A stretch of 58,218 nt of DNA, from IMG/VR virus record IMGVR_UViG_3300046171_000069, positions 1-58,218 of that record; one strand, 5' to 3'. This DNA comes from a virus (Duplodnaviria > Caudoviricetes). How positions within the stretch are numbered: the first letter of the stretch is position 1; every line of letters starts with the position of its first letter. Made by a program: the position numbers and the translations under genes. The notes beneath the pieces were generated by a model, which was given only the letters and a program-made list of their open reading frames with translations, was not told the origin of the DNA and searched no databases. Below, piece by piece: positions 1-58,218 of this stretch.

Positions 1-1369
1 AGAAAATGCCTCTTTCGGGTATTGGACTTTATCTGACAACACGACAGGAAACTACAATACCGCTTTAGGAAGCAGGTCGCTAAGAGCAAATACAACAGCA
101 GCAGGCAACACCGCAGTTGGATATAGCGCTTTACACCTTAACACTACAGGAGCCACAAATACTGCTGTAGGTAATGCTTCTTTAGATGCTAATACAACAG
201 GAAGTAATAATGTTGCTGTCGGTGATAATGCATTGGGTGCTAATACAACTGCGTCAAACAATACCGCGATCGGTCAAAACTCAGGCTCCGCAATAACTAC
301 TGGAACGAAGAACACCATTCTTGGTTCTTACAACGGCAACCAAGGCGGCCTCGACATCCGCACCTCAAGCAATAACATCGTCTTGTCAGATGGTGACGGT
401 AATCCACGTCAGGTGATTAACAGCTCAGGCAATGTCGGTATAGGAACTGTGTCGCCTGCCAGATTATTTCATGTGGCGGCAGGAGTAGGAACTACACCAT
501 CTACCAGTGGTTTAGGGATTCTTGCTTTAACACAAAATAATTCTAACGAAGCAAACTCTGCTGGTTACGGAATAATAGCTGGCAACACTGGAAATGCCTC
601 TATATTTTTTGGCGACTCTGACGATGCAGATATAGGTAGTATTAAATACGAACATAATACCAATGAAATGGTATTCACAGCTAATACTTCAGAAGCAATG
701 CGTATCGACAGCTCTGGCAATGTCGGTATAGGAGACACAGACCCCGACACTGGGCTAACAATAGGCAGTTCGTTTTTAACTAACAGTGTTGCTGGAGCGT
801 CTGTCAAAGTCAAAGCTATTGCAAGTAGTAGCATATTAGAAATAGGCCAAGATGGAAATAACTCTGCGCTCCTTACACTTACAAATAGTAGTGGAACCGA
901 AACAATCAGAGCGGCGGGCCATAATGGAGCTTTAACGATTACAGGAGCGCTGTCAAAAGGCTCTGGCTCGTTTAAAATTGACCATCCACTGCCTTCTAAA
1001 ACAGACACGCACCACCTAGTCCACTCTTTTGTAGAAGCGCCGCAAGCTGACAACATTTATCGTGGCAAAGTAGATTTAATTGATGGCTCTGCGTCAGTCA
1101 ACATTGACGCTATTGCGGGGATGACAGAAGGCACGTTTGTTTTGCTCAACAGAGACGTGCAGTGTTTTACATCAAATGAATCAGGTTGGACTGCTGTAAA
1201 AGGCACTGTCAGTGGGAATATCTTAGCAATTACGGCGCAGGATAATACTTGCACAGATGCAATTTCATGGCTGGTTATTGGCGAACGGCAAGATCAGCAT
1301 ATGTTTGACACAGAATGGACTGACTCTAACGGGAAGGTCATCGTAGAGCCTCTTAAAGGAGCTAACTAA
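1..1369 (+). CDS. Long tail fibre, C-terminal part (continuation of the 55004..58218 ORF)
   Basis: Frame 2 is open from base 2 (ENASFGYWTLSDNTTGNYNTALG...), with 17-aa NTAVGxxAL..NTTG repeats, GNVGIGT repeats and a C-terminal SKGSGSFKIDHPL...HLVHSFVE domain. The ORF-track start at 233 is internal. Confidence 0.9.
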   Translation, partial: ENASFGYWTLSDNTTGNYNTALGSRSLRANTTAAGNTAVGYSALHLNTTGATNTAVGNASLDANTTGSNNVAVGDNALGANTTASNNTAIGQNSGSAITTGTKNTILGSYNGNQGGLDIRTSSNNIVLSDGDGNPRQVINSSGNVGIGTVSPARLFHVAAGVGTTPSTSGLGILALTQNNSNEANSAGYGIIAGNTGNASIFFGDSDDADIGSIKYEHNTNEMVFTANTSEAMRIDSSGNVGIGDTDPDTGLTIGSSFLTNSVAGASVKVKAIASSSILEIGQDGNNSALLTLTNSSGTETIRAAGHNGALTITGALSKGSGSFKIDHPLPSKTDTHHLVHSFVEAPQADNIYRGKVDLIDGSASVNIDAIAGMTEGTFVLLNRDVQCFTSNESGWTAVKGTVSGNILAITAQDNTCTDAISWLVIGERQDQHMFDTEWTDSNGKVIVEPLKGAN

Positions 1370-1698
1370 TGGCTAGATGGACTATATCTACAATGGAACA
1401 CAACGTGTCAGACGGCGGTGTGATTGTAGCCCACTGGCGTGTAAATGACTCAGAGACTGTTGGTGACGACACCTACTCTGCTTCTGCATACGGCACTGCT
1501 TCGTTTACTTACGACGCATCTAGCCCCGATTTCACACCCTATGCCGATTTAACCGAAGAGCAGGTGTTAGGTTGGTGCTGGAGCGAAGAAGGTGGTGTTG
1601 ACAAGGACGCTGTTGAAGCGTCACTAGCGGCTAACATCGCAGAGCAAAAAAACCCAACAATTGAAAACGGCGTGCCGTGGAGCATAAACAATGACTGA
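1369..1698 (+). CDS. Conserved small acidic protein downstream of tail fibre (possible fibre assembly factor)
   Basis: AGGAG RBS, TAATG coupling and an FTPYADLTEEQVLGW...GVPW pattern typical of post-fibre phage genes. Confidence 0.7.
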   Translation: MARWTISTMEHNVSDGGVIVAHWRVNDSETVGDDTYSASAYGTASFTYDASSPDFTPYADLTEEQVLGWCWSEEGGVDKDAVEASLAANIAEQKNPTIENGVPWSINND

Positions 1699-1936
1699 CG
1701 AAGTAAGAACCGCTGAAGAGCGCACACAGGACTTTACTGCTATGGGTCATAGCGTAGACCTAATCAACGCCCTTATTGCCGGTGACCACGACGAGTGGGA
1801 AGCCGACGAGCGTCAAGACTGCTGTGACCGTAACGTAGCTCACCTTGAGATTATGGTTGCCAAGGACGATTGGGATGGCGAGGACATGACTGCCGCTAAT
1901 GCCGCAATTACTGCGGGACAGGGCTATACAGCATGA
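1691..1936 (+). CDS. Hypothetical acidic phage protein
   Basis: 81-aa ORF overlapping its neighbours in the operon. Confidence 0.7.
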   Translation: MTDEVRTAEERTQDFTAMGHSVDLINALIAGDHDEWEADERQDCCDRNVAHLEIMVAKDDWDGEDMTAANAAITAGQGYTA

Positions 1937-2100
1937 TTCTGCAACTAATATCTGACCTAGCGGCGATTGCGCCTATGGTTGTTACCGTGTGTTCAATTAT
2001 TGCGGCAGTTACCGAAACCCCAAAAGACGACGTTTGGATCGGCAAGCTGTACCGCTTTATTGACATCATGGCGATCAATGTAGGCAAGGCCAAACACTAA
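1933..2100 (+). CDS. Small membrane protein (55 aa, ETPKDD motif), possibly holin-like; absent from ORF track
   Basis: ATGA overlap with the upstream stop. Translates MILQLISDLAAIAPMVVTVCSIIAAVTETPKDDVWIGKLYRFIDIMAINVGKAKH. Confidence 0.7.
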   Translation: MILQLISDLAAIAPMVVTVCSIIAAVTETPKDDVWIGKLYRFIDIMAINVGKAKH

Positions 2101-2121
2101 CCAACCACAGGAGAAACTGAC

Positions 2122-2340
2122 ATGGGAAAAAATGAACAGACCCCCATCACAGTGAACGAAAAAGAGTACATTCTTGAAGACATGACTGACCAGCAGAAAA
2201 CCCTGCTGAATCACGTAAATGACTTAGATAGAAAACTCAACAGCGCACGATTTAACCTTGACCAACTATCCTTTGGTCGAGAGAAGTTTTTTGAAGAACT
2301 TGTTAAATCGCTCGAAACCCAAGACGAAGTAGACGAATAA
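2122..2340 (+). CDS. Hypothetical coiled-coil protein
   Basis: AGGAG RBS, 72 aa. Confidence 0.75.
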   Translation: MGKNEQTPITVNEKEYILEDMTDQQKTLLNHVNDLDRKLNSARFNLDQLSFGREKFFEELVKSLETQDEVDE

Positions 2341-2344
2341 AAGG

Positions 2345-2626
2345 ATGGTGCCCGTGGACGATCAAGCAGTACGTCTTAATAGGATTGAGGCAAAGCTCGA
2401 TAAAATAACCGAAGCTATGACCATGATCGCCCGCGTGGATGAAAAGTTGGTGGCTAATCAAGCCCGAACAGATCGGTTAGAGTACCGTTTGGACGAGCAA
2501 GAAGCTGATATAGACGGCTTAAAGTCAGTGGTCGGGTACAACACTCAAAGCGTTAAAGTTGCCGAGCGTTTTATCTGGATTCTTATATCGTCGATCGTTG
2601 GGTTGGCAACCTACTACATGCGATGA
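2345..2626 (+). CDS. Coiled-coil protein with C-terminal TM helix (holin/XhlA-like)
   Basis: RLNRIEAKLDK heptads followed by FIWILISSIVGLATYY; adjacent to the lysis genes. Confidence 0.6.
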   Translation: MVPVDDQAVRLNRIEAKLDKITEAMTMIARVDEKLVANQARTDRLEYRLDEQEADIDGLKSVVGYNTQSVKVAERFIWILISSIVGLATYYMR

Positions 2627-3018
2627 TTGATCAACTGATTGGCCCTATATCTGGTTTGCTTGACAAATTTGTCGAGGATAAAGACCAGAAAGCCAAACTT
2701 GCACATGATATTGCAACAATGGCTGAACGCCATGCCCATGAAGCCAACATGGGTCAACTTGAGGTCAACAAGGCCGAGGCGCAACACCGATCTATTTTCG
2801 TTGCAGGCTGGCGTCCTTTCTTAGGTTGGGGACTGTCTTTCGCTATGGTGTGGCATTTTGTCCTTGTGCCAATGATTACCTTTGGGTTTGCTTTTGCAGG
2901 TGCGGATATACCACAACTTCCTGCGTTTGACATGGACTCGTTAATGACGGTGCTTATGGGGATGCTGGGTTTAGGCGGATTACGCACGTATGAAAAAACA
3001 AAAGGCTTAACTCAATGA
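2623..3018 (+). CDS. Holin, 3-TM (GTA-type holin family)
   Basis: SIFVAGWRPFLGW and LMGMLGLGGLRTYEK signatures; lies directly before the lysozyme. Confidence 0.85.
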   Translation: MIDQLIGPISGLLDKFVEDKDQKAKLAHDIATMAERHAHEANMGQLEVNKAEAQHRSIFVAGWRPFLGWGLSFAMVWHFVLVPMITFGFAFAGADIPQLPAFDMDSLMTVLMGMLGLGGLRTYEKTKGLTQ

Positions 3019-3443
3019 GCAAACTAATAAAACAACTAAGAAGACATGAGGGTGTGCGTTCACACGTTTATACGTGTCCCGCTGGTTACGAAACCATTGG
3101 AGTTGGCAGAAACATTGCCGAATCTGGATTGGGCCTATCTGAAGATGAAATAGACTATCTCCTCGAAAATGACATCAAAAGATGCAAACAAGAGCTTATT
3201 GCGCTGTCTTGGTTCACTGATCTTGATTCGGTTCGGCAAGACGCGATGGTCAACTTGTGCTTTAATCTTGGTATGACGCGTCTAATGACGTTTAAGAAGG
3301 CATTAGCGGCTATGACAATAGGGGACTACTCTACCGCCGCAGATGAGTTTATGGACTCTAAATGGGCGACTCAGGTGGGTTCTCGTGCGGATGAAGTGAC
3401 TGAAATGGTCCGCACAGGTCGTTATGGAGAGGGTTATGCGTAA
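3015..3443 (+). CDS. Endolysin, T4-like lysozyme (GH24)
   Basis: RHEG...YTCPAGYETIGVG (E-x8-C-x5-T triad), FNLG, SKWATQVGSRA. Confidence 0.9.
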   Translation: MSKLIKQLRRHEGVRSHVYTCPAGYETIGVGRNIAESGLGLSEDEIDYLLENDIKRCKQELIALSWFTDLDSVRQDAMVNLCFNLGMTRLMTFKKALAAMTIGDYSTAADEFMDSKWATQVGSRADEVTEMVRTGRYGEGYA

Positions 3444-3644
3444 TACGATAGAAGCACATACAACGAAAACGGCGTTGAACCTACACATACAGTAGAAGTC
3501 GTTTGTGCTCATTGCGGCTATGATCTTGACGAATCAGAGCTAGAAGCCGACACTTGTTCAGACTGTAACCAACCTCTTAACTTAAAAGAGAGCGTATCGA
3601 TACAAGTAACCACGTTGCCGCCAGTATTTGGCGACACTTTATAG
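3436..3644 (+). CDS. Small zinc-ribbon protein (one frameshift near 3460, probably a sequencing error)
   Basis: Restoring one base gives MRNTIEAHTNENGVEPTHTVEVVCAHCGYDLDESELEADTCSDCNQPLNL... with two CxxC motifs. Confidence 0.65.
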
Positions 3645-3651
3645 GTGCGTT

Positions 3652-5521
3652 ATGGCTCTAAAAAAGTTAGCTTTCAAGCCGGGAATTAACCGCGAAGTAA
3701 CTCGTTACACTAATGAGAATGGGTGGTATGAGTGCGATAAAGTGCGATTTCGGCAGGGTTACCCTGAAAAAATAGGTGGTTGGGAGCGCATCTCTGTATC
3801 TACGTTTCAAGGTATCTGTCGTTCCCTATCAAACTGGATAACGCTTGGTAGTATCAACCTTATCGGCGTAGGAACACACCTTAAGTTTTACCTTGAGGAA
3901 GGCGGCGGATACAACGACATTACACCTATCCGCGCAACTACCGCCGCTGGAGATGTGACCTTTGCGGCTACTAACGGTTCAACCACACTAACTGTAACTG
4001 ATAGCGGACACGGCGCACGTGAGGGAGATTTTGTTACTTTTAGTGGCGCGGTAACACTTGGCGGTAACATTACTGCTGATGTGTTAAACGCTGAGTATCA
4101 GATAGTCACTGTCCCAAGCATCAATACGTACACCATCACCGCAACTGCCACTGCTAATTCTTCGGATACAGGCAACGGCGGTTCATCTGTTGTGGGTGCG
4201 TACCAGATACGCTCAGGCGAGCCTTATGAAGTCCCTCTGACTGGTTGGGGCGGTGGTACATGGGGTGCAGGCACTTGGGGTACTGGCTCAGTATCTACCG
4301 AATCTATCCGTCTTTGGAGTCAGTCTAACTTCGGTGAAGACTTAATATTTGGACCGCGTGGCGGCAGGTATTTTTTATTGGGACGCAACTAACGGTGTAA
4401 GCACGCGTGGAGTGTACTTAAGCTCGTTATCAGGCGCATCCAACGTACCTACAAAACAGAACTTTATTCTTGTGTCTGATGTAAGCCGGTTTGTCTTTTG
4501 TTTTGGGGTAAACCTTTTAGCTTCTGGCACGTTCGACCCCATGCTAATTCGCTGGTCAGACCAAGAAGACCCTACAAATTGGACTCCCGCATCTACAAAT
4601 CAGGCTGGATCTATTCGGCTTTCAAAAGGCACTGAAATTGTAACCGCAAAGCAGTCGCGCCAAGAAATACTGGTTTGGACTGATTCATCTGTGTATTCGC
4701 TTCAGTACCAAGGTGCTCCCATTGTATGGAGTACACAGTTGGTTGGAGACAACATATCGATTGCTTCTCAGAATGCTGTGGCGTTCTCTAGTGGTGTTGC
4801 TTTTTGGATGGGTAAAGACAAGTTTTACGCTTATGACGGTCGTACTCAGACGCTTCCTTGCGACGTACGTAGGTTTGTATTTAACGATTTTAACGAGTTG
4901 CAGTATGACCAAGTAACGGCGGGTACAAACGAAGCATTCCATGAAATTTGGTGGTTTTATTGCTCACAAAATAGTCAAACTAATGACAGGTATGTGGTTT
5001 ACAACTATCTAGAAAAGACGTGGTATTACGGCACGATGGCACGTACTGCGTGGTTAGATTCAGGACTGCGTGATTATCCGTTAGGTGCTTCGTATCAGTA
5101 CAACCTTGTTAATCACGAGTTTGGTACCGACGACAACGAAACTGGAACGCCTGCCGCGATTACTGCAACGATAACTTCGGGTCAGTTTGACATAGACGAT
5201 GGAGATCGTTTTGCCTTTGTTTGGCGAGTTATGCCGGATATGACGTTTGATGGATCTACAGCAGATTCTCCGCACGCAACGATGAGCTTGTTACCCCTCG
5301 CAAATTCAGGATCTGGGTACAACAGTCCTACATCCGAGGGCGGATCTAATTCTGGGACGGTAACTCGTACAGCTACAGTGCCGATTGAGCAGTTTACAGG
5401 CCAAGCAAACATCCGTGTGCGTGGTCGCCAGATGTCTATAAAAATAGAATCGGATTCGTTAGGAGTAAAATGGCAGTTAGGGTCGCCTCGGATTGACTTA
5501 CGCCCTGATGGGAGGCGTTAA
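3652..5521 (+). CDS. Tail tubular/head-stabilisation (P22 gp10-like nozzle) protein, split by a +1 frameshift near 4367
   Basis: Starts MALKKLAFKPGINRE. The ORFs 3628..4392 and 4349..5521 join as GPRGG-GIFYWDA. Beta-rich, with DPMLIRWSDQE and a C-terminal RIDLRPDGRR. Confidence 0.75.
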
Positions 5522-6138
5522 TGGCTAATGAGCTAGAACGCCCTGCACCTCCTGCGCTACCTCTTGCGACTGAAACTTATGATCGCCCGTTTATGGACCA
5601 GAACAGCAATGTTCTACGTCTGTTTTTTACGCGTCTTGTGAATGCGTTTGATAACTTAGTTAGTACCGACAACGGGGGTAAGTTCCTTTACAGTCCTGTA
5701 GGCACGTTTTATAGCACGCAAGATCAGACCGCCGCCGCTACAAACACTGGTTACGCAGTTACCTTTAATAACACGGTACTTAATAGCGGAATTACTTTAT
5801 CTAACAACAGCCGTATAAACGTCGCAAATGCAGGGGTGTATCAGTTCAACGTAACGTTGCAGTTAGAGCACAACAACGCCAGTGATGCACAAATAACAAT
5901 CTACGAAGAGAAGAATGGTAGTGCTGTATCGTATTCAGGGCACCAATTCCATACAAAAGGTAATGACTACGAAGCAATAAATTGGGAGTTTATGACCTCT
6001 TTAGCGGCAGGTGATTACATAGAAATTTACTGGGCAACGGATGACACGAGTCTAAACTTACACACAGAAGCGGCCTCTTCTCCGCACCCCGGTATACCGT
6101 CTGCGTCTATTGACGTGACGTTTGTAAGTAATGTGTAG
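5521..6138 (+). CDS. Virion structural protein with C1q/TNF-like beta C-terminus
   Basis: TAATG coupling; [17 protein letters not shown] and [11 protein letters not shown] patterns. Confidence 0.7.
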
Positions 6139-6146
6139 GCAATAAT

Positions 6147-12646
<6,500 letters not shown>

Positions 12647-12657
12647 GGTAAGTTACT

Positions 12658-13563
12658 ATGACAACAGATGATACTGGCTCAGGCACAACAGATACACCAC
12701 CGCCTACAGAAGACCCTAATGTAGGACAAAAAGTCGGCTCAGAGTCTTCGCTATCCTCGTGGGTCGGGCCTTACGTAACTGAAATGTTAGGGCGCGGTGC
12801 CGCTCTTGCAGATATGCCCTATGAAGCCTATTTTGGACCACTAACGGCGGGCGAATCAGATCTTCAAAGGCAGGCGTTTCAAGGAATAGCGGGGTTGGCT
12901 ACACCTGAAGACATGGGCGCGTATGACCCCGGCTCGTTTACTGATTTTGATGTACAACAAAATTACATGAATCCCTACATTGAGGGGGTTCTTAACCCTC
13001 AACTAGATGAACTTCGCCGGCAAGCGGAACTATCTCGCGTAGAGCAGGCGGGCAAATTAACGCGTGCAGGTGCATTCGGTGGCTCCCGACAACAGCTCGC
13101 AGAAAGCGAGTTAACACGTAATTTACTTGACAAAGTAACTCAAGCTACGGGCCAAGCATATTCTGATGCGTTTGAACGCGGGCGACAGCAATTCAATATT
13201 GAACAAGATCGTGGTATGTCTGCCCAAGAAATGGCGAACACTTACGGGTTACGTGTGTTAGCTGACCAACTTGCCGCTGGTGCACAACAACGAGGCATCG
13301 AACAAGAGGGTATTTTTGCAGACAGAGCGCAATTTGAAGAGGAGCGGGACTTCCCTTATAAGCAGGTGCAGTACATGCAGTCGCTACTGCAAGGGCTACC
13401 TTTGACAGCGCAATCATATTCGTACACGCAACCTAGCCAATTTTCTCAACTTCAGGGTGGGTCGGCGGATATTTTAAACTATCTAAGACTTCTATTCCCT
13501 GACTTGTTTGGTAGGGGCGGCGGTAATAATGACGGTGGTAATAATGACGATGGTGGAGATTAA
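12658..13563 (+). CDS. Putative DNA ejection (pilot) protein
   Basis: GAGG RBS; Gln/Ala-rich, with YMNPYIEGV and AGAFGGSRQ motifs typical of podovirus ejection proteins. Confidence 0.7.
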   Translation: MTTDDTGSGTTDTPPPTEDPNVGQKVGSESSLSSWVGPYVTEMLGRGAALADMPYEAYFGPLTAGESDLQRQAFQGIAGLATPEDMGAYDPGSFTDFDVQQNYMNPYIEGVLNPQLDELRRQAELSRVEQAGKLTRAGAFGGSRQQLAESELTRNLLDKVTQATGQAYSDAFERGRQQFNIEQDRGMSAQEMANTYGLRVLADQLAAGAQQRGIEQEGIFADRAQFEEERDFPYKQVQYMQSLLQGLPLTAQSYSYTQPSQFSQLQGGSADILNYLRLLFPDLFGRGGGNNDGGNNDDGGD

Positions 13564-13568
13564 ATCCA

Positions 13569-15677
13569 ATGTCTATCGATAGAGAAATTAATCAGCGTGT
13601 AGAAGCCTACGGCAACAATCCCGGTGCACTGAAGAAGCGCTACGCCGCGTCTAAACAACTTATTGACCTACTTGCGCTTCAACGCCTGAAGTCTCAGAAA
13701 GAAGCTACCGCACGTCAAATCCAGATGGAAATGGAGCAGATGCCCGGCACTATCAAGGCGCAACGTGAGAAAGAACTCATGGGCCAAAGCGTGCAGGATC
13801 TCACCAAGCGTACTGCCGATACCATGCGTAATATGGCGCAGAAAAAGCAGATGAAAGCCGTGCAAAAAGGTATGGCCGAACGCGCCAAGGGACTAGCGGG
13901 ACTTACTGGTAACCCTCAGATGGCTATGGCGCAACAGAATCGGCCTCAACAACCTCAGCGTATGCAAGCGGGCGGTATTGTTGCGTTAGCGGGTGGTGGA
14001 GATGTTGAAGGTGACAACGCCGAAGTAAAAAGGGAAATTCAAAGACTCATTAATATGGGTTATTCCGACGAAGAAATTAAAGGGATGCTGTCCAAAACTC
14101 CTGAAGAGGTAATTAAGTCGGTTCGTAGACAGCAACAAGAAGACATGCGGGCATCCGGTAAGGGCATACCGGCTGAGAAAGGGCAAGATATTCCTGCTGG
14201 TAGAGAATTTGATGAACCTAAAAAAGAAGAGACCCGTCGTGGAGGACGTTTAGCAGAATCTGGACGTGTAGAAGAAAAAGCCAGAGAAGCGGCTCCTAGA
14301 CCTGATTCTCTATTTGGTCAAGCAAAACCAGATGATGTTGAAGAACTTAAGAGGCGTGGATTATTACCTCCTAATTTTAAAGGTAGTATATCTTCTAGAC
14401 GAGCAGAAGAAATGTTGGCTAGGCCAGCGCAAGCACCAGAAAAACCAGAAGGCATCGCCGCTGTAGCAGAGAAAGCACAACCGCAAGAATCTGTCGGTGT
14501 TCTTAGAAGTGACGCTAACAAACCATCGACCGACAGCATCGTTGATAAACTTATCGCACCTAAAGAAGCAGGCATGGAAGAGAAAATTCCTGAGACTGCT
14601 ATCAAGAACGTGAAAAACGGAAAAGTTGACGAGGCGTTTGATTTACGTAAAGAACTTGATGCGCTACCAGAGCTAAAAGCTGAAACAGTAGATCGAGAAG
14701 GTGCTGACGAGCGTGGTATGGAAGTGCTTAAGATGTTTGGTAGAGCACCTGAAGATCTTGAATCTCCTAAAGAGGCGGGCAGATTAGCGAAAGAAGAGTC
14801 TTACAGAGACTATGGTATTGAGGCTAAAGACAAAGAACGCCGAGCAGGATTAGCACAGCTTGAAGCGCTCGATAAAGCGCAAAGAGATCCCAGAAAGTTA
14901 CGTCAAGAGCGCCTAATGGCTAGCCTGATTGCCGGTAGTCGAGGTGGCCTAGGTTCAGCGGCGGCAGGAGGCGCACGTGCGGCGCAATCACAAGGACGTG
15001 CTTTGCGTGAACGCCAAAAAGAGCGAATGAGTATTGTCAAAGACATTCAGCAGTCGAATACAGATCTAGTTAAGTTAGCGAAAGGTGACCAAAAAGCGGC
15101 TATTGAACGCCAGACAAACATGATCACCAACGCTATGAACACCCTATCTGGGTACGAAACGACTGAAATGCAGACGCGAGCTACTGAAGCAACTAACAGA
15201 AACGCAACGCAAATTGCCAACTACGAAGGTAAAGTTGCTCGCATAGAAATGCTGGCTGATGACGCGCAGAACAAGATAGAAAACCGTATAGCAACGGGTG
15301 AGGTTTACCAAGACGCTGTTGACCAAGCTATGGATTCGATGAAAGAAGTTTCAGAACGTCTTGATGAGCTGACACAACAAGCTGTACAGGTTGATCCTAT
15401 CGTAAGAAAAATTAAAGAAGAGTTGGATGAAGAGCTAGAAAGAGAAGCAGGACTTAATCCGTTTAGCCGCGATCCTGATCCAGAGAAAGTTTCAGAACTA
15501 CGAAAGAAATTAGTAGAGCGTATAGAACAGCTTGAAGCAGGTATGTTACTTGCTAACCCCAAGTTGTACGAAAGATTTAATAGCCTTAAAAATGCTATCT
15601 TGAAAGCGGAAGGTAGTAGGGACCGCGCACTTTTACCTCCAGAAGATGAAGCCTATATAAGACAATTTTCGGGGTAA
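13569..15677 (+). CDS. Putative internal virion protein, coiled-coil
   Basis: 702 aa, helical and charged, with an MQAGGIVALAGGG motif. Confidence 0.7.
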   Translation: MSIDREINQRVEAYGNNPGALKKRYAASKQLIDLLALQRLKSQKEATARQIQMEMEQMPGTIKAQREKELMGQSVQDLTKRTADTMRNMAQKKQMKAVQKGMAERAKGLAGLTGNPQMAMAQQNRPQQPQRMQAGGIVALAGGGDVEGDNAEVKREIQRLINMGYSDEEIKGMLSKTPEEVIKSVRRQQQEDMRASGKGIPAEKGQDIPAGREFDEPKKEETRRGGRLAESGRVEEKAREAAPRPDSLFGQAKPDDVEELKRRGLLPPNFKGSISSRRAEEMLARPAQAPEKPEGIAAVAEKAQPQESVGVLRSDANKPSTDSIVDKLIAPKEAGMEEKIPETAIKNVKNGKVDEAFDLRKELDALPELKAETVDREGADERGMEVLKMFGRAPEDLESPKEAGRLAKEESYRDYGIEAKDKERRAGLAQLEALDKAQRDPRKLRQERLMASLIAGSRGGLGSAAAGGARAAQSQGRALRERQKERMSIVKDIQQSNTDLVKLAKGDQKAAIERQTNMITNAMNTLSGYETTEMQTRATEATNRNATQIANYEGKVARIEMLADDAQNKIENRIATGEVYQDAVDQAMDSMKEVSERLDELTQQAVQVDPIVRKIKEELDEELEREAGLNPFSRDPDPEKVSELRKKLVERIEQLEAGMLLANPKLYERFNSLKNAILKAEGSRDRALLPPEDEAYIRQFSG

Positions 15678-15680
15678 GCC

Positions 15681-18600
15681 ATGCTGAAAATTTCAGAGAT
15701 AGAACGTGCGCTAGAGAATGCGAAACGTCAAGGCAACGCAGAGGCTGTTCAAAAAATTACTGGGATTTTGAATCGTGTTCGTCCTAAAGTAGAGGCGCGT
15801 CCTTCGCGTGAAGAGCAAAAACGACAGTACCTAGACTCACTACGCGAATCAGATTTTCGAGTCGGAGACCCAAGCCTTGGTGCTAATATCGCAGGTGGTT
15901 TTGGCTCAGGCTTTGTCGGTATGGGAGAGATGGCGGCTCTTGGTGCCGCTACGCTTCTTGAGGAAGAAGACGAACTAGCCGCTCGCCAGAAGATTCAATC
16001 AGTAGCAGAAGCGCTACGTCCCGAACGAGGCGACCCCGATTCTATTTCGTATAAGCTAGCGTCCGGCCTTGGCTCTATCGCAGGTATTGCTAGTCCCGCA
16101 CTCCTTGCCGCCGCCGCGCCTATTTCAGCCCCTGCCGCTGGTGCAATCGGCATAGGTGGTGCCGCCACGTTAGGTATTGGTGCTGGTGCTGGTGAAGCAA
16201 GTGAGCGTGCTCGTGCCGCTGGTGCTACCGAAGAAGAACGTGGTACAGCCTCTCTACGCGGTGCCGCCATAGGATCTTTAGAGGTAGTTCCCCTCACTCG
16301 AATTTTTAGACGTTTACCTAAACTTCGTGAGTTGTTTGAGAAAGGCGGAGAAGAAGTTAAACAAGAGGTAAAAGGTTTACGAAAACTTTTCCAAGAGCCA
16401 CAAACAGCTTTGGGTAGGACGGGCAGGACAGGACTCGGAGAAGGCGCACAAGAAGCCGCCGCAGGTATTCTTCAGAACCTTAACGAACGCGGATACAACG
16501 TTGAACGTGAGCTTGTTGACGCAGGCGTTCTTGAAGAAGGTGCAATCGGCGCTGGTTCAGGTGCGATATTACAGGCCATTGTCGAAGCCTTTACGCGTGG
16601 CAAACCTCGTGGAGCACCAAGAACTGAAGAGGCACCCGCTACTGAAGAAGAGATTGTAGAAGAAGAACAGCTACTGGGCTTACCTGCACCTGTTGATCCT
16701 GACGAATTAATACAAGTGCGTATGCCAGATGGTAGTACGCAAGAAGTTCCGGCACGGATAGTAGAAGAAGCTAGACGTAAAGAACGTGAAGCACGAGAGA
16801 CCGCTACACAACGAGAACAAGAAAGAAGGCAAGAAGCCATAAAAGACGAAGAGCGTAGAGGTTCTACGCGGGTGCCTACTGAGTTAATCGACGACAGACT
16901 AACCGCTGATATGTCGCCAGAAGAACGTGCACGTGTTAGAGCACAAGACGAACAAATCGACGCGTTTACAGCCGAACGACAAGCTGAACAGTCGAAAGTA
17001 GATCGTAAAGAACGTCAAGAGAAAAGAGCGGCAAGAAAGCTAGGTTTACGCGGTGATCGGATAGAAGACCAACCTGTACTGCCCGGTTTTGAGCAGGATA
17101 CTGAAGTACAGCGTGAGATGTTTGGGACTCGTAGAGTTGCTGGTAAAGATGTTCCTACAATCAAACGTCAGAAAGTAACGCCTGAATCAGAGCGGCTTAT
17201 GCGTAAGCCTACTCCTGCTCCAGAACAACAAGAGATGCGGCTCGAACAACCCCGTGCAGAACGAAGGCAGATAGAACAGCCCTTAATAGGACCAAAGGGC
17301 GGCATTCCAAGACGCCAAAAGGCTCCTTTTAAATCTGCTACACGAGAACCTAAGCCTACACCAGACATCATTACGGAAGAGCGCCTAAACGAACTAGGTG
17401 TTAATCGCTCATCACCTTTACGTAACCCTAAGTCCGGCATTATTGGTAAAGATTTAAATGATCCAGCCATTCGACGACGCCTTACTAAGTTTTCTCAAAG
17501 CACAAAACTCGGCAGTAAAAAATCTCGTGCAAATGTGGCACGATTACTGGAGGGGATATCGGAGAAGCAAGGTGATCTATTTACGGAAACGACACAGGGA
17601 CGCGGATCAGCCACTGCGACAGGAGTTCGAAATGCAGGGATTACAGAATCTGAGCAAGTTTCAAGTAGAGCTAGCGTTCCAAGTGCTGTACCAACTGTGG
17701 GGACAGAACCAAGAGTACCTTCTGATGGAACAGGTACCGAAGCCGTTGTTGCACCTGAAGCCGGAGGAGTGGATGACACTGGAGGACGCGTTGGAGAGCC
17801 TGTACGAGGAACGGATACTGAATCCGCTTCACTAGAAACTAAAACTACTACGGTTTCGGGGCAGGCAAAGAAAGCTACTACAGGTAAACAAGTTACACAG
17901 AAAACTACAACATCTGTTACCCCGGCAAAGAAGGAAAGAAAGTCAAGAACTACTAAAGGCGTAGTGAAGCGTGGAGTGTTGTCACGACCTAAGCTCTTTG
18001 AGGTTCCGACTGACAAAGATCCTGTATCAGATGCTGACGTTGATGCAGTTGAAGCTCGTTTAGAAGAAGCAGTTTCCCGAGATGAATCTAGATCTAAAAC
18101 AGATGAGAGATCGGCACTTGAAGCCTACTTCGGTAGAGACGAACGTGTTATCGATGCTTTGGATAGAGCTATTCATGACGTTGTGGATGAAAGCCCAAGA
18201 TTTACAGAGCAAAAAGGCACGAGCGCAGAAACAAAGGCGTACTTCGCGCAATCGGGTAGAGAAAACGCTAAGAAAGTTTTGGCGTGGGCTAAGAAGAATC
18301 TATCTGAAGAAACTAATGCGTGGATAAAAGAACGCACTAAGCAGAAGAAAAAGGCGCTTAGTCGAGTCAGCCAAAGAACTGTAGACGTAAAGAAGTCCGA
18401 AGAAAGAAAAGCTAGAAACCCTTCAGAGATGGAGGCACAAGCTAAGGTAGCGACACAAAGAGTAACGGAGCAGTACACTAACGAGCAGGCTTACGCAGAG
18501 CAAGAAGACGCACGTCAACAACGCGACCTCGATGCCGAAGTACAAGCAATCGAAGAATTCTTTAACGAAATACCCTACGAACTACGTACAGGTGATGTTG

Positions 18601-21600
18601 TACTTGGTAACACGTTACACCCAACCACTGCGGCTCTTTTACGCGAAGGTGAACTAACTGAAGCATTAAAAGTATTAGCGAGCCTTACACCTAATAAGGA
18701 TCTTGCGCGGATTGCCAATGCCTTCGCTGACAAGCTAGGCAAAACAAAGGTTAAGTTGTTCTCGTCTAAGGCTAAGGATAGTGTTGCCGGGTCGTTTGAC
18801 CCTAAGACGAACACGATTAATTTAAATACCGCTGACGGGATAAGCCAGCATACGTTAATGCACGAGGTAGGCCATGCGCTAACTTCGGCAACGTTGGCCA
18901 ACAAGTCACACCCCGTAACAAAACAACTCACTAGTCTTTATAACGACGTTAAAGACAAGTTCGGCACTGCGTATGGCGCTAAAAATCTAGATGAGTTTGT
19001 TTCTGAAGCACAATCTAACGAACGTTTCCGTGCAGAACTCGCTGGGATTAACCCTGACGGATCAAATATTAACGCGCTCCAACGCTTTCTAAACATAGTT
19101 GGGAACTTATTCCGGCAAGTAGTGGGTAAAAAACGTAAAGACATTGAGTCCGCTATGACTCAGGCTGACGCGCTAATTAATGAAATCCTCGCTCCTGCAC
19201 CCGAGTATCGAGACGCGAACGCCCTCGCTATGGAAAGCACTTATGCTGGGGTGAAACAAGTAGCGGATAAAATCGATGCGTTACAAAAAACAGTAGGAAA
19301 GCCCTTAACCAAAAAGGGTCGAGCAGAATTCGGGCAGTTGGGCAAAGAAACAATAGATTCTCTTGGAGAGAAATACGGCGATTTGGCTCTTAAGTTCTTA
19401 GATATGAACGCTTATATAGACGTCGCAAGAGCAACTAACGCTAAACTCGGTACGGTAGCTCAAAAAGCTCTTGTCGCAATGGAAAGAATGCGGGGTGCGT
19501 CAGCACAAAGAGATGACGCTACTTACAAGGCTATACAACCTATGGAGCGATGGTTTGACAGCACAACTCCAGAGCAGACAAAGCTGTTTAACGATATTAT
19601 TTATAACCGTGAGTACGGCTCTACCATCTTCCAAGTGGACCCCACGTTAACTCGTGCACAGGCCGAGAAGAAGTACAAAGGTAAGCCAGTAGACGGTAAT
19701 GATCTATGGGCTATCTGGCAAGAAAACCAGAAGCAGTGGAAGAAATTAGAGCCTGAAGGTAAAACAGTCTACAAAGACATGCAGGCGTTTTACCGTAAGC
19801 AATTTGAAGAACTAAAAGAAGTTATATTTAGCCGCATCGAAACGATGGCTGATGGCGATACTCAGACCATTGCAAAGCTAAAAACTGAGTTTGAAAAGAA
19901 GTTGTTTGATCGAAAAGGTATGGATGTCTACTTCCCGCTAGTTCGTGAAGGCAGATACAAAATAGGTTTCCGGTACAAGCCCGGAAAAACACCTAAAGGT
20001 CAAGATAATTTTGTGTTCGAGATGCACCAGAACCGGAAGGACTGGTTAGCGCAACTTCGTGAGATTGAAAGTAATCCTGATATGGAGTTAGTGCGTTCTT
20101 CTGATAATGAATCGTTTGTGGATTATGCGAAACAAGCACCTTCGTCTTCGTTCGTAAACCAGACATTAAAGATGATGCAGGCGAAAAAAGTAGACGGTGA
20201 AGTTCAAGAAGCATTTATGCGGATGGTGGTTTCTACGTTACCAGAATCTTCGTTAGCTCGTTCACTACAAAGTCGAAAAAATACAGCCGGTCACGAGACT
20301 GATGCGCTCTACGCAATAAAGACTAAAGGATACGACCTTGGACGTCAGATAGAAAAACTAAAATTCTCAGGAAGTATGCAGAATATTCTATCTGATTTAG
20401 AAAAGGTATCACGGACAGAATCCGAAAAGTTTAAGCCAGAAGAGCAATGGAAACTCGAACAGTCCATAAAAGACTTACAGAGTCGAATGAATTTTGCTGT
20501 AAGCGGAGCTAAGTACAAAGAAGTAGAAGGAGTTGTACGAGTAGCTAACCAAATGGCGTTTGTAGGGACTATTGGTTTCAACACAGCGTCCGCTATGGTG
20601 CAAACAGCGCAGATACCTATGGTTGTCATGCCTATGATGATGGCTAAGTATGGAGTAAAACCGACACTACAAGCTATGTATCGCGCGATGCGACTAGTCA
20701 TGAGTGCACGTAACCATCGTCCAGAACTAGATAACTTATCCGCAGTAAAGGGTAAGCGGCTCGCACAAAAAGCCACCGACGCCGCAGGTAAATTCTCTCC
20801 TGCGTACGGCCTAGATGCGTATTACAAACAGGATGGTGACAAGTTTGTCGTTAGAGATGATATCGATCTTAGCAAAGCTGAAAGAAAAGAACTTGAAGAG
20901 CTTGCGCCTTTAGTAAAACAAGCATCGGACCGTGGACACTTAAACCGTTCTTTCATGGCTGATGCAGTCGGTTTGCTAGAAGGAGGTAGAGCAAAACGTG
21001 ACGACGGAATGGGGTCAAAACTTTTATCTGGTTTAGACACCGGTACAGCTATATCTGCCATGATGTTTAACCAAGCAGAACGTTTCAACAGACAAGTCTC
21101 TATGGTGCTGGCTTATGATTTAGCTAAACAAGAAGCGAAAAAGAAAGGCGAGACTATTAGCGAAGACGTTTTAATAGAAGAAGCGTTTAGAGAAACACAC
21201 CGGTTAAATGGCGGCTCGACATTAGAAACAGCGCCCCCAGTAGTTCGAGAGAACGTAGGCCGCGTGGCGGGTATGTATAAGTCCTATGGTATGCGGATGT
21301 ATACCACCATGTTTAGCGTAGGCGCTAATGCGTTAGGTGTGTACGACAAGATGCTAAAAGAGCAAGGTCTGTCTGATGCAGAGATAAAAGAACGTGTGTC
21401 AGTCGCACGTAAACAAGCCTTCGGCATCCTTGGTTCTTCGATATTCTTCTCGGGTATACACGGCGTCCCTATTTACGGCGCTATACAATTAGTATATGAC
21501 CTGTTTGCAGGGGATGAGGACGACGACTTTAACTCTGTGGTACGAGACTATGTAGGTGAAGGTTGGTACAAAGGCGCGGTTAACAAGATACTCTCCGAAG

Positions 21601-22271
21601 CTGGTGTAGGTATAGACGTCGCTTCTCGGGTGCGTTTGACCGGACTGATCATTCAGACAAACCGCTATCAAACTGACCCTTCAGCAGAAGAGTTTATTGG
21701 TTACTACCTTGGTGGTCCGGCGCTTAGTGTCGGTAAACGTCTTGGGCGCGGATTCTCTGATTTATATGATGGTGAGTTCCAACGAGGCGTCGAAAACCTC
21801 CTACCTGTCGGTATTTCTAATGCTTATAAAGTGCTCGGTCGTTATCAGCAGGATGGCGGCATCTACTCGCGTCGCGGAGACCCTATCTACGATGATATTA
21901 CTGGCGGAGAAATGGTAGGACAGTTCTTTGGATTTGCGCCGTCAGAATACACGCGGATTCAAGAGAACAACCAACGAGTTAAGAAAATTGACATAGCCTT
22001 ATCTCGAAAAGCATCTGAACTTCGCAAGCAATACTATCTTGCTACTCGCCAGAATGATTACGAGAAAGCTCGTGAAGTACTGAAAGAGATAAACAAGTAC
22101 AACCGTAATCACCCCAGCTTTGCGATCACACAGGATTCTATTGACCGGTCGATGAAGCAACACATGAAAACATCTACTGAGATGTACAACGGCGTAACGC
22201 TATCTCCAGCGATGCGTAGGATACTAGACGATCAGTTAGAAGCAGAGCGCAACGGTTTCATAGCCCCTTAA
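15681..22271 (+). CDS. Large polyvalent-type internal virion protein with zincin metallopeptidase motif
   Basis: 2196 aa; N-terminal hydrophobic Gly/Ala segment; GSFDPKTNTINL...TLMHEVGH...LDEFVSEA (HExxH plus downstream Glu); helical C-terminal region; last gene of the late arm. Confidence 0.75.
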   Translation: MLKISEIERALENAKRQGNAEAVQKITGILNRVRPKVEARPSREEQKRQYLDSLRESDFRVGDPSLGANIAGGFGSGFVGMGEMAALGAATLLEEEDELAARQKIQSVAEALRPERGDPDSISYKLASGLGSIAGIASPALLAAAAPISAPAAGAIGIGGAATLGIGAGAGEASERARAAGATEEERGTASLRGAAIGSLEVVPLTRIFRRLPKLRELFEKGGEEVKQEVKGLRKLFQEPQTALGRTGRTGLGEGAQEAAAGILQNLNERGYNVERELVDAGVLEEGAIGAGSGAILQAIVEAFTRGKPRGAPRTEEAPATEEEIVEEEQLLGLPAPVDPDELIQVRMPDGSTQEVPARIVEEARRKEREARETATQREQERRQEAIKDEERRGSTRVPTELIDDRLTADMSPEERARVRAQDEQIDAFTAERQAEQSKVDRKERQEKRAARKLGLRGDRIEDQPVLPGFEQDTEVQREMFGTRRVAGKDVPTIKRQKVTPESERLMRKPTPAPEQQEMRLEQPRAERRQIEQPLIGPKGGIPRRQKAPFKSATREPKPTPDIITEERLNELGVNRSSPLRNPKSGIIGKDLNDPAIRRRLTKFSQSTKLGSKKSRANVARLLEGISEKQGDLFTETTQGRGSATATGVRNAGITESEQVSSRASVPSAVPTVGTEPRVPSDGTGTEAVVAPEAGGVDDTGGRVGEPVRGTDTESASLETKTTTVSGQAKKATTGKQVTQKTTTSVTPAKKERKSRTTKGVVKRGVLSRPKLFEVPTDKDPVSDADVDAVEARLEEAVSRDESRSKTDERSALEAYFGRDERVIDALDRAIHDVVDESPRFTEQKGTSAETKAYFAQSGRENAKKVLAWAKKNLSEETNAWIKERTKQKKKALSRVSQRTVDVKKSEERKARNPSEMEAQAKVATQRVTEQYTNEQAYAEQEDARQQRDLDAEVQAIEEFFNEIPYELRTGDVVLGNTLHPTTAALLREGELTEALKVLASLTPNKDLARIANAFADKLGKTKVKLFSSKAKDSVAGSFDPKTNTINLNTADGISQHTLMHEVGHALTSATLANKSHPVTKQLTSLYNDVKDKFGTAYGAKNLDEFVSEAQSNERFRAELAGINPDGSNINALQRFLNIVGNLFRQVVGKKRKDIESAMTQADALINEILAPAPEYRDANALAMESTYAGVKQVADKIDALQKTVGKPLTKKGRAEFGQLGKETIDSLGEKYGDLALKFLDMNAYIDVARATNAKLGTVAQKALVAMERMRGASAQRDDATYKAIQPMERWFDSTTPEQTKLFNDIIYNREYGSTIFQVDPTLTRAQAEKKYKGKPVDGNDLWAIWQENQKQWKKLEPEGKTVYKDMQAFYRKQFEELKEVIFSRIETMADGDTQTIAKLKTEFEKKLFDRKGMDVYFPLVREGRYKIGFRYKPGKTPKGQDNFVFEMHQNRKDWLAQLREIESNPDMELVRSSDNESFVDYAKQAPSSSFVNQTLKMMQAKKVDGEVQEAFMRMVVSTLPESSLARSLQSRKNTAGHETDALYAIKTKGYDLGRQIEKLKFSGSMQNILSDLEKVSRTESEKFKPEEQWKLEQSIKDLQSRMNFAVSGAKYKEVEGVVRVANQMAFVGTIGFNTASAMVQTAQIPMVVMPMMMAKYGVKPTLQAMYRAMRLVMSARNHRPELDNLSAVKGKRLAQKATDAAGKFSPAYGLDAYYKQDGDKFVVRDDIDLSKAERKELEELAPLVKQASDRGHLNRSFMADAVGLLEGGRAKRDDGMGSKLLSGLDTGTAISAMMFNQAERFNRQVSMVLAYDLAKQEAKKKGETISEDVLIEEAFRETHRLNGGSTLETAPPVVRENVGRVAGMYKSYGMRMYTTMFSVGANALGVYDKMLKEQGLSDAEIKERVSVARKQAFGILGSSIFFSGIHGVPIYGAIQLVYDLFAGDEDDDFNSVVRDYVGEGWYKGAVNKILSEAGVGIDVASRVRLTGLIIQTNRYQTDPSAEEFIGYYLGGPALSVGKRLGRGFSDLYDGEFQRGVENLLPVGISNAYKVLGRYQQDGGIYSRRGDPIYDDITGGEMVGQFFGFAPSEYTRIQENNQRVKKIDIALSRKASELRKQYYLATRQNDYEKAREVLKEINKYNRNHPSFAITQDSIDRSMKQHMKTSTEMYNGVTLSPAMRRILDDQLEAERNGFIAP

Positions 22272-22273
22272 CG

Positions 22274-22304
22274 AAAAAACCCCCTTCGGGGGACCAAAGG
22301 GGGA
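22274..22304 (-). terminator. Intrinsic terminator at convergence of the two arms
   Basis: Minus strand CCCCC-GAA-GGGGG (or the longer CCCCCUUU/GAAGGGGG stem) followed by TTTTTT. Confidence 0.8.
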
Positions 22305-22380
22305 ATACTTTTCTTACAAAGGAGAACATATCAACAAACTACGTTTGTAGGAGCAACACGTAATTTGTCCCGATCAACAT
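22274..22380 (-). ncRNA. Candidate small RNA with two anti-RBS segments (GUGUUGCUCCUA, UGUUCUCCUU)
   Basis: Non-coding gap ending in a terminator. Both segments are complementary to the GGAG(A/C)AC box of early genes. Confidence 0.45.
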
Positions 22381-22381
22381 A

Positions 22382-22603
22382 TCACATTTTACGCCAAAAA
22401 CGTACCCCTAAGCACCCATTCTCAATCCTTACTCGACTAGTTATCTCCCAGCCTTTCTCGGTGCATATACGATTCACTTCTTTTATAGCGTCCTCGGTAT
22501 TGATACACGGGATGAATATAGAGGTACCGATACTCATGTTGTCCCAGTTGACTTCAATCCGTACCCCATCAGGTGCAAGATCATAAGTCCTCAAGATTTT
22601 CAT
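22382..22603 (-). CDS. Hypothetical protein following primase-helicase
   Basis: MKILRTYDLAPDGVRIEVNWD...GVRFWRKM; overlaps the end of the upstream gene. Confidence 0.7.
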   Translation of the reverse strand: MKILRTYDLAPDGVRIEVNWDNMSIGTSIFIPCINTEDAIKEVNRICTEKGWEITSRVRIENGCLGVRFWRKM

Positions 22604-25409
22604 CGTCGGGTTCCATGTCAAACTTCATAGCAATCACATCCGTAGGAGGTAGCTGTAGGTTGGTACCCTTTGTAAGCCGTACCTTCTTACGTTTGCCTTG
22701 GCACTTACTGATAATCTCGCTGACCAAGTGCGCGTAGTTTATTTGCAAATCACCACACCACTCCTTCAAAGGTTTAGGTTTAACATAAAACATCTTAGTG
22801 TCTGTTTCGTACCTAGCGATCAAACGTCCACGCGCAACCTGCTCGGGGATTACATGTTGGTCTAACCCGTTATCGTGTGTGCCTCGATTGTCCATCGTGC
22901 TTTTTATCTGAAGGATGTAGCTAATGTTTTCGCTAAAGAAGTCATCGAGAACATCGTAGACGCTACCTGCCATCTCATTCATGTTGCGCTTGTTTTGCGC
23001 GACTAGTTCAGTCACGGCCCACTTAAATACCTTCTGAACATCGAAGTCGTGCAGACCCGCTCGTTTAGCTATGAGCAAGCCGGATATGGTTGACGCTATA
23101 GTTGCTGACCAGAATCGGTTTTCGGACGTTAGCTCGGCCACCTTGTCTACGCGCTTCTGCACGTCTAGAACGATCTGACGGCACTCTGATAGGTTTTTAA
23201 GGATGTGCTGTATGTAAATCACCCCCGCGTGTCCATAGTTGTTCAGAAGGCTATTCTCGAAGGCGTCAGTGGTTTCCTTGTCTTTCACTGAGTCGAAGAT
23301 ACGTTCCACGCGACACTCAAGTACCCGCTGTGCCTCTGCTTTCGGCATAGCTTTCGCCATACTGATACGCTCTACAACGCTGGTGTTGGCGGTATACATC
23401 ATCAAGAGACTCCACCGGTCTCCACGGTAACGTTCTACGTTCGAGCTTTGAGACATACGCCCACGCTGTTGCCCACTCGTTCCTTGGTAAACAAGTTCTG
23501 ACATCTGCTTGGGAGCCATGTTTGTGATCTCGTCGATACCTGTCGGAAGACTGTGCATCAACTCTGCACGGTTCATCTTAAAGTTGTAGGTATCATCCTT
23601 CTGCAACACGAGCTGTTCTGGGTCGCCCCATATACCTGACGCGGCTAACAGTAGGGCGGTCTTACCGACACCGGAGTCTTTGTTATAGAAAGACACAGTG
23701 CCGCAGTTGGTATTCAGGAACTCCATCAACGGACTACCAAACCCCATGCCGAATGCAAACTGCTGAAGAACAAACCTATCTTCATTCCACAGTGACAGGT
23801 TTTCACGCCATGCCTCGTAGGTACCTTTAGGTTCAAAGGCTGGAAACAATCCTACTGTTTGGTTAGACGGCGGGTTGAACTCAACGCTATCAGCAGTGAC
23901 TTTTTGATTCCCAAGAATGAATCCACTCATGTCGTCAGTCCAACCAAACTGACGGTGCGCTTGATCTGCTGTGCTGGTAGCTTGCAACTCATCTACCCAA
24001 TGCAATGTATACGTCATTAGCTCATCCATTTTCTTCAAGGTAACGCCTCTCGAAGACAGCGCCTTACGGAATTCTTCTGTCGATGTGACAGCACTCATAG
24101 GCAAAGTGAACTCCCGCACACCGTCTCTCGGTAAGTGCAGACGCATAACTATCGCCTCGCCTACCTCGGGGTCGTGTACGCGTTTCACAACATACAAGTC
24201 GTTGTGGTACAGCCGCTTCTCTTCTACGTCACCTTCTTCATTAGTCGTCCTAATATATACCCCGCCGTTCACACCACGAACGTAAGGCGGAGGATACTTA
24301 GGTATCTCATAAGTTGTTTTAGGTTGGTTAGGTATCTCTAGTGCCGGGGCTTCAACATAAGTGCCGTCGTCCCCAACCTCGGCTTCTTTGAGCCGCCTAC
24401 CCAACACAATCGGCGATTTTACCTGCCCCCACTGCGGACAGTTCGGGCACACGTCAGGGTTAAACTCATCAAACTTCGCACACGTGTACGGACCTTTGAT
24501 TTGTCTGAGCTTATCCTGAGTATCTTCTGGCGTGTATTCGGGATGGTTTTTGGAGATGATGTGCATCGCCTTATCACTATCCGTACAGAACTTAGCGATA
24601 GATAACCCCGCTCGCCAGAGAGGTTCGCTTGTTTCTTCTTGGTGCCGGATGATGTTGTACAACTGCTCACAGCCATCACCACGTTGAGTCTTCACCAAGA
24701 TATCTTTAAACACATTTTCTTGATTACCCATCAGGTTGTGCATTGTTTGGCTCAACTCTTTGGGTATGTGTTTAGTCGGAACTGGTATCATTTCTCCGCC
24801 AAGCAATTCGGAGAATGTGTCAAAAACGACAGTCTCAAATCGCTCACCTAAGCCAAAAAAGCCTACGTCCGACGGAGGATTAGTCTTGTAGTTATGTGTG
24901 TCAGGAACTCTTAACACGCGTGCACCATCAGCGGTTACCGCAGGGTCAGCTAAGAAGTTCTGTTTTGCACACAAACGCTTCAGTCTTTCTGCTACGGGAA
25001 ACCAATCCTCATAGCACACCGGTTCCGATAGAAACCAATAGACGTGTACACCACGCCCCGAGTTAACCATCGTCGGTGTTGGTAGTTGGTTGGCACTACA
25101 AAACTTACGCAGTGCTTTGATTGCTTCTTCTTGCGAAGCAAAGTCTTTTGTCGGGCCACAATCGAGGTCAAGAAAGAACGACTGGAGATGTTTTACATTA
25201 TCAACTTTACGGGAGTTAGCTTCTTGGAACGTTGCTAGCCCGTAGTATACGTCGTACCCCTGCTGGTCAAACTGCGTTGCGGCTTCCACAACATCGTCGA
25301 TAGAGCTATAGAATTTTTGTGTCTTACGCTCGTCCGCCGATTTTGCCGCAAATATGCAATAGTGCCCCTCGCTACTAAGTACCCTCTCTAAAAATGTTTT
25401 CGTTTCCAT
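22581..25409 (-). CDS. AEP-family primase fused to DUF927-like region and P-loop helicase
   Basis: FFLDLDCG, VNSGRGVHVYW and RVLRVP (AEP motifs); Cys cluster; SGVGKT Walker A and GIDEIT Walker B. Likely start METK after GGTGG. Confidence 0.85.
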   Translation of the reverse strand: METKTFLERVLSSEGHYCIFAAKSADERKTQKFYSSIDDVVEAATQFDQQGYDVYYGLATFQEANSRKVDNVKHLQSFFLDLDCGPTKDFASQEEAIKALRKFCSANQLPTPTMVNSGRGVHVYWFLSEPVCYEDWFPVAERLKRLCAKQNFLADPAVTADGARVLRVPDTHNYKTNPPSDVGFFGLGERFETVVFDTFSELLGGEMIPVPTKHIPKELSQTMHNLMGNQENVFKDILVKTQRGDGCEQLYNIIRHQEETSEPLWRAGLSIAKFCTDSDKAMHIISKNHPEYTPEDTQDKLRQIKGPYTCAKFDEFNPDVCPNCPQWGQVKSPIVLGRRLKEAEVGDDGTYVEAPALEIPNQPKTTYEIPKYPPPYVRGVNGGVYIRTTNEEGDVEEKRLYHNDLYVVKRVHDPEVGEAIVMRLHLPRDGVREFTLPMSAVTSTEEFRKALSSRGVTLKKMDELMTYTLHWVDELQATSTADQAHRQFGWTDDMSGFILGNQKVTADSVEFNPPSNQTVGLFPAFEPKGTYEAWRENLSLWNEDRFVLQQFAFGMGFGSPLMEFLNTNCGTVSFYNKDSGVGKTALLLAASGIWGDPEQLVLQKDDTYNFKMNRAELMHSLPTGIDEITNMAPKQMSELVYQGTSGQQRGRMSQSSNVERYRGDRWSLLMMYTANTSVVERISMAKAMPKAEAQRVLECRVERIFDSVKDKETTDAFENSLLNNYGHAGVIYIQHILKNLSECRQIVLDVQKRVDKVAELTSENRFWSATIASTISGLLIAKRAGLHDFDVQKVFKWAVTELVAQNKRNMNEMAGSVYDVLDDFFSENISYILQIKSTMDNRGTHDNGLDQHVIPEQVARGRLIARYETDTKMFYVKPKPLKEWCGDLQINYAHLVSEIISKCQGKRKKVRLTKGTNLQLPPTDVIAMKFDMEPDDENLEDL

Positions 25410-25498
25410 GTACCCACCCATTGCTTGCAACGTTACGGCAGAGACGTTTGTCCCCCGCCCTGCCGTAACGCGGTTCAATTACCATTGTGACGAGTAAC

Positions 25499-26203
25499 TT
25501 AGTCGTCCCAGTTGTCGATAATTGCACTGAGGTCTTCATTCTCTGCGGGTGCTGGAGCAGATTTCTTTACAACTTTGGTTGGCTCCTCGATGGCGGGTTC
25601 CGCTGGAGCAGGTTCATCAAACCCGTCCAAGTTATCAGCCTTCGGTGCTGGAGCACTTTGTGCAAACGGATTTGACTCGCTTACATCGAAACCATCCACA
25701 GCACTAAACGGTGATACAGATTGGCGTTCTGCTAGTTTTATTACCTGCACACCGCGCAGTCTTAAAGATACCCCTGCACCCATCGATGCGCTATAGGGAA
25801 CTCCAACAACAGCAATATTAATTACGCTGTCACTTGTTAACTGGAAGTCATCAGGTAACTTCTGCGTCTTGGCATCGTACTGTGCTGGCTTGTTGGTCTT
25901 CTCACCGTTGTACGCACCCTTGAGGCTGGCCTTGTACTGGAACATACCATCGTCCGTTTTCTTGAACGGGTTCTTGATATCAGGCCAATTAGACTTCTTA
26001 CGCTCGTTGTATAGCGCTTTCATGTAAGCGTATAGCGAACGTGCTGTGTCCTCATCAGTCTTGAACTGTAGTGTGTATTCGGCACCGTCATCCAGTGCAT
26101 CGCATGGCACCGATCTATTTTCGGTGTTATCGAAACGGTAGGGGCGATCAATCTTTGGATAGATTGCGACCGCGTTGGGTATTACATGTTGCTCAGTTGA
26201 CAT
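25499..26203 (-). CDS. Single-stranded DNA-binding-like protein
   Basis: GVSLRLRGVQVIKL (T7 gp2.5-like OB end), acidic tail ending IIDNWDD, AAGGAG RBS. Confidence 0.6.
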   Translation of the reverse strand: MSTEQHVIPNAVAIYPKIDRPYRFDNTENRSVPCDALDDGAEYTLQFKTDEDTARSLYAYMKALYNERKKSNWPDIKNPFKKTDDGMFQYKASLKGAYNGEKTNKPAQYDAKTQKLPDDFQLTSDSVINIAVVGVPYSASMGAGVSLRLRGVQVIKLAERQSVSPFSAVDGFDVSESNPFAQSAPAPKADNLDGFDEPAPAEPAIEEPTKVVKKSAPAPAENEDLSAIIDNWDD

Positions 26204-26204
26204 A

Positions 26205-26875
26205 TCAGTCTCCTTGGTTTGCATTCGCAGGTGAGTAAACAAAACCGCTTACCTCTGCAAAGGGTTGCCCTTGTTGGGGCGGGTTTAATGAAATCGCTTC
26301 GTTGGCCTCATTGCTTTGTGCTAACGAGACAACGAGATCTAGCTCCTCTTCGTTGAGGGCACGAAGGCTTGAAAGACTAGCTTGGCACGGGGCTATCCTG
26401 ATCAAACGAACAACGTGTTGTCACAGAAATAACAGGGTGTGCTGTGAGAAGAAAGATGTTGTGCATAGGCTTGCATTGGCATCTTACCTTCTACCGCTCT
26501 ACCAAATACCGATGTTGCTGGTAGTTGTAGTTGGTACACCTTGCTCAGGTCGTCCTCTAAAACAACCGCTAAACGCTGTGCGAATCGACACGCACGTCCA
26601 CCAGCTTGTCCTGACCCCTTAATGTTCTGGGGGCAATCCATACACCGAGATGCTTGTCTGTTATGCACAGGCACATCAGGCGATGGCTGGTTTGTATCCG
26701 CCGACCAGCACGTAGGTGGTGATGGGGTGTTGGGATCGAATGCACCGGCGTAGTAAGAACGAGATACCTTAGCGGCGTTTACCACAACAAATTTTATTGT
26801 GTCTTCTACCGTAGATACCTGTCTCCCACCCTCGATGATGCGAAACACTCCTCCACTTAGGCTAATCCGGTCCAT
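26205..26875 (-). CDS. Conserved replication-region protein with Cys cluster (frameshifted near 26420)
   Basis: PTCWSAD, CMDCPQNIKGSG, RACRFAQRLAV; the C-terminal part is in ORF 26205..26405. Confidence 0.65.
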
Positions 26876-27194
26876 CAGACATCATCGTCAATAGGAGCGG
26901 TAAACATGTCAGCCCAATGCTCATCAGACTTATCAACCTCTGCCTGAGCTTCTAGACCATCAACCGTAATCTGAGCTACATCAACACCCAGTGCTTCGTT
27001 AAACGAAACAACGTTCGTTGTGCTGACTGAGTCAGGGCTTCAGATACATCGGCAATAGAAAACCGATAGGTGTTACCTACTTTTATGTAGGTGTTCTTGG
27101 GAATGTGTCCCTTACGCACCCAGCCTCTGATCGTAGATACAGATACAGAGAAGTGCTTGGACAGATCTTCGATTGGCACAAACGGACCGTTCAT
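26875..27194 (-). CDS. MerR/excisionase-like HTH DNA-binding protein (probable frameshift near 27010, acidic tail to 26875)
   Basis: IEDLSKHFSVSVSTIRGWVRKGHIP...IKVGNTYRF. Confidence 0.75.
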
Positions 27195-27594
27195 GATTTT
27201 TTCCTCACTGCTATGGTGTATTCAGAATCGACATTGAGACCTTTAGGTACGATGTCGGGGTTCTCTTCGAGGAACGCTTTTCACGTTGGCTTGGTTAAGG
27301 CGCTTTTCCATAAACTCAGGAACTTCATGCTCAAGCACAAACTTGTGCATTTGCTCCCAGTCGCTAGTCCAGTACCTTGTCTTTCACCGAACGGTAAAAG
27401 AGACCTCAGAAGTTTTGACGCTTTCGAGACCATGCTCGTCTGCAGTAATCGAGTAGGGCGGTCTTCACCTTATCCATTTGTTGGTTAAGGCTGGACTCCT
27501 TCTCTTTATACTCCGCAGATAGCTTGGCTTTCTCGTCGCGGATCTTTAGGTAAACGCGTGTTAGCTTCTCAGCTAACCCTGCTTCTTCACTCAT
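27191..27594 (-). CDS. Conserved phage protein (frameshifted)
   Basis: AAGGAG RBS; MSEEAGLAEKLTRVYLKIRD continues across frames as YWTSDWEQMHKFVLEH...PKGLNVDSEYTIAVRKKS. Confidence 0.7.
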
Positions 27595-27634
27595 TTGAGT
27601 CTCCTTCGCACACGACACAAGTGTCGGGTTTTTC

Positions 27635-27663
27635 ACTTTACTTACACGTTATGAGCTAGTCAA
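27635..27663 (-). promoter_or_regulatory. sigma70-like promoter
   Basis: TTGACT-N17-TAAAGT upstream of the replication genes. Confidence 0.55.
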
Positions 27664-29191
27664 GCAGTTCTTTGTATAAATCGATCATTTTTGTGTGTAC
27701 GTCTATTCTACTATCTAGTAGTGAGTAAACACGCTTTTCTACGGGCGATCCTTGCAACTGTACGACAGTACATTTGTGGTCTTGCCCTGATCGATGCACG
27801 CGAGCGTTGGCCTGTGCGTAAGTTTCGAGGGAGCTGGTTGGTCCCCACCACACCACAGTGTTTGCGGCTGTTAGGGTGACACCGTGCGCCGCTGACTGCG
27901 GCTGGATAACAAGAACACGTGGATCGTCTTGTTCTTGAAACTGTTTGAAGATAGCTGTTCTGTTTGGCGCTGACACGTCACCACGTATGACTTCAGTCGT
28001 TATACCGTCTGATCTAAGTTTATCAGTGAGGATGTCGATGGTGTGCTTGAACGGTACGAACACCAGCACCTTCTTACTGCTTTCATCGATGACCTCTCGC
28101 AGTACCTTGTAGCGATGCTTGATGTCGAACTCTAATGCCTCTCCGTCATCGGTGTAGACTGCACCAGATGCTATTTGCAGTAGCTTACTCATATTGATAG
28201 CGGCGTTGGCGGCAGTGATCTCTTCACCTGCGGCTTGTATAACAAGTCTCTGCTTGAGGTCGTTGTAGTATTTGTTCTGTTGACGTGTCAGTTCTACCTC
28301 ACGCTTGGTGTAAACCATCTCAGGTAGATCAAGACATTCTTCTTTGGTAAATCGTATGGCAGGTTGTAGTGCTTCGTACACGATCTGCGTGGCGTTTTCT
28401 TTCGGCACCCATTTAAATTGTGTGACCTTGTGCATCACCATGTCTCGGAACGAACTGAAGAACCGTGGCACACCTACAGGATTGACTAGCTTCGCAAGTC
28501 CGTACGCATCAAGAGGTGACTGCGCGGCAGGTGTACCTGTCATCAACCACAACCACGTCTTGTCATTTAATAGTTTGAACAACGTCTTCCAGCGTTTAGT
28601 CTGTGGGTTCTTGTAGTGTGTTGCCTCATCGATAATGATGCAGTCGAAGCCGCCGTTGGCGATCTCATCGAGCACGATCTCTACTCCATCGTAGTTGATG
28701 ATGACGTACTCAGATCCCTCGTTAATAATCTTCTTCCGCTTTTGTTTGTTCCCGTAAGCCACCGACACCGTGCGGTGCATAGCAAAACTAAACAAATCAT
28801 TACGCCATGCACTATCCATAATCGATAGCGGGCATATAATCAGCACGCGGTTTATCTTGCCTTGCGTCATCAGAAAGTCCGATGCCCAGATAGCCGATGC
28901 GGTCTTCCCCGTACCCTGCTCGTTAAAGCAGAAAGAACGTCGGTTCATCGTAAGAAAGGCGGCTGTTGTCTTCTGGTGGTCGTATGGCTTGTATTGTCCG
29001 GGCCAGTTGTAACGTCCTTGAATAGGTGATGGGACGTTAATGTTTAAATTCTTGAGGCTGTGAGCTTCGTCTACACCCCAGTTAACAACAACTTTGTTAT
29101 CCGAAAGTTCCCGACTTTTTTGGACTGTCGTTGTCACTTTGTTTGGGTTCCGTAGGCGCAACAAAAGCGCCTTGTTGTCTAATATTTGCAC
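27656..29191 (-). CDS. SNF2-family (SF2) helicase
   Basis: EQGTGKT, IIDEAT, MTGTP, HGVTLT and QANARVHRSGQ motifs. Likely GTG start at 29191 right after GGAGAACAAC. Confidence 0.9.
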   Translation of the reverse strand: MQILDNKALLLRLRNPNKVTTTVQKSRELSDNKVVVNWGVDEAHSLKNLNINVPSPIQGRYNWPGQYKPYDHQKTTAAFLTMNRRSFCFNEQGTGKTASAIWASDFLMTQGKINRVLIICPLSIMDSAWRNDLFSFAMHRTVSVAYGNKQKRKKIINEGSEYVIINYDGVEIVLDEIANGGFDCIIIDEATHYKNPQTKRWKTLFKLLNDKTWLWLMTGTPAAQSPLDAYGLAKLVNPVGVPRFFSSFRDMVMHKVTQFKWVPKENATQIVYEALQPAIRFTKEECLDLPEMVYTKREVELTRQQNKYYNDLKQRLVIQAAGEEITAANAAINMSKLLQIASGAVYTDDGEALEFDIKHRYKVLREVIDESSKKVLVFVPFKHTIDILTDKLRSDGITTEVIRGDVSAPNRTAIFKQFQEQDDPRVLVIQPQSAAHGVTLTAANTVVWWGPTSSLETYAQANARVHRSGQDHKCTVVQLQGSPVEKRVYSLLDSRIDVHTKMIDLYKELLD

Positions 29192-29414
29192 GTTGTTCTC
29201 CATCGGCGCGCCGTTCAGTCGGCGTCATATTACGGCTTTTTATTTGTTCTAATTGTCGGTCAACTGATTTGACGAGCTTCGGTAAGTCTTCAAGCTGAAA
29301 CTCGTCTAAGTAATTTGCGAACTCTACTCCAAGTGCGGACTCCACCTCGTGCATGTAGAAACCGCCCATCAATAAACTCCTCGCGCGATCCCATACGACT
29401 AAAGGGAAAGCCAT
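29097..29414 (-). CDS. Hypothetical protein
   Basis: TAATG coupling to the upstream gene. The ~95-nt overlap with the helicase makes the 3' end uncertain. Confidence 0.5.
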   Translation of the reverse strand: MAFPLVVWDRARSLLMGGFYMHEVESALGVEFANYLDEFQLEDLPKLVKSVDRQLEQIKSRNMTPTERRADGEQRANIRQQGAFVAPTEPKQSDNDSPKKSGTFG

Positions 29415-29689
29415 TACACATTTCTCCGTGGGCCACGGCTTAAACGCCCACCACCTGCGCGGTTGCGACTACTACTTTGTACCTTGACGCCGTCCTTGTT
29501 AGACCCACCACGTGACAGCGGCTTCTTGTGCGCTACATCTTTACCCTCGCGCTTATCAGCCTTACCGTTGTTGTTAGCATCTTTACCTGTCTTATCCATC
29601 TTACGACGGGCACGTTGACGCTCCATACGATCTTCGTGTTCGCCGCGTGACTGCTGTAGCCTGTACTCTTTCTTGTAGTTACGTGCCAT
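29414..29689 (-). CDS. Small HNH-like endonuclease
   Basis: KDVAHKKPLSRGGSN...SSRNR pattern; basic. Confidence 0.7.
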   Translation of the reverse strand: MARNYKKEYRLQQSRGEHEDRMERQRARRKMDKTGKDANNNGKADKREGKDVAHKKPLSRGGSNKDGVKVQSSSRNRAGGGRLSRGPRRNV

Positions 29690-30360
29690 TAGTTACTCCC
29701 GTTGTGTACACATACTGTTACTGGACAGTGGCGCTTACATAACCCACTCGGTCGGGCATTCCACACGTTACGTTTCTCAGCCATCTGCATAATCGAGTAG
29801 ATATTTGTCCACTTAGTCCACAGCATACCCGCATCGGAATCGGCGTAGCTATCTTTTACTAGGTCATTACTCACGACGAACAACAACCCAGCACGTACGT
29901 GCGTAATCTTTGGGTAGTGTGCGAACACCAACAGTGCCATCAACTCTAGCTGTCCCTTGTCAGCGTACTTCGCACTCTTACCTGTCTTGTAATCAATTAC
30001 CCATGCCAACCCGTCTTCTTCGTTGATAATCAATAGGTCAGCAATACCTCGGTACCACACTTCTTTGTCGTAGAAGCTACACGGTAACAAGTTCTCAGTT
30101 ACACCCAGCTTCTCTTCACACAGCTTCGCACCTTTCTTGGCGCTAAGTGAATCAAGCATGGCTTGCGCGTAGTCAAACATTTTAGGGAGTGGAGTGCCGT
30201 CTCGGATGTATTCCTCAGCGGCTGTATGGAACGCATTGCCGTAGCGAATAGCTTCAGTCTCAACGAACGGATACTCTTGGAGAATCTTCTCGTGATAGAA
30301 CTGTTTAGGGCACTGCTCAAAGGCTTTCGCCTTGCTAAACGACCACGGCGCTATACTCAC
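29689..30360 (-). CDS. Cas4-like PD-(D/E)xK exonuclease
   Basis: WSFS...CPKQF, RGIADL, VIDYKTGK, QLELMA and C-terminal CKRHCPVTVC. Confidence 0.85.
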   Translation of the reverse strand: MSIAPWSFSKAKAFEQCPKQFYHEKILQEYPFVETEAIRYGNAFHTAAEEYIRDGTPLPKMFDYAQAMLDSLSAKKGAKLCEEKLGVTENLLPCSFYDKEVWYRGIADLLIINEEDGLAWVIDYKTGKSAKYADKGQLELMALLVFAHYPKITHVRAGLLFVVSNDLVKDSYADSDAGMLWTKWTNIYSIMQMAEKRNVWNARPSGLCKRHCPVTVCVHNGSN

Positions 30361-32197
30361 TCACAATCTCCATACGACCTACCTGTACCACTCTCGCAGT
30401 CGATAGGTAAACCTGCCGCCCATGTTGGGACTTGGCGCATACAATCTTCGATGTACGCTTGTGCTTCGTCCACCTCTTCGTCACGTACACAGGCCACAAT
30501 CGAATCGTGAACTGTTAACACAACGCGGTATCTCTTGCTAATTTGTAGCATCTGCTCACCAATTATGCAACGCGCTACTGCTTGACACAGGTTCTCTGTA
30601 GCCTTCCCGCCGTAGATTCGAGTTCGGCCTCGACGGGTCTTGTAGCTGTACTCCAACCCGTTCTCGGTTTGTTCTGCTGATAAGTCGTTATACCGTAGCA
30701 ACAACCCTGACGGTAATCTGACAGCACGTTCCGATCCCAACACTTCCAACACACCAGCCTTACCTACCTGCATAGTGTCACCGTTGGTCATGTAACGAAT
30801 CATGTTCTGGCAGTTGCGCCACAAGTGGTTGATCTTCCAGTTGGACTCGCGATAAATGTTTATGATACGACGAGCCTCATCAAGCTCCACTTCAAACCCA
30901 AAGTTCTTTAGCTGTGCTTGGAACTTGACTGCGCCCATACCGTAGCCCGCACCGAGGATGGTGGTCTTACCTACAAACCGTTGATCTTTTGTCACGTCTC
31001 GCTTCGTCGCAACCATAAGATCCGCGAAGCCATCTTTACGTAAGACGTCCTTCTCCCTGCAGCGAATGCCGGCTGTTAGATCGTCCTGCCTCGCCATCCA
31101 TGCAAGGACCCGTGCTTCTATCTGAGCAGAGTCCGGCATCGATTAGGGCTATATCCTTCTGGTGAGAGGATACTGCTCTTTAACTTCTTACCGTTGGTCC
31201 ACGACTAGGTAAGGTTCTGCATATTGATCTTGTCATCACCACCCCAGCGCCCAGTGTGTGCGGCGTAATAACGTACGGGTACGGGTAACATGCCCACGCT
31301 TACCTGATGTCGATAAATCTCTGCGTGCGCGTTTCTTCAAGCGTACTCTTATTACCTAACCGCGCGGCAACCACTGCCTGTACTCGTGAGTCCTCGTGAT
31401 CCGACAACGCCTTGAATGCTTCGTCAGACTTAGCGAAACGCGAATGTTTCTTTGCCCGTGGTTGCACTGATCTTCATGGGCGGCTTGACACCTAACCCTT
31501 CGAGAACTTCTGCGAACTTCGGGTTAGACATGAGATCTTCTTTAGACACACCCGCTGTTTCGAGTAGCTGGTCCTTCTGCTCTTTTGTATCTTCAAGGTG
31601 TTGTTCGAGTAGCCCGATATCCAGATCTAACACAGGTTCAACAAACATACGGAGCGTACAGTCGATCAACTCCAACTCCTGCTTGGGGAACCCTTTACGT
31701 AGAAAGATGTTAAAGAGTTTGTAAGTTAGTTCGACGTCATTGATGCAGTAGTCACCGTACTGAGAAAGCTCCTGTGCCGTGAAATCGGCACGGCGTTTGC
31801 CTAACGCGTTTAGAACTTCGGTCCCCTTAGCGCCGATCTGATATCGTTCAGCAAGCGCCTTGAGACTTCCGCCAGCGTCCACCCCATGTAAAGCACGGGC
31901 GATACAAAGAGTGTCAGCGTAAATGCGAGGATGAACATCAAAGAGCCAAGACAAAATAGCGCCGTCAAACATAGTATTGTGAGCAAGTACCATAGCGTCA
32001 GACCAATCGAACGTGTGTAGGTATCGTTTGATCTCATCATGTGAACCACTTGCCCATTCAGTGCCTTCATTGTTTACCTTAACTCCTACACCGATAACTT
32101 CAAAACGACGGTCGCGGATGTATTCTTCGGTTGTTATCTTAGACAGAGAGAAGTCTTTGTCGTAGTACGTCTCAAAGTCCAAAGTGATCAGGTTCAT
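30357..32197 (-). CDS. polA: DNA polymerase family A with 3'-5' exonuclease (several frameshifts at 31000-31440)
   Basis: LDFETY, AHNTMFD and YCINDV (exonuclease); AAHTGRWGG; DSAQIEARVLAW (motif A), RFVGKTTILGAGYG (motif B), TVHDSI (motif C). Confidence 0.9.
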
Positions 32198-32475
32198 CTT
32201 GGCAACCCCGTAAGACGCATAAACTTCTTAACCAGTCTTTTCCAACACACCCGCAGTTTTCTTGTGGTGCGTTTTGGTTTTGACGAGGCGGTCGTTTCTT
32301 CGACGTGTCGAGTGACAACCTCAGCAGTCATCCGCTTCGCATTCTCTTCTCTGGTGATCTTGTACGCGTAGCCATAAGACACCGACAAAACTTTCGATAC
32401 CATTCGAGGGCTAGCGTCAGGGTTTAACTTAAGATACTCACGTATCTTGTCTGCTTTTGACTTGTACTGATTCAT
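32194..32475 (-). CDS. Small basic HTH-like protein
   Basis: KIREYLKLNPDASPRMVSKVLSVSYGYAYKI; RBS AGGAGCACAAC. Confidence 0.6.
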   Translation of the reverse strand: MNQYKSKADKIREYLKLNPDASPRMVSKVLSVSYGYAYKITREENAKRMTAEVVTRHVEETTASSKPKRTTRKLRVCWKRLVKKFMRLTGLPR

Positions 32476-32546
32476 GTTGTGCTCCTATTGATGTTGAAAA
32501 AGCTATACGCGACCGGCATTGTCCGGCGCGACTTTGATACCAGTTG

Positions 32547-32801
32547 TCACAATCTGGTGGGGTCGAGGTCGTCGTCTAGCTCGGGGTGGTAGGCATCCTG
32601 CTCGCTCGCTTGCGCCAGTAGCCCGATTGATTCGTCGTCCGCGTCGGTCAGGCCATACACAAAGAACCCATCCTGTGTGAACCCTTCAAACGTCAGGCCA
32701 TCAGGACGTAGCCGGTAGCGGTCGTCACCTACTATGACCCATCCGTTCTCGGCGTATGCCTCTGGTGGGAACTTGTTAAATTCCATGAACTCGCTCCTCA
32801 A
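32547..32801 (-). CDS. Hypothetical acidic protein
   Basis: GAGGAG RBS before MEFNKF (start probably 32786). Confidence 0.6.
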   Translation of the reverse strand: MRSEFMEFNKFPPEAYAENGWVIVGDDRYRLRPDGLTFEGFTQDGFFVYGLTDADDESIGLLAQASEQDAYHPELDDDLDPTRL

Positions 32802-33120
32802 AATCTAGTTCAAGCTGACCGGCGTCTCTCGCTTGACCCCCGATCTCAACCATCACGTCGTCGATGTTGGTTTCGTTTATGACTAACGCTATGCCTTGGT
32901 TTAGTTTTATATCATTCAGATTCTTTTCTTGCAATGGGGTAGGCTTATTTTTTCCTGCTTTACATTCGATACCAAAGAACAATCCTTTGTAACATCCTAT
33001 GATGTCAGGAACTCCGCTCTTACCGTATCCCCCGGTAACTGGATAAAAGTAATAAGCTCCCAACGTCTTAAGGTGTGCTACCACTTTCTTCTTTACTTTC
33101 GCCTCGGGTGTCATCGCCAT
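32776..33120 (-). CDS. VRR-NUC domain nuclease (Holliday-junction resolvase-like)
   Basis: TPEAKVK, GVPDII, GIECKAG, PTPLQ. Confidence 0.9.
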   Translation of the reverse strand: MAMTPEAKVKKKVVAHLKTLGAYYFYPVTGGYGKSGVPDIIGCYKGLFFGIECKAGKNKPTPLQEKNLNDIKLNQGIALVINETNIDDVMVEIGGQARDAGQLELDFEERVHGI

Positions 33121-33164
33121 GTTGTTCTCTCCTTGGTAGTCCACGGACTACCGTTTTACAGACA

Positions 33165-33187
33165 CAAAAAAGGGGGCCGAAGCCCCC
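33165..33187 (-). terminator. Intrinsic terminator
   Basis: GGGGGC-TTCG-GCCCCC followed by TTTTTT. Confidence 0.9.
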
Positions 33188-33203
33188 AACGTTTCTCACA
33201 CTA

Positions 33204-33524
33204 CTAAGACCGGTACACCCAAAAGGTATGCTCGTCGATACGTCTACCCACATCGTCAATCGACTGCATGGGTGGCTTTACCTTGAGCGTGTTAAGCACC
33301 GCCAGCTTTCGCTGTATCCATTCGGGCAACTCGTCCACCGAATCGTATGCCCCCTCAACTTGCGTGTCAACACCTTCCATACCAAAACATGAGACTAAGA
33401 CACTTTTCGTATTAGGGTATATCACAACGCGGTAGATGTTGTCATCGTGTGGTAACAAGTTATCTACAATACGTTCCATTTCCTCCAACGCTTGGATTGG
33501 AACGACCTTAGTCTGCAAGGACAT
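33204..33524 (-). CDS. Hypothetical early protein
   Basis: LPEWIQRKLAVL...DDVGRR motif, similar to the C-terminus of the upstream gene (LPEDLTRKLAVL...DGVG). Confidence 0.7.
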   Translation of the reverse strand: MSLQTKVVPIQALEEMERIVDNLLPHDDNIYRVVIYPNTKSVLVSCFGMEGVDTQVEGAYDSVDELPEWIQRKLAVLNTLKVKPPMQSIDDVGRRIDEHTFWVYRS

Positions 33525-34441
33525 AGAACACCCCGCGACCTGCGCTCACACCCACACCATCCACAAAGTCCTCGGTGTCGAGCATTTGCAGTACAGCAAG
33601 TTTACGTGTGAGATCCTCGGGTAACATGTCCTCGGTGTAGCGGTTGTACGCTTGGTCAAGCTCGTAGCTGTACGGATTGTCTTGCGTACCCTTGACGACA
33701 TCGAACAACATCTTGTCACGTGACTCGTATGCCATAACGCAGTAGAACGTCACACCTTCTGATGGCTGGTTAGCAAGCCGCTCATCTGCGGCGACCATCG
33801 CCTTCACGTCGCTCTCGAACTCAGGATCAAGGAACTCATGACCCATGTCGAGCAGGTGCTTTAGCTCTTTGTACAGTCTCGAATTCTGGTTAGGCTTTTT
33901 GTTGTATACGCTAGTCACAATGTCCACCACCTTCTCTGCTGTTGTACCTACGTCCTTAGTTAGCTTGTCGAACTCTTTACGCACACCATCCTTGAGCACC
34001 CCTGCTTTTATGCCAGCCAACCTAATCGGCGAAGGCCGACGCAGATACGTCTTAGCATTTTTGAGCGCGGTGTTTATGTTGATGGATGTTTTCGTGTGTC
34101 GGTTGTCGTTACCCCAACTGTACTTGTCGTTGGTAATCGCCCACGAGTGTACGCAGTACGTCGGTGTCCATCCGTTGGCCTTGTTGTCACGCACGTCGGT
34201 GTAACCGATCCAACCGATAGCCCACGGACAGTCGTCACGTGTCACCCAGTAAGACGTTCTGTTACGTCGAACAAACACAATGTCTGTCTCACGTGCACAG
34301 AGTGCTTTACCTACCTCGTCCTTGAACGTATCGAGATGTATGCGGTTCTGTTGTTCATCCTCACTGCCAGCCCAACCGTACTCAGTGCGCGGTCGGCGCG
34401 GCCTCCTTGATCTTCTCTACTGCAATCCAATTAAAGCTCAT
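33508..34441 (-). CDS. Hypothetical early protein (frameshift near 34390)
   Basis: ATG at 34441 after AGGAGAACAAC; joins ORF 33508..34278. Confidence 0.7.
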
Positions 34442-34475
34442 GTTGTTCTCCTATTTGGTAGTGCCGGCACTACCG

Positions 34476-34640
34476 TTATCCGTTGCGTACTTTGTCGTAC
34501 GCGTTTTTGATTACTTCGACCTCACGTTGTGCGGCCTTGGGTGTAAGCTCATCGTGGTGTAGCTCACCGCGCACAAGTATTGCGTTGCAGTGTTCTCTTA
34601 CGATCTTATCTATGATTGCTGTTGCAAATGCGTATTCCAT
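34476..34640 (-). CDS. Small hypothetical protein (54 aa), absent from ORF track
   Basis: GGAG RBS; MEYAFATAIIDKIVREHCNAILVRGELHH...; fills the gap exactly. Confidence 0.6.
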   Translation of the reverse strand: MEYAFATAIIDKIVREHCNAILVRGELHHDELTPKAAQREVEVIKNAYDKVRNG

Positions 34641-34641
34641 A

Positions 34642-35866
34642 TCACATGTCTCCAGATTTTATGTGAACTTGCTTACCTGTATCAGGCTTTGCTGTTTTGT
34701 TGTCCAGTATGCACCATAGCACAGGACAGTCCCATTGACCCCATGATCCAAACACGTACCCATCAGTCAGTACCACACAGGCTTGCGGGTTGATGTTGTT
34801 GTCACGTATGTAGTTGGGTACACACTCGACGCTGGTACCACCACCACCGACTGGCTTGGTCGCCTTGGGTAGGTTGTCAAGCTCGTGTGTATCGTATGAC
34901 TCGTCACCACGTACGCTTGGAGTCCCAGTACAACACGCGTATGCGTTCTGGCATGAGCGATTGACAGATCTGACGTATCTCACTCATGAACAATGTCAAC
35001 TCGGTTTGACCAATAGACCCTGACGTGTCAATGGCTATGACAAGCTCGCCGACCTGATCGCTGATACCACTGGGCATATAGTACCCAGACGATACGTAAC
35101 GCCTGTTAGGACGTGACCACGTGACTATAGTCACTACCCGCACACGTGTTCTGGATGAACTCGCGTAGCACCTCGCGCCAGTTGATCTGCGGCTCCAGCA
35201 ACTCACCGAACCGATCACGCTCGGAGCCATCGCCTACCTTGCCAGCGACCATCGCACCCTGACGTATGGCCTCGTCGATGTCACGTGCAAGCTCGCGCTT
35301 CTCGTCGTCGGTCAACTCCTGAGCACCCTCCCAGTCGTGCTCGTCGAACCCGCCATGCGTATTGACTCCACTGGCAACGTTGGTATCGGTCACCGTCACC
35401 GTCGCCATCTTCTGGTGACGAGTTCTCACATAGATCCTTGAACACTCGGGCCGCGTCCCAACCACGGTACTTGTAGTCGCGGTGCCCTTGGGCTGGCATG
35501 ACTGCCCAGCCGTCGGTGTTGTCGTCGCTGATCTTGATGTTGATCACATGGTCACATGCGATGTTGGCAAGCGTTGGCGTCTTGCTTGTACATCCACTCC
35601 CACGTGGTGAGATGTTTGTACAGCTTGTGGTACACCTCGTGTAGTACCAGAAACCGAAGCTCAGGATCGTTTATCTCCTCGACAAACGCACGTCCGTACA
35701 ACTCATCACGTCCGTTAGTACACGCGGTGGGCACAGTGTCAGACACCGTGCGATCACCGACCATCACCACACCCGCCAGCGCTACATACTTGGGGTTGCT
35801 GATAATGTCATACACAGCTTTGCTTACACGTTGCTCCGCTGTCAGTTGTTTACCTATAGATAACAT
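34642..35866 (-). CDS. Metallopeptidase (DUF2201-like, HExxH) plus vWA domain protein, multiple frameshifts
   Basis: PTACTNG, FLVLHEVYH, INWREVLREF, VIAIDTSGSI (MIDAS), GGGGT, VVLTDG. Confidence 0.85.
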
Positions 35867-35892
35867 GTCGTTCTCCTTGTGGTAGTGCGGCA

Positions 35893-36987
35893 CTAACTAC
35901 TTCTTGTCTGCGCGAACATGTAGTTGTTAGCCATCGCCCAGTCAGTGAACTTGCGGTTAGTCATCACGACCTTGCGGTGTGCGTAGCTGTCACGTGTCAC
36001 ACCACCAGCAAACATACCCTGCGCTTCCATGTCGAGACGTGGCAAGTACGTCATCCACGCGTCGATCCAGTCAGCCGACATCGTAGCTAATGACCTGTAA
36101 ACAACCATACACACAGCCGCCGCGCTGTCCGGTACGCGTGCGTTCAGCGGGTCATCCTTGATCGACTGGAGTGACGGTAGCTGATCGGCCAGCTTCACAA
36201 ACGCCATGAGGTCCATCGCACCACGGTCGCCGATTGTACCCATGAGTAAACTTGTCAGGGTCTGATCGTCATACAGGTGTCGTTGCTTGAGCCAGTCGGA
36301 CGCGGCTTCCAGCGAGCGCGGTGTCACAAACGCCGCACGTTGCGCCTTGGGATGGTAGATGTAGGGATTGTCATCTGGATCTTTGACATCCTCGAACCCG
36401 TGGAATAACTGCGGGTTGTCTTTACACCAGCCCAGTAGTGCGTGATCGACACCGGCATTGATCGCATAGTCCTCGATCCACTCGATGTTGCTCGGCTTGC
36501 GTAGCGTCACCACTGTTATGCGGTTGCGTGCGTGTGGTGGTAACAAGTCACCGACACCCTCGGCCCCAAGGTTAGTGGTAGCAAACACTATCGAGTCAGG
36601 GTGTAGCTCGTAGCCGCCGACCTTGCGCTCCAACATCACACGTAGTAACGCGTTCTTGACTGCGGGGTTGGCCTTACCGTACTCGTCGATCATGAGGATG
36701 ATCGGCTTGCCATGATGCAGACCCAGCTCCTCGTTCGTCGCAAATTTGACGAAATCGGCAGAGTCGAGCGTTGCCATCTTGGGGATCATGATGTCGCCTA
36801 GATCCTTGGTGGTACAGTCGAAGTAACACGGTACGTGGTCAGGTAGTGTGTCTGATAACGTGTTAAGTAGTGAGGACTTACCCGTCCCCATGTGACCCTG
36901 TACAAGGATCGTCCGTTGATTACCGCCGTGCTCGATAGCGTTGGCGACTTGGTTCAGGTTCAGTGCATACATTTGTTGTGCGTTCAT
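35893..36987 (-). CDS. MoxR-like AAA+ ATPase
   Basis: GHMGTGKS Walker A, LMIDEYGKA Walker B, FATTN, RNR, TPRS; adjacent vWA partner. Confidence 0.88.
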   Translation of the reverse strand: MNAQQMYALNLNQVANAIEHGGNQRTILVQGHMGTGKSSLLNTLSDTLPDHVPCYFDCTTKDLGDIMIPKMATLDSADFVKFATNEELGLHHGKPIILMIDEYGKANPAVKNALLRVMLERKVGGYELHPDSIVFATTNLGAEGVGDLLPPHARNRITVVTLRKPSNIEWIEDYAINAGVDHALLGWCKDNPQLFHGFEDVKDPDDNPYIYHPKAQRAAFVTPRSLEAASDWLKQRHLYDDQTLTSLLMGTIGDRGAMDLMAFVKLADQLPSLQSIKDDPLNARVPDSAAAVCMVVYRSLATMSADWIDAWMTYLPRLDMEAQGMFAGGVTRDSYAHRKVVMTNRKFTDWAMANNYMFAQTRSS

Positions 36988-37039
36988 GTTGTTCTCCAAT
37001 GTTAGTGTGGCACTAACTTTTTAGTAGTGTGTTTGTTGG

Positions 37040-37975
37040 TTAGATGTCGAGTGATGGTAAAGACTTGATGGCATTGTCCACGGCACGTTTGGTCTCGGCA
37101 CGTAGAAACGCGTCATCACGTAGTGCGTCCGGTGTGATACCACGCAAGGCATCCTCTAGCTGTAAGCGCATAGCCGACATCTGAGAGTCACCGGTCACGT
37201 TGCATACGTCGAGCAAGTCCACCATGTCGAGCACGTTGTCCACGAGCGAGTCACGGAATATCTTTTTCTTCTCGCTGTCGCCGTAGTCGAGACGTTCTGA
37301 CATCTTAGTGAGCGCGTCGTATACCCGATGCCACACATCGTCCATCGCACGGTTAATCATCTGAGAGTAAAAACCCTCGTAGTGAGACTTTAGTTGCTCA
37401 GTCGCTTCAGTGCCGATGTCAATACGAAAGTCGCCCGCGTCAGGTAGTGGGATGTAGTTGAGCCGGAACCCGAACTTAGACGCAATGGAATCGACAGAGG
37501 GGTAGTCGTCCGCACGGAACAACGCACCTAAACGTGCTTGTGCTTGACTGATCTCCCACTCGTACGAATCGAGAAACACCTTGGCTAGACGCTCGTACTC
37601 GTTTTGCATGTCGGTCATGGCTTGGTGGTACTTGGCATATTGCGCGGTAGGTAGTAGGCGCAGACCCGTGTCAGACCAAGGCATAGACATAGAGTAGTGC
37701 ATGTTGCGGATGTTACCTGTCAGCTTTTGGATAGCGGTTAGCTCCTCGCTGTTACCTAGTAGCTTCTTATGCACGTTGGCAATACCGGAGTCGGCACCGT
37801 TAGTGCGTGTCACATCAGTTGATGCACGTTTGTCGAGCTTGCGGCCTGTCCATGTGCTGATGGATAGCTCAACCAACATAGCAGAGGACGCGATGGATGG
37901 CGTACTGATAGCTGGTGCTACGTTGTCAGTTGGTAGTCCGTGGACTACCGAAGTGTTGCTATTGTCGTGTTGCAT
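37040..37975 (-). CDS. Conserved early protein (DUF3150-like) of AAA/vWA module
   Basis: SSAMLVELSISTWTGRKLDK...PWSDTGLRLLP...DYP; AAGGAGAACGAC RBS. Confidence 0.7.
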   Translation of the reverse strand: MQHDNSNTSVVHGLPTDNVAPAISTPSIASSAMLVELSISTWTGRKLDKRASTDVTRTNGADSGIANVHKKLLGNSEELTAIQKLTGNIRNMHYSMSMPWSDTGLRLLPTAQYAKYHQAMTDMQNEYERLAKVFLDSYEWEISQAQARLGALFRADDYPSVDSIASKFGFRLNYIPLPDAGDFRIDIGTEATEQLKSHYEGFYSQMINRAMDDVWHRVYDALTKMSERLDYGDSEKKKIFRDSLVDNVLDMVDLLDVCNVTGDSQMSAMRLQLEDALRGITPDALRDDAFLRAETKRAVDNAIKSLPSLDI

Positions 37976-38031
37976 TGTCGTTCTCCTTGAACGTTGTTGT
38001 AGTTGGTAGTCCGTGGACTACCGTGGTTAGG

Positions 38032-38100
38032 ACTGGGGAGCCGTGACACGCCATATGTAAACGTGTACATACGCAGGAATTACGCGCACGACCCCCCAGT
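38032..38100 (-). ncRNA. Structured 5' leader hairpin beginning at predicted transcription start
   Basis: Three stacked helices (14, 5 and 8 bp) with five G-U pairs that form only on the minus strand. Confidence 0.65.
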
Positions 38101-38106
38101 TGTATT

Positions 38107-38135
38107 ATTATCTCACATATAACAAATCATGTCAA
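38107..38135 (-). promoter_or_regulatory. sigma70-like early promoter
   Basis: TTGACA-N17-GATAAT. Confidence 0.8.
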
Positions 38136-38162
38136 GTTTTACGTTATTGTGGGTAGAAGTGT

Positions 38163-38548
38163 AATGTTCTGTTGTATTGTGTATTGTTCTTATAATGTTC
38201 GTTTTTGAAATGGCGTAACTTTTTGATTTACAAGCAATGTTCGAATGTTCGCGTTTTTGAGGAGATAAGAGCTACCCTGAGAGGGGTCTCTCGATTCTCT
38301 CAGAAACGAACAATACAAACGGAAATACTTTTACAGAAGCGTGTAATTTTTTAGAAAACGAACATTATAAAGATTATTAAGATTAGATAAGATAGAACAC
38401 TTTTTGATAGGCAAGAATTGTCAACGCCTTGCATAGGATGGTACCAGATGTCACCAAAATATAATGTACGCACATGCTTTTTAAAAAGCGAACATTAGCC
38501 GAACATTACGAACATTAGCCGAACATTACAAAATCGTTTCCGAACATT
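38163..38548. repeat. Iteron-like CGAACATT/AATGTTCG array with AT-rich segments (candidate origin)
   Basis: About 11 copies in two opposed orientations, plus a 15-bp perfect inverted repeat at 38191-38205 / 38355-38369. Confidence 0.75.
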
Positions 38549-38554
38549 GTGCTG

Positions 38555-38729
38555 AGGCTCGGCGCGACATGATTAACTGGTATCAACTTAGTAGTCCGTG
38601 GACTACCGTAGCCCGGGAGCAGGCCGCATTGCACACACGTGATAACACGTTAGGCTCGGCGCGGCACAAATAACTGGTATCGAAAGGCTCGGCGCGATGA
38701 GGCTCGGCGCGGCATATATAACTGGTCTC
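38555..38729. repeat. Bipartite repeat AGGCTCGGCGCG-N7-TAACTGGT(A/C)TC
   Basis: Full copies at 38555, 38652 and 38700; left half only at 38685. Confidence 0.9.
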
Positions 38730-38742
38730 AAACGGCAGGCAC

Positions 38743-38765
38743 AAAAAAACCCCGCCGAAGCGGGG
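38743..38765 (-). terminator. Intrinsic terminator
   Basis: CCCCGC-TTCG-GCGGGG followed by TTTTTTT. Confidence 0.9.
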
Positions 38766-38772
38766 TGAGTTG

Positions 38773-38940
38773 TTAGCGTACATCTATGTAGCGGGCTAGT
38801 GAATCGACGCCGGTGAGCAGTGCCACACTGAGCACTGCTGATACCAGAGCGGTAACCCACATAAAATTAAGCAGTGCCATCATGGTGGATAGAATGGACA
38901 CTGATGCGAAGATGATAAGAATGCACATCAATATAATCAT
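38773..38940 (-). CDS. Small hydrophobic membrane protein (55 aa), absent from ORF track
   Basis: MIILMCILIIFASVSILSTMMALLNFMWVTALVSAVLSVALLTGVDSLARYIDVR; AAGGT RBS; bounded by terminators. Confidence 0.6.
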   Translation of the reverse strand: MIILMCILIIFASVSILSTMMALLNFMWVTALVSAVLSVALLTGVDSLARYIDVR

Positions 38941-38953
38941 AACGTGTTACCTT

Positions 38954-38978
38954 AAAAAGGAAGGGCCCCGAAGGGCCC
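38954..38978 (-). terminator. Intrinsic terminator
   Basis: GGGCCC-TTCG-GGGCCC followed by TTCCTTTTT. Confidence 0.8.
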
Positions 38979-38984
38979 GATGGG

Positions 38985-39635
38985 TTAGAGTGATTTGATC
39001 ACTGCGTTGATGGCTTTTTTGACTTTGGCCGCGTCGTAGTCGGGTGCCTCGTCTTTTTCGCATTGAGCCACTACTTTTGCGAGCGCTTCCAAGATTTTGG
39101 TCTTAGGTGACTTAGGTGTTTTAGCCTGTCCACCCGTACCGTCAACTACATCTTTAGAGTATGCCCAGCCTTCCTGAAACTCTCCCTCGACCTCTTTCCC
39201 TTCCACATCGTGAACGGGGATTTTCTTAGACCAAATCACTTGATCTAATTGCTTAGAGATTTTACCGAGTCGGGAGGCAGGTTGACGGTTCCAATAATCC
39301 CAGTTGCCAGTAGTGGGTTCGGTTTTTTTCTGGGTAGGTGTTTTAGTCACATACTGCATACCCTCTTTACCGAGCGCTAGAATTTCCTGCGCTCCCGCTG
39401 GTAAGCCTTTCGCAATGTGGTCTATTAACCATTTTCGCTCGGCCGGAGTGCATCCCTCTGGGTTATTTTCCGCGTGAAATGGTGAACAATGTTCAGCCTT
39501 TTCGAACCCAGCCTCCTTAAGTGCGCATAGCACTGAGAAGCGTAGATCCTCGGTGGTTAACTCAGCATTAATAGATGCTGTGATCATTTTTCCTAGGCCC
39601 GAGTCTAGGTTGCGGGTAAATGGTACATTTGTCAT
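38985..39635 (-). CDS. First gene of the early arm, hypothetical
   Basis: 216-aa ORF with AGGA RBS, its own promoter and terminator. Confidence 0.75.
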   Translation of the reverse strand: MTNVPFTRNLDSGLGKMITASINAELTTEDLRFSVLCALKEAGFEKAEHCSPFHAENNPEGCTPAERKWLIDHIAKGLPAGAQEILALGKEGMQYVTKTPTQKKTEPTTGNWDYWNRQPASRLGKISKQLDQVIWSKKIPVHDVEGKEVEGEFQEGWAYSKDVVDGTGGQAKTPKSPKTKILEALAKVVAQCEKDEAPDYDAAKVKKAINAVIKSL

Positions 39636-39721
39636 ATCACTAATTCCTGTAAGTGATTTAAAAGATGGTAGTCCGTGGACTACCGTTAGTGCCTAGTGGG
39701 TTGTTCCCCGAAGGCAGGGCC

Positions 39722-39750
39722 AGTATCGCTATTATGTGATAGCAAATCAA
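39722..39750 (-). promoter_or_regulatory. sigma70-like early promoter
   Basis: TTGATT-N17-GATACT, with the same GATAnT -10 as the 38107 promoter. Confidence 0.55.
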
Positions 39751-40061
39751 GGGATAACCTGACAGATGATGAAATAAAATGAGCATACGTGGCAAATCGT
39801 GATATCCGATAGGGTACCCCACCCCCATCACCCCGCTGTCAGTTTAGGATTCCGTATCATCTATATATTACTAATTTCCACAAATTTAGAGTTACTTTTT
39901 GAGTTCAGCCCTTCCCCAAAGCCGCTCACAGGGAACACCCCCCTTACTCTTTGAAATCGGCTTAGAAAAAATTTTTCGCGTAAATTTTTTGGGTTCTAGG
40001 TAGTAATTAAATAATAACTTGTTACATTGAGTGAAACGGGATAGTAGCTGGGGGGCTACCC

Positions 40062-40409
40062 GTGCCATATAAGAGCCAGAGTAAAAAGAAGGCTCGGCAT
40101 AAGCGATACCACAAAGCATGGTACGAACGTAACAAAGAAAAGCAGAAAGCTAGGAACGCTGAGAACCGCAAGAGGTATCGCGCTGAGTGGAATCAGTTTA
40201 AGAGCGAGCAGGAATGTTCTCGCTGTGGCTTTGCTCATCCTGCGGCAATCGACTTTCACCACAAAGAGCCTGCAACAGACGACCGTAAAATTAGTGTGCT
40301 GACCTCAAACGGACAATACGCGGCGGCTAGGAAAGAGGTGGAAGAGCGTTGCATACCTTTATGTGCCAACTGCCACCGTATTTTGCATTGGGATGAGATG
40401 CACGAGTAA
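40062..40409 (+). CDS. HNH endonuclease
   Basis: CSRCG...IDFHH...CIPLCANCHRILH. Confidence 0.85.
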   Translation: MPYKSQSKKKARHKRYHKAWYERNKEKQKARNAENRKRYRAEWNQFKSEQECSRCGFAHPAAIDFHHKEPATDDRKISVLTSNGQYAAARKEVEERCIPLCANCHRILHWDEMHE

Positions 40410-40419
40410 ATACCACACG

Positions 40420-40448
40420 TTGTACCTAAACATGATCTGATGTATAAA
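40420..40448 (+). promoter_or_regulatory. sigma70-like promoter upstream of packaging genes
   Basis: TTGTAC-N17-TATAAA. Confidence 0.45.
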
Positions 40449-40482
40449 CCGACACTAACGGTGTAAAACCTGCGGAAACAAG

Positions 40483-41077
40483 ATGGCTTTAGAGATCGAA
40501 CCTGAGATTGGTGTGCCGATTCCAGACAAAACGCCTACCTTAGACCTTACAACTCGCGTAGAAGCGGGCTGTAACACAGCCACTATGCTCAAAGAACACG
40601 GGCTAGACGTCGAACCTTCCGCTGAAGATAACGAGATTGCGGCAAAACTGACCTTGGCTTACGCAGACGACCCTGAGAAGACATCAAAGAAGGTGAGTAA
40701 CAAGCGTGCATCCACGCTACCCCCTGCCGCGTTGGTCGCTACACACGGAATATTGACCCAGTTCGGGCATTCCGTCGTCGAAAGTGCCACACAAGTGCGC
40801 CATTTGGTGACTAATAAGCTGATCGAAGAGACCGAGAACCCCGACCCACGCGTGCGGATACGTGCGTTGGAGCTGTTGGGCAAGATTTCGGACGTAGGGG
40901 TTGTTCACTGAGAAGGCCGAGGTCACCATAACGCACAAGACGACGGACGAATTGCGGGAAAGTTTGCGTGCGAAGCTGGCAAAACTCGTAGAACCTACCG
41001 AAGAACCCGAGGATGCGGTGATTATTGACGGTGAAACGGTCGATATTGACGAAGAACTAGGGCTAACGGATGGCTGA
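40483..41077 (+). CDS. Probable terminase small subunit (+1 frameshift in G run near 40898)
   Basis: RIRALELLGKISDVG continues in the other frame as LFTEKAEVTITHKTTDELRESL..., ending over the terL start. Confidence 0.65.
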
Positions 41078-42623
41078 ACCGGCGGTGGACTTCTCAGATG
41101 GGGATATCCAGACGCTTTTGGACAATCTGGACGCGTTTTCGGCGGATGAGATCGCTGAAATCGAGAAAATCACGGGTGAATTGTCTAATCGTAAGCAGAA
41201 TGAGGCCGCATACCTCGATCTGATAGACTTTTGTAAGCTGATGATGCCGGAATTCATTGTGGGTAAGCATCATAGGATACTGGCAGACATGCTGATGGCG
41301 ATTGAGTCGGGTGATAAGGACCGTGTTTGCGTCAATATACCCCCTCGCCACGGCAAATCTCAGCTTGTTTCTATCTTCTATCCAGCGTGGTTTTTAGGTA
41401 GAAACCCAAACAAGAAGGTCATGATGGTGTCGCACACGACGGATCTCGCGGTCGATTTCGGGCGAAAAGTGCGTAACCTAATTGCTACAGACCAGTACAA
41501 ATCAATATTTCCTGCCACAACACTAGCGCAGGATAGCAAGTCAGCAGGTAGATGGAACACAAGCGTAGGAGGCGAATACTATGCGTGTGGTATTGGTAGC
41601 GCTCTTGCTGGTCGTGGTGCCGATTTACTTCTGGTTGATGACCCACACTCTGAGCAAGACGTCATCAATGGCAATTTCGAGGTATTCGACAAAGCCTACG
41701 AGTGGTTTACCTTCGGTGCACGAACCCGTCTGATGCCCGGTGGACGTGTGGCAATTATCCAGACACGGTGGCACATGGATGATTTGACCGGTCGTGTGAC
41801 GGCTGACATGGGGAAGAATGCCCGTGCCGATCAGTACGAGGTGGTTGAGTTCCCCGCGATCCTAGAAGTGCAGAACAAGAAGACAAAGAAGTACGTCGAG
41901 AAACCCCTGTGGCCTGAGTTCTTTGATCTTGAGGCACTCCTGCGTACCAAGGCATCTATGCCGACGTTCCAGTGGAACGCGCAGTATCAGCAACAACCCA
42001 CCGCAGAAGAGGCGTCAATCGTCAAACGTGAGTGGTGGGGGATATGGGATCAGGACAGCCCGCCTCAGTGTGAGTACATCATTATGTCTTTGGACGCGGC
42101 GGCTGAGACCCATAACCGTGCCGATTACACTGCACTGACGACTTGGGGGGTGTTCCTCAACGAGAATACAAACGCCTACAACGTGATACTTCTTAATAGT
42201 ATTAAGAAGCGCATGGAGTTTCCTGAGCTGAAGCAGATGGCGATGGAGGAGTATCAGGAGTGGGATCCCGACTCGTTTATTGTGGAGAAGAAGTCCGCTG
42301 GTACGGCGCTGTACCAAGAGATGAGACGAATGGGCCTGCCTGTGCAAGAATACACGCCACACCGAGGCTCCGGTGATAAGATGGCGCGATTGAACTCTGT
42401 TGCTGATATCGTGGCCTCAGAGCTAGTGTGGGTACCTCCGACGCGGTGGGCTGAAGAGGTTGTGGAAGAAATTGCTGGATTTCCGTTTATGAGCCATGAT
42501 GACCTCGTGGACTCAACGGTAATGGCCCTGATGCGGTTTAGGCAGGGAGGGTTTATCCGCTTGCCCACAGACGAACCAGACGAACCACAATACTTCAAGC
42601 GTCGAAGCGGCGGGTATTACTAA
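41070..42623 (+). CDS. terL: Terminase large subunit
   Basis: NIPPRHGKS, LLVDDPH, IIQTRWH, SLDAA, HDDLVDS. Confidence 0.95.
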   Translation: MAEPAVDFSDGDIQTLLDNLDAFSADEIAEIEKITGELSNRKQNEAAYLDLIDFCKLMMPEFIVGKHHRILADMLMAIESGDKDRVCVNIPPRHGKSQLVSIFYPAWFLGRNPNKKVMMVSHTTDLAVDFGRKVRNLIATDQYKSIFPATTLAQDSKSAGRWNTSVGGEYYACGIGSALAGRGADLLLVDDPHSEQDVINGNFEVFDKAYEWFTFGARTRLMPGGRVAIIQTRWHMDDLTGRVTADMGKNARADQYEVVEFPAILEVQNKKTKKYVEKPLWPEFFDLEALLRTKASMPTFQWNAQYQQQPTAEEASIVKREWWGIWDQDSPPQCEYIIMSLDAAAETHNRADYTALTTWGVFLNENTNAYNVILLNSIKKRMEFPELKQMAMEEYQEWDPDSFIVEKKSAGTALYQEMRRMGLPVQEYTPHRGSGDKMARLNSVADIVASELVWVPPTRWAEEVVEEIAGFPFMSHDDLVDSTVMALMRFRQGGFIRLPTDEPDEPQYFKRRSGGYY

Positions 42624-42634
42624 GAGGCTAGGAC

Positions 42635-45091
42635 ATGGCTATAGAAAAAGGAATGTACTCTGCGCCAGAAGGCATGGATGAGATCGCTGAGGCAGATGGA
42701 CCTTCACTAGAGATTGAGATTATCGAACCTGAAGCGGTCATCCTCGATGACGGGTCTATGGAGATCACACTGATCCCCGATGCTGAGATGACCGACATGA
42801 TGTCGTTCGACATCAACCTTGCGGAAGTATTGGACGAATCACACCTTCAAGAGATATCGAGTGAGCTGACTGGCCTGATTGAGTCTGATATTGATGGTCG
42901 TAAAGAATGGGCAGATACCTTTGTTAAAGGGCTAGATGTTCTAGGGTTCAAGTACGAAGAGCGTACTGACCCGTGGGAAGGCGCGTGCGGCGTGTACTCA
43001 ACCGTGTTGGCAGAAGCGGCTATTCGGTTCCAAGCCGAAACCATGTCGGAAACATTCCCTGCCGCCGGTCCTGTCAAGGTTAAAATTCTGGGGGAAGAGA
43101 CCAAGGACAAGGAGGAGGCCGCGCAACGCGTCAAGGCGGATATGAACTACGAGTTGACGGAGCGGATGGTCGAGTACAGACCAGAGCACGAGCGACTCTT
43201 ATATAGCCTAGGACTCGCTGGTTCGGCGTTTAAGAAGGTTTACTACGACCCCAATATGGGACGTCAGGCGGCTATCTACATCCCCGCAGAGGACGTTATC
43301 GTGCCTTACGGCGCAAGTCACATCGAGACCGCAGAGCGTGTTACTCACGTTATGCGAAAGACAAAGAACGAGCTACGCAAGCTACAGGCGGCTGGGTTCT
43401 ACCGTGACATCGAGCTAGGCGAGCCTCAACCCTACCACTCCGATATTGAAGAGCGTAAGGCTGAAGAAGGCGGATTCTCTCTAACAGACGACAATCGATA
43501 TGCGCTGTACGAAGTACACGTGGATATGATTATTGATGGCGTGGATGATTCTGAAGAAGACATTGCCAAGCCTTATATTGTAACTATCGAGCGTGGTAGC
43601 GGTGAGATTCTGTCGATTCGCCGCAACTGGAATGAGATGGACTCACTCCAACTCAAACGTCAGCACTTCGTACATTACGTTTACGTCCCCGGATTTGGCT
43701 TCTACGGCCTTGGTTTGATCCACATCATCGGGGGGTACGCCAAGGCGGGAACGTCGCTCATACGGCAATTGGTGGACGCTGGTACGCTGTCTAACCTGCC
43801 GGGTGGACTTAAGTCTCGCGGACTACGAATCAAAGGCGACGATACGCCAATAGAACCCGGTGAGTTTAAGGACGTTGATGTACCTAGTGGATCTATCCGC
43901 GACAACATCATGCCGCTTCCCTATAAAGAGCCAAGCCAGACTCTACTTGCGCTTTTGAACCAGATTACAAACGAAGGGCGTCGTCTGGGTGCTATCTCTG
44001 ACATGAACATCTCGGACATGTCGGCTAACGCGCCTGTAGGCACAACGCTCGCGCTCCTAGAGCGGACTCTCAAACCAATGGCGGCAGTACAGGCACGTGT
44101 CCACTACGCCATGAAACAAGAGTTCAAGATGCTCAAGGAGATCATGGCTGAGTACGCGCCAGAGGAGTACGACTACGAGCCGATTCGTGGTGAGATTAGC
44201 GCACGTCAGATGGATTACGCGATGGTGGATGTTATCCCCGTCAGCGACCCGAACTCATCCACTATGGCGCAACGCGTCGTACAGTACCAAGCTGTGTTGC
44301 AGATGGCACAGTCCGCACCTCAGATTTACGATCTGCCACAGCTTCATCGCCAGATGATTGAAGTATTAGGCGTCAAAAACGCCGACAAGTTAGTCCCCAC
44401 AAAGGACGATGCGAAGCCGACCGATCCAGTCAGCGAAAACATGGACGCACTCGTAGGCAAACCTATGCGTGCGTTTATCTACCAAGACCACAAGGCGCAC
44501 ATCGCTACGCATACAGCGTTTATGCAAGACCCCTCAATGGCGGCTATGATCGGGCAGAACCCGCAAGCCAAGGCTATTATGGCGGCTATGCAGGCGCACA
44601 TTGCGGAGCACCTTGGATTCCAGTATCGCCAAGACATCGAAGAGAAACTTGGTGCGCCACTTCCACCCCCCGGAGAGGAGCTTCCAGAGCAGATCGAAGT
44701 CGATTTGTCACGTCTCGTTGCAGAGGCAGGTGCACAGCTTATGCAAGGCAACAAGCAGAAAGCCGCCGCCCAACAAGCCCAGCAACAGGCAAAAGACCCC
44801 GTACTCCAGCAGAAGCAGGCTGAACTACAGTTGCGAGCGCAGGAAGTACAGCAGAAAGCCGCTAAATCTCAGCAGGATACTCAGTTGAAGCAAGCTGAGA
44901 TCCAACGTAAAGCGAAGAAAGATCAGATTGACGCTTTGATGGACGCCCAGAAACTCAAGCTAGACCAGCAAGAGCTACAGCTTGAAGCGCAGAAAGAGGG
45001 CGTTAAAGCGGCATCAGATCGACGTAAAGACAGTACACAGCTCGATTTAGAGTTAGCAAAATTATTAAACCAGAAGGATCGAGGTAACTAA
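42635..45091 (+). CDS. Portal protein
   Basis: Follows terL; GSAFKKVYYD, GFYGLGLIH, Gln-rich coiled-coil (barrel-type) C-terminus. Confidence 0.88.
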   Translation: MAIEKGMYSAPEGMDEIAEADGPSLEIEIIEPEAVILDDGSMEITLIPDAEMTDMMSFDINLAEVLDESHLQEISSELTGLIESDIDGRKEWADTFVKGLDVLGFKYEERTDPWEGACGVYSTVLAEAAIRFQAETMSETFPAAGPVKVKILGEETKDKEEAAQRVKADMNYELTERMVEYRPEHERLLYSLGLAGSAFKKVYYDPNMGRQAAIYIPAEDVIVPYGASHIETAERVTHVMRKTKNELRKLQAAGFYRDIELGEPQPYHSDIEERKAEEGGFSLTDDNRYALYEVHVDMIIDGVDDSEEDIAKPYIVTIERGSGEILSIRRNWNEMDSLQLKRQHFVHYVYVPGFGFYGLGLIHIIGGYAKAGTSLIRQLVDAGTLSNLPGGLKSRGLRIKGDDTPIEPGEFKDVDVPSGSIRDNIMPLPYKEPSQTLLALLNQITNEGRRLGAISDMNISDMSANAPVGTTLALLERTLKPMAAVQARVHYAMKQEFKMLKEIMAEYAPEEYDYEPIRGEISARQMDYAMVDVIPVSDPNSSTMAQRVVQYQAVLQMAQSAPQIYDLPQLHRQMIEVLGVKNADKLVPTKDDAKPTDPVSENMDALVGKPMRAFIYQDHKAHIATHTAFMQDPSMAAMIGQNPQAKAIMAAMQAHIAEHLGFQYRQDIEEKLGAPLPPPGEELPEQIEVDLSRLVAEAGAQLMQGNKQKAAAQQAQQQAKDPVLQQKQAELQLRAQEVQQKAAKSQQDTQLKQAEIQRKAKKDQIDALMDAQKLKLDQQELQLEAQKEGVKAASDRRKDSTQLDLELAKLLNQKDRGN

Positions 45092-45288
45092 TGCCTAAAA
45101 CCGTCTTTGACGTGCTTACAGATAAAATCGACGACCAACTGTCGTCTGCACAGAGCTTTGTAGCTGGAGGTAGTCCTAAAGATTACCCCGCTTACAGAGA
45201 AGTTGTTGGACTTATTCGGGGTCTGGAGTCCGCAAAATTAATCGTAGAAGACCTCTCGCGTAACTTTATGGACAATGACGATGACTAA
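45091..45288 (+). CDS. Small conserved head-region protein
   Basis: DYPAYREVVGLIRGL; TAATG coupling. Confidence 0.7.
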   Translation: MPKTVFDVLTDKIDDQLSSAQSFVAGGSPKDYPAYREVVGLIRGLESAKLIVEDLSRNFMDNDDD

Positions 45289-45679
45289 CACTCAGCCGCT
45301 AAAATTGCCTGATGCTCCAAAGAAAGAAATCTCCGATGCTGAATGGGAACAACAACTCCCAAAACCTGCCGGATACCGCTTACTTATCGCGCTACCTGAA
45401 GTAGAAGAGTTCTACGACGGGGGCCTTCTTAAGACCACCAACTCCAAGCAAAAGGAGTACATCCTGTCGATTATGGGTATTGTCATAGACATGGGTAAAG
45501 GTGCTTATGGGGATAAAGAACGGTTCCCTGAAGGTCCGTGGTGTAAGGAAGGTGACTACGTGATGTTTCGTATGAACACCGGCACACGGTTCACGGTCAA
45601 TGGCAAAGAGTTTCGTTTGATGAACGATGACTCTATCGAAGCTGTAATTCCTGATCCTCGTGGGATCATGGCAGTATAG
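45275..45679 (+). CDS. groES: Co-chaperonin GroES-like
   Basis: PAGYRLLI, GGLL mobile loop, GIVIDMG, KEGDYVMF, GKEFRLMNDDSIEAVI. Confidence 0.85.
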   Translation: MTMTNTQPLKLPDAPKKEISDAEWEQQLPKPAGYRLLIALPEVEEFYDGGLLKTTNSKQKEYILSIMGIVIDMGKGAYGDKERFPEGPWCKEGDYVMFRMNTGTRFTVNGKEFRLMNDDSIEAVIPDPRGIMAV

Positions 45680-45689
45680 GAGATAAGCA

Positions 45690-46686
45690 ATGCCTTTTCA
45701 GAAAGTAGAGTTTGAATTTCCTCATGATGAGGAAGGAAAAGAAAAGAATTTAGAGATTGATATTGAAGGTTCAAGTGCGGAGCAGATTGATGTTGGCGGT
45801 AAAAAAGCTAAAGCACCGACTCCAAGGGAAGTGGATTCTTCTGACAACGAACTTGAGATTGAGGTGGTTGACGATACGCCGAAAGCGGATCGAAACCGGA
45901 AACCCTCAGATCCTCCAGAAGCTGTTACCGAAGAAGAATTGGAAGATTACTCCGAGAAGGTACGGAGAAGAATTCAGCACTTCAGTAAAGGCTACCATGA
46001 TGAGCGTCGTGAGAAAGAGAAGGCGATTCGTGAGCGCGAAGAGCTAGAGCGACTGTCGCAACAGTTAGTAGAAGAAAATCGAAAACTGAAAGAAAGCGAT
46101 TACAAAAGTAAGGGTGTTCTTTTAGAAAACGCGAAGAAGGCGGCAGAGGCAGAGATAAATTCTGCTAAACGCTCTTACAAACGTGCATATGACAACGGCG
46201 ACTCAGACAAATTGTTGGCGGCTCAAGAGAAGTTAACAAATGCCAAACTTAAAGCTGATAAGCTAGAAAACTTCAGATTACCTGAACCAGAAGTAGGTGA
46301 TGAACAACCTTACATCCCAGAAGCACCGAAAGTGGATGAAAAGACACGTGCTTGGCAACAGGACAATCCGTGGTTTAATGAAGACGAAGAAATGACAAGT
46401 TTCGCCCTAGGGTTGCATAATAGGCTTGTCAAAGAGGGTGTAGACCCTCAAACTGACGATTACTACGAGCGAATTAACACTCGTATGCGAGAGGTATTCC
46501 CCGATAACTTCGAGGATGAACCGGAGGTAAGACGAAGATCCAGCAATGTGGTTGCCCCCGCTACGCGGAGCACAGCGCCTAAGAAAATTAGGCTCACGCA
46601 AACACAGTTAACGCTTGGCAAAACGCTTAGGTCTTACCCCAGAACAGTACGCCAAACAGGTTGCATTAGATATGAGGAAACAATAA
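45690..46686 (+). CDS. Probable scaffolding protein (frameshift near 46616 falsely fuses it to the next gene in the ORF track)
   Basis: Acidic coiled coil; corrected end QLTLAKRLGLTPEQYAKQVALDMRKQ-stop. Confidence 0.7.
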
Positions 46687-47136
46687 TGGCTGAGAATCGT
46701 ATAGACCGAGAGCTTAAGTCTCGTGAAAAACGACCCGCAAAAAGGCTTGGACGCGCCCCGAGGTACTACCCTCACCTAATCCCGAGCCGGGTTACGAATT
46801 TCGCTGGGTTAAGAGTCAGTTCGCAAGGTACGACTGACGCCACGAATGTTTCTTCCAAACTGCGTGAAGGTTGGGAGCCAGTAAAGGCTTCAGATCACCC
46901 AGAAATTACGTTGGTCACAATCGAGAACGATCGGTTCAAAGACAACGTTGTGATTGGTGGTTTGTTGCTGTGCAAGGCTCCAGTCGAACTCATCGAAGAA
47001 CGTACTGACTACTACAAACAGCAGACACGTTCCCAGATGGAATCTGTAGACAACAACCTCATGCGAGAGAACGATCCTCGTATGCCTCTCTTTCCATGAG
47101 AGAAAGACGAAGGTCACTTTTGGTAACGGAACTTAA
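46686..47136 (+). CDS. Conserved head-region protein (frameshifts near 46730, 46810, 47093)
   Basis: MAENRIDRE...PGYEFRWVR...NVSSKLREGWEPV...IGGLLLCK; GAGG RBS. Confidence 0.7.
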
Positions 47137-47150
47137 TATAGGAGCTTAAA

Positions 47151-47747
47151 ATGGCTTATCCTACTGTAAGTGGTCCTTATGGACTTGTTCCGGTAAAACT
47201 GTTGAGCGGCTCTCCTTTCGTAGGTGTTACTCGTCACTTCAAGATTGCAAGTGGCTATGCAACAGCTATTTTCTATGGGGATGCTGTGAAGCTCGTTACC
47301 GGAGGCACTGTCGAGCGTGATACGTTTCGACGCCGCTATGACACCCTGTGGGTGTTTTCCTTGGCTGTACCTACACCGATCCTAACCTCGGTTATAAGGT
47401 GTTCCGTCAGTCATACCCCGCTAGCACTGTTGCATCTGACATCGAAGCATATGTTGTCGACGCAACTGACGTTTTGTTCAAGGCCGCTGTCGTATCTTCG
47501 GGTACAACTATCGGTGACCTTGCACAGACTGATATCGGTGCTAACGTCGCAGGTGTAGATAACACTGGTGATTCGACTTCAGGCAACTCTCGTTGCGCGA
47601 TTTCTGACACTAGCGCTACAACTAACACTCTTCCCTTTCCGCATCGTCGGATTGGTTGAGGAAACTAAAAACAGCTCGGGTGGTTTTACTGAGGCTTACG
47701 TTAAGTGGAACGCAGGTCACCAGTACGACAACACGACTGGCGTATAA
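47151..47747 (+). CDS. Capsid decoration/auxiliary structural protein (frameshifts near 47325, 47349, 47635)
   Basis: MAYPTVSGPYGLVP...AIFYGDAV...GVFLGCTYTDP...GDSTSGNS; lies directly before the MCP. Confidence 0.7.
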
Positions 47748-47760
47748 GGAGATTTGAGCA

Positions 47761-48669
47761 ATGGCTATTTCACGCGCCCAGCTACTAAAGGAACTCCTTC
47801 CCGGACTGAACGCTTTGTTTGGTATGGAGTACGCAAAATACGGCGAAGAGCACGCCGAAATCTTTGAAACCGAAACCTCAGATCGCTCGTTTGAGGAAGA
47901 GACCAAGCTCTCAGGCTTCTCAGCCGCACCTGTTAAAAACGAAGGTGCCGCAATTGAGTATGACAATGCTCAGGAAGCGTGGACTGCTCGCTATACACAC
48001 GAGACCATCGCAATGGGTTTCTCTATCACTGAGGAAGCTATTGAAGATAACTTGTATGACTCTTTGTCTGCTCGTTATACGAAGGCTCTCGCACGTGCTA
48101 TGGCGTACACCAAGCAGGTCAAGGCCGCTACTATCTTGAATAGTGCGTTTGACACTGGTGTGACCTACGGCGACGGTAAGGCACTTTGCACTACCGATCA
48201 CCCACTGGTTAGCGGTGGTAGCAACTCGAATGAGCCAACTGTTGCGGCTGATCTTAACGAGACTTCTTTGGAAGCCGCCGTTATTCAGATCGCTGGTTGG
48301 ACAGACGAGCGTGGTCTTCTCATCGCCGCCAAGCCTAGTAAGCTGGTAATTCCACCAACCTCTCAGTTCGTTGCAACTCGTTTGCTCGAAACAGAAGGTC
48401 GCGTGGGCACTGCGGATAACGACCTTAATGCGATTCGCAATAACGGTTCTATCCCAGAGGGTTACACTGTTAACCATTACCTGACTGATACTGACGCTTG
48501 GTTCTTGATGACTGACGTTCCTAACGGCCTCAAGCACTTTGTCCGTACACCAATGTCTACATCTATGGATGCTGACTTTGATACTGGCAACAGCCGCTAT
48601 AAGGCTCGTGAGCGTTACTCGTTCGGCGTGTCAGACCCATTAGGCATTTTCGGTTCGCCCGGAGCTTAA
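47761..48669 (+). CDS. Major capsid protein
   Basis: MAISRAQLLKELLPGLNALFG...RYKARERYSFGVSDPLGIFGSPGA; strong RBS, biased codon use, downstream terminator. Confidence 0.9.
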   Translation: MAISRAQLLKELLPGLNALFGMEYAKYGEEHAEIFETETSDRSFEEETKLSGFSAAPVKNEGAAIEYDNAQEAWTARYTHETIAMGFSITEEAIEDNLYDSLSARYTKALARAMAYTKQVKAATILNSAFDTGVTYGDGKALCTTDHPLVSGGSNSNEPTVAADLNETSLEAAVIQIAGWTDERGLLIAAKPSKLVIPPTSQFVATRLLETEGRVGTADNDLNAIRNNGSIPEGYTVNHYLTDTDAWFLMTDVPNGLKHFVRTPMSTSMDADFDTGNSRYKARERYSFGVSDPLGIFGSPGA

Positions 48670-48677
48670 TGATTAGA

Positions 48678-48706
48678 GGGGGGCATTCGTTGCCCCCTTT
48701 CTTTTT
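48678..48706 (+). terminator. Intrinsic terminator after MCP
   Basis: GGGGGCA-TTCGT-TGCCCCC followed by TTTCTTTTT. Confidence 0.85.
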
Positions 48707-48776
48707 GTGTGTTATAAAAAATGAATCCCTGACAGTCACATCCCGTGACTGACATTGCCCAAGACAGGAGATTCAC

Positions 48777-49241
48777 ATGGGACAAACTACTTTTTCAGGA
48801 CCAGTGCGGTCTGAGCGCGGTTTCACTCCGGTAGGTTCAACGGCTGTAGTAGCAATTACAGCAGAAACAACTCTTACTTACGCTGACCATGTTGGCCGTA
48901 TTATTGAGATCAATGATGCAGACGGCGCGGTTACACTTCCTTCAATTACGTCTGACACCCTTGGTGCAACCTACAAGATTTTTGTTGGTACAGATTCTAC
49001 AGATCTGGATGTTAAAACTGATGGTACTGACAAGTTTGTAGGCTCTCTCGCAGTTTCAGGCACTACAACGGCGGCGTTTGCTCCTGCCGCGTCTAACGAT
49101 GTTATCTCTATGAACGGTACTACAACTGGCGGCGATCGCGGATCTATTATTGAGATCACAGCTATCGCTACAGCAGAGTACATGGTATCAGGTACACTAG
49201 TTGGTTCAGGCACAGTAGCTACTCCATTCGCAGACTCTTAA
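48777..49241 (+). CDS. Minor structural protein (Thr/Gly-rich beta protein)
   Basis: MGQTTFSGPVRS start, ending ATPFADS; AGGAG RBS. Confidence 0.75.
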   Translation: MGQTTFSGPVRSERGFTPVGSTAVVAITAETTLTYADHVGRIIEINDADGAVTLPSITSDTLGATYKIFVGTDSTDLDVKTDGTDKFVGSLAVSGTTTAAFAPAASNDVISMNGTTTGGDRGSIIEITAIATAEYMVSGTLVGSGTVATPFADS

Positions 49242-49254
49242 TAGGAGATAGACG

Positions 49255-49530
49255 ATGCCTAGATCAGATGTTCAGTCTAAACGCGTCACGGGCACAGGAT
49301 CTTTAGGTGTTGGCCCTGCGCGTATTCGCCAAGTGCAAGTTTTGAGCACTACAGGAAGTCCTCGCCTTACTATCACTGATGGTAACGGCGGGAGCACTGT
49401 ATTAGACCTAGACTTCGTTGCTTCTGATTCACACTCCGTCAACATTCCTGACGACGGTATTCGGTGCCAGTCAGACGTATATGTAAGTGCGTTCACTAAC
49501 ATTACTGCTATGACAGTGTTCTATGGATAA
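49255..49530 (+). CDS. Small structural protein
   Basis: AGGAG RBS; IPDDGIR...TVFYG. Confidence 0.75.
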   Translation: MPRSDVQSKRVTGTGSLGVGPARIRQVQVLSTTGSPRLTITDGNGGSTVLDLDFVASDSHSVNIPDDGIRCQSDVYVSAFTNITAMTVFYG

Positions 49531-49535
49531 ATACT

Positions 49536-49847
49536 ATGCGGGCTTACTACAAGAAAGGCGGCTCGGTTAAGAAAAGCCCCGCGTGGACACGCAAGGAAGG
49601 TAAAAGCGAGTCCGGCGGGCTTAACAAGAAAGGAGTTGAAAGCTACCGCCGGGAAAATCCCGGTAGTAAGCTGAAGACTGCGGTAACGACCAAGCCTAGC
49701 AAGTTAAAGAAAGGTTCTAAAGCCGCTAAACGGCGTAAGTCTTTTTGTGCTCGTATGGAAGGCATGAAGAAGCGGAACACCAGCGCAAAGACAGCGAAGG
49801 ATCCTAACAGCCGCATCAACAAAAGTTTGCGGAAGTGGAACTGCTGA
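49536..49847 (+). CDS. Small very basic conserved phage protein (DUF6321-like)
   Basis: SPAWTRKEGK..GGLN, RRKSFCARM, KDPNSRINKSLRKWNC. Confidence 0.75.
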   Translation: MRAYYKKGGSVKKSPAWTRKEGKSESGGLNKKGVESYRRENPGSKLKTAVTTKPSKLKKGSKAAKRRKSFCARMEGMKKRNTSAKTAKDPNSRINKSLRKWNC

Positions 49848-50545
49848 TGGCGTTCCTACAATCAAATATTCCTCATTTTAAATGTTGGGTTCGTAGAGAA
49901 TATACGCACAACCACACGGCGTATCATGGCGAGTTTTTACACGCTATGGTCATTGCTGTAACCACTATTCCTAATCGATGTTTGTCTTTTCAGGTTATTT
50001 TTACTGGCTGTGAGTCAGACGACACCGACGAACCCAATGTTCACGGCGGAGCTATGTGGGCACGTATGCCGATTACGGCACTTGTAGGGGATACACCTCT
50101 AGAAGAATGGCCTGATCCTATGCCTGTTTGGGCGGCTCAACCGTGGGATTGCGCGTCTCGTACGCATAGCGTGTACGTTCTAGATAGATGCACTCCATGT
50201 CCTTGGATGGCTAAGATTGACGGTAAGTTTTATCCAGCCAAATATTATTTCACGGTGGATTACACTGATTCTGAAATCGCTGATGACCCAGCACAACACA
50301 AACAAGCGCATGTGCTTGAGCTGTTAGATGCGGGCAAGTGGACAGGGAACATCGTAGCGTTACCTAATAACAGAGTGCGCGTGTCGCACCCTGCGTGGTT
50401 TGAAATGGGAGAAGGTGCTCCTGATTTCTTACCTTCACAACATATTCACTACAGTAAGTCTGACTTAGACTACACATTGGATGTAAATCAAGTTTTTGAC
50501 AATCTCTACGCGGAGGGAGATAGCAATGAAGAAGAAAGGTTATAG
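49847..50545 (+). CDS. Conserved hypothetical protein (His/Cys/Trp-rich)
   Basis: TGATG coupling; MAFLQSNIPHFKCWVRREY...HGGAMWARMPI...ALPNNRVR. Confidence 0.8.
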   Translation: MAFLQSNIPHFKCWVRREYTHNHTAYHGEFLHAMVIAVTTIPNRCLSFQVIFTGCESDDTDEPNVHGGAMWARMPITALVGDTPLEEWPDPMPVWAAQPWDCASRTHSVYVLDRCTPCPWMAKIDGKFYPAKYYFTVDYTDSEIADDPAQHKQAHVLELLDAGKWTGNIVALPNNRVRVSHPAWFEMGEGAPDFLPSQHIHYSKSDLDYTLDVNQVFDNLYAEGDSNEEERL

Positions 50546-50891
50546 TAAGGGCGGTAAGGCTGGCGGCAAGCTCGAAATGGTTAAAGACCCTGCTACTGGC
50601 AAAATGGTCCCAGCGTACGCTATGGACGGCGAGGGTTCGGGCGATATGGCTAAGGGTAAAAACGCCAAAGACATGAAGAAGTCTAAAGGCATGGAGCCTG
50701 AGATGAAGCCCAAGAAGAAAAAGAAGCGTAGCGATGCTATGGATGCTGTTATGGGCACTGGCCCAGCGGCACCTCGCAAGCGCATGAACATGGGTGGCAT
50801 GGCTATGAAAAAGAAAGGCTACGCCAAGGGCGGCAAGGTTCGTGGTGCAGGTATTGCCAGTAAAGGCGTTCGCCCCTGCAAGATGCGATAA
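50526..50891 (+). CDS. Lys/Met/Gly-rich basic low-complexity protein
   Basis: GGAG RBS; three xxxGG motifs; C-terminal VRGAGIASKG. Confidence 0.75.
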   Translation: MKKKGYSKGGKAGGKLEMVKDPATGKMVPAYAMDGEGSGDMAKGKNAKDMKKSKGMEPEMKPKKKKKRSDAMDAVMGTGPAAPRKRMNMGGMAMKKKGYAKGGKVRGAGIASKGVRPCKMR

Positions 50892-50892
50892 C

Positions 50893-51060
50893 ATGCGGCG
50901 TTACTATAAGTCAGGCGGGAAAATATGTTCTAAGGGTAAGGCGTGGGCAAAACGCACCTTTGATACATACCCGTCTGCTTACGCAAATATGGCGGCGTCT
51001 AAATACTGCAAAGACCCTAATTATGCTAAGGGCGCTAAAGGCAAAAAGGCGAAGAAGTAA
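50893..51060 (+). CDS. Small basic protein (DUF5872-like)
   Basis: YYKSGGKI...FDTYPSAYAN. Confidence 0.7.
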   Translation: MRRYYKSGGKICSKGKAWAKRTFDTYPSAYANMAASKYCKDPNYAKGAKGKKAKK

Positions 51061-51389
51061 TGGGTGAGTTGAAGAAGTGGCGAGATCAAGAGTGGGTTCG
51101 CATCGGTACTGATGGCGAGATCAAAGGCGAGTGCGGCACTTCTAAAGACAAAAAGAACCCTGATCGATGTTTGCCTAGGAGTAAGGCTCAAAGCCTATCA
51201 AAATCTGAACGTTCTTCTACAGCTAAAAAGAAGAAGCGTGAAGGTAAGAAAGGTAAGACGGTAGTCAAAAACACCAAGCAAGCGGAAGTAAAATTTCGTG
51301 AGGGTGGTCTTGCTCGCGGGAAGCGTTCTATAGCTCGTGGTTGTGGTGTTGTTATGGGTGATAGACGCAAGAAAACGTTGTACACGTAA
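51060..51389 (+). CDS. Small basic protein
   Basis: GELKKWRDQEWV...CG...RCLPRSKA; FREGG; IARGCG. Confidence 0.75.
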   Translation: MGELKKWRDQEWVRIGTDGEIKGECGTSKDKKNPDRCLPRSKAQSLSKSERSSTAKKKKREGKKGKTVVKNTKQAEVKFREGGLARGKRSIARGCGVVMGDRRKKTLYT

Positions 51390-51400
51390 GGAGAGAAGTA

Positions 51401-51622
51401 ATGGAAGTATTCCAGAACGGGAAGTTCTCTAATGGTGGTCCGGTCTATCAGGTTGGCACTAAAAACGCGGATGGTACGTATGTCACAGTTGTATTTGACT
51501 TGATGACTAAAGAGCAAGCAGAGGCTAAACTAGAATCAATGGGGGTTAAAAAACCCGTTAAAGAGAAGCCTGTAGCTAAGAAAAAAGCTCCAGCCAAGAA
51601 GAAATCTGCGAGTAAAAAGTAA
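51401..51622 (+). CDS. Small protein with histone-like Lys/Ala/Pro tail
   Basis: AAGGAG RBS; ends KKKAPAKKKSASKK. Confidence 0.7.
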   Translation: MEVFQNGKFSNGGPVYQVGTKNADGTYVTVVFDLMTKEQAEAKLESMGVKKPVKEKPVAKKKAPAKKKSASKK

Positions 51623-52308
51623 TGGCAACTTCAGGTACTACAGCATTTAACATGGACTTCACGGAGATCGCTGAAGAAGCGTGGGAGCGTGCTGGCCGTG
51701 AAATGCGATCTGGATACGACCTCCGCACAGCTCGTCGTTCCATGAACCTGATGACCATTGAGTGGCAAAACCGTGGAATTAACTTATGGACCATCGACGA
51801 AGGTACCGTAAGCCTAACCACTGGTACGTCTGAGTATGATTTACCCGCCGATACTATCGATCTTCTCGAACAGGTTATTCGTACCGGTGCTGGTAACCAA
51901 TCGACACAATCAGACCTCACGATAAGTCGTATCAGCGTAAGCACTTACGCATCTATCCCAAACAAGTTATCACGTGGTAGGCCAATTCAAGTATGGATCG
52001 AGCGACTACGTGATAACCCAAAGATCAATGTATGGCCTGTTCCAGACTCTAACGACTATACGTTTAAGTATTGGAGACTCCGCCGAGTCCAAGACGCAGG
52101 TGCAGGTGCAGAAACCGCAGATATGAACTTTAGATTTTTGCCTTGTTTGGTCGCTGGCCTTGCATATCACATAGCGGTGAAGGTGCCAGAACTTACAGAA
52201 CGTGTACCTCTACTAAAGCAAATATACGAAGAGCAGTTCCAACTTGCGGCGGCAGAGGATAGGGAAAAAACACCAGCTCGGTTTGTGCCTCGTATGATGA
52301 GGATCTGA
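51622..52308 (+). CDS. Head-tail adaptor / tail tubular protein A-like
   Basis: MATSGTTAF, ARRSMNLM..EWQNRGINLW, VWPVPD, FRFLPCLVAGLAY. Confidence 0.7.
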   Translation: MATSGTTAFNMDFTEIAEEAWERAGREMRSGYDLRTARRSMNLMTIEWQNRGINLWTIDEGTVSLTTGTSEYDLPADTIDLLEQVIRTGAGNQSTQSDLTISRISVSTYASIPNKLSRGRPIQVWIERLRDNPKINVWPVPDSNDYTFKYWRLRRVQDAGAGAETADMNFRFLPCLVAGLAYHIAVKVPELTERVPLLKQIYEEQFQLAAAEDREKTPARFVPRMMRI

Positions 52309-52309
52309 T

Positions 52310-52621
52310 GTGGCTACTCAATTCGCGTCAAGCAAAAAAGCTCTTGGTGTATGCGACGTATGTGGGTTTACGTACAAACTACGTGAGCTAAAGAACGTCT
52401 ATAAAAAGGGACGAGATACCAACATCAAAGCGTGCCCAGAATGTTGGGATGGAGACCACCCACAACTTAAGTTAGGTGAGTTTCCCGTCCACGATCCGCA
52501 AGCGTTACGCGATCCTCGGCCCGATTCTAATCAGTATGCGTCTAGCCGCGCACTTATTGAGCCTGTCAAGCCGGTTGTGGGTACTGGTTTTATAGGGCAA
52601 GCTACAGTTCAGATTTCATAG
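52310..52621 (+). CDS. Zinc-finger protein of head-tail region
   Basis: CDVCG...CPECWD, DPQALRDPRPD. Confidence 0.75.
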   Translation: MATQFASSKKALGVCDVCGFTYKLRELKNVYKKGRDTNIKACPECWDGDHPQLKLGEFPVHDPQALRDPRPDSNQYASSRALIEPVKPVVGTGFIGQATVQIS

Positions 52622-52632
52622 GAGTAGTTACT

Positions 52633-52749
52633 ATGCAGAAGAAAACGCAAAAAACAGCTAAGAAACCACAGTCAAAGAACAAGAAAGTTAAGGTTCGGGG
52701 TACTGGTGCGGCTACAAAAGGACTCTATGCTCGCGGTCCTATGGGGTAA
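52633..52749 (+). CDS. 38-aa basic peptide, absent from ORF track
   Basis: AGGAG RBS; MQKKTQKTAKKPQSKNKKVKVRGTGAATKGLYARGPMG. Confidence 0.7.
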   Translation: MQKKTQKTAKKPQSKNKKVKVRGTGAATKGLYARGPMG

Positions 52750-52752
52750 GTT

Positions 52753-53382
52753 ATGAACTATACCGAGCTGAAAACTAATATTGAAGACATCACTGAAAAC
52801 ACATTCACTGATGCACAGCTCGCTATGTTCACTGAGCAGGCAGAACAGAAAATATATAACACTGTTCAGATACCTGCGCTCCGTAAAAACGTTACGGGAA
52901 CGCTAACTGCGAGCAACAAGTACTTATCTACACCGGCTGACTACTTGTATACCTACAGTCTCGCGGTCGTTGATGGTAACGGTAATTACCATTTTCTACT
53001 GAACAAAGACGTTAACTTCGTACGTGAGGCTTATCCCGTACAAACGACTACTGGGCTACCTAAGCACTACGCTAATTTCGACGATGATACTTTTATTGTA
53101 GGTCCAACACCTGACAGTGGGTACACAGTTGAACTTCATTACGGGTATTACCCTGAGTCTATTGTGACAGCGGGGACTACGTGGTTAGGCGATGAATTTG
53201 ATTCTGCGTTACTTAACGGAGCTTTAGTCGAAGCGGCTAGGTTCATGAAAAGTGAGCCAGATATCATTCAAAACTACGAAAAGTTCTATGTGCAGGCATT
53301 ACAGCTTCTCAGAGTGCTTGGTGATGGTAAACTGCGTAGTGATACGTATCGTTCGGGGCAAGCCAGCCTAGACGTGAATTAG
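52753..53382 (+). CDS. Second adaptor-like structural protein
   Basis: MNYTELK, GLPKHYA, VGPTPD, TTWLG...LLNGALVEA. Confidence 0.7.
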   Translation: MNYTELKTNIEDITENTFTDAQLAMFTEQAEQKIYNTVQIPALRKNVTGTLTASNKYLSTPADYLYTYSLAVVDGNGNYHFLLNKDVNFVREAYPVQTTTGLPKHYANFDDDTFIVGPTPDSGYTVELHYGYYPESIVTAGTTWLGDEFDSALLNGALVEAARFMKSEPDIIQNYEKFYVQALQLLRVLGDGKLRSDTYRSGQASLDVN

Positions 53383-53392
53383 GAGATAGAAA

Positions 53393-53821
53393 ATGGCAAT
53401 TACTCAAGCAATGTGCACGTCATTCAAGAAAGCGCTTCTTGATGGCGAAATGGATTTTAGTTCAGACACATCGGCAACGTTCAAAATAGCGTTGTTTACT
53501 TCGTCTGCAACTCTTGGAGCGTCTACAACGGCGTATGCAACAACAAACGAAGTTTCAGGAACCGGGTACACAGCAGGTGGTAACACGTTAACTGTTGTAG
53601 CTCCCACGACGTCTGGAACCACTGCATTGCTAGACTTTGCAGATACAACGTGGTCTACCGCAACAATTACCGCACGTGGAGCGTTGATATATAAATCTGG
53701 CGGCGGTAACCCTGCTGTTGCTGTTCTTGATTTCGGTGCCGACAAAACGTCTACCGCTGGTGATTTTCAGATTCAGTTCCCTACAGCCGACGCGAGTAAC
53801 GCCATTATTCGGATAGCGTAA
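53393..53821 (+). CDS. Structural protein (tail/collar)
   Basis: MAITQAMCTSFK...EVSGTGYTAGG...ARGALIY...VLDFG. Confidence 0.75.
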   Translation: MAITQAMCTSFKKALLDGEMDFSSDTSATFKIALFTSSATLGASTTAYATTNEVSGTGYTAGGNTLTVVAPTTSGTTALLDFADTTWSTATITARGALIYKSGGGNPAVAVLDFGADKTSTAGDFQIQFPTADASNAIIRIA

Positions 53822-54993
53822 TGCCCTCCTCTGTCACGTATACAGGGTGGGGCTCTACCGCTTGGGGCCAAGGCTCTTGGGGTACAGATCTCACCATTGT
53901 AAGCGTCGATGGAGTAGGAGCTACCGGCGCAGTTGGCACTGTTGTTGTCGCCGCTGATGCCGATGTTAGTGTTACTGGATTAGAAGCTACTGGCGCACTT
54001 GGTAATATTACTGTTACCGGTGCGGCTACAGTTCAACCATCAGGACTTGAAGCCACTGGTAGTATAGGAAGCGTTCTTGTTGTTGCCGACGCCAACGTCG
54101 GCGTTACCGGTGTCGCCGGTACTTCTGCTTTAGGTTCTGTCACCGTCACTGCTGATGCAAATGTCAGTGTTACGGGTCTTTCTGCTACGTCCGCGCTTGG
54201 TACAGTCGTTGTCGCCGCTGACGCGAATGTCAGTGTCACAGGAGAAGAAGCTACCACAGCTCTTGGTTCTGTCACCGTCACAGGTGATGCGAACGTATCT
54301 CTAACCGGTGTCGAATCTACCGGTGCAATAGGCACTGTCAGCGTTTCAGGTGATGCAAACTTTGCAGTTACTGGCGTTGCAGGTACGACTGCGCTCGGTA
54401 CGGTTGTTGCTACAGGTGACGCCATTGTCTCCCCATCAGGACTTGAAGCCACTACTAGCCTTGGCTCTGTCACTGTTACTGGGACAGCAAATGTATCTCC
54501 GACGGGACTTGAAGCCACTAGTTCTCTTGGCACCGTTTCTATCGTTGCTGATGCTAATGTCAGCGTTACAGGAGAAGAAGCTACCACAGCTCTTGGCACT
54601 GTCGCTGTAACAGGTGACACCGTTATAACCCCGTCAGGTCTCGAAGCGACTGGTGCAATCGGAAATGTAAGCGTTGGTGTTGTTGTTGATGTTATAGTTA
54701 CAGGAGTTGAAAGTACCGCAAGTTTAGGTACAGTAACTGTTACTGCTGGAGCAACCGCACTTCCAACAGGCGTACAAGCCTCGGGTGCGGTCGGAAATGT
54801 GTTTATCTGGGGTGAAATACCTACGGATCAGACACCAGACTGGCAAGCGATTTCTGACGGACAAACGCCGACTTGGGGTAATATATCATCAGGACAAGCC
54901 CCAAATTGGCAGAACATTACAGATACGCAGAGTCCTTCTTGGGGTAATCTGGATACAGGTCAGACGCCAAATTGGGATGATATAGCCGCTTGA
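53821..54993 (+). CDS. Repeat-built structural fibre protein (22-aa Val/Thr/Gly repeats)
   Basis: About 14 repeats like SVTGLEATGALGNITVTGAATV; N-terminal GWGSTAWGQGSWG; five C-terminal 11-aa QxPxW repeats. Confidence 0.8.
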   Translation: MPSSVTYTGWGSTAWGQGSWGTDLTIVSVDGVGATGAVGTVVVAADADVSVTGLEATGALGNITVTGAATVQPSGLEATGSIGSVLVVADANVGVTGVAGTSALGSVTVTADANVSVTGLSATSALGTVVVAADANVSVTGEEATTALGSVTVTGDANVSLTGVESTGAIGTVSVSGDANFAVTGVAGTTALGTVVATGDAIVSPSGLEATTSLGSVTVTGTANVSPTGLEATSSLGTVSIVADANVSVTGEEATTALGTVAVTGDTVITPSGLEATGAIGNVSVGVVVDVIVTGVESTASLGTVTVTAGATALPTGVQASGAVGNVFIWGEIPTDQTPDWQAISDGQTPTWGNISSGQAPNWQNITDTQSPSWGNLDTGQTPNWDDIAA

Positions 54994-55003
54994 GGACAAA
55001 AGA

Positions 55004-58000
55004 ATGGCAACACAGTACACTACTATACTTAAGTTAGCACTACCTACTCAGGGCGAATTAAGTGGCACTTGGGGTGATGTTGTAAACGATAACATCACAG
55101 CAATGGTTGAAGAAGCCATCGCAGGCCGCAAAGTTATTAATACGTGGAGTAGCAACTCTCACACGCTCACCAGTGCTGATGGTACCACTTCAGAGTCTCG
55201 TGCGGCGATCCTTACTTTAACTGACACTAGCACAGCATTGTCTGGCGCAGGTACGGTCATTTGCCCAGCGGCATCTAAAATTTACATTGTCGAGAATGGC
55301 ACGGGTCAGACGATTACTGTCAAAACGTCTTCTGGCACAGGTATTGCTGTTCCTAACGGCAAAAACATGGTGGTCTTTTGTGATGGCACAAACGTCGAAG
55401 AAGGCATCACAAACATTAACAGCCTTACACTTAATGGCGACGGCGCTACCGTTTCAAGCATCAAAGATGAAGACAACATGGCGTCTAACAGCGCCACAGC
55501 ACTCGCCACCCAACAGTCGATCAAAGCCTATGTAGATTCTCAAGTTGCTACGGCTGACACGCTGGCCGAGGTTCTTGCTAATGGCAACACCACTGGCGGC
55601 ACAGACATTGCTGTAGGCACAGGCGACGATATCACCTTTGCGGATAACTCAAGAGCTATTTTTGGTGCTGGCTCTGACCTACAGATTTATCATGATGGAA
55701 CTAATAGCTATATTGTTAATACGACTAATGACTTAATCATTGGAGAAGACACAAGAGTAAGAATCAAGACTCCGTCTTTATTAGTAAACAATGCGGCTGA
55801 CAATGAAAACCTTTTGACGGCTACTGAAAACGGCGCAGTAACGCTTTACTACGACAATGCGGCAAAGATTGCCACAACCTCCACAGGCATCGACGTAACT
55901 GGCACAGGAAGTTTTGGGAATGGGTCAAATTCTGCGCCTTCTATCACCTTTACCTCTGACACAGACACAGGAATGTACAGAGGTGGTACAAACACTTTAG
56001 CCTTTACTGCGGGTGGCACGGCTAGATTTTATTCGGATGCAAATAGTTATTTAGCAATTCTAACGGCTGGCACAAGCAATACAGCGATAGGTGTTAACGC
56101 AGGTAAGGTCATAGCTTCAGGCGGTAACTACAACGTGCTTGTGGGTGACAACGCTGGCATCGCGACCACTACGGGCGACAATAATGTTGGCGTAGGCTAT
56201 CAATCTCTTTATGCAAACACGACAGGAAGCAAAAACACTGGTATTGGTTTAGACGCCTTGGCGTCAAATACAACGGGTACTGATAATGTTGGTGTAGGCT
56301 ATCAATCATTACAACTTAATACTGGCACATATAATACGGCAGTAGGGTCAACAGCCTTACGTGCTAACACGTCAGGGCAATATCTCACTGGCCTTGGTTA
56401 TGGTGCATTACTTGCAAACACTACGGCTAATAACAACACAGCCGTAGGAACATCCTCTTTAGGCGCAAACACTACAGGCGCGCACAACACTTCTGTTGGT
56501 GCTTTTGCTCTGGATGCTAATACCACGGCAGACAACAACACAGCGGTAGGTGGCTCTGCTTTAGGGCAAAACACAACTGGAGCAAACAACACGGGCTTAG
56601 GTAGAAGCGCCTTAACATCTAACACGACAGGATCAAATAACACCGCTGTCGGAAAGGATGCTGGTTTTTATATAACCACAGCCGCAAACAACGCGCTTAT
56701 TGGCGGTTTGGCTGGTGATGCTCTTACAACTGGAGATGCAAACACAGCAATAGGTTATGCATCTTTAAGCTCAGATACAAAAGGCGAAAGAGCAGTAGCT
56801 GTTGGCGAAGGAGCTTTGTTTTCGCAAAACTTTACATCTGAAACAAGTAACTACAACACTGCTATAGGATATAACGCAGGTTATTCAGTAACCACAGGTA
56901 TAAAAAATACATTCTTAGGTGGTCTTACAGGTGACGCTACAACCACAGGTTTTGAGAATGTAGCGATAGGTTACGACGCTTTAGGCACTAATACAGTTGG
57001 CTCGCATTCTGTAGCTGTCGGCCCGTCTGCTTTAAGAACTCAAAACTACGGTAGCGCTACCAACGCATACAATACTGCCGTTGGTTCTTTTGCTGGCTAT
57101 GCAATAACCACAGGTATTCGCAACACACTTGTTGGTGCAAGTGCAGGCGATTCAATAACCGATGGTGATAATAATGTTGCAATCGGAGTAAACGCCTTAC
57201 AATCAAATCAACAGGGCAGTCAAAACATTGCTATAGGCAGAGAAGCCCTGTCAAGCATGAATCCGAGTGGAGCCGCTAATACTTATAATACAGCGGTAGG
57301 GGCTGATGCTGGTTATTCAGTAACTACAGGCGTAAACAACACCCTTATTGGTGGTTTGGCTGGTGATGCTATGACCACAGGAAGCTCTAACACGGGTGTC
57401 GGTAAAAGTGCGTTAGGTGGCGTTACTACAGGTAGCCAAAACTCTTCGTTGGGTCATGGTGCTTTGCTAAGTGTTACTACATCAAGTGACAACACTGCTA
57501 TGGGTTATTTAGCAGGCAACCTAATGACCACAGGCACCTCTAACTCTCTCTTTGGTAGTTTATCTGGTGACGCAATAACAGTTGGTGGTGAGAATACTGG
57601 TCTTGGCTATAAAGCCCTTAGCGCCAATACAACAGGTTTTTATAATGTTGCGGTAGGCTCTAGGGCTTTGGCTAACATGAATGTTACCGATAGCTCTGGC
57701 ACGTACAACACAGCGGTCGGCTATAACGCAGGTAATGACGTAACCACAGGCGCATACAATACGTTTATTGGTGCTGAGGCAGGCGATGCGATTACTACAG
57801 GCCCCTCCAACGTTGCTATAGGTTATTTTGCTCTTACCTCAGAAGATGGTCATGGTCTTAACGTGGCTGTAGGTAATAGAACTTTAGCAAATCTAAACGC
57901 AGGGGCGCACGGTTACAATACAGCCGTCGGAAATGATGCAGGACTGTCAGCTACTACAGGTTTATACAACACCTTCATAGGCGCACAATCAGGTTACGCT

Positions 58001-58218
58001 ACAACGACATCAAGCAACAATGCTTCTGTTGGCGCTTTCTCTATGATGGGGAATACAACAGGCACCTCAAATGTAGCATTAGGCACTAACGCTTTGCGTT
58101 CTAATACAACAGCGGATAACAATACTGCTGTCGGAAAGGATGCTTTGTACTCAAACACTACAGGCGCTCAAAATACCGCAGTTGGTACTTTATCAAGTGA
58201 TGCGATTACAACAGGTAT
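55004..58218 (+). CDS. Long tail fibre, N-terminal part (runs off window end; ~1527 aa when joined to 1..1369)
   Basis: GAGG RBS; MATQYTTILKLALPTQGELSGTWG anchor, ATQQSIKAYVD and IFGAGSDLQIYHDG modules, then dozens of 17-aa NTAVG repeats. No in-frame stop, so the ORF track misses it. Confidence 0.9.
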   Translation, partial: MATQYTTILKLALPTQGELSGTWGDVVNDNITAMVEEAIAGRKVINTWSSNSHTLTSADGTTSESRAAILTLTDTSTALSGAGTVICPAASKIYIVENGTGQTITVKTSSGTGIAVPNGKNMVVFCDGTNVEEGITNINSLTLNGDGATVSSIKDEDNMASNSATALATQQSIKAYVDSQVATADTLAEVLANGNTTGGTDIAVGTGDDITFADNSRAIFGAGSDLQIYHDGTNSYIVNTTNDLIIGEDTRVRIKTPSLLVNNAADNENLLTATENGAVTLYYDNAAKIATTSTGIDVTGTGSFGNGSNSAPSITFTSDTDTGMYRGGTNTLAFTAGGTARFYSDANSYLAILTAGTSNTAIGVNAGKVIASGGNYNVLVGDNAGIATTTGDNNVGVGYQSLYANTTGSKNTGIGLDALASNTTGTDNVGVGYQSLQLNTGTYNTAVGSTALRANTSGQYLTGLGYGALLANTTANNNTAVGTSSLGANTTGAHNTSVGAFALDANTTADNNTAVGGSALGQNTTGANNTGLGRSALTSNTTGSNNTAVGKDAGFYITTAANNALIGGLAGDALTTGDANTAIGYASLSSDTKGERAVAVGEGALFSQNFTSETSNYNTAIGYNAGYSVTTGIKNTFLGGLTGDATTTGFENVAIGYDALGTNTVGSHSVAVGPSALRTQNYGSATNAYNTAVGSFAGYAITTGIRNTLVGASAGDSITDGDNNVAIGVNALQSNQQGSQNIAIGREALSSMNPSGAANTYNTAVGADAGYSVTTGVNNTLIGGLAGDAMTTGSSNTGVGKSALGGVTTGSQNSSLGHGALLSVTTSSDNTAMGYLAGNLMTTGTSNSLFGSLSGDAITVGGENTGLGYKALSANTTGFYNVAVGSRALANMNVTDSSGTYNTAVGYNAGNDVTTGAYNTFIGAEAGDAITTGPSNVAIGYFALTSEDGHGLNVAVGNRTLANLNAGAHGYNTAVGNDAGLSATTGLYNTFIGAQSGYATTTSSNNASVGAFSMMGNTTGTSNVALGTNALRSNTTADNNTAVGKDALYSNTTGAQNTAVGTLSSDAITTG

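Follow-up and report, generated by a model that had tools for sequence, protein, structure and literature searches.

Phage P22 makes a small RNA, sar, which pairs with the ribosome-binding site (RBS) of the phage gene ant, and sRNAs of the RsaE/RoxS type use several exposed C-rich words to target the Shine-Dalgarno (SD) sequences of a set of mRNAs. According to passages of a review, phages P1 and P7 produce the antisense RNA c4, which binds around the RBS of a phage mRNA and blocks its translation, probably through words that lie in loops; the phage sRNAs named there either have host functions as their targets or, as c4 does, affect a single phage operon (PMC12197685). In Alphaproteobacteria, the cuckoo/CcsR RNAs are described as two to four hairpins with variable stems, which carry a 9-nt anti-SD-like C/U-rich motif, CCUCCUCCC, in their loops (PMC4615179). 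In phage T4, RegB cuts GGAG in early SD sequences (consensus GGAGRAYARAA) and spares late mRNAs, and RegA binds to the AUG or immediately 5' to it (PMC3014915).

In the present study, we analysed an uncultured marine phage record of 58,218 bp with an estimated completeness of 94%; this whole stretch of DNA is called the window below. The element under study was a 110-nt gap (22272-22381) between two converging arms, which would specify a small RNA with anti-SD words. The c4 RNA of P1/P7 was the closest mechanistic relative, being a phage small RNA that blocks the RBS of a phage mRNA; c4 targets one operon (ant), whereas the marine element would address several unlinked genes with a common module. 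The two also differed in position, the marine element lying where the replication arm reaches its 3' end and having a putative -10 of its own. The sar RNA is cis-encoded, fully complementary and directed at a single target, whereas the marine RNA would be trans-encoded, partially complementary and directed at several targets. The closest functional analogue was the T4 RegB/RegA pair, by which a class of early mRNAs is inactivated via its start regions. RegB and RegA are proteins, whereas the marine agent is proposed to be a base-pairing RNA. The early module GGAGAACAAC (e.g., 36987-36997) resembled the RegB/S1 cleavage consensus GGAGRAYARAA (PMC3014915); this likeness may be a coincidence, or both may favour A-rich sequence downstream of GGAG. 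None of the selected ORFs that were scanned matched a RegB/RegA-type family.

The likeness to the cuckoo/CcsR RNAs consisted of hairpins with variable stems that display an anti-SD-like C/U-rich loop motif. Those RNAs are cellular, whereas the marine RNA had one loop word (CUCCUA) and a main, single-stranded linker word of the UUCUCC type, and the window RNA lacked the two to four adjacent hairpins, each with a CCUCCUCCC loop, by which the class is recognised (PMC4615179). One group of relatives (subfamily 2), with CCCCU words in loop and linker, was most similar to RsaE/RoxS; the organisms and sequences differ, and there was no Rfam match. For the window, no Rfam family, C4 included, was found over the gap at gathering thresholds, and the matches around the gap at E ≤ 10 were all below threshold (PyrR with 22.3 bits against a threshold of 54, ncr1241, NmsRb and PhotoRC-I). 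The sole gathering-score match in the window lay elsewhere: at 48727-48779 on the plus strand, right ahead of the ORF at 48777-49241, a Mu-gpT-DE RNA scored 68.9 bits against a gathering score of 49. Our search of the open-access literature and preprints found no description of the element or of the phage group. A multi-target RBS-blocking RNA of this kind would probably constitute a new phage sRNA family.

The window consisted of three arms (a plus-strand structural arm, a minus-strand early/replication arm and a second plus-strand arm), and the features that framed and composed the gap were as follows:

ending at 22271, plus strand: structural arm, whose last product is a 2,196-aa polyvalent, DarB-like protein
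about 40119 down to 22382, minus strand: early and replication arm
from about 40483, plus strand: second plus-strand arm
22581-25478, minus strand: DUF927 primase-helicase, the penultimate feature of the early arm, before the small ORF
22382..22621, minus strand: small ORF of 73-79 aa, the last gene of the early arm, with the C-terminus ...LGVRFWRKM
22384-22383 (TG) and 22381-22376 (hexamer), minus strand: extended -10-like motif TG-A-TATGTT, recognised by its conservation in relatives
22274..22369, minus strand: predicted small RNA of about 95-96 nt, with a putative 5' end at G22369 (6 nt past the -10) and a 3' end in the U-tract
22333..22369, minus strand: predicted 5' stem-loop SL1, with two G-U pairs among the 12 bp of its basal stem in the fold
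22348..22355, minus strand: second anti-SD word UGCUCCUA, with CUCCUA as the apical loop of SL1 and UG closing its stem
22319..22328, minus strand: linker seed UGUUCUCCUU, the complement of (A)AGGAGAAC(A)
22274..22303, minus strand: intrinsic terminator, with a G+C-rich 10-bp stem (22303-22280) and a U6 tract (22279-22274)

The minus strand of 22272-22396 read ...GUGUUGCUCCUAC...GAUAUGUUCUCCUUUG... and then a terminator, in agreement with the letters quoted in the earlier note. In order on this strand, the gap comprised the TGA stop with TATGTT, 6 bases, the 12-bp hairpin, the linker GAUAUGUUCUCCUUUGUAAGAAAAGUAUU and the terminator hairpin, and the stop TGA of the small ORF (22384-22382) formed part of the promoter-like motif. 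The terminator scan found a hairpin with a U-tract on the minus strand only, which was kept in element-bearing relatives. The predicted 5' end, G22369, was deduced from promoter geometry. The predicted 96-nt RNA had a minimum free energy (MFE) of -34.4 kcal/mol (z = -5.91), and none of 200 dinucleotide shuffles was as stable. In the MFE fold for the window, the UUCU of the seed was paired in a weak second hairpin. GUCG, the 5' seed flank of the extended complement, sat within the SL1 stem. C/U-rich loop motifs recurred among the relatives.

The gap was also a mosaic boundary that adjoined the variable C-terminus of the polyvalent protein. Related contigs L005, L008, L014 and L018 ended within about 50 nt past the terminator, and the near-identical relatives L003, L004, L011 and L012 diverged abruptly beyond it. 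A listing of sequencing runs contained none on record as RNA; among the contigs of three runs, those of X1 and X2 left 22272-22381 uncovered, and in X3, a diverged relative, the gap was replaced.

The relatives were found via the primase: a search gave 44 loci, and primase alignment gave 80 more, from at least 582 related viral-contig stretches. These relatives had 46-96% amino acid identity and shared the layout behind the same small ORF. In nearly all loci, a spacer of about 6 nt separated TGATAnnnT from a hairpin with the base GACAG...CUGUC; the word (G)UUCUCC came next, then sometimes a second hairpin, and finally a terminator. A covariance model (R1) built from 32 relatives yielded 54 hits in 92 sources (1,187,810 bases, both strands), with a maximum of one per source, and all hits were on the primase strand directly past the small ORF. 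The seed UUCUCC was at least 90% conserved in the 32 aligned relatives, and at least one anti-SD 4-mer was predicted to be unpaired (p ≥ 0.7) in 50/50 distinct predicted RNAs. Down to 37-41% primase identity, seed, -10 and base of the hairpin persisted in a gap whose remaining sequence had completely diverged. These results firmly established, at the level of sequence, that the element is conserved and built like an sRNA gene. The earlier note had proposed an RNA of the early strand, derived from the 3' UTR or from an extended -10, before a terminator; the relatives supported a discrete element on that strand, with a -10-like motif at the place the note had named and an intrinsic terminator.

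A near-identical search of cultured phages gave no match, and a protein search returned distant relatives only, the best being Pseudomonas phage Rollin (28% identity), which had no gap after the corresponding genes. Relatives also occurred in four metagenome bins labelled Parvibaculum, Verrucomicrobiales, Sulfitobacter and Aquiluna, labels that are unreliable as host evidence. The element was recognisable in two of these binned relatives (L129 and L130) and absent in L131; for L128, the stretch at hand stopped short of the ORF's stop codon, and this relative was left out.

The positions -12T, -11A and -7T are the most conserved of the sigma-70 -10 element. In the 32 aligned relatives, T1, G2, A3, T4 and A5 of the gap motif were invariant, T9 was at least 90% conserved, and the other motif positions varied freely. 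The conserved positions presumably correspond to the -15/-14 TG plus the -12T, -11A and -7T of an extended -10. A two-hexamer sigma-70 scan of the gap detected no promoter and no -35, and it is from the conservation that we infer an extended -10. The pattern TGATAnnnT was present in 58 of the 73 distinct downstream regions; 50 of these 58 passed a strict automatic test for terminator plus anti-SD word, and the other 8 showed both by eye. Two regions (L121 and L126) read TGATATATA at the motif, and two more (L079 and L080) had the stop TAA and then TATACT, with the seed displayed in a hairpin loop. Neither motif nor element was seen in 11 of the 73 regions, all of which ended in TAA or TAG. The ORF stop at element-bearing loci was TGA in 60 distinct regions, an association that rests on few independent losses because most element-less loci fell in one clade. 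The spacing between the motif and the hairpin base was 6-7 nt in most relatives.

The small ORF was examined as a candidate RNA-binding partner of the element. No Pfam or PHROG family matched it, and an alignment of 34 sequences contained nine invariant columns (P8, D9, G10, W17, S25, F27, G63, W67 and R68). The ORF was strongly kept also in clades without the RNA element. Its AlphaFold model predicted a beta-alpha-beta-beta unit (pLDDT 82.9), and no PDB fold matched the model at E ≤ 0.001, an AcuB domain coming closest at E = 0.11.

The motif GGAGAAC occurred six times in the 58,218-bp window and was not enriched (6.96 ± 2.57 expected; 73 of 100 shuffles reached six). The copy at 22321-22327 (plus strand) complemented the gap motif. 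All five others (5/5) were minus-strand copies placed 3-4 nt ahead of the starts at 37975, 36987, 35866, 34441 and 29191. These are the genes whose RBS the earlier note had paired with the seed, and exact complementarity of 8-9 nt was recovered for each of them. The start regions were as follows:

37975..37986, minus strand: GGAGAACgacaATG, start region of a 311-aa protein; 9 nt exact
36987..36997, minus strand: GGAGAACaacATG, start region of a 364-aa ATPase (phrog_1297); 8 nt, and the best predicted duplex (-18.2 kcal/mol)
35866..35876, minus strand: GGAGAACgacATG, start region of the ortholog of a 408-aa protein, broken by frameshifts in the window; 9 nt exact
34441..34451, minus strand: GGAGAACaacATG, start region of the ortholog of a 307-aa protein, with a frameshift soon past the start; 9 nt exact
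29191..29201, minus strand: GGAGAACaacGTG, start region of an SNF2-family helicase of 511 aa; 8 nt
32473..32487, minus strand: TAGGAGCAcaacATG, start region of a 93-aa protein, the complement of the word in the SL1 loop

The 9-nt values were computed as exact Watson-Crick complementarity, and the 8-nt values for 36987 and 29191 were read off printed contexts. The second pairing that had been claimed, between the loop word and the gene at 32475, was likewise present: TAGGAGCA, located 4 nt before the ATG, was the complement of UGCUCCUA. This pairing was not kept in the relative G001, whose ortholog had GGAGAAC instead. Comparison with G001 also showed that 35866 and 34441 are true gene starts. 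The early start regions paired better than the late ones only weakly (Mann-Whitney p = 0.07), with a best duplex of -18.2 kcal/mol for early versus -14.1 kcal/mol for late regions. Eight early sites reached -12 kcal/mol or below, compared with 2.6 for shuffled linkers (5 of 300 shuffles reached eight). The window alone made a modest case and did not settle chance versus non-chance; the relatives decided the question. The earlier note had spoken of a whole early regulon, which was overstated: several early start regions did carry the motif, amounting to 5-7 of the approximately 21-25 starts called in the early arm by a heuristic gene caller.

Three early genes that are intact in G001 were split over several frames in the window (35866-34645, 34441-33511 and 32197-30360, minus strand). 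They are the orthologs of the 408-aa protein, the 307-aa protein and a 609-aa DNA polymerase, and their state points to assembly indel errors or pseudogenes.

An 18-bp palindrome, GGTAGT(C/G)C..G(G/C)ACTACC, was present in eight copies, which were confined to the early arm (33150-39682, minus strand):

39682, 38605, 38020, 37947, 37015, 35895, 34472 and 33150, minus strand: palindrome copies

Five of the copies lay 3-17 nt upstream of start regions of the GGAGAAC type, and G005 and G006 had a different palindrome, GTTAGGGnnnnCCCTAAC, in the same position. Candidate roles for the palindrome are those of an operator, an RNA hairpin and a phage-specific promoter element.

In the relatives, the complementarity of the seed extended to 10-17 nt and reached the AUG, and many seed complements were a copy of the full early start module. 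The complete genome G005 had the seed CAUGUCGUUUCUCC, with GUUUCUCC in the RNA and GGAGAAAC at the early sites. All five direct copies of its exact 10-mer GGAGAAACGA fell in early start regions, and the element held a single inverted copy; relative to other lineages, one extra base was seen in the seed and in the start regions alike. G006 had four GGAGAACGAC start regions on the early strand and an inverted copy in the element, and G001 had matches of 13 and 12 nt. For the ortholog of the 311-aa protein, the match to its own seed was 13 nt in G001 and 16 nt in G005 (17 nt with a wider flank). Seed variants were accompanied by site variants: the seed AUUCUCCAAA went with the sites UUUGGAGAAU in L088 and G003, CAUGUUCUCCC went with GGGAGAACAUG in G004, and GUUCUCCUUUG went with CAAAGGAGAAC in L105, where the match was extended on the other flank. 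In the window, the matches were shorter than a G001-type seed would make with the window sites (12 nt), because the window clade has lost the GUCG flank.

Subsequent counts covered 23 early arms of at least 9 kb. Their start regions matched their own 20-nt seed over at least 10 nt in 24 cases, compared with 0.585 expected when all but the CUCC core was shuffled (maximum of 4 in 200 shuffles), and over at least 11 nt in 17 cases, compared with 0.14 expected; these counts are non-independent, because the lineages share ancestry and each genome repeats its start modules as cassettes. At a threshold of 9 nt, 31 start regions in 14 arms matched their own seed. The SNF2 helicase accounted for eight of them, the most of any gene, and the remaining matched genes were those for the ATPase, SSB and the orthologs of the 311-, 408-, 307-, 133- and 92-aa proteins. 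In most of subfamily 1, complementarity between the predicted RNA and a shared early start module was thus established. In line with the expectation that the seed would be conserved and would co-vary with the early RBSs, UUCUCC was at least 90% conserved among the aligned relatives, and matches of 10-17 nt changed together with their sites. As in the class of trans-acting sRNAs, the element had a 3' intrinsic terminator, a conserved accessible seed and, except in subfamily 2 and the G002 lineage, co-varying target complementarity beyond chance.

Collectively, we consider that the element probably encodes a trans-acting sRNA of approximately 95 nt, which would pair with early start regions and lower their translation. 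In the proposed mechanism, a host-type extended -10 that overlaps the stop of the last early gene would start transcription on the minus strand, and transcription would end at the intrinsic terminator. The 5' hairpin would protect the RNA, and one or two C/U-rich anti-SD words would be exposed, in the linker and often also in a hairpin loop. These words would pair with the SD and spacer of early and replication mRNAs that share GGAGAAC-(G/A)AC-AUG, and in the relatives the pairing would extend to the AUG. Such pairing would keep 30S subunits off the early mRNAs and lead to lower translation, and late genes with GGAGAU-type sites would largely escape. The RNA might in this way take the role of early-to-late timer that had been suggested for it.

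The best-surviving alternative, which we regard as unlikely for the family at large, accepts a real RNA element and gives it another aim. The RNA would act as a general anti-SD RNA on host or other phage mRNAs, or would be a 3' UTR of the primase and small ORF that acts in cis or is processed. Only the C/U-rich words were universal, and any anti-SD word matches any SD. In subfamily 2 (seeds CCCCUCUC or CCCUCCU, with CUCCCCU loops), no own-start match longer than 7 nt was found in the 11 of 13 loci tested (arms of at least 5 kb). In the G002 lineage, the seed GUCUAUCUCC had no exact complement elsewhere in the 31-kb contig, and the near matches were one site with one mismatch per strand. Subfamily 2 and the G002 lineage keep generic anti-SD motifs only, and subfamily 2 is best read as having a general anti-SD RNA that acts on host mRNAs or in cis. 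The gap had no -35 element, which would fit a 3' UTR, and in several distant relatives GGAGAAC at the end of the small ORF could pair with GUUCUCC about 50 nt downstream. However, the window clade had no such intramolecular partner, carrying UGGCGUAAA there instead, and the -10 positions were conserved with no coding need. The matches of 10-17 nt to the phage's own early starts were far above the shuffled-flank expectation and co-varied, which also argues for early targets of the phage itself.

The codons UGG AGA ACn (W-R-T) closed the small ORF in L018, L024, L025, L026, L029, L030, L032 and L037. In any read-through transcript of these relatives, GGAGAAC would lie about 50 nt upstream of the GUUCUCC seed, and intramolecular pairing or self-targeting by such a transcript is possible.

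A second alternative, which we judge improbable, is that no regulatory RNA is made. The gap would then hold a terminator with a stabilising hairpin, or a DNA-level site (protein-binding, origin or recombination boundary), and its likeness to the start modules would be a relic of an inverted duplication kept by recombination. The mosaic boundary, at which several contigs end, is consistent with this proposal, and DNA exchange is conceivable as the early start modules are repeated cassettes with the 18-bp palindrome. However, the element did not contain the palindrome that accompanies the start modules, and what survived in an otherwise diverged gap was the seed with the -10 and the base of the hairpin. 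The strand evidence also spoke for RNA. The basal helix of SL1 (GACAG/CUGUC) was 90.9% paired in 41 distinct sequences, and two-sided changes were found in 9 cells compared with 1.7 in shuffles (0 of 500 reached 9), with all four pairs affected. G-U pairs, which would mismatch on the opposite strand, were frequent in this helix, and the inner stems were wholly different between lineages, yet each of them folded. On the early strand of 53 distinct regions, there were 137 anti-SD 4-mers versus 11 SD 4-mers, and the shuffle control gave a mean of 58.8 anti-SD 4-mers with a maximum of 89 in 300. At least one anti-SD site was present in 51/53 regions and at least two separate sites in 31/53, the second often in a hairpin loop. 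The G-U pairs and the strand-specific motif bias thus indicated selection on one RNA strand.

A third alternative, that the plus-strand SD-like words start a small plus-strand gene, appears very improbable. It had been stated that these words lead to no ORF, which was correct for the first word, as no start lay within 40 nt of it; after the second word, a 73-codon TTG frame (22365-22586) began 11 nt downstream, and the antisense frames were not conserved. An ATG was well placed in L039 (45 codons), in L043 (37 codons) and in L029, L030 and L032 (18 codons each). However, among 27 distinct elements, 11 had no start within 40 nt and 6 had frames of at most 3 codons. Of 75 distinct loci, 20 had antisense frames of at least 60 codons, which disagreed in start position and start codon, and the words sit behind the terminator hairpin of the late operon. 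As a conserved feature, a plus-strand gene was rejected, since its frames were not conserved among the relatives. Finally, a chance likeness between a CU-rich 3' UTR and purine-rich RBSs would agree with the window, where GGAGAAC was not above chance and the window-only statistics were weak, but it is hardly credible for an element conserved in 54 places with extended matches that co-vary.

In the window, several late genes (e.g., starts 47761, 48777, 49255 and 53393) had SD extensions of the GGAGAU(A/U) type and early genes had GGAGAAC, which suggests two classes of start region, early versus late. A tentative extension, which we hold to be possible but doubtful, is that a private SD extension defines two translation classes, GGAGAAC(GAC)AUG for early genes versus GGAGAU for late genes. 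The accumulating sRNA would shut the early class off, and the seed and the code would co-evolve in each lineage of a large group of uncultured marine phages. If this is true, the sRNA would be an RNA counterpart of T4 RegB/RegA, that is, an RNA answer to early shut-off, and the bases just past the SD core could act as an address label. RNA-based control in lytic phages is little explored, and the present family, with at least 582 related primase loci, is a large one that contains natural seed variants.

Near the head of the early arm, at approximately 38475-38505 on the minus strand, three tandem TAATGTTCG words (ctaatgttcgtaatgttcggctaatgttcgc) were observed in non-coding sequence, and these may be iterons or operator repeats.

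Follow-up and report, generated by a model that had tools for sequence, protein, structure and literature searches.

The early arm of the phage studied here carries a family of short palindromes, several of which lie directly before an SD, and the question that they raise is which factor reads them and whether it does so on DNA or in the transcript. The window analyzed was the whole 58,218-nt sequence of IMGVR_UViG_3300046171_000069 (Caudoviricetes), in which the genes of the palindrome region lie on the minus strand. A preliminary description of this DNA had reported eight palindromes, and our analysis recovered every one of them where it had been placed, in numbers far above chance (Table 1). 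The contexts were borne out as well, namely four copies just before an SD on the minus strand (copies 5 to 8, with a gap of 0-5 nt), two in leaders (copies 1 and 3), one of the eight inside a coding start (copy 4), and one in a repeat zone (copy 2). The arm variants, three in number, were also found as reported, and so was the flip of the central dinucleotide in copy 8.

Table 1. Palindrome copies, candidate reader gene, and transcription signals in the window
Feature	Coordinates	Strand	Description
Palindrome copy 1	39667..39684	-	Arm type GGTAGTCC, 18 nt; leader of candidate reader gene, 31 nt before ATG
Palindrome copy 2	38590..38607	-	One arm base different; between terminator and next promoter, among repeat units; no SD near
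Palindrome copy 3	38005..38022	-	Leader of main early operon, ~+78 to +95 from inferred start; 29 nt before ATG at 37975
Palindrome copy 4	37932..37949	-	Inside DUF3150-like gene 37040..37975, codons 9-15
Palindrome copy 5	37001..37017	-	Arm type GTTAGTG, 17 nt; 3 nt before SD of AAA ATPase gene
Palindrome copy 6	35881..35897	-	Hybrid of GTTAGTG arm and CACTACC arm, T.C mismatch on sense strand; overlaps ATPase stop codon, 3-4 nt before SD of VWA gene
Palindrome copy 7	34457..34474	-	Intermediate type GGTAGTG..CACTACC, 18 nt; 5 nt before SD
Palindrome copy 8	33135..33152	-	Main type, central dinucleotide inverted; directly adjoins SD of nuclease-like gene starting at 33120
Candidate reader gene	38985..39635	-	216-aa protein; first gene of early arm
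Sigma-70-type promoter	38107..38135	-	TTGACA-17-(TG)GATAAT, 11/12 matches
Intrinsic-terminator-like hairpin	38963..38978	-	Directly 3' of candidate reader gene
Intrinsic-terminator-like hairpin with T run	38749..38766	-	After 55-aa ORF 38773..38940
Intrinsic-terminator-like hairpin	33172..33187	-	19 nt upstream of copy 8

The main palindrome type of the window is 18 bp long. Even the loose pattern TAGT..ACTA gave 11 matches in the 58-kb window against 4.96 expected, a number reached by 1 of 100 shuffles, and 8 of the 11 fall within 33.1-39.7 kb. With the 18-mer and up to 3 mismatches, 5 loci (10 strand-hits) were found, compared with 0.02 expected. A search of Rfam 15 with both strands of positions 32000-40500 returned 0 matches at E <= 1.

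We compared the window with 80 related loci fetched from IMG/VR and found 17-18-nt palindromes at the same gene junctions in all 80, nearly each locus having its own dominant version. Hairpins with an arm starting GTTAG were scored 462 times in 815 kb, a count that includes overlapping registers. Five complete relatives hold 6-16 copies each, with every family site inside one early block of 7-15 kb. Stems are uniform within a genome and loops are variable. Most GTTAGTG, GTTAGGC, and GTTATAC genomes have 17-bp sites (7+3+7), and 17-nt and 18-nt sites coexist in some genomes, which is awkward for a rigid dimer. Among the 397 unique perfect copies, an SD, an ATG, and an ORF follow on the sense strand in 211 and on the other strand in 4. 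Individual positions are conserved too: that of copy 4 is kept in relatives, each with its own palindrome type; copy 2 is followed by a conserved ..ACCAGTT..GCGCCGAGCC unit, and the composite of the two also occurs in L012, L031, L015, and L072 and aligns in L006 and L009; and the order of terminator, palindrome, and SD at copy 8 is kept in L006, L007, L012, and L009. The palindromes are binding-site-like signals, one version per phage, in an uncultured marine group; its ATPase has 312 relatives in IMG/VR, and the phage collection searched contained no cultured close relative. The phages of this group are apparently lytic.

Pairs of nearly identical genomes indicate which gene goes with the palindromes. 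Around the early region, identity between the window and locus L006 is ~97-100%. What sets the two apart is the palindrome type and a single cassette, 38988-39689, that has been replaced in full; it comprises the 216-aa first early gene with its leader palindrome (copy 1), ends at a boundary at 39689/39690, and has no nucleotide similarity between the two. In 150-nt bins, identity is mostly 0.97-1.00 and lowest at this gene (0.27-0.64), with the bins that hold copies 2, 3, and 4 also among the lowest (0.67-0.77). Copy 5 is identical to that of L006 and has not been converted to the main type of the window. Both for the window and L006 and for L012 and L011, the candidate reader is the only sense ORF of at least 60 aa without a tblastn match within the partner-covered stretch, the remaining sense ORFs of that size being 72-100% identical. 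At orthologous junctions, sites have been exchanged as small cassettes inside flanks that are 95-100% identical.

The same association holds across the comparison set. The 50 locus pairs with ATPase identity of at least 93%, which reduce to four independent near-isogenic contrasts (window/L006 included), comprise 29 with the same palindrome type, whose median reader identity is 96%, and 21 with different types, whose reader identity is 23-35% (19 pairs) or 69-77% (2 pairs). Where reader identity is 69-77%, the substitutions are concentrated in the conserved motif helix, and the C-terminal 50-odd residues are identical. More specifically, residues of one conserved helix track half-site bases 6-7: motif position +9 is Arg in the GTTAGGC types (6/6 unique sequences) and Lys in the ..TAGTC types (8/8, from at least 3 tree clades), and GTTAGTG pairs with G-A-R..D-F and GTTAGGG with G-S-K..D-L. 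Recognition seems to follow a simple residue-to-base code, e.g., Arg-G and Lys-T at half-site base 6. The palindrome type changes 10 times on the reader tree versus 13 on the ATPase tree, a modest difference; L036 and L041 share a site type, yet their readers are 29% identical.

These data suggest that the fast-evolving first early gene most likely encodes the protein that reads the palindromes. Its product (the 39635 protein) was one of the candidates proposed for testing in the preliminary description, and it does co-vary with the palindromes. The HTH protein at 32475, proposed alongside it, is not the determinant: L012 and L011 have different palindromes but the same N-terminal HTH part in this protein. 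It could be argued that no specific reader exists, and that passive RNA or DNA structures (stabilizer hairpins or selfish mini-palindromes) are tied to the 216-aa gene by a coincidence of linkage. Stems that are uniform per genome yet different between genomes 97-100% identical elsewhere make this very improbable, as do type differences at sites 5-6 kb from the reader gene (e.g., copy 8); intergenic hairpins are common, and the reader gene is physically close to the nearest sites, so that hitch-hiking is possible, but four independent contrasts and the residue-base covariation are hard to explain by linkage alone.

The leader palindrome, SD, ORF, and terminator of the candidate reader gene together make up one monocistronic unit. 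Upstream of the ATPase, an HMM detected a sense-strand member of the reader family in 57 of the 61 loci that reach far enough, the other four having sites and no detectable member. In 42/62 family members, the ORF start has a site no more than 150 nt away, and the family comprises 664 clusters at 50% identity. Searches of Pfam, PHROG, and PDB sequences with the reader gave no match. Structures were modeled with pLDDT of 86 and 94, and the family was aligned twice (alignments A1 and A2). Foldseek with the models found nothing at E <= 0.001, and no known DNA-binding fold was matched confidently; the central helices gave matches to sigma region-4-type HTH folds (3mzy_A, Z 5.4, rmsd 2.4, 59 residues; 1xsv_A, Z 3.6) that are weak and below the level that the tool calls reliable. 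The reader is probably a new, uncharacterized regulator that acts as a dimer.

Given this association, we postulate that the palindromes are dispersed cognate operators, read as duplex DNA by the protein of the first early gene and used for a roadblock-type early shut-off, a reading to which we assign a somewhat better than even chance. The preliminary description had left the choice between operators for a dimeric protein and hairpins that gate the RBS; the co-variation speaks for the former, and the latter found no support, since the predicted hairpins leave the SD free and conserved copies (copy 2 and its counterparts) lie far from any RBS. It had also described compensatory changes in the arms. 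These are no evidence of RNA pairing; what had been compared are site types of different phage lineages in a mosaic genome. Imperfect copies have no G.U bias, and several genomes have arms that vary independently. The 46 single-mismatch copies show no wobble bias (G.T+T.G = 9; A.C+C.A = 12; T.C = 12), non-complementary hybrid arms dominate in L064 (8/13), L058 (5/6), L085 (8/11), L045 (15/17), and L043 (8/10), and L058 has an asymmetric site in both orientations. Arm independence and the missing G.U bias favor duplex DNA over RNA pairing.

The main rival of the operator reading is action in the transcript, i.e., 7-bp RNA hairpins 5' of the SD that are bound by the reader or another phage factor and could serve operator-like translational control, nut-like antitermination, or mRNA processing and stabilization. 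Several observations fit it: the sites are found past the promoter rather than on it, in leaders and junctions that are transcribed; the SD begins no more than 10 nt from the hairpin end in 129/239 cases; the hairpin forms in the predicted fold of 7 of the 8 window contexts; the central bases are biased on the sense strand (ACT 23 versus AGT 1, ACC 12 versus GGT 0, counts that are phylogenetically non-independent); and mixed 17- and 18-nt sites would be natural for a loop. A first gene with a site in its own leader also recalls the N/nutL layout. However, nut/boxB antitermination uses a conserved loop, read by the antiterminator, at one or two sites per operon, whereas here loops vary, stems are fixed, and there are 6-16 sites per genome. 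The loop is the usual target of an RNA-binding protein, and it is the stem that is uniform within each genome. In addition, G.U is not in excess among imperfect copies, the mostly non-complementary arms of five genome types would leave stems of 5-6 bp, the pattern of Arg with G fits major-groove reading of DNA, the conserved repeat-zone copy has no SD, and no SD is sequestered by the hairpins. We therefore regard action in the transcript as rather unlikely, though as an explanation to be taken seriously.

The layout of transcription bears on how operators of this kind might work. The main early operon probably starts near 38100 from the sigma-70-type promoter of Table 1, and an equivalent promoter (10-12 of 12 matches) is present in all 12 loci examined. 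No site overlaps the -35 or -10 of the conserved promoter in any of these 12, and the nearest downstream site begins at ~+35 to +166. Since this promoter is conserved upstream of the sites, host polymerase would read through them. Sites next to SDs and downstream of the promoter fit transcript-level action at least as well as a classical repressor.

Under the operator reading, the reader protein would be made at once from a host-type promoter, and a half-site of ~7 bp would be read as duplex DNA by the conserved helix of a probably dimeric protein. Binding to the site in its own leader would bring auto-regulation, and the protein would also occupy the sites of the main early operon (leader and gene junctions) and the repeat-zone site. 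Bound reader would most likely block elongating host RNA polymerase in the manner of stoperators, and the first ~6.5 kb of the early arm would be shut down. We purely infer the sign of this regulation to be repression.

Palindromes of this size could instead be promoters, of the hairpin type used by the N4 virion polymerase or T7-like, for a phage-encoded RNA polymerase. N4 hairpin promoters have stem and loop sizes like those of the window palindromes, and N4 gp24/gp25-type genes are similar to the genes for the ATPase, the VWA protein, and the DUF3150-like protein. Copy 8 also has a terminator immediately upstream. A 2196-aa virion protein, largely without assignment in its N-terminal 1270 residues, might also be cited; its matches are large polyvalent/DarB-like proteins, with none among PDB sequences. 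None of the 51 ORFs scanned is polymerase-like (PHROGs; 16 also versus Pfam), and a six-frame search with PF00940 gave no T7-type polymerase match, the search controls giving no match either. At N4-type promoters, transcripts begin a few nucleotides past the hairpin; a search for RNA runs that contain the sequence returned none. Moreover, strong sigma-70-type promoters are conserved upstream, transcripts begun a few nucleotides past the palindrome would lack part of the SD, one copy lies inside a coding start, and the arm that would contain the start region varies freely between phages. We believe that this is hardly the function of the sites.

The sites might also serve DNA transactions, as binding sites of a replication initiator or partition-like factor or as recombination or boundary sequences that favor the exchange of modules, the reader being that factor. 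Most copies, however, are SD-proximal, extend along 6.5-15 kb of one transcription unit in the orientation of the genes, and are not clustered at one origin, and the reader matches no recombinase or ParB family. One conserved copy does lie in an origin-like repeat zone, with AT-rich repeats and repeated ACCAGTT/GCGCCGAGCC units beside it, a palindrome falls at the left border of the swapped cassette, and mosaic genomes and hybrid arms exist; the hybrid copy 6 is not a crossover point, because L006-like sequence lies on both sides of it. On balance, we consider a role in DNA transactions improbable.

If the palindromes are operators, reader protein and sites would evolve together, and therefore close relatives would carry incompatible versions. 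We tentatively extend this to the possibility, more doubtful than the operator reading itself, that a hitherto unrecognized, hyper-diverse helical family of sequence-specific DNA-binding proteins and its dispersed palindromes constitute a swappable specificity module, which would confer immunity-like compatibility without lysogeny. Diversifying selection on it would arise from the ability, or failure, of co-infecting phages to repress the early genes of one another. The phage group is abundant in public viromes, and the operator reading, if true, would assign a function to an unannotated protein family. The near-isogenic pairs would then be natural experiments, with specificity changed in a regulator and in its 6-16 dispersed sites between almost identical genomes, and would bear on how regulons are rewired and on the ways in which related phages evade or take advantage of one another. 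A residue-to-base code, if real, would make the family a natural library of orthogonal repressor/operator pairs, and its numerous matched pairs of protein and site might be used as orthogonal regulatory parts.

Four known systems invite comparison. In lambdoid immunity modules, repressor and Cro, which have an HTH fold, act with 17-18-bp pseudo-palindromic operators that overlap the -35/-10 of the regulated promoters. Phages that are otherwise similar swap the regulator gene and its palindromic sites as one specificity unit, and a regulator expressed early lowers early transcription. Site length here is similar, and the proposed regulator and its sites are likewise swapped between near-identical phages. 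However, lambdoid operators cluster on two early promoters beside the regulator genes and therefore move as one block, whereas the sites here are dispersed over 6.5-15 kb of conserved genes, have been converted one by one, and avoid the promoter core.

In the Cluster K mycobacteriophages, as described in PMC3203893, the SAS is an asymmetric 13-mer containing the SD, and the ESAS consists of inverted repeats just upstream, with imperfect 17-bp arms and a 4-13-bp spacer; both are tied to the translation starts of a subset of genes, and their reader and function are given there as unknown. The repeats here are also associated with translation starts, but they form a single compact 17-18-nt palindrome that is separate from the SD, with some copies far from starts.

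The stoperators of Cluster A mycobacteriophages (L5/Bxb1) are, by the account in PMC6550527, copies of one short site, present many times in transcribed DNA beyond the promoter and chiefly where genes meet; their motif differs between related phages along with the repressor, and the action proposed is a block of the elongating polymerase. Likewise, the copies here are dispersed in transcribed regions (8 over 6.5 kb in the window), and the motif changes between relatives together with the proposed reader. Stoperators are described, however, as asymmetric 13-bp sites oriented with transcription (PMC6550527, PMC4351075) and as targets of an immunity repressor from temperate phages that is monomeric and has two domains (PMC9283540). 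In contrast, the sites here are 17-18-bp palindromes, their asymmetric variant occurs in both orientations, none overlaps the conserved promoter, the reader belongs to an unrelated, unannotated helical family that is not homologous to known repressors, and no integrase was seen among the 51 ORFs scanned.

The closest format is that of Cluster O mycobacteriophages, for which PMC4351075 describes a 17-bp dyad repeat, TGTTCGGNNNCCGAACA, in which inverted arms of 7 bp flank 3 variable bases; each genome keeps its arms invariant, the centers vary, and many copies are intergenic or at gene 5' ends. According to the same account, these phages are not obviously temperate and a dimeric DNA-binding protein was predicted; more than 30 copies occur genome-wide, about a third of them inside genes and in one version cluster-wide, with the function given as unknown and no reader identified. 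The palindromes here share the 7+3+7 format, and the Cluster O arm is similar to the TGTTAGG/TGTTAGTG arms of our set. They differ in number and spread, with 6-16 copies that stay within the early block, in their many lineage-specific versions, and in having a candidate reader, and the operator reading, if true, would offer an explanation for the Cluster O repeat class as well.

The eight palindromes of 17-18 nt that the preliminary description had placed in the early arm of the window (33135..39684) were found at the same positions. On the sense strand, which is the window minus strand throughout, their main form is GGTAGTCC-AC-GGACTACC. A search for the 18-mer with up to 3 mismatches matched five loci against 0.02 expected, and a loose pattern gave 11 matches against 4.96 expected, 8 of which cluster in 33.1-39.7 kb. 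In four copies, the palindrome stops 0-5 nt short of an SD, the recurring SD kind being GGAGAAC..ATG; two are in leaders, another falls within the DUF3150-like gene at codons 9-15, and one sits among repeated units, with a terminator on one side and the following promoter on the other. Within the early arm, an origin-like non-coding zone contains, besides an AT-rich stretch and tandem repeats of the CGAACATTA type, 3-4 units of GGCTCGGCGCG-N-AACTGGT(A/C)TC. Units of ACCAGTT/GCGCCGAGCC beside a palindrome are kept in distant relatives.

The IMG/VR record is rated 94% complete (58,218 bases) and is divided into two divergent arms. No close relative was found among cultured phages by megablast with 33000-40000 as the query. 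The large terminase shares ~42-46% identity with 023Pt_psg01, Pelagibacter phages HTVC027P/HTVC023P, and a few others, and the early AAA ATPase shares at most ~30% (mostly 23-26%) with the ATPases of N4-like phages and a few others. The palindromes flank a DUF3150-like/AAA ATPase/VWA trio of the N4 gp24/gp25 kind. In the window, the VWA gene and the next gene are fragmented into several frames, with single-base differences from the related locus L006 at about 35575, 35123, 34920, and 34385; in L006, L012, L011, and L009, VWA is one ORF of 399-408 aa and the next gene encodes 307-310 aa. These broken frames reflect either assembly errors or real gene decay in the record. The DNA polymerase is likewise split in the window, and L012 encodes it there as one uninterrupted ORF of 630 aa. 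The window and L006 share an HNH endonuclease gene between the arms, a gene that is missing in L012, L009, and L011 (identity 0 in those bins). It looks like a mobile insertion. In a 1572-aa protein, the sole Pfam signal comes from repeated acidic PARP-like low-complexity stretches.

Coordinates of window features (the reader is the proposed palindrome-binding protein)
Feature	Position	Strand	Remark
Structural and lysis arm	40062 to end, then 1 to 22271	plus	
Early and replication arm	39635 down to 22581	minus	
Reader gene	38985..39635	minus	216 aa; first gene of the early arm
Terminator of the reader unit	38978-38963		
Sigma-70-type extended -10 promoter	38135-38107	minus	11/12 matches
Origin-like non-coding zone	38050-38740		
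DUF3150-like/AAA ATPase/VWA trio	35893-37975		
VWA gene and next gene, fragmented	34280-35869		
93-aa HTH protein	32194-32475		
72-aa HTH_17 gene	26976-27194		beyond the extent of the loci taken from IMG/VR
DNA polymerase	30357-32197		two ORFs, 31430-32197 and 30357-31139; ~290-nt gap between
HNH endonuclease gene	40062-40409		between the divergent arms
2196-aa virion protein	15681-22271		
1572-aa protein	6147-10865		

An IMG/VR search with the ATPase returned 312 related stretches, from which 80 loci (L-numbers) were taken with flanks of up to 6 kb per side. Upstream of the ATPase start, a palindrome built alike but with locus-specific inner bases is found in most loci. Among all perfect hairpins in these 815 kb, arms starting with GTTAG scored 462 times, overlapping registers included, and no unrelated hairpin arm exceeded 33 occurrences. 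In nearly every genome, a single version, or type, predominates (GTTAGTG, GTTAGGG(A), GGTAGTCC, GTTAGTCC, GTTATAC, GTTAGGC, GTTATGG, TTTACGGA, and others), and the palindrome length is usually constant per genome at 17 or 18, both occurring in some GTTAGTG genomes. In five complete relatives, all family sites fall inside one early block of 7-15 kb. Counting perfect copies with stems of at least 7 bp (n = 397 unique), we found an SD, an ATG, and an ORF of at least 40 codons within 90 nt downstream of 211 copies on the sense strand versus 4 on the other strand, and the SD started within 10 nt in 129 of 239 cases. At orthologous junctions, the palindrome itself is replaced between flanks that are 95-100% identical. 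Given that the stems are uniform within a genome, differ between near-identical genomes, and enclose variable centres, they point to a sequence-specific factor varying from phage to phage.

The window and L006 amount to a natural experiment. Their comparison in 150-nt bins showed mostly 0.97-1.00 identity over 33.2-43.0 kb versus 0.27-0.64 in the reader gene; the bins with sites 38590, 38005, and 37932 reached 0.67-0.77, and a few further bins fall to 0.74-0.76. By blastn, 38988-39689, comprising the reader ORF and its leader palindrome, had no similarity between the window and L006, where GTTAGTG occurs seven times. The reader gene is also replaced between L012 (GGTAGTCC type) and L011 (GTTAGGGA type), with flanks 91-97% identical. 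In both pairs, it is the only sense ORF of at least 60 aa without a tblastn match in the stretch covered by the partner, the other such ORFs being 72-100% identical. In the window, five sites are of the same type as its reader, site 37001 still retains the L006 version unchanged, site 35881 is half converted, and site 34457 is intermediate; the site before the ATPase is likewise unconverted in L070. The window itself resembles a genome in mid-transition.

A clear split runs through the locus pairs whose ATPases are at least 93% identical (n = 50). Reader identity had a median of 96% in the 29 same-type pairs and was 23-35% (19 pairs) or 69-77% (2 pairs) in the 21 different-type pairs, which amount to four independent contrasts. 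An exception in the opposite direction is provided by L036 and L041, both GTTAGTG, whose readers are only 29% identical and nevertheless both have the motif signature that goes with GTTAGTG. Palindrome type required 10 changes on the reader tree versus 13 on the ATPase tree (minimum 8; shuffles average ~27), and the difference between the two trees is only modest. The 93-aa HTH protein was considered as the determinant of palindrome type and rejected. In some relatives, two reader paralogues lie side by side (L036:2544-3925; L050:1782-3974), yet there is one dominant palindrome type.

A reader-family profile located a member upstream of the ATPase on the sense strand in 57 of the 61 loci that reach far enough, and none in L043, L045, L083, and L084. 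In L045 and L043, where no family member was detected over the whole loci, the sites (17 and 10, respectively) keep only GTTAGG-N6-CCTAAC, whose A/T-rich centre is free, and these two may use a different binder. Against 1.84 billion cluster representatives, the profile matched 664 clusters at E <= 0.001 and 422 at 1e-10; the 16 homologues that came with annotation fields all lack a name and a Pfam domain. The reader had no Pfam, PHROG, or PDB sequence match, the A1 family profile reached at best E 0.1 against PDB sequences, and Pfam scans of 37 family members gave scattered weak matches only. A resemblance of the window sites to palindromic sites of the ParB/KorB type was considered and set aside, since the Pfam matches listed for the reader included no ParB-type family and the fold searches yielded no match.

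The predicted models are confident (pLDDT 86 for the protein of the window, 94 for its L072 homologue) and all-helical. Foldseek returned nothing at E <= 0.001 with either model, and VIA-align rows came mostly from a generic C-terminal helical hairpin (Z up to 6.3). Domain-level resemblance was confined to residues 47-107, which weakly matched HTH domains of the sigma region-4 type (3mzy_A, Z 5.4, rmsd 2.4, 59 residues; 1xsv_A, Z 3.6), a likeness that we treat as a lead from the predicted models. The conserved motif of the family (consensus K..RRY.QQQIGS..D) is on the long helix of this HTH-like unit. In the closest different-type contrast, L069 versus L070, the ATPases are identical and the readers 77% identical; the substitutions cluster in the motif helix, and the last 50-odd C-terminal residues are identical. 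Half-site bases 6-7 are tracked by reader residues across the family. Motif position +9 is Arg in 6/6 unique sequences of GTTAGGC types and Lys in 8/8 for the GGTAGTC, GTTAGTC, and TGTAGTC types, in at least three clades, these counts being partly shared by descent. In addition, GTTAGTG pairs with G-A-R..D-F, and GTTAGGG with G-S-K..D-L.

Of the two options in the preliminary description, operators for a dimeric protein or hairpins that gate the ribosome-binding site, the operators are the better supported. Among 46 copies with one arm mismatch, G.T plus T.G accounted for 9, A.C plus C.A for 12, and T.C for 12, with no wobble excess. The arms vary independently in several genomes and are non-complementary in 8/13 sites of L064, 5/6 of L058, 8/11 of L085, 15/17 of L045, and 8/10 of L043; the asymmetric site of L058 is present in both orientations. 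The repeat-zone copy, conserved in relatives beside the repeated units, has no SD. The lack of wobble excess, the independent arms, and this SD-less copy point to recognition as duplex DNA. Other features point the other way, to action at the RNA level: the sites hug SDs and avoid the promoter core, their centres show a sense-strand bias (in counts that are not independent), and a hairpin forms in the predicted transcript in 7/8 window contexts, although the predicted hairpins do not cover the SD. The sigma-70-type extended -10 promoter was found in 12/12 loci examined, with the next site at about +35 to +166. Rfam gave no match, and no RNA run containing the sequence was listed for 32500-40100.

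The palindromes were also considered as promoters of a phage polymerase. A likeness of one arm to T7-group promoter cores is not maintained across phages. A search of the window for the T7-type RNA polymerase family gave no match, and the search controls were silent too. The 2196-aa virion protein was assessed as a polymerase candidate. It contains an LPD39 domain, and its C-terminal part resembles large polyvalent proteins of the PLxRFG/DarB-like kind. Its only matches were to polyvalent/DarB-like/PLxRFG relatives, and a PDB sequence search gave no hit; its atlas look-alikes were unnamed or LPD-domain clusters, and nothing named matched its first ~1270 residues. The promoter reading was then dropped.

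The reader gene is a self-contained unit, consisting of a weak promoter-like site, a palindrome, an SD, the ORF, and then a terminator. We postulate that the reader would be made first and would then bind its own leader, as well as the leader and junction sites of the DUF3150-ATPase-VWA operon. The bound protein would block the elongating host polymerase and thereby produce an auto-limited early shut-off. We infer reader binding, dimer formation, and the sign of regulation from comparisons of metagenomic records, among which the window has frameshifts.

In lambdoid immunity modules, operators sit on promoters; the swap logic is shared with the window system, whereas the promoter location of the operators differs. 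The stoperators of Cluster A phages are, like the window sites, dispersed, located at junctions, and matched to the repressor, but they are asymmetric 13-mers and their reader is the immunity repressor (PMC6550527; PMC9283540). Cluster O mycobacteriophages harbor >30 copies of TGTTCGGNNNCCGAACA, a repeat of the same format and with a similar arm, for which the authors predicted a dimeric binder and gave the function as unknown (PMC4351075). The SAS/ESAS elements of Cluster K are also start-associated but differ in construction (PMC3203893). Systems that pair a regulator with matched sites in arrays like stoperators are a kind already known. Its new variants here are the protein family, the dispersed format of palindromes in marine phages that are apparently lytic, and the in situ co-conversion.
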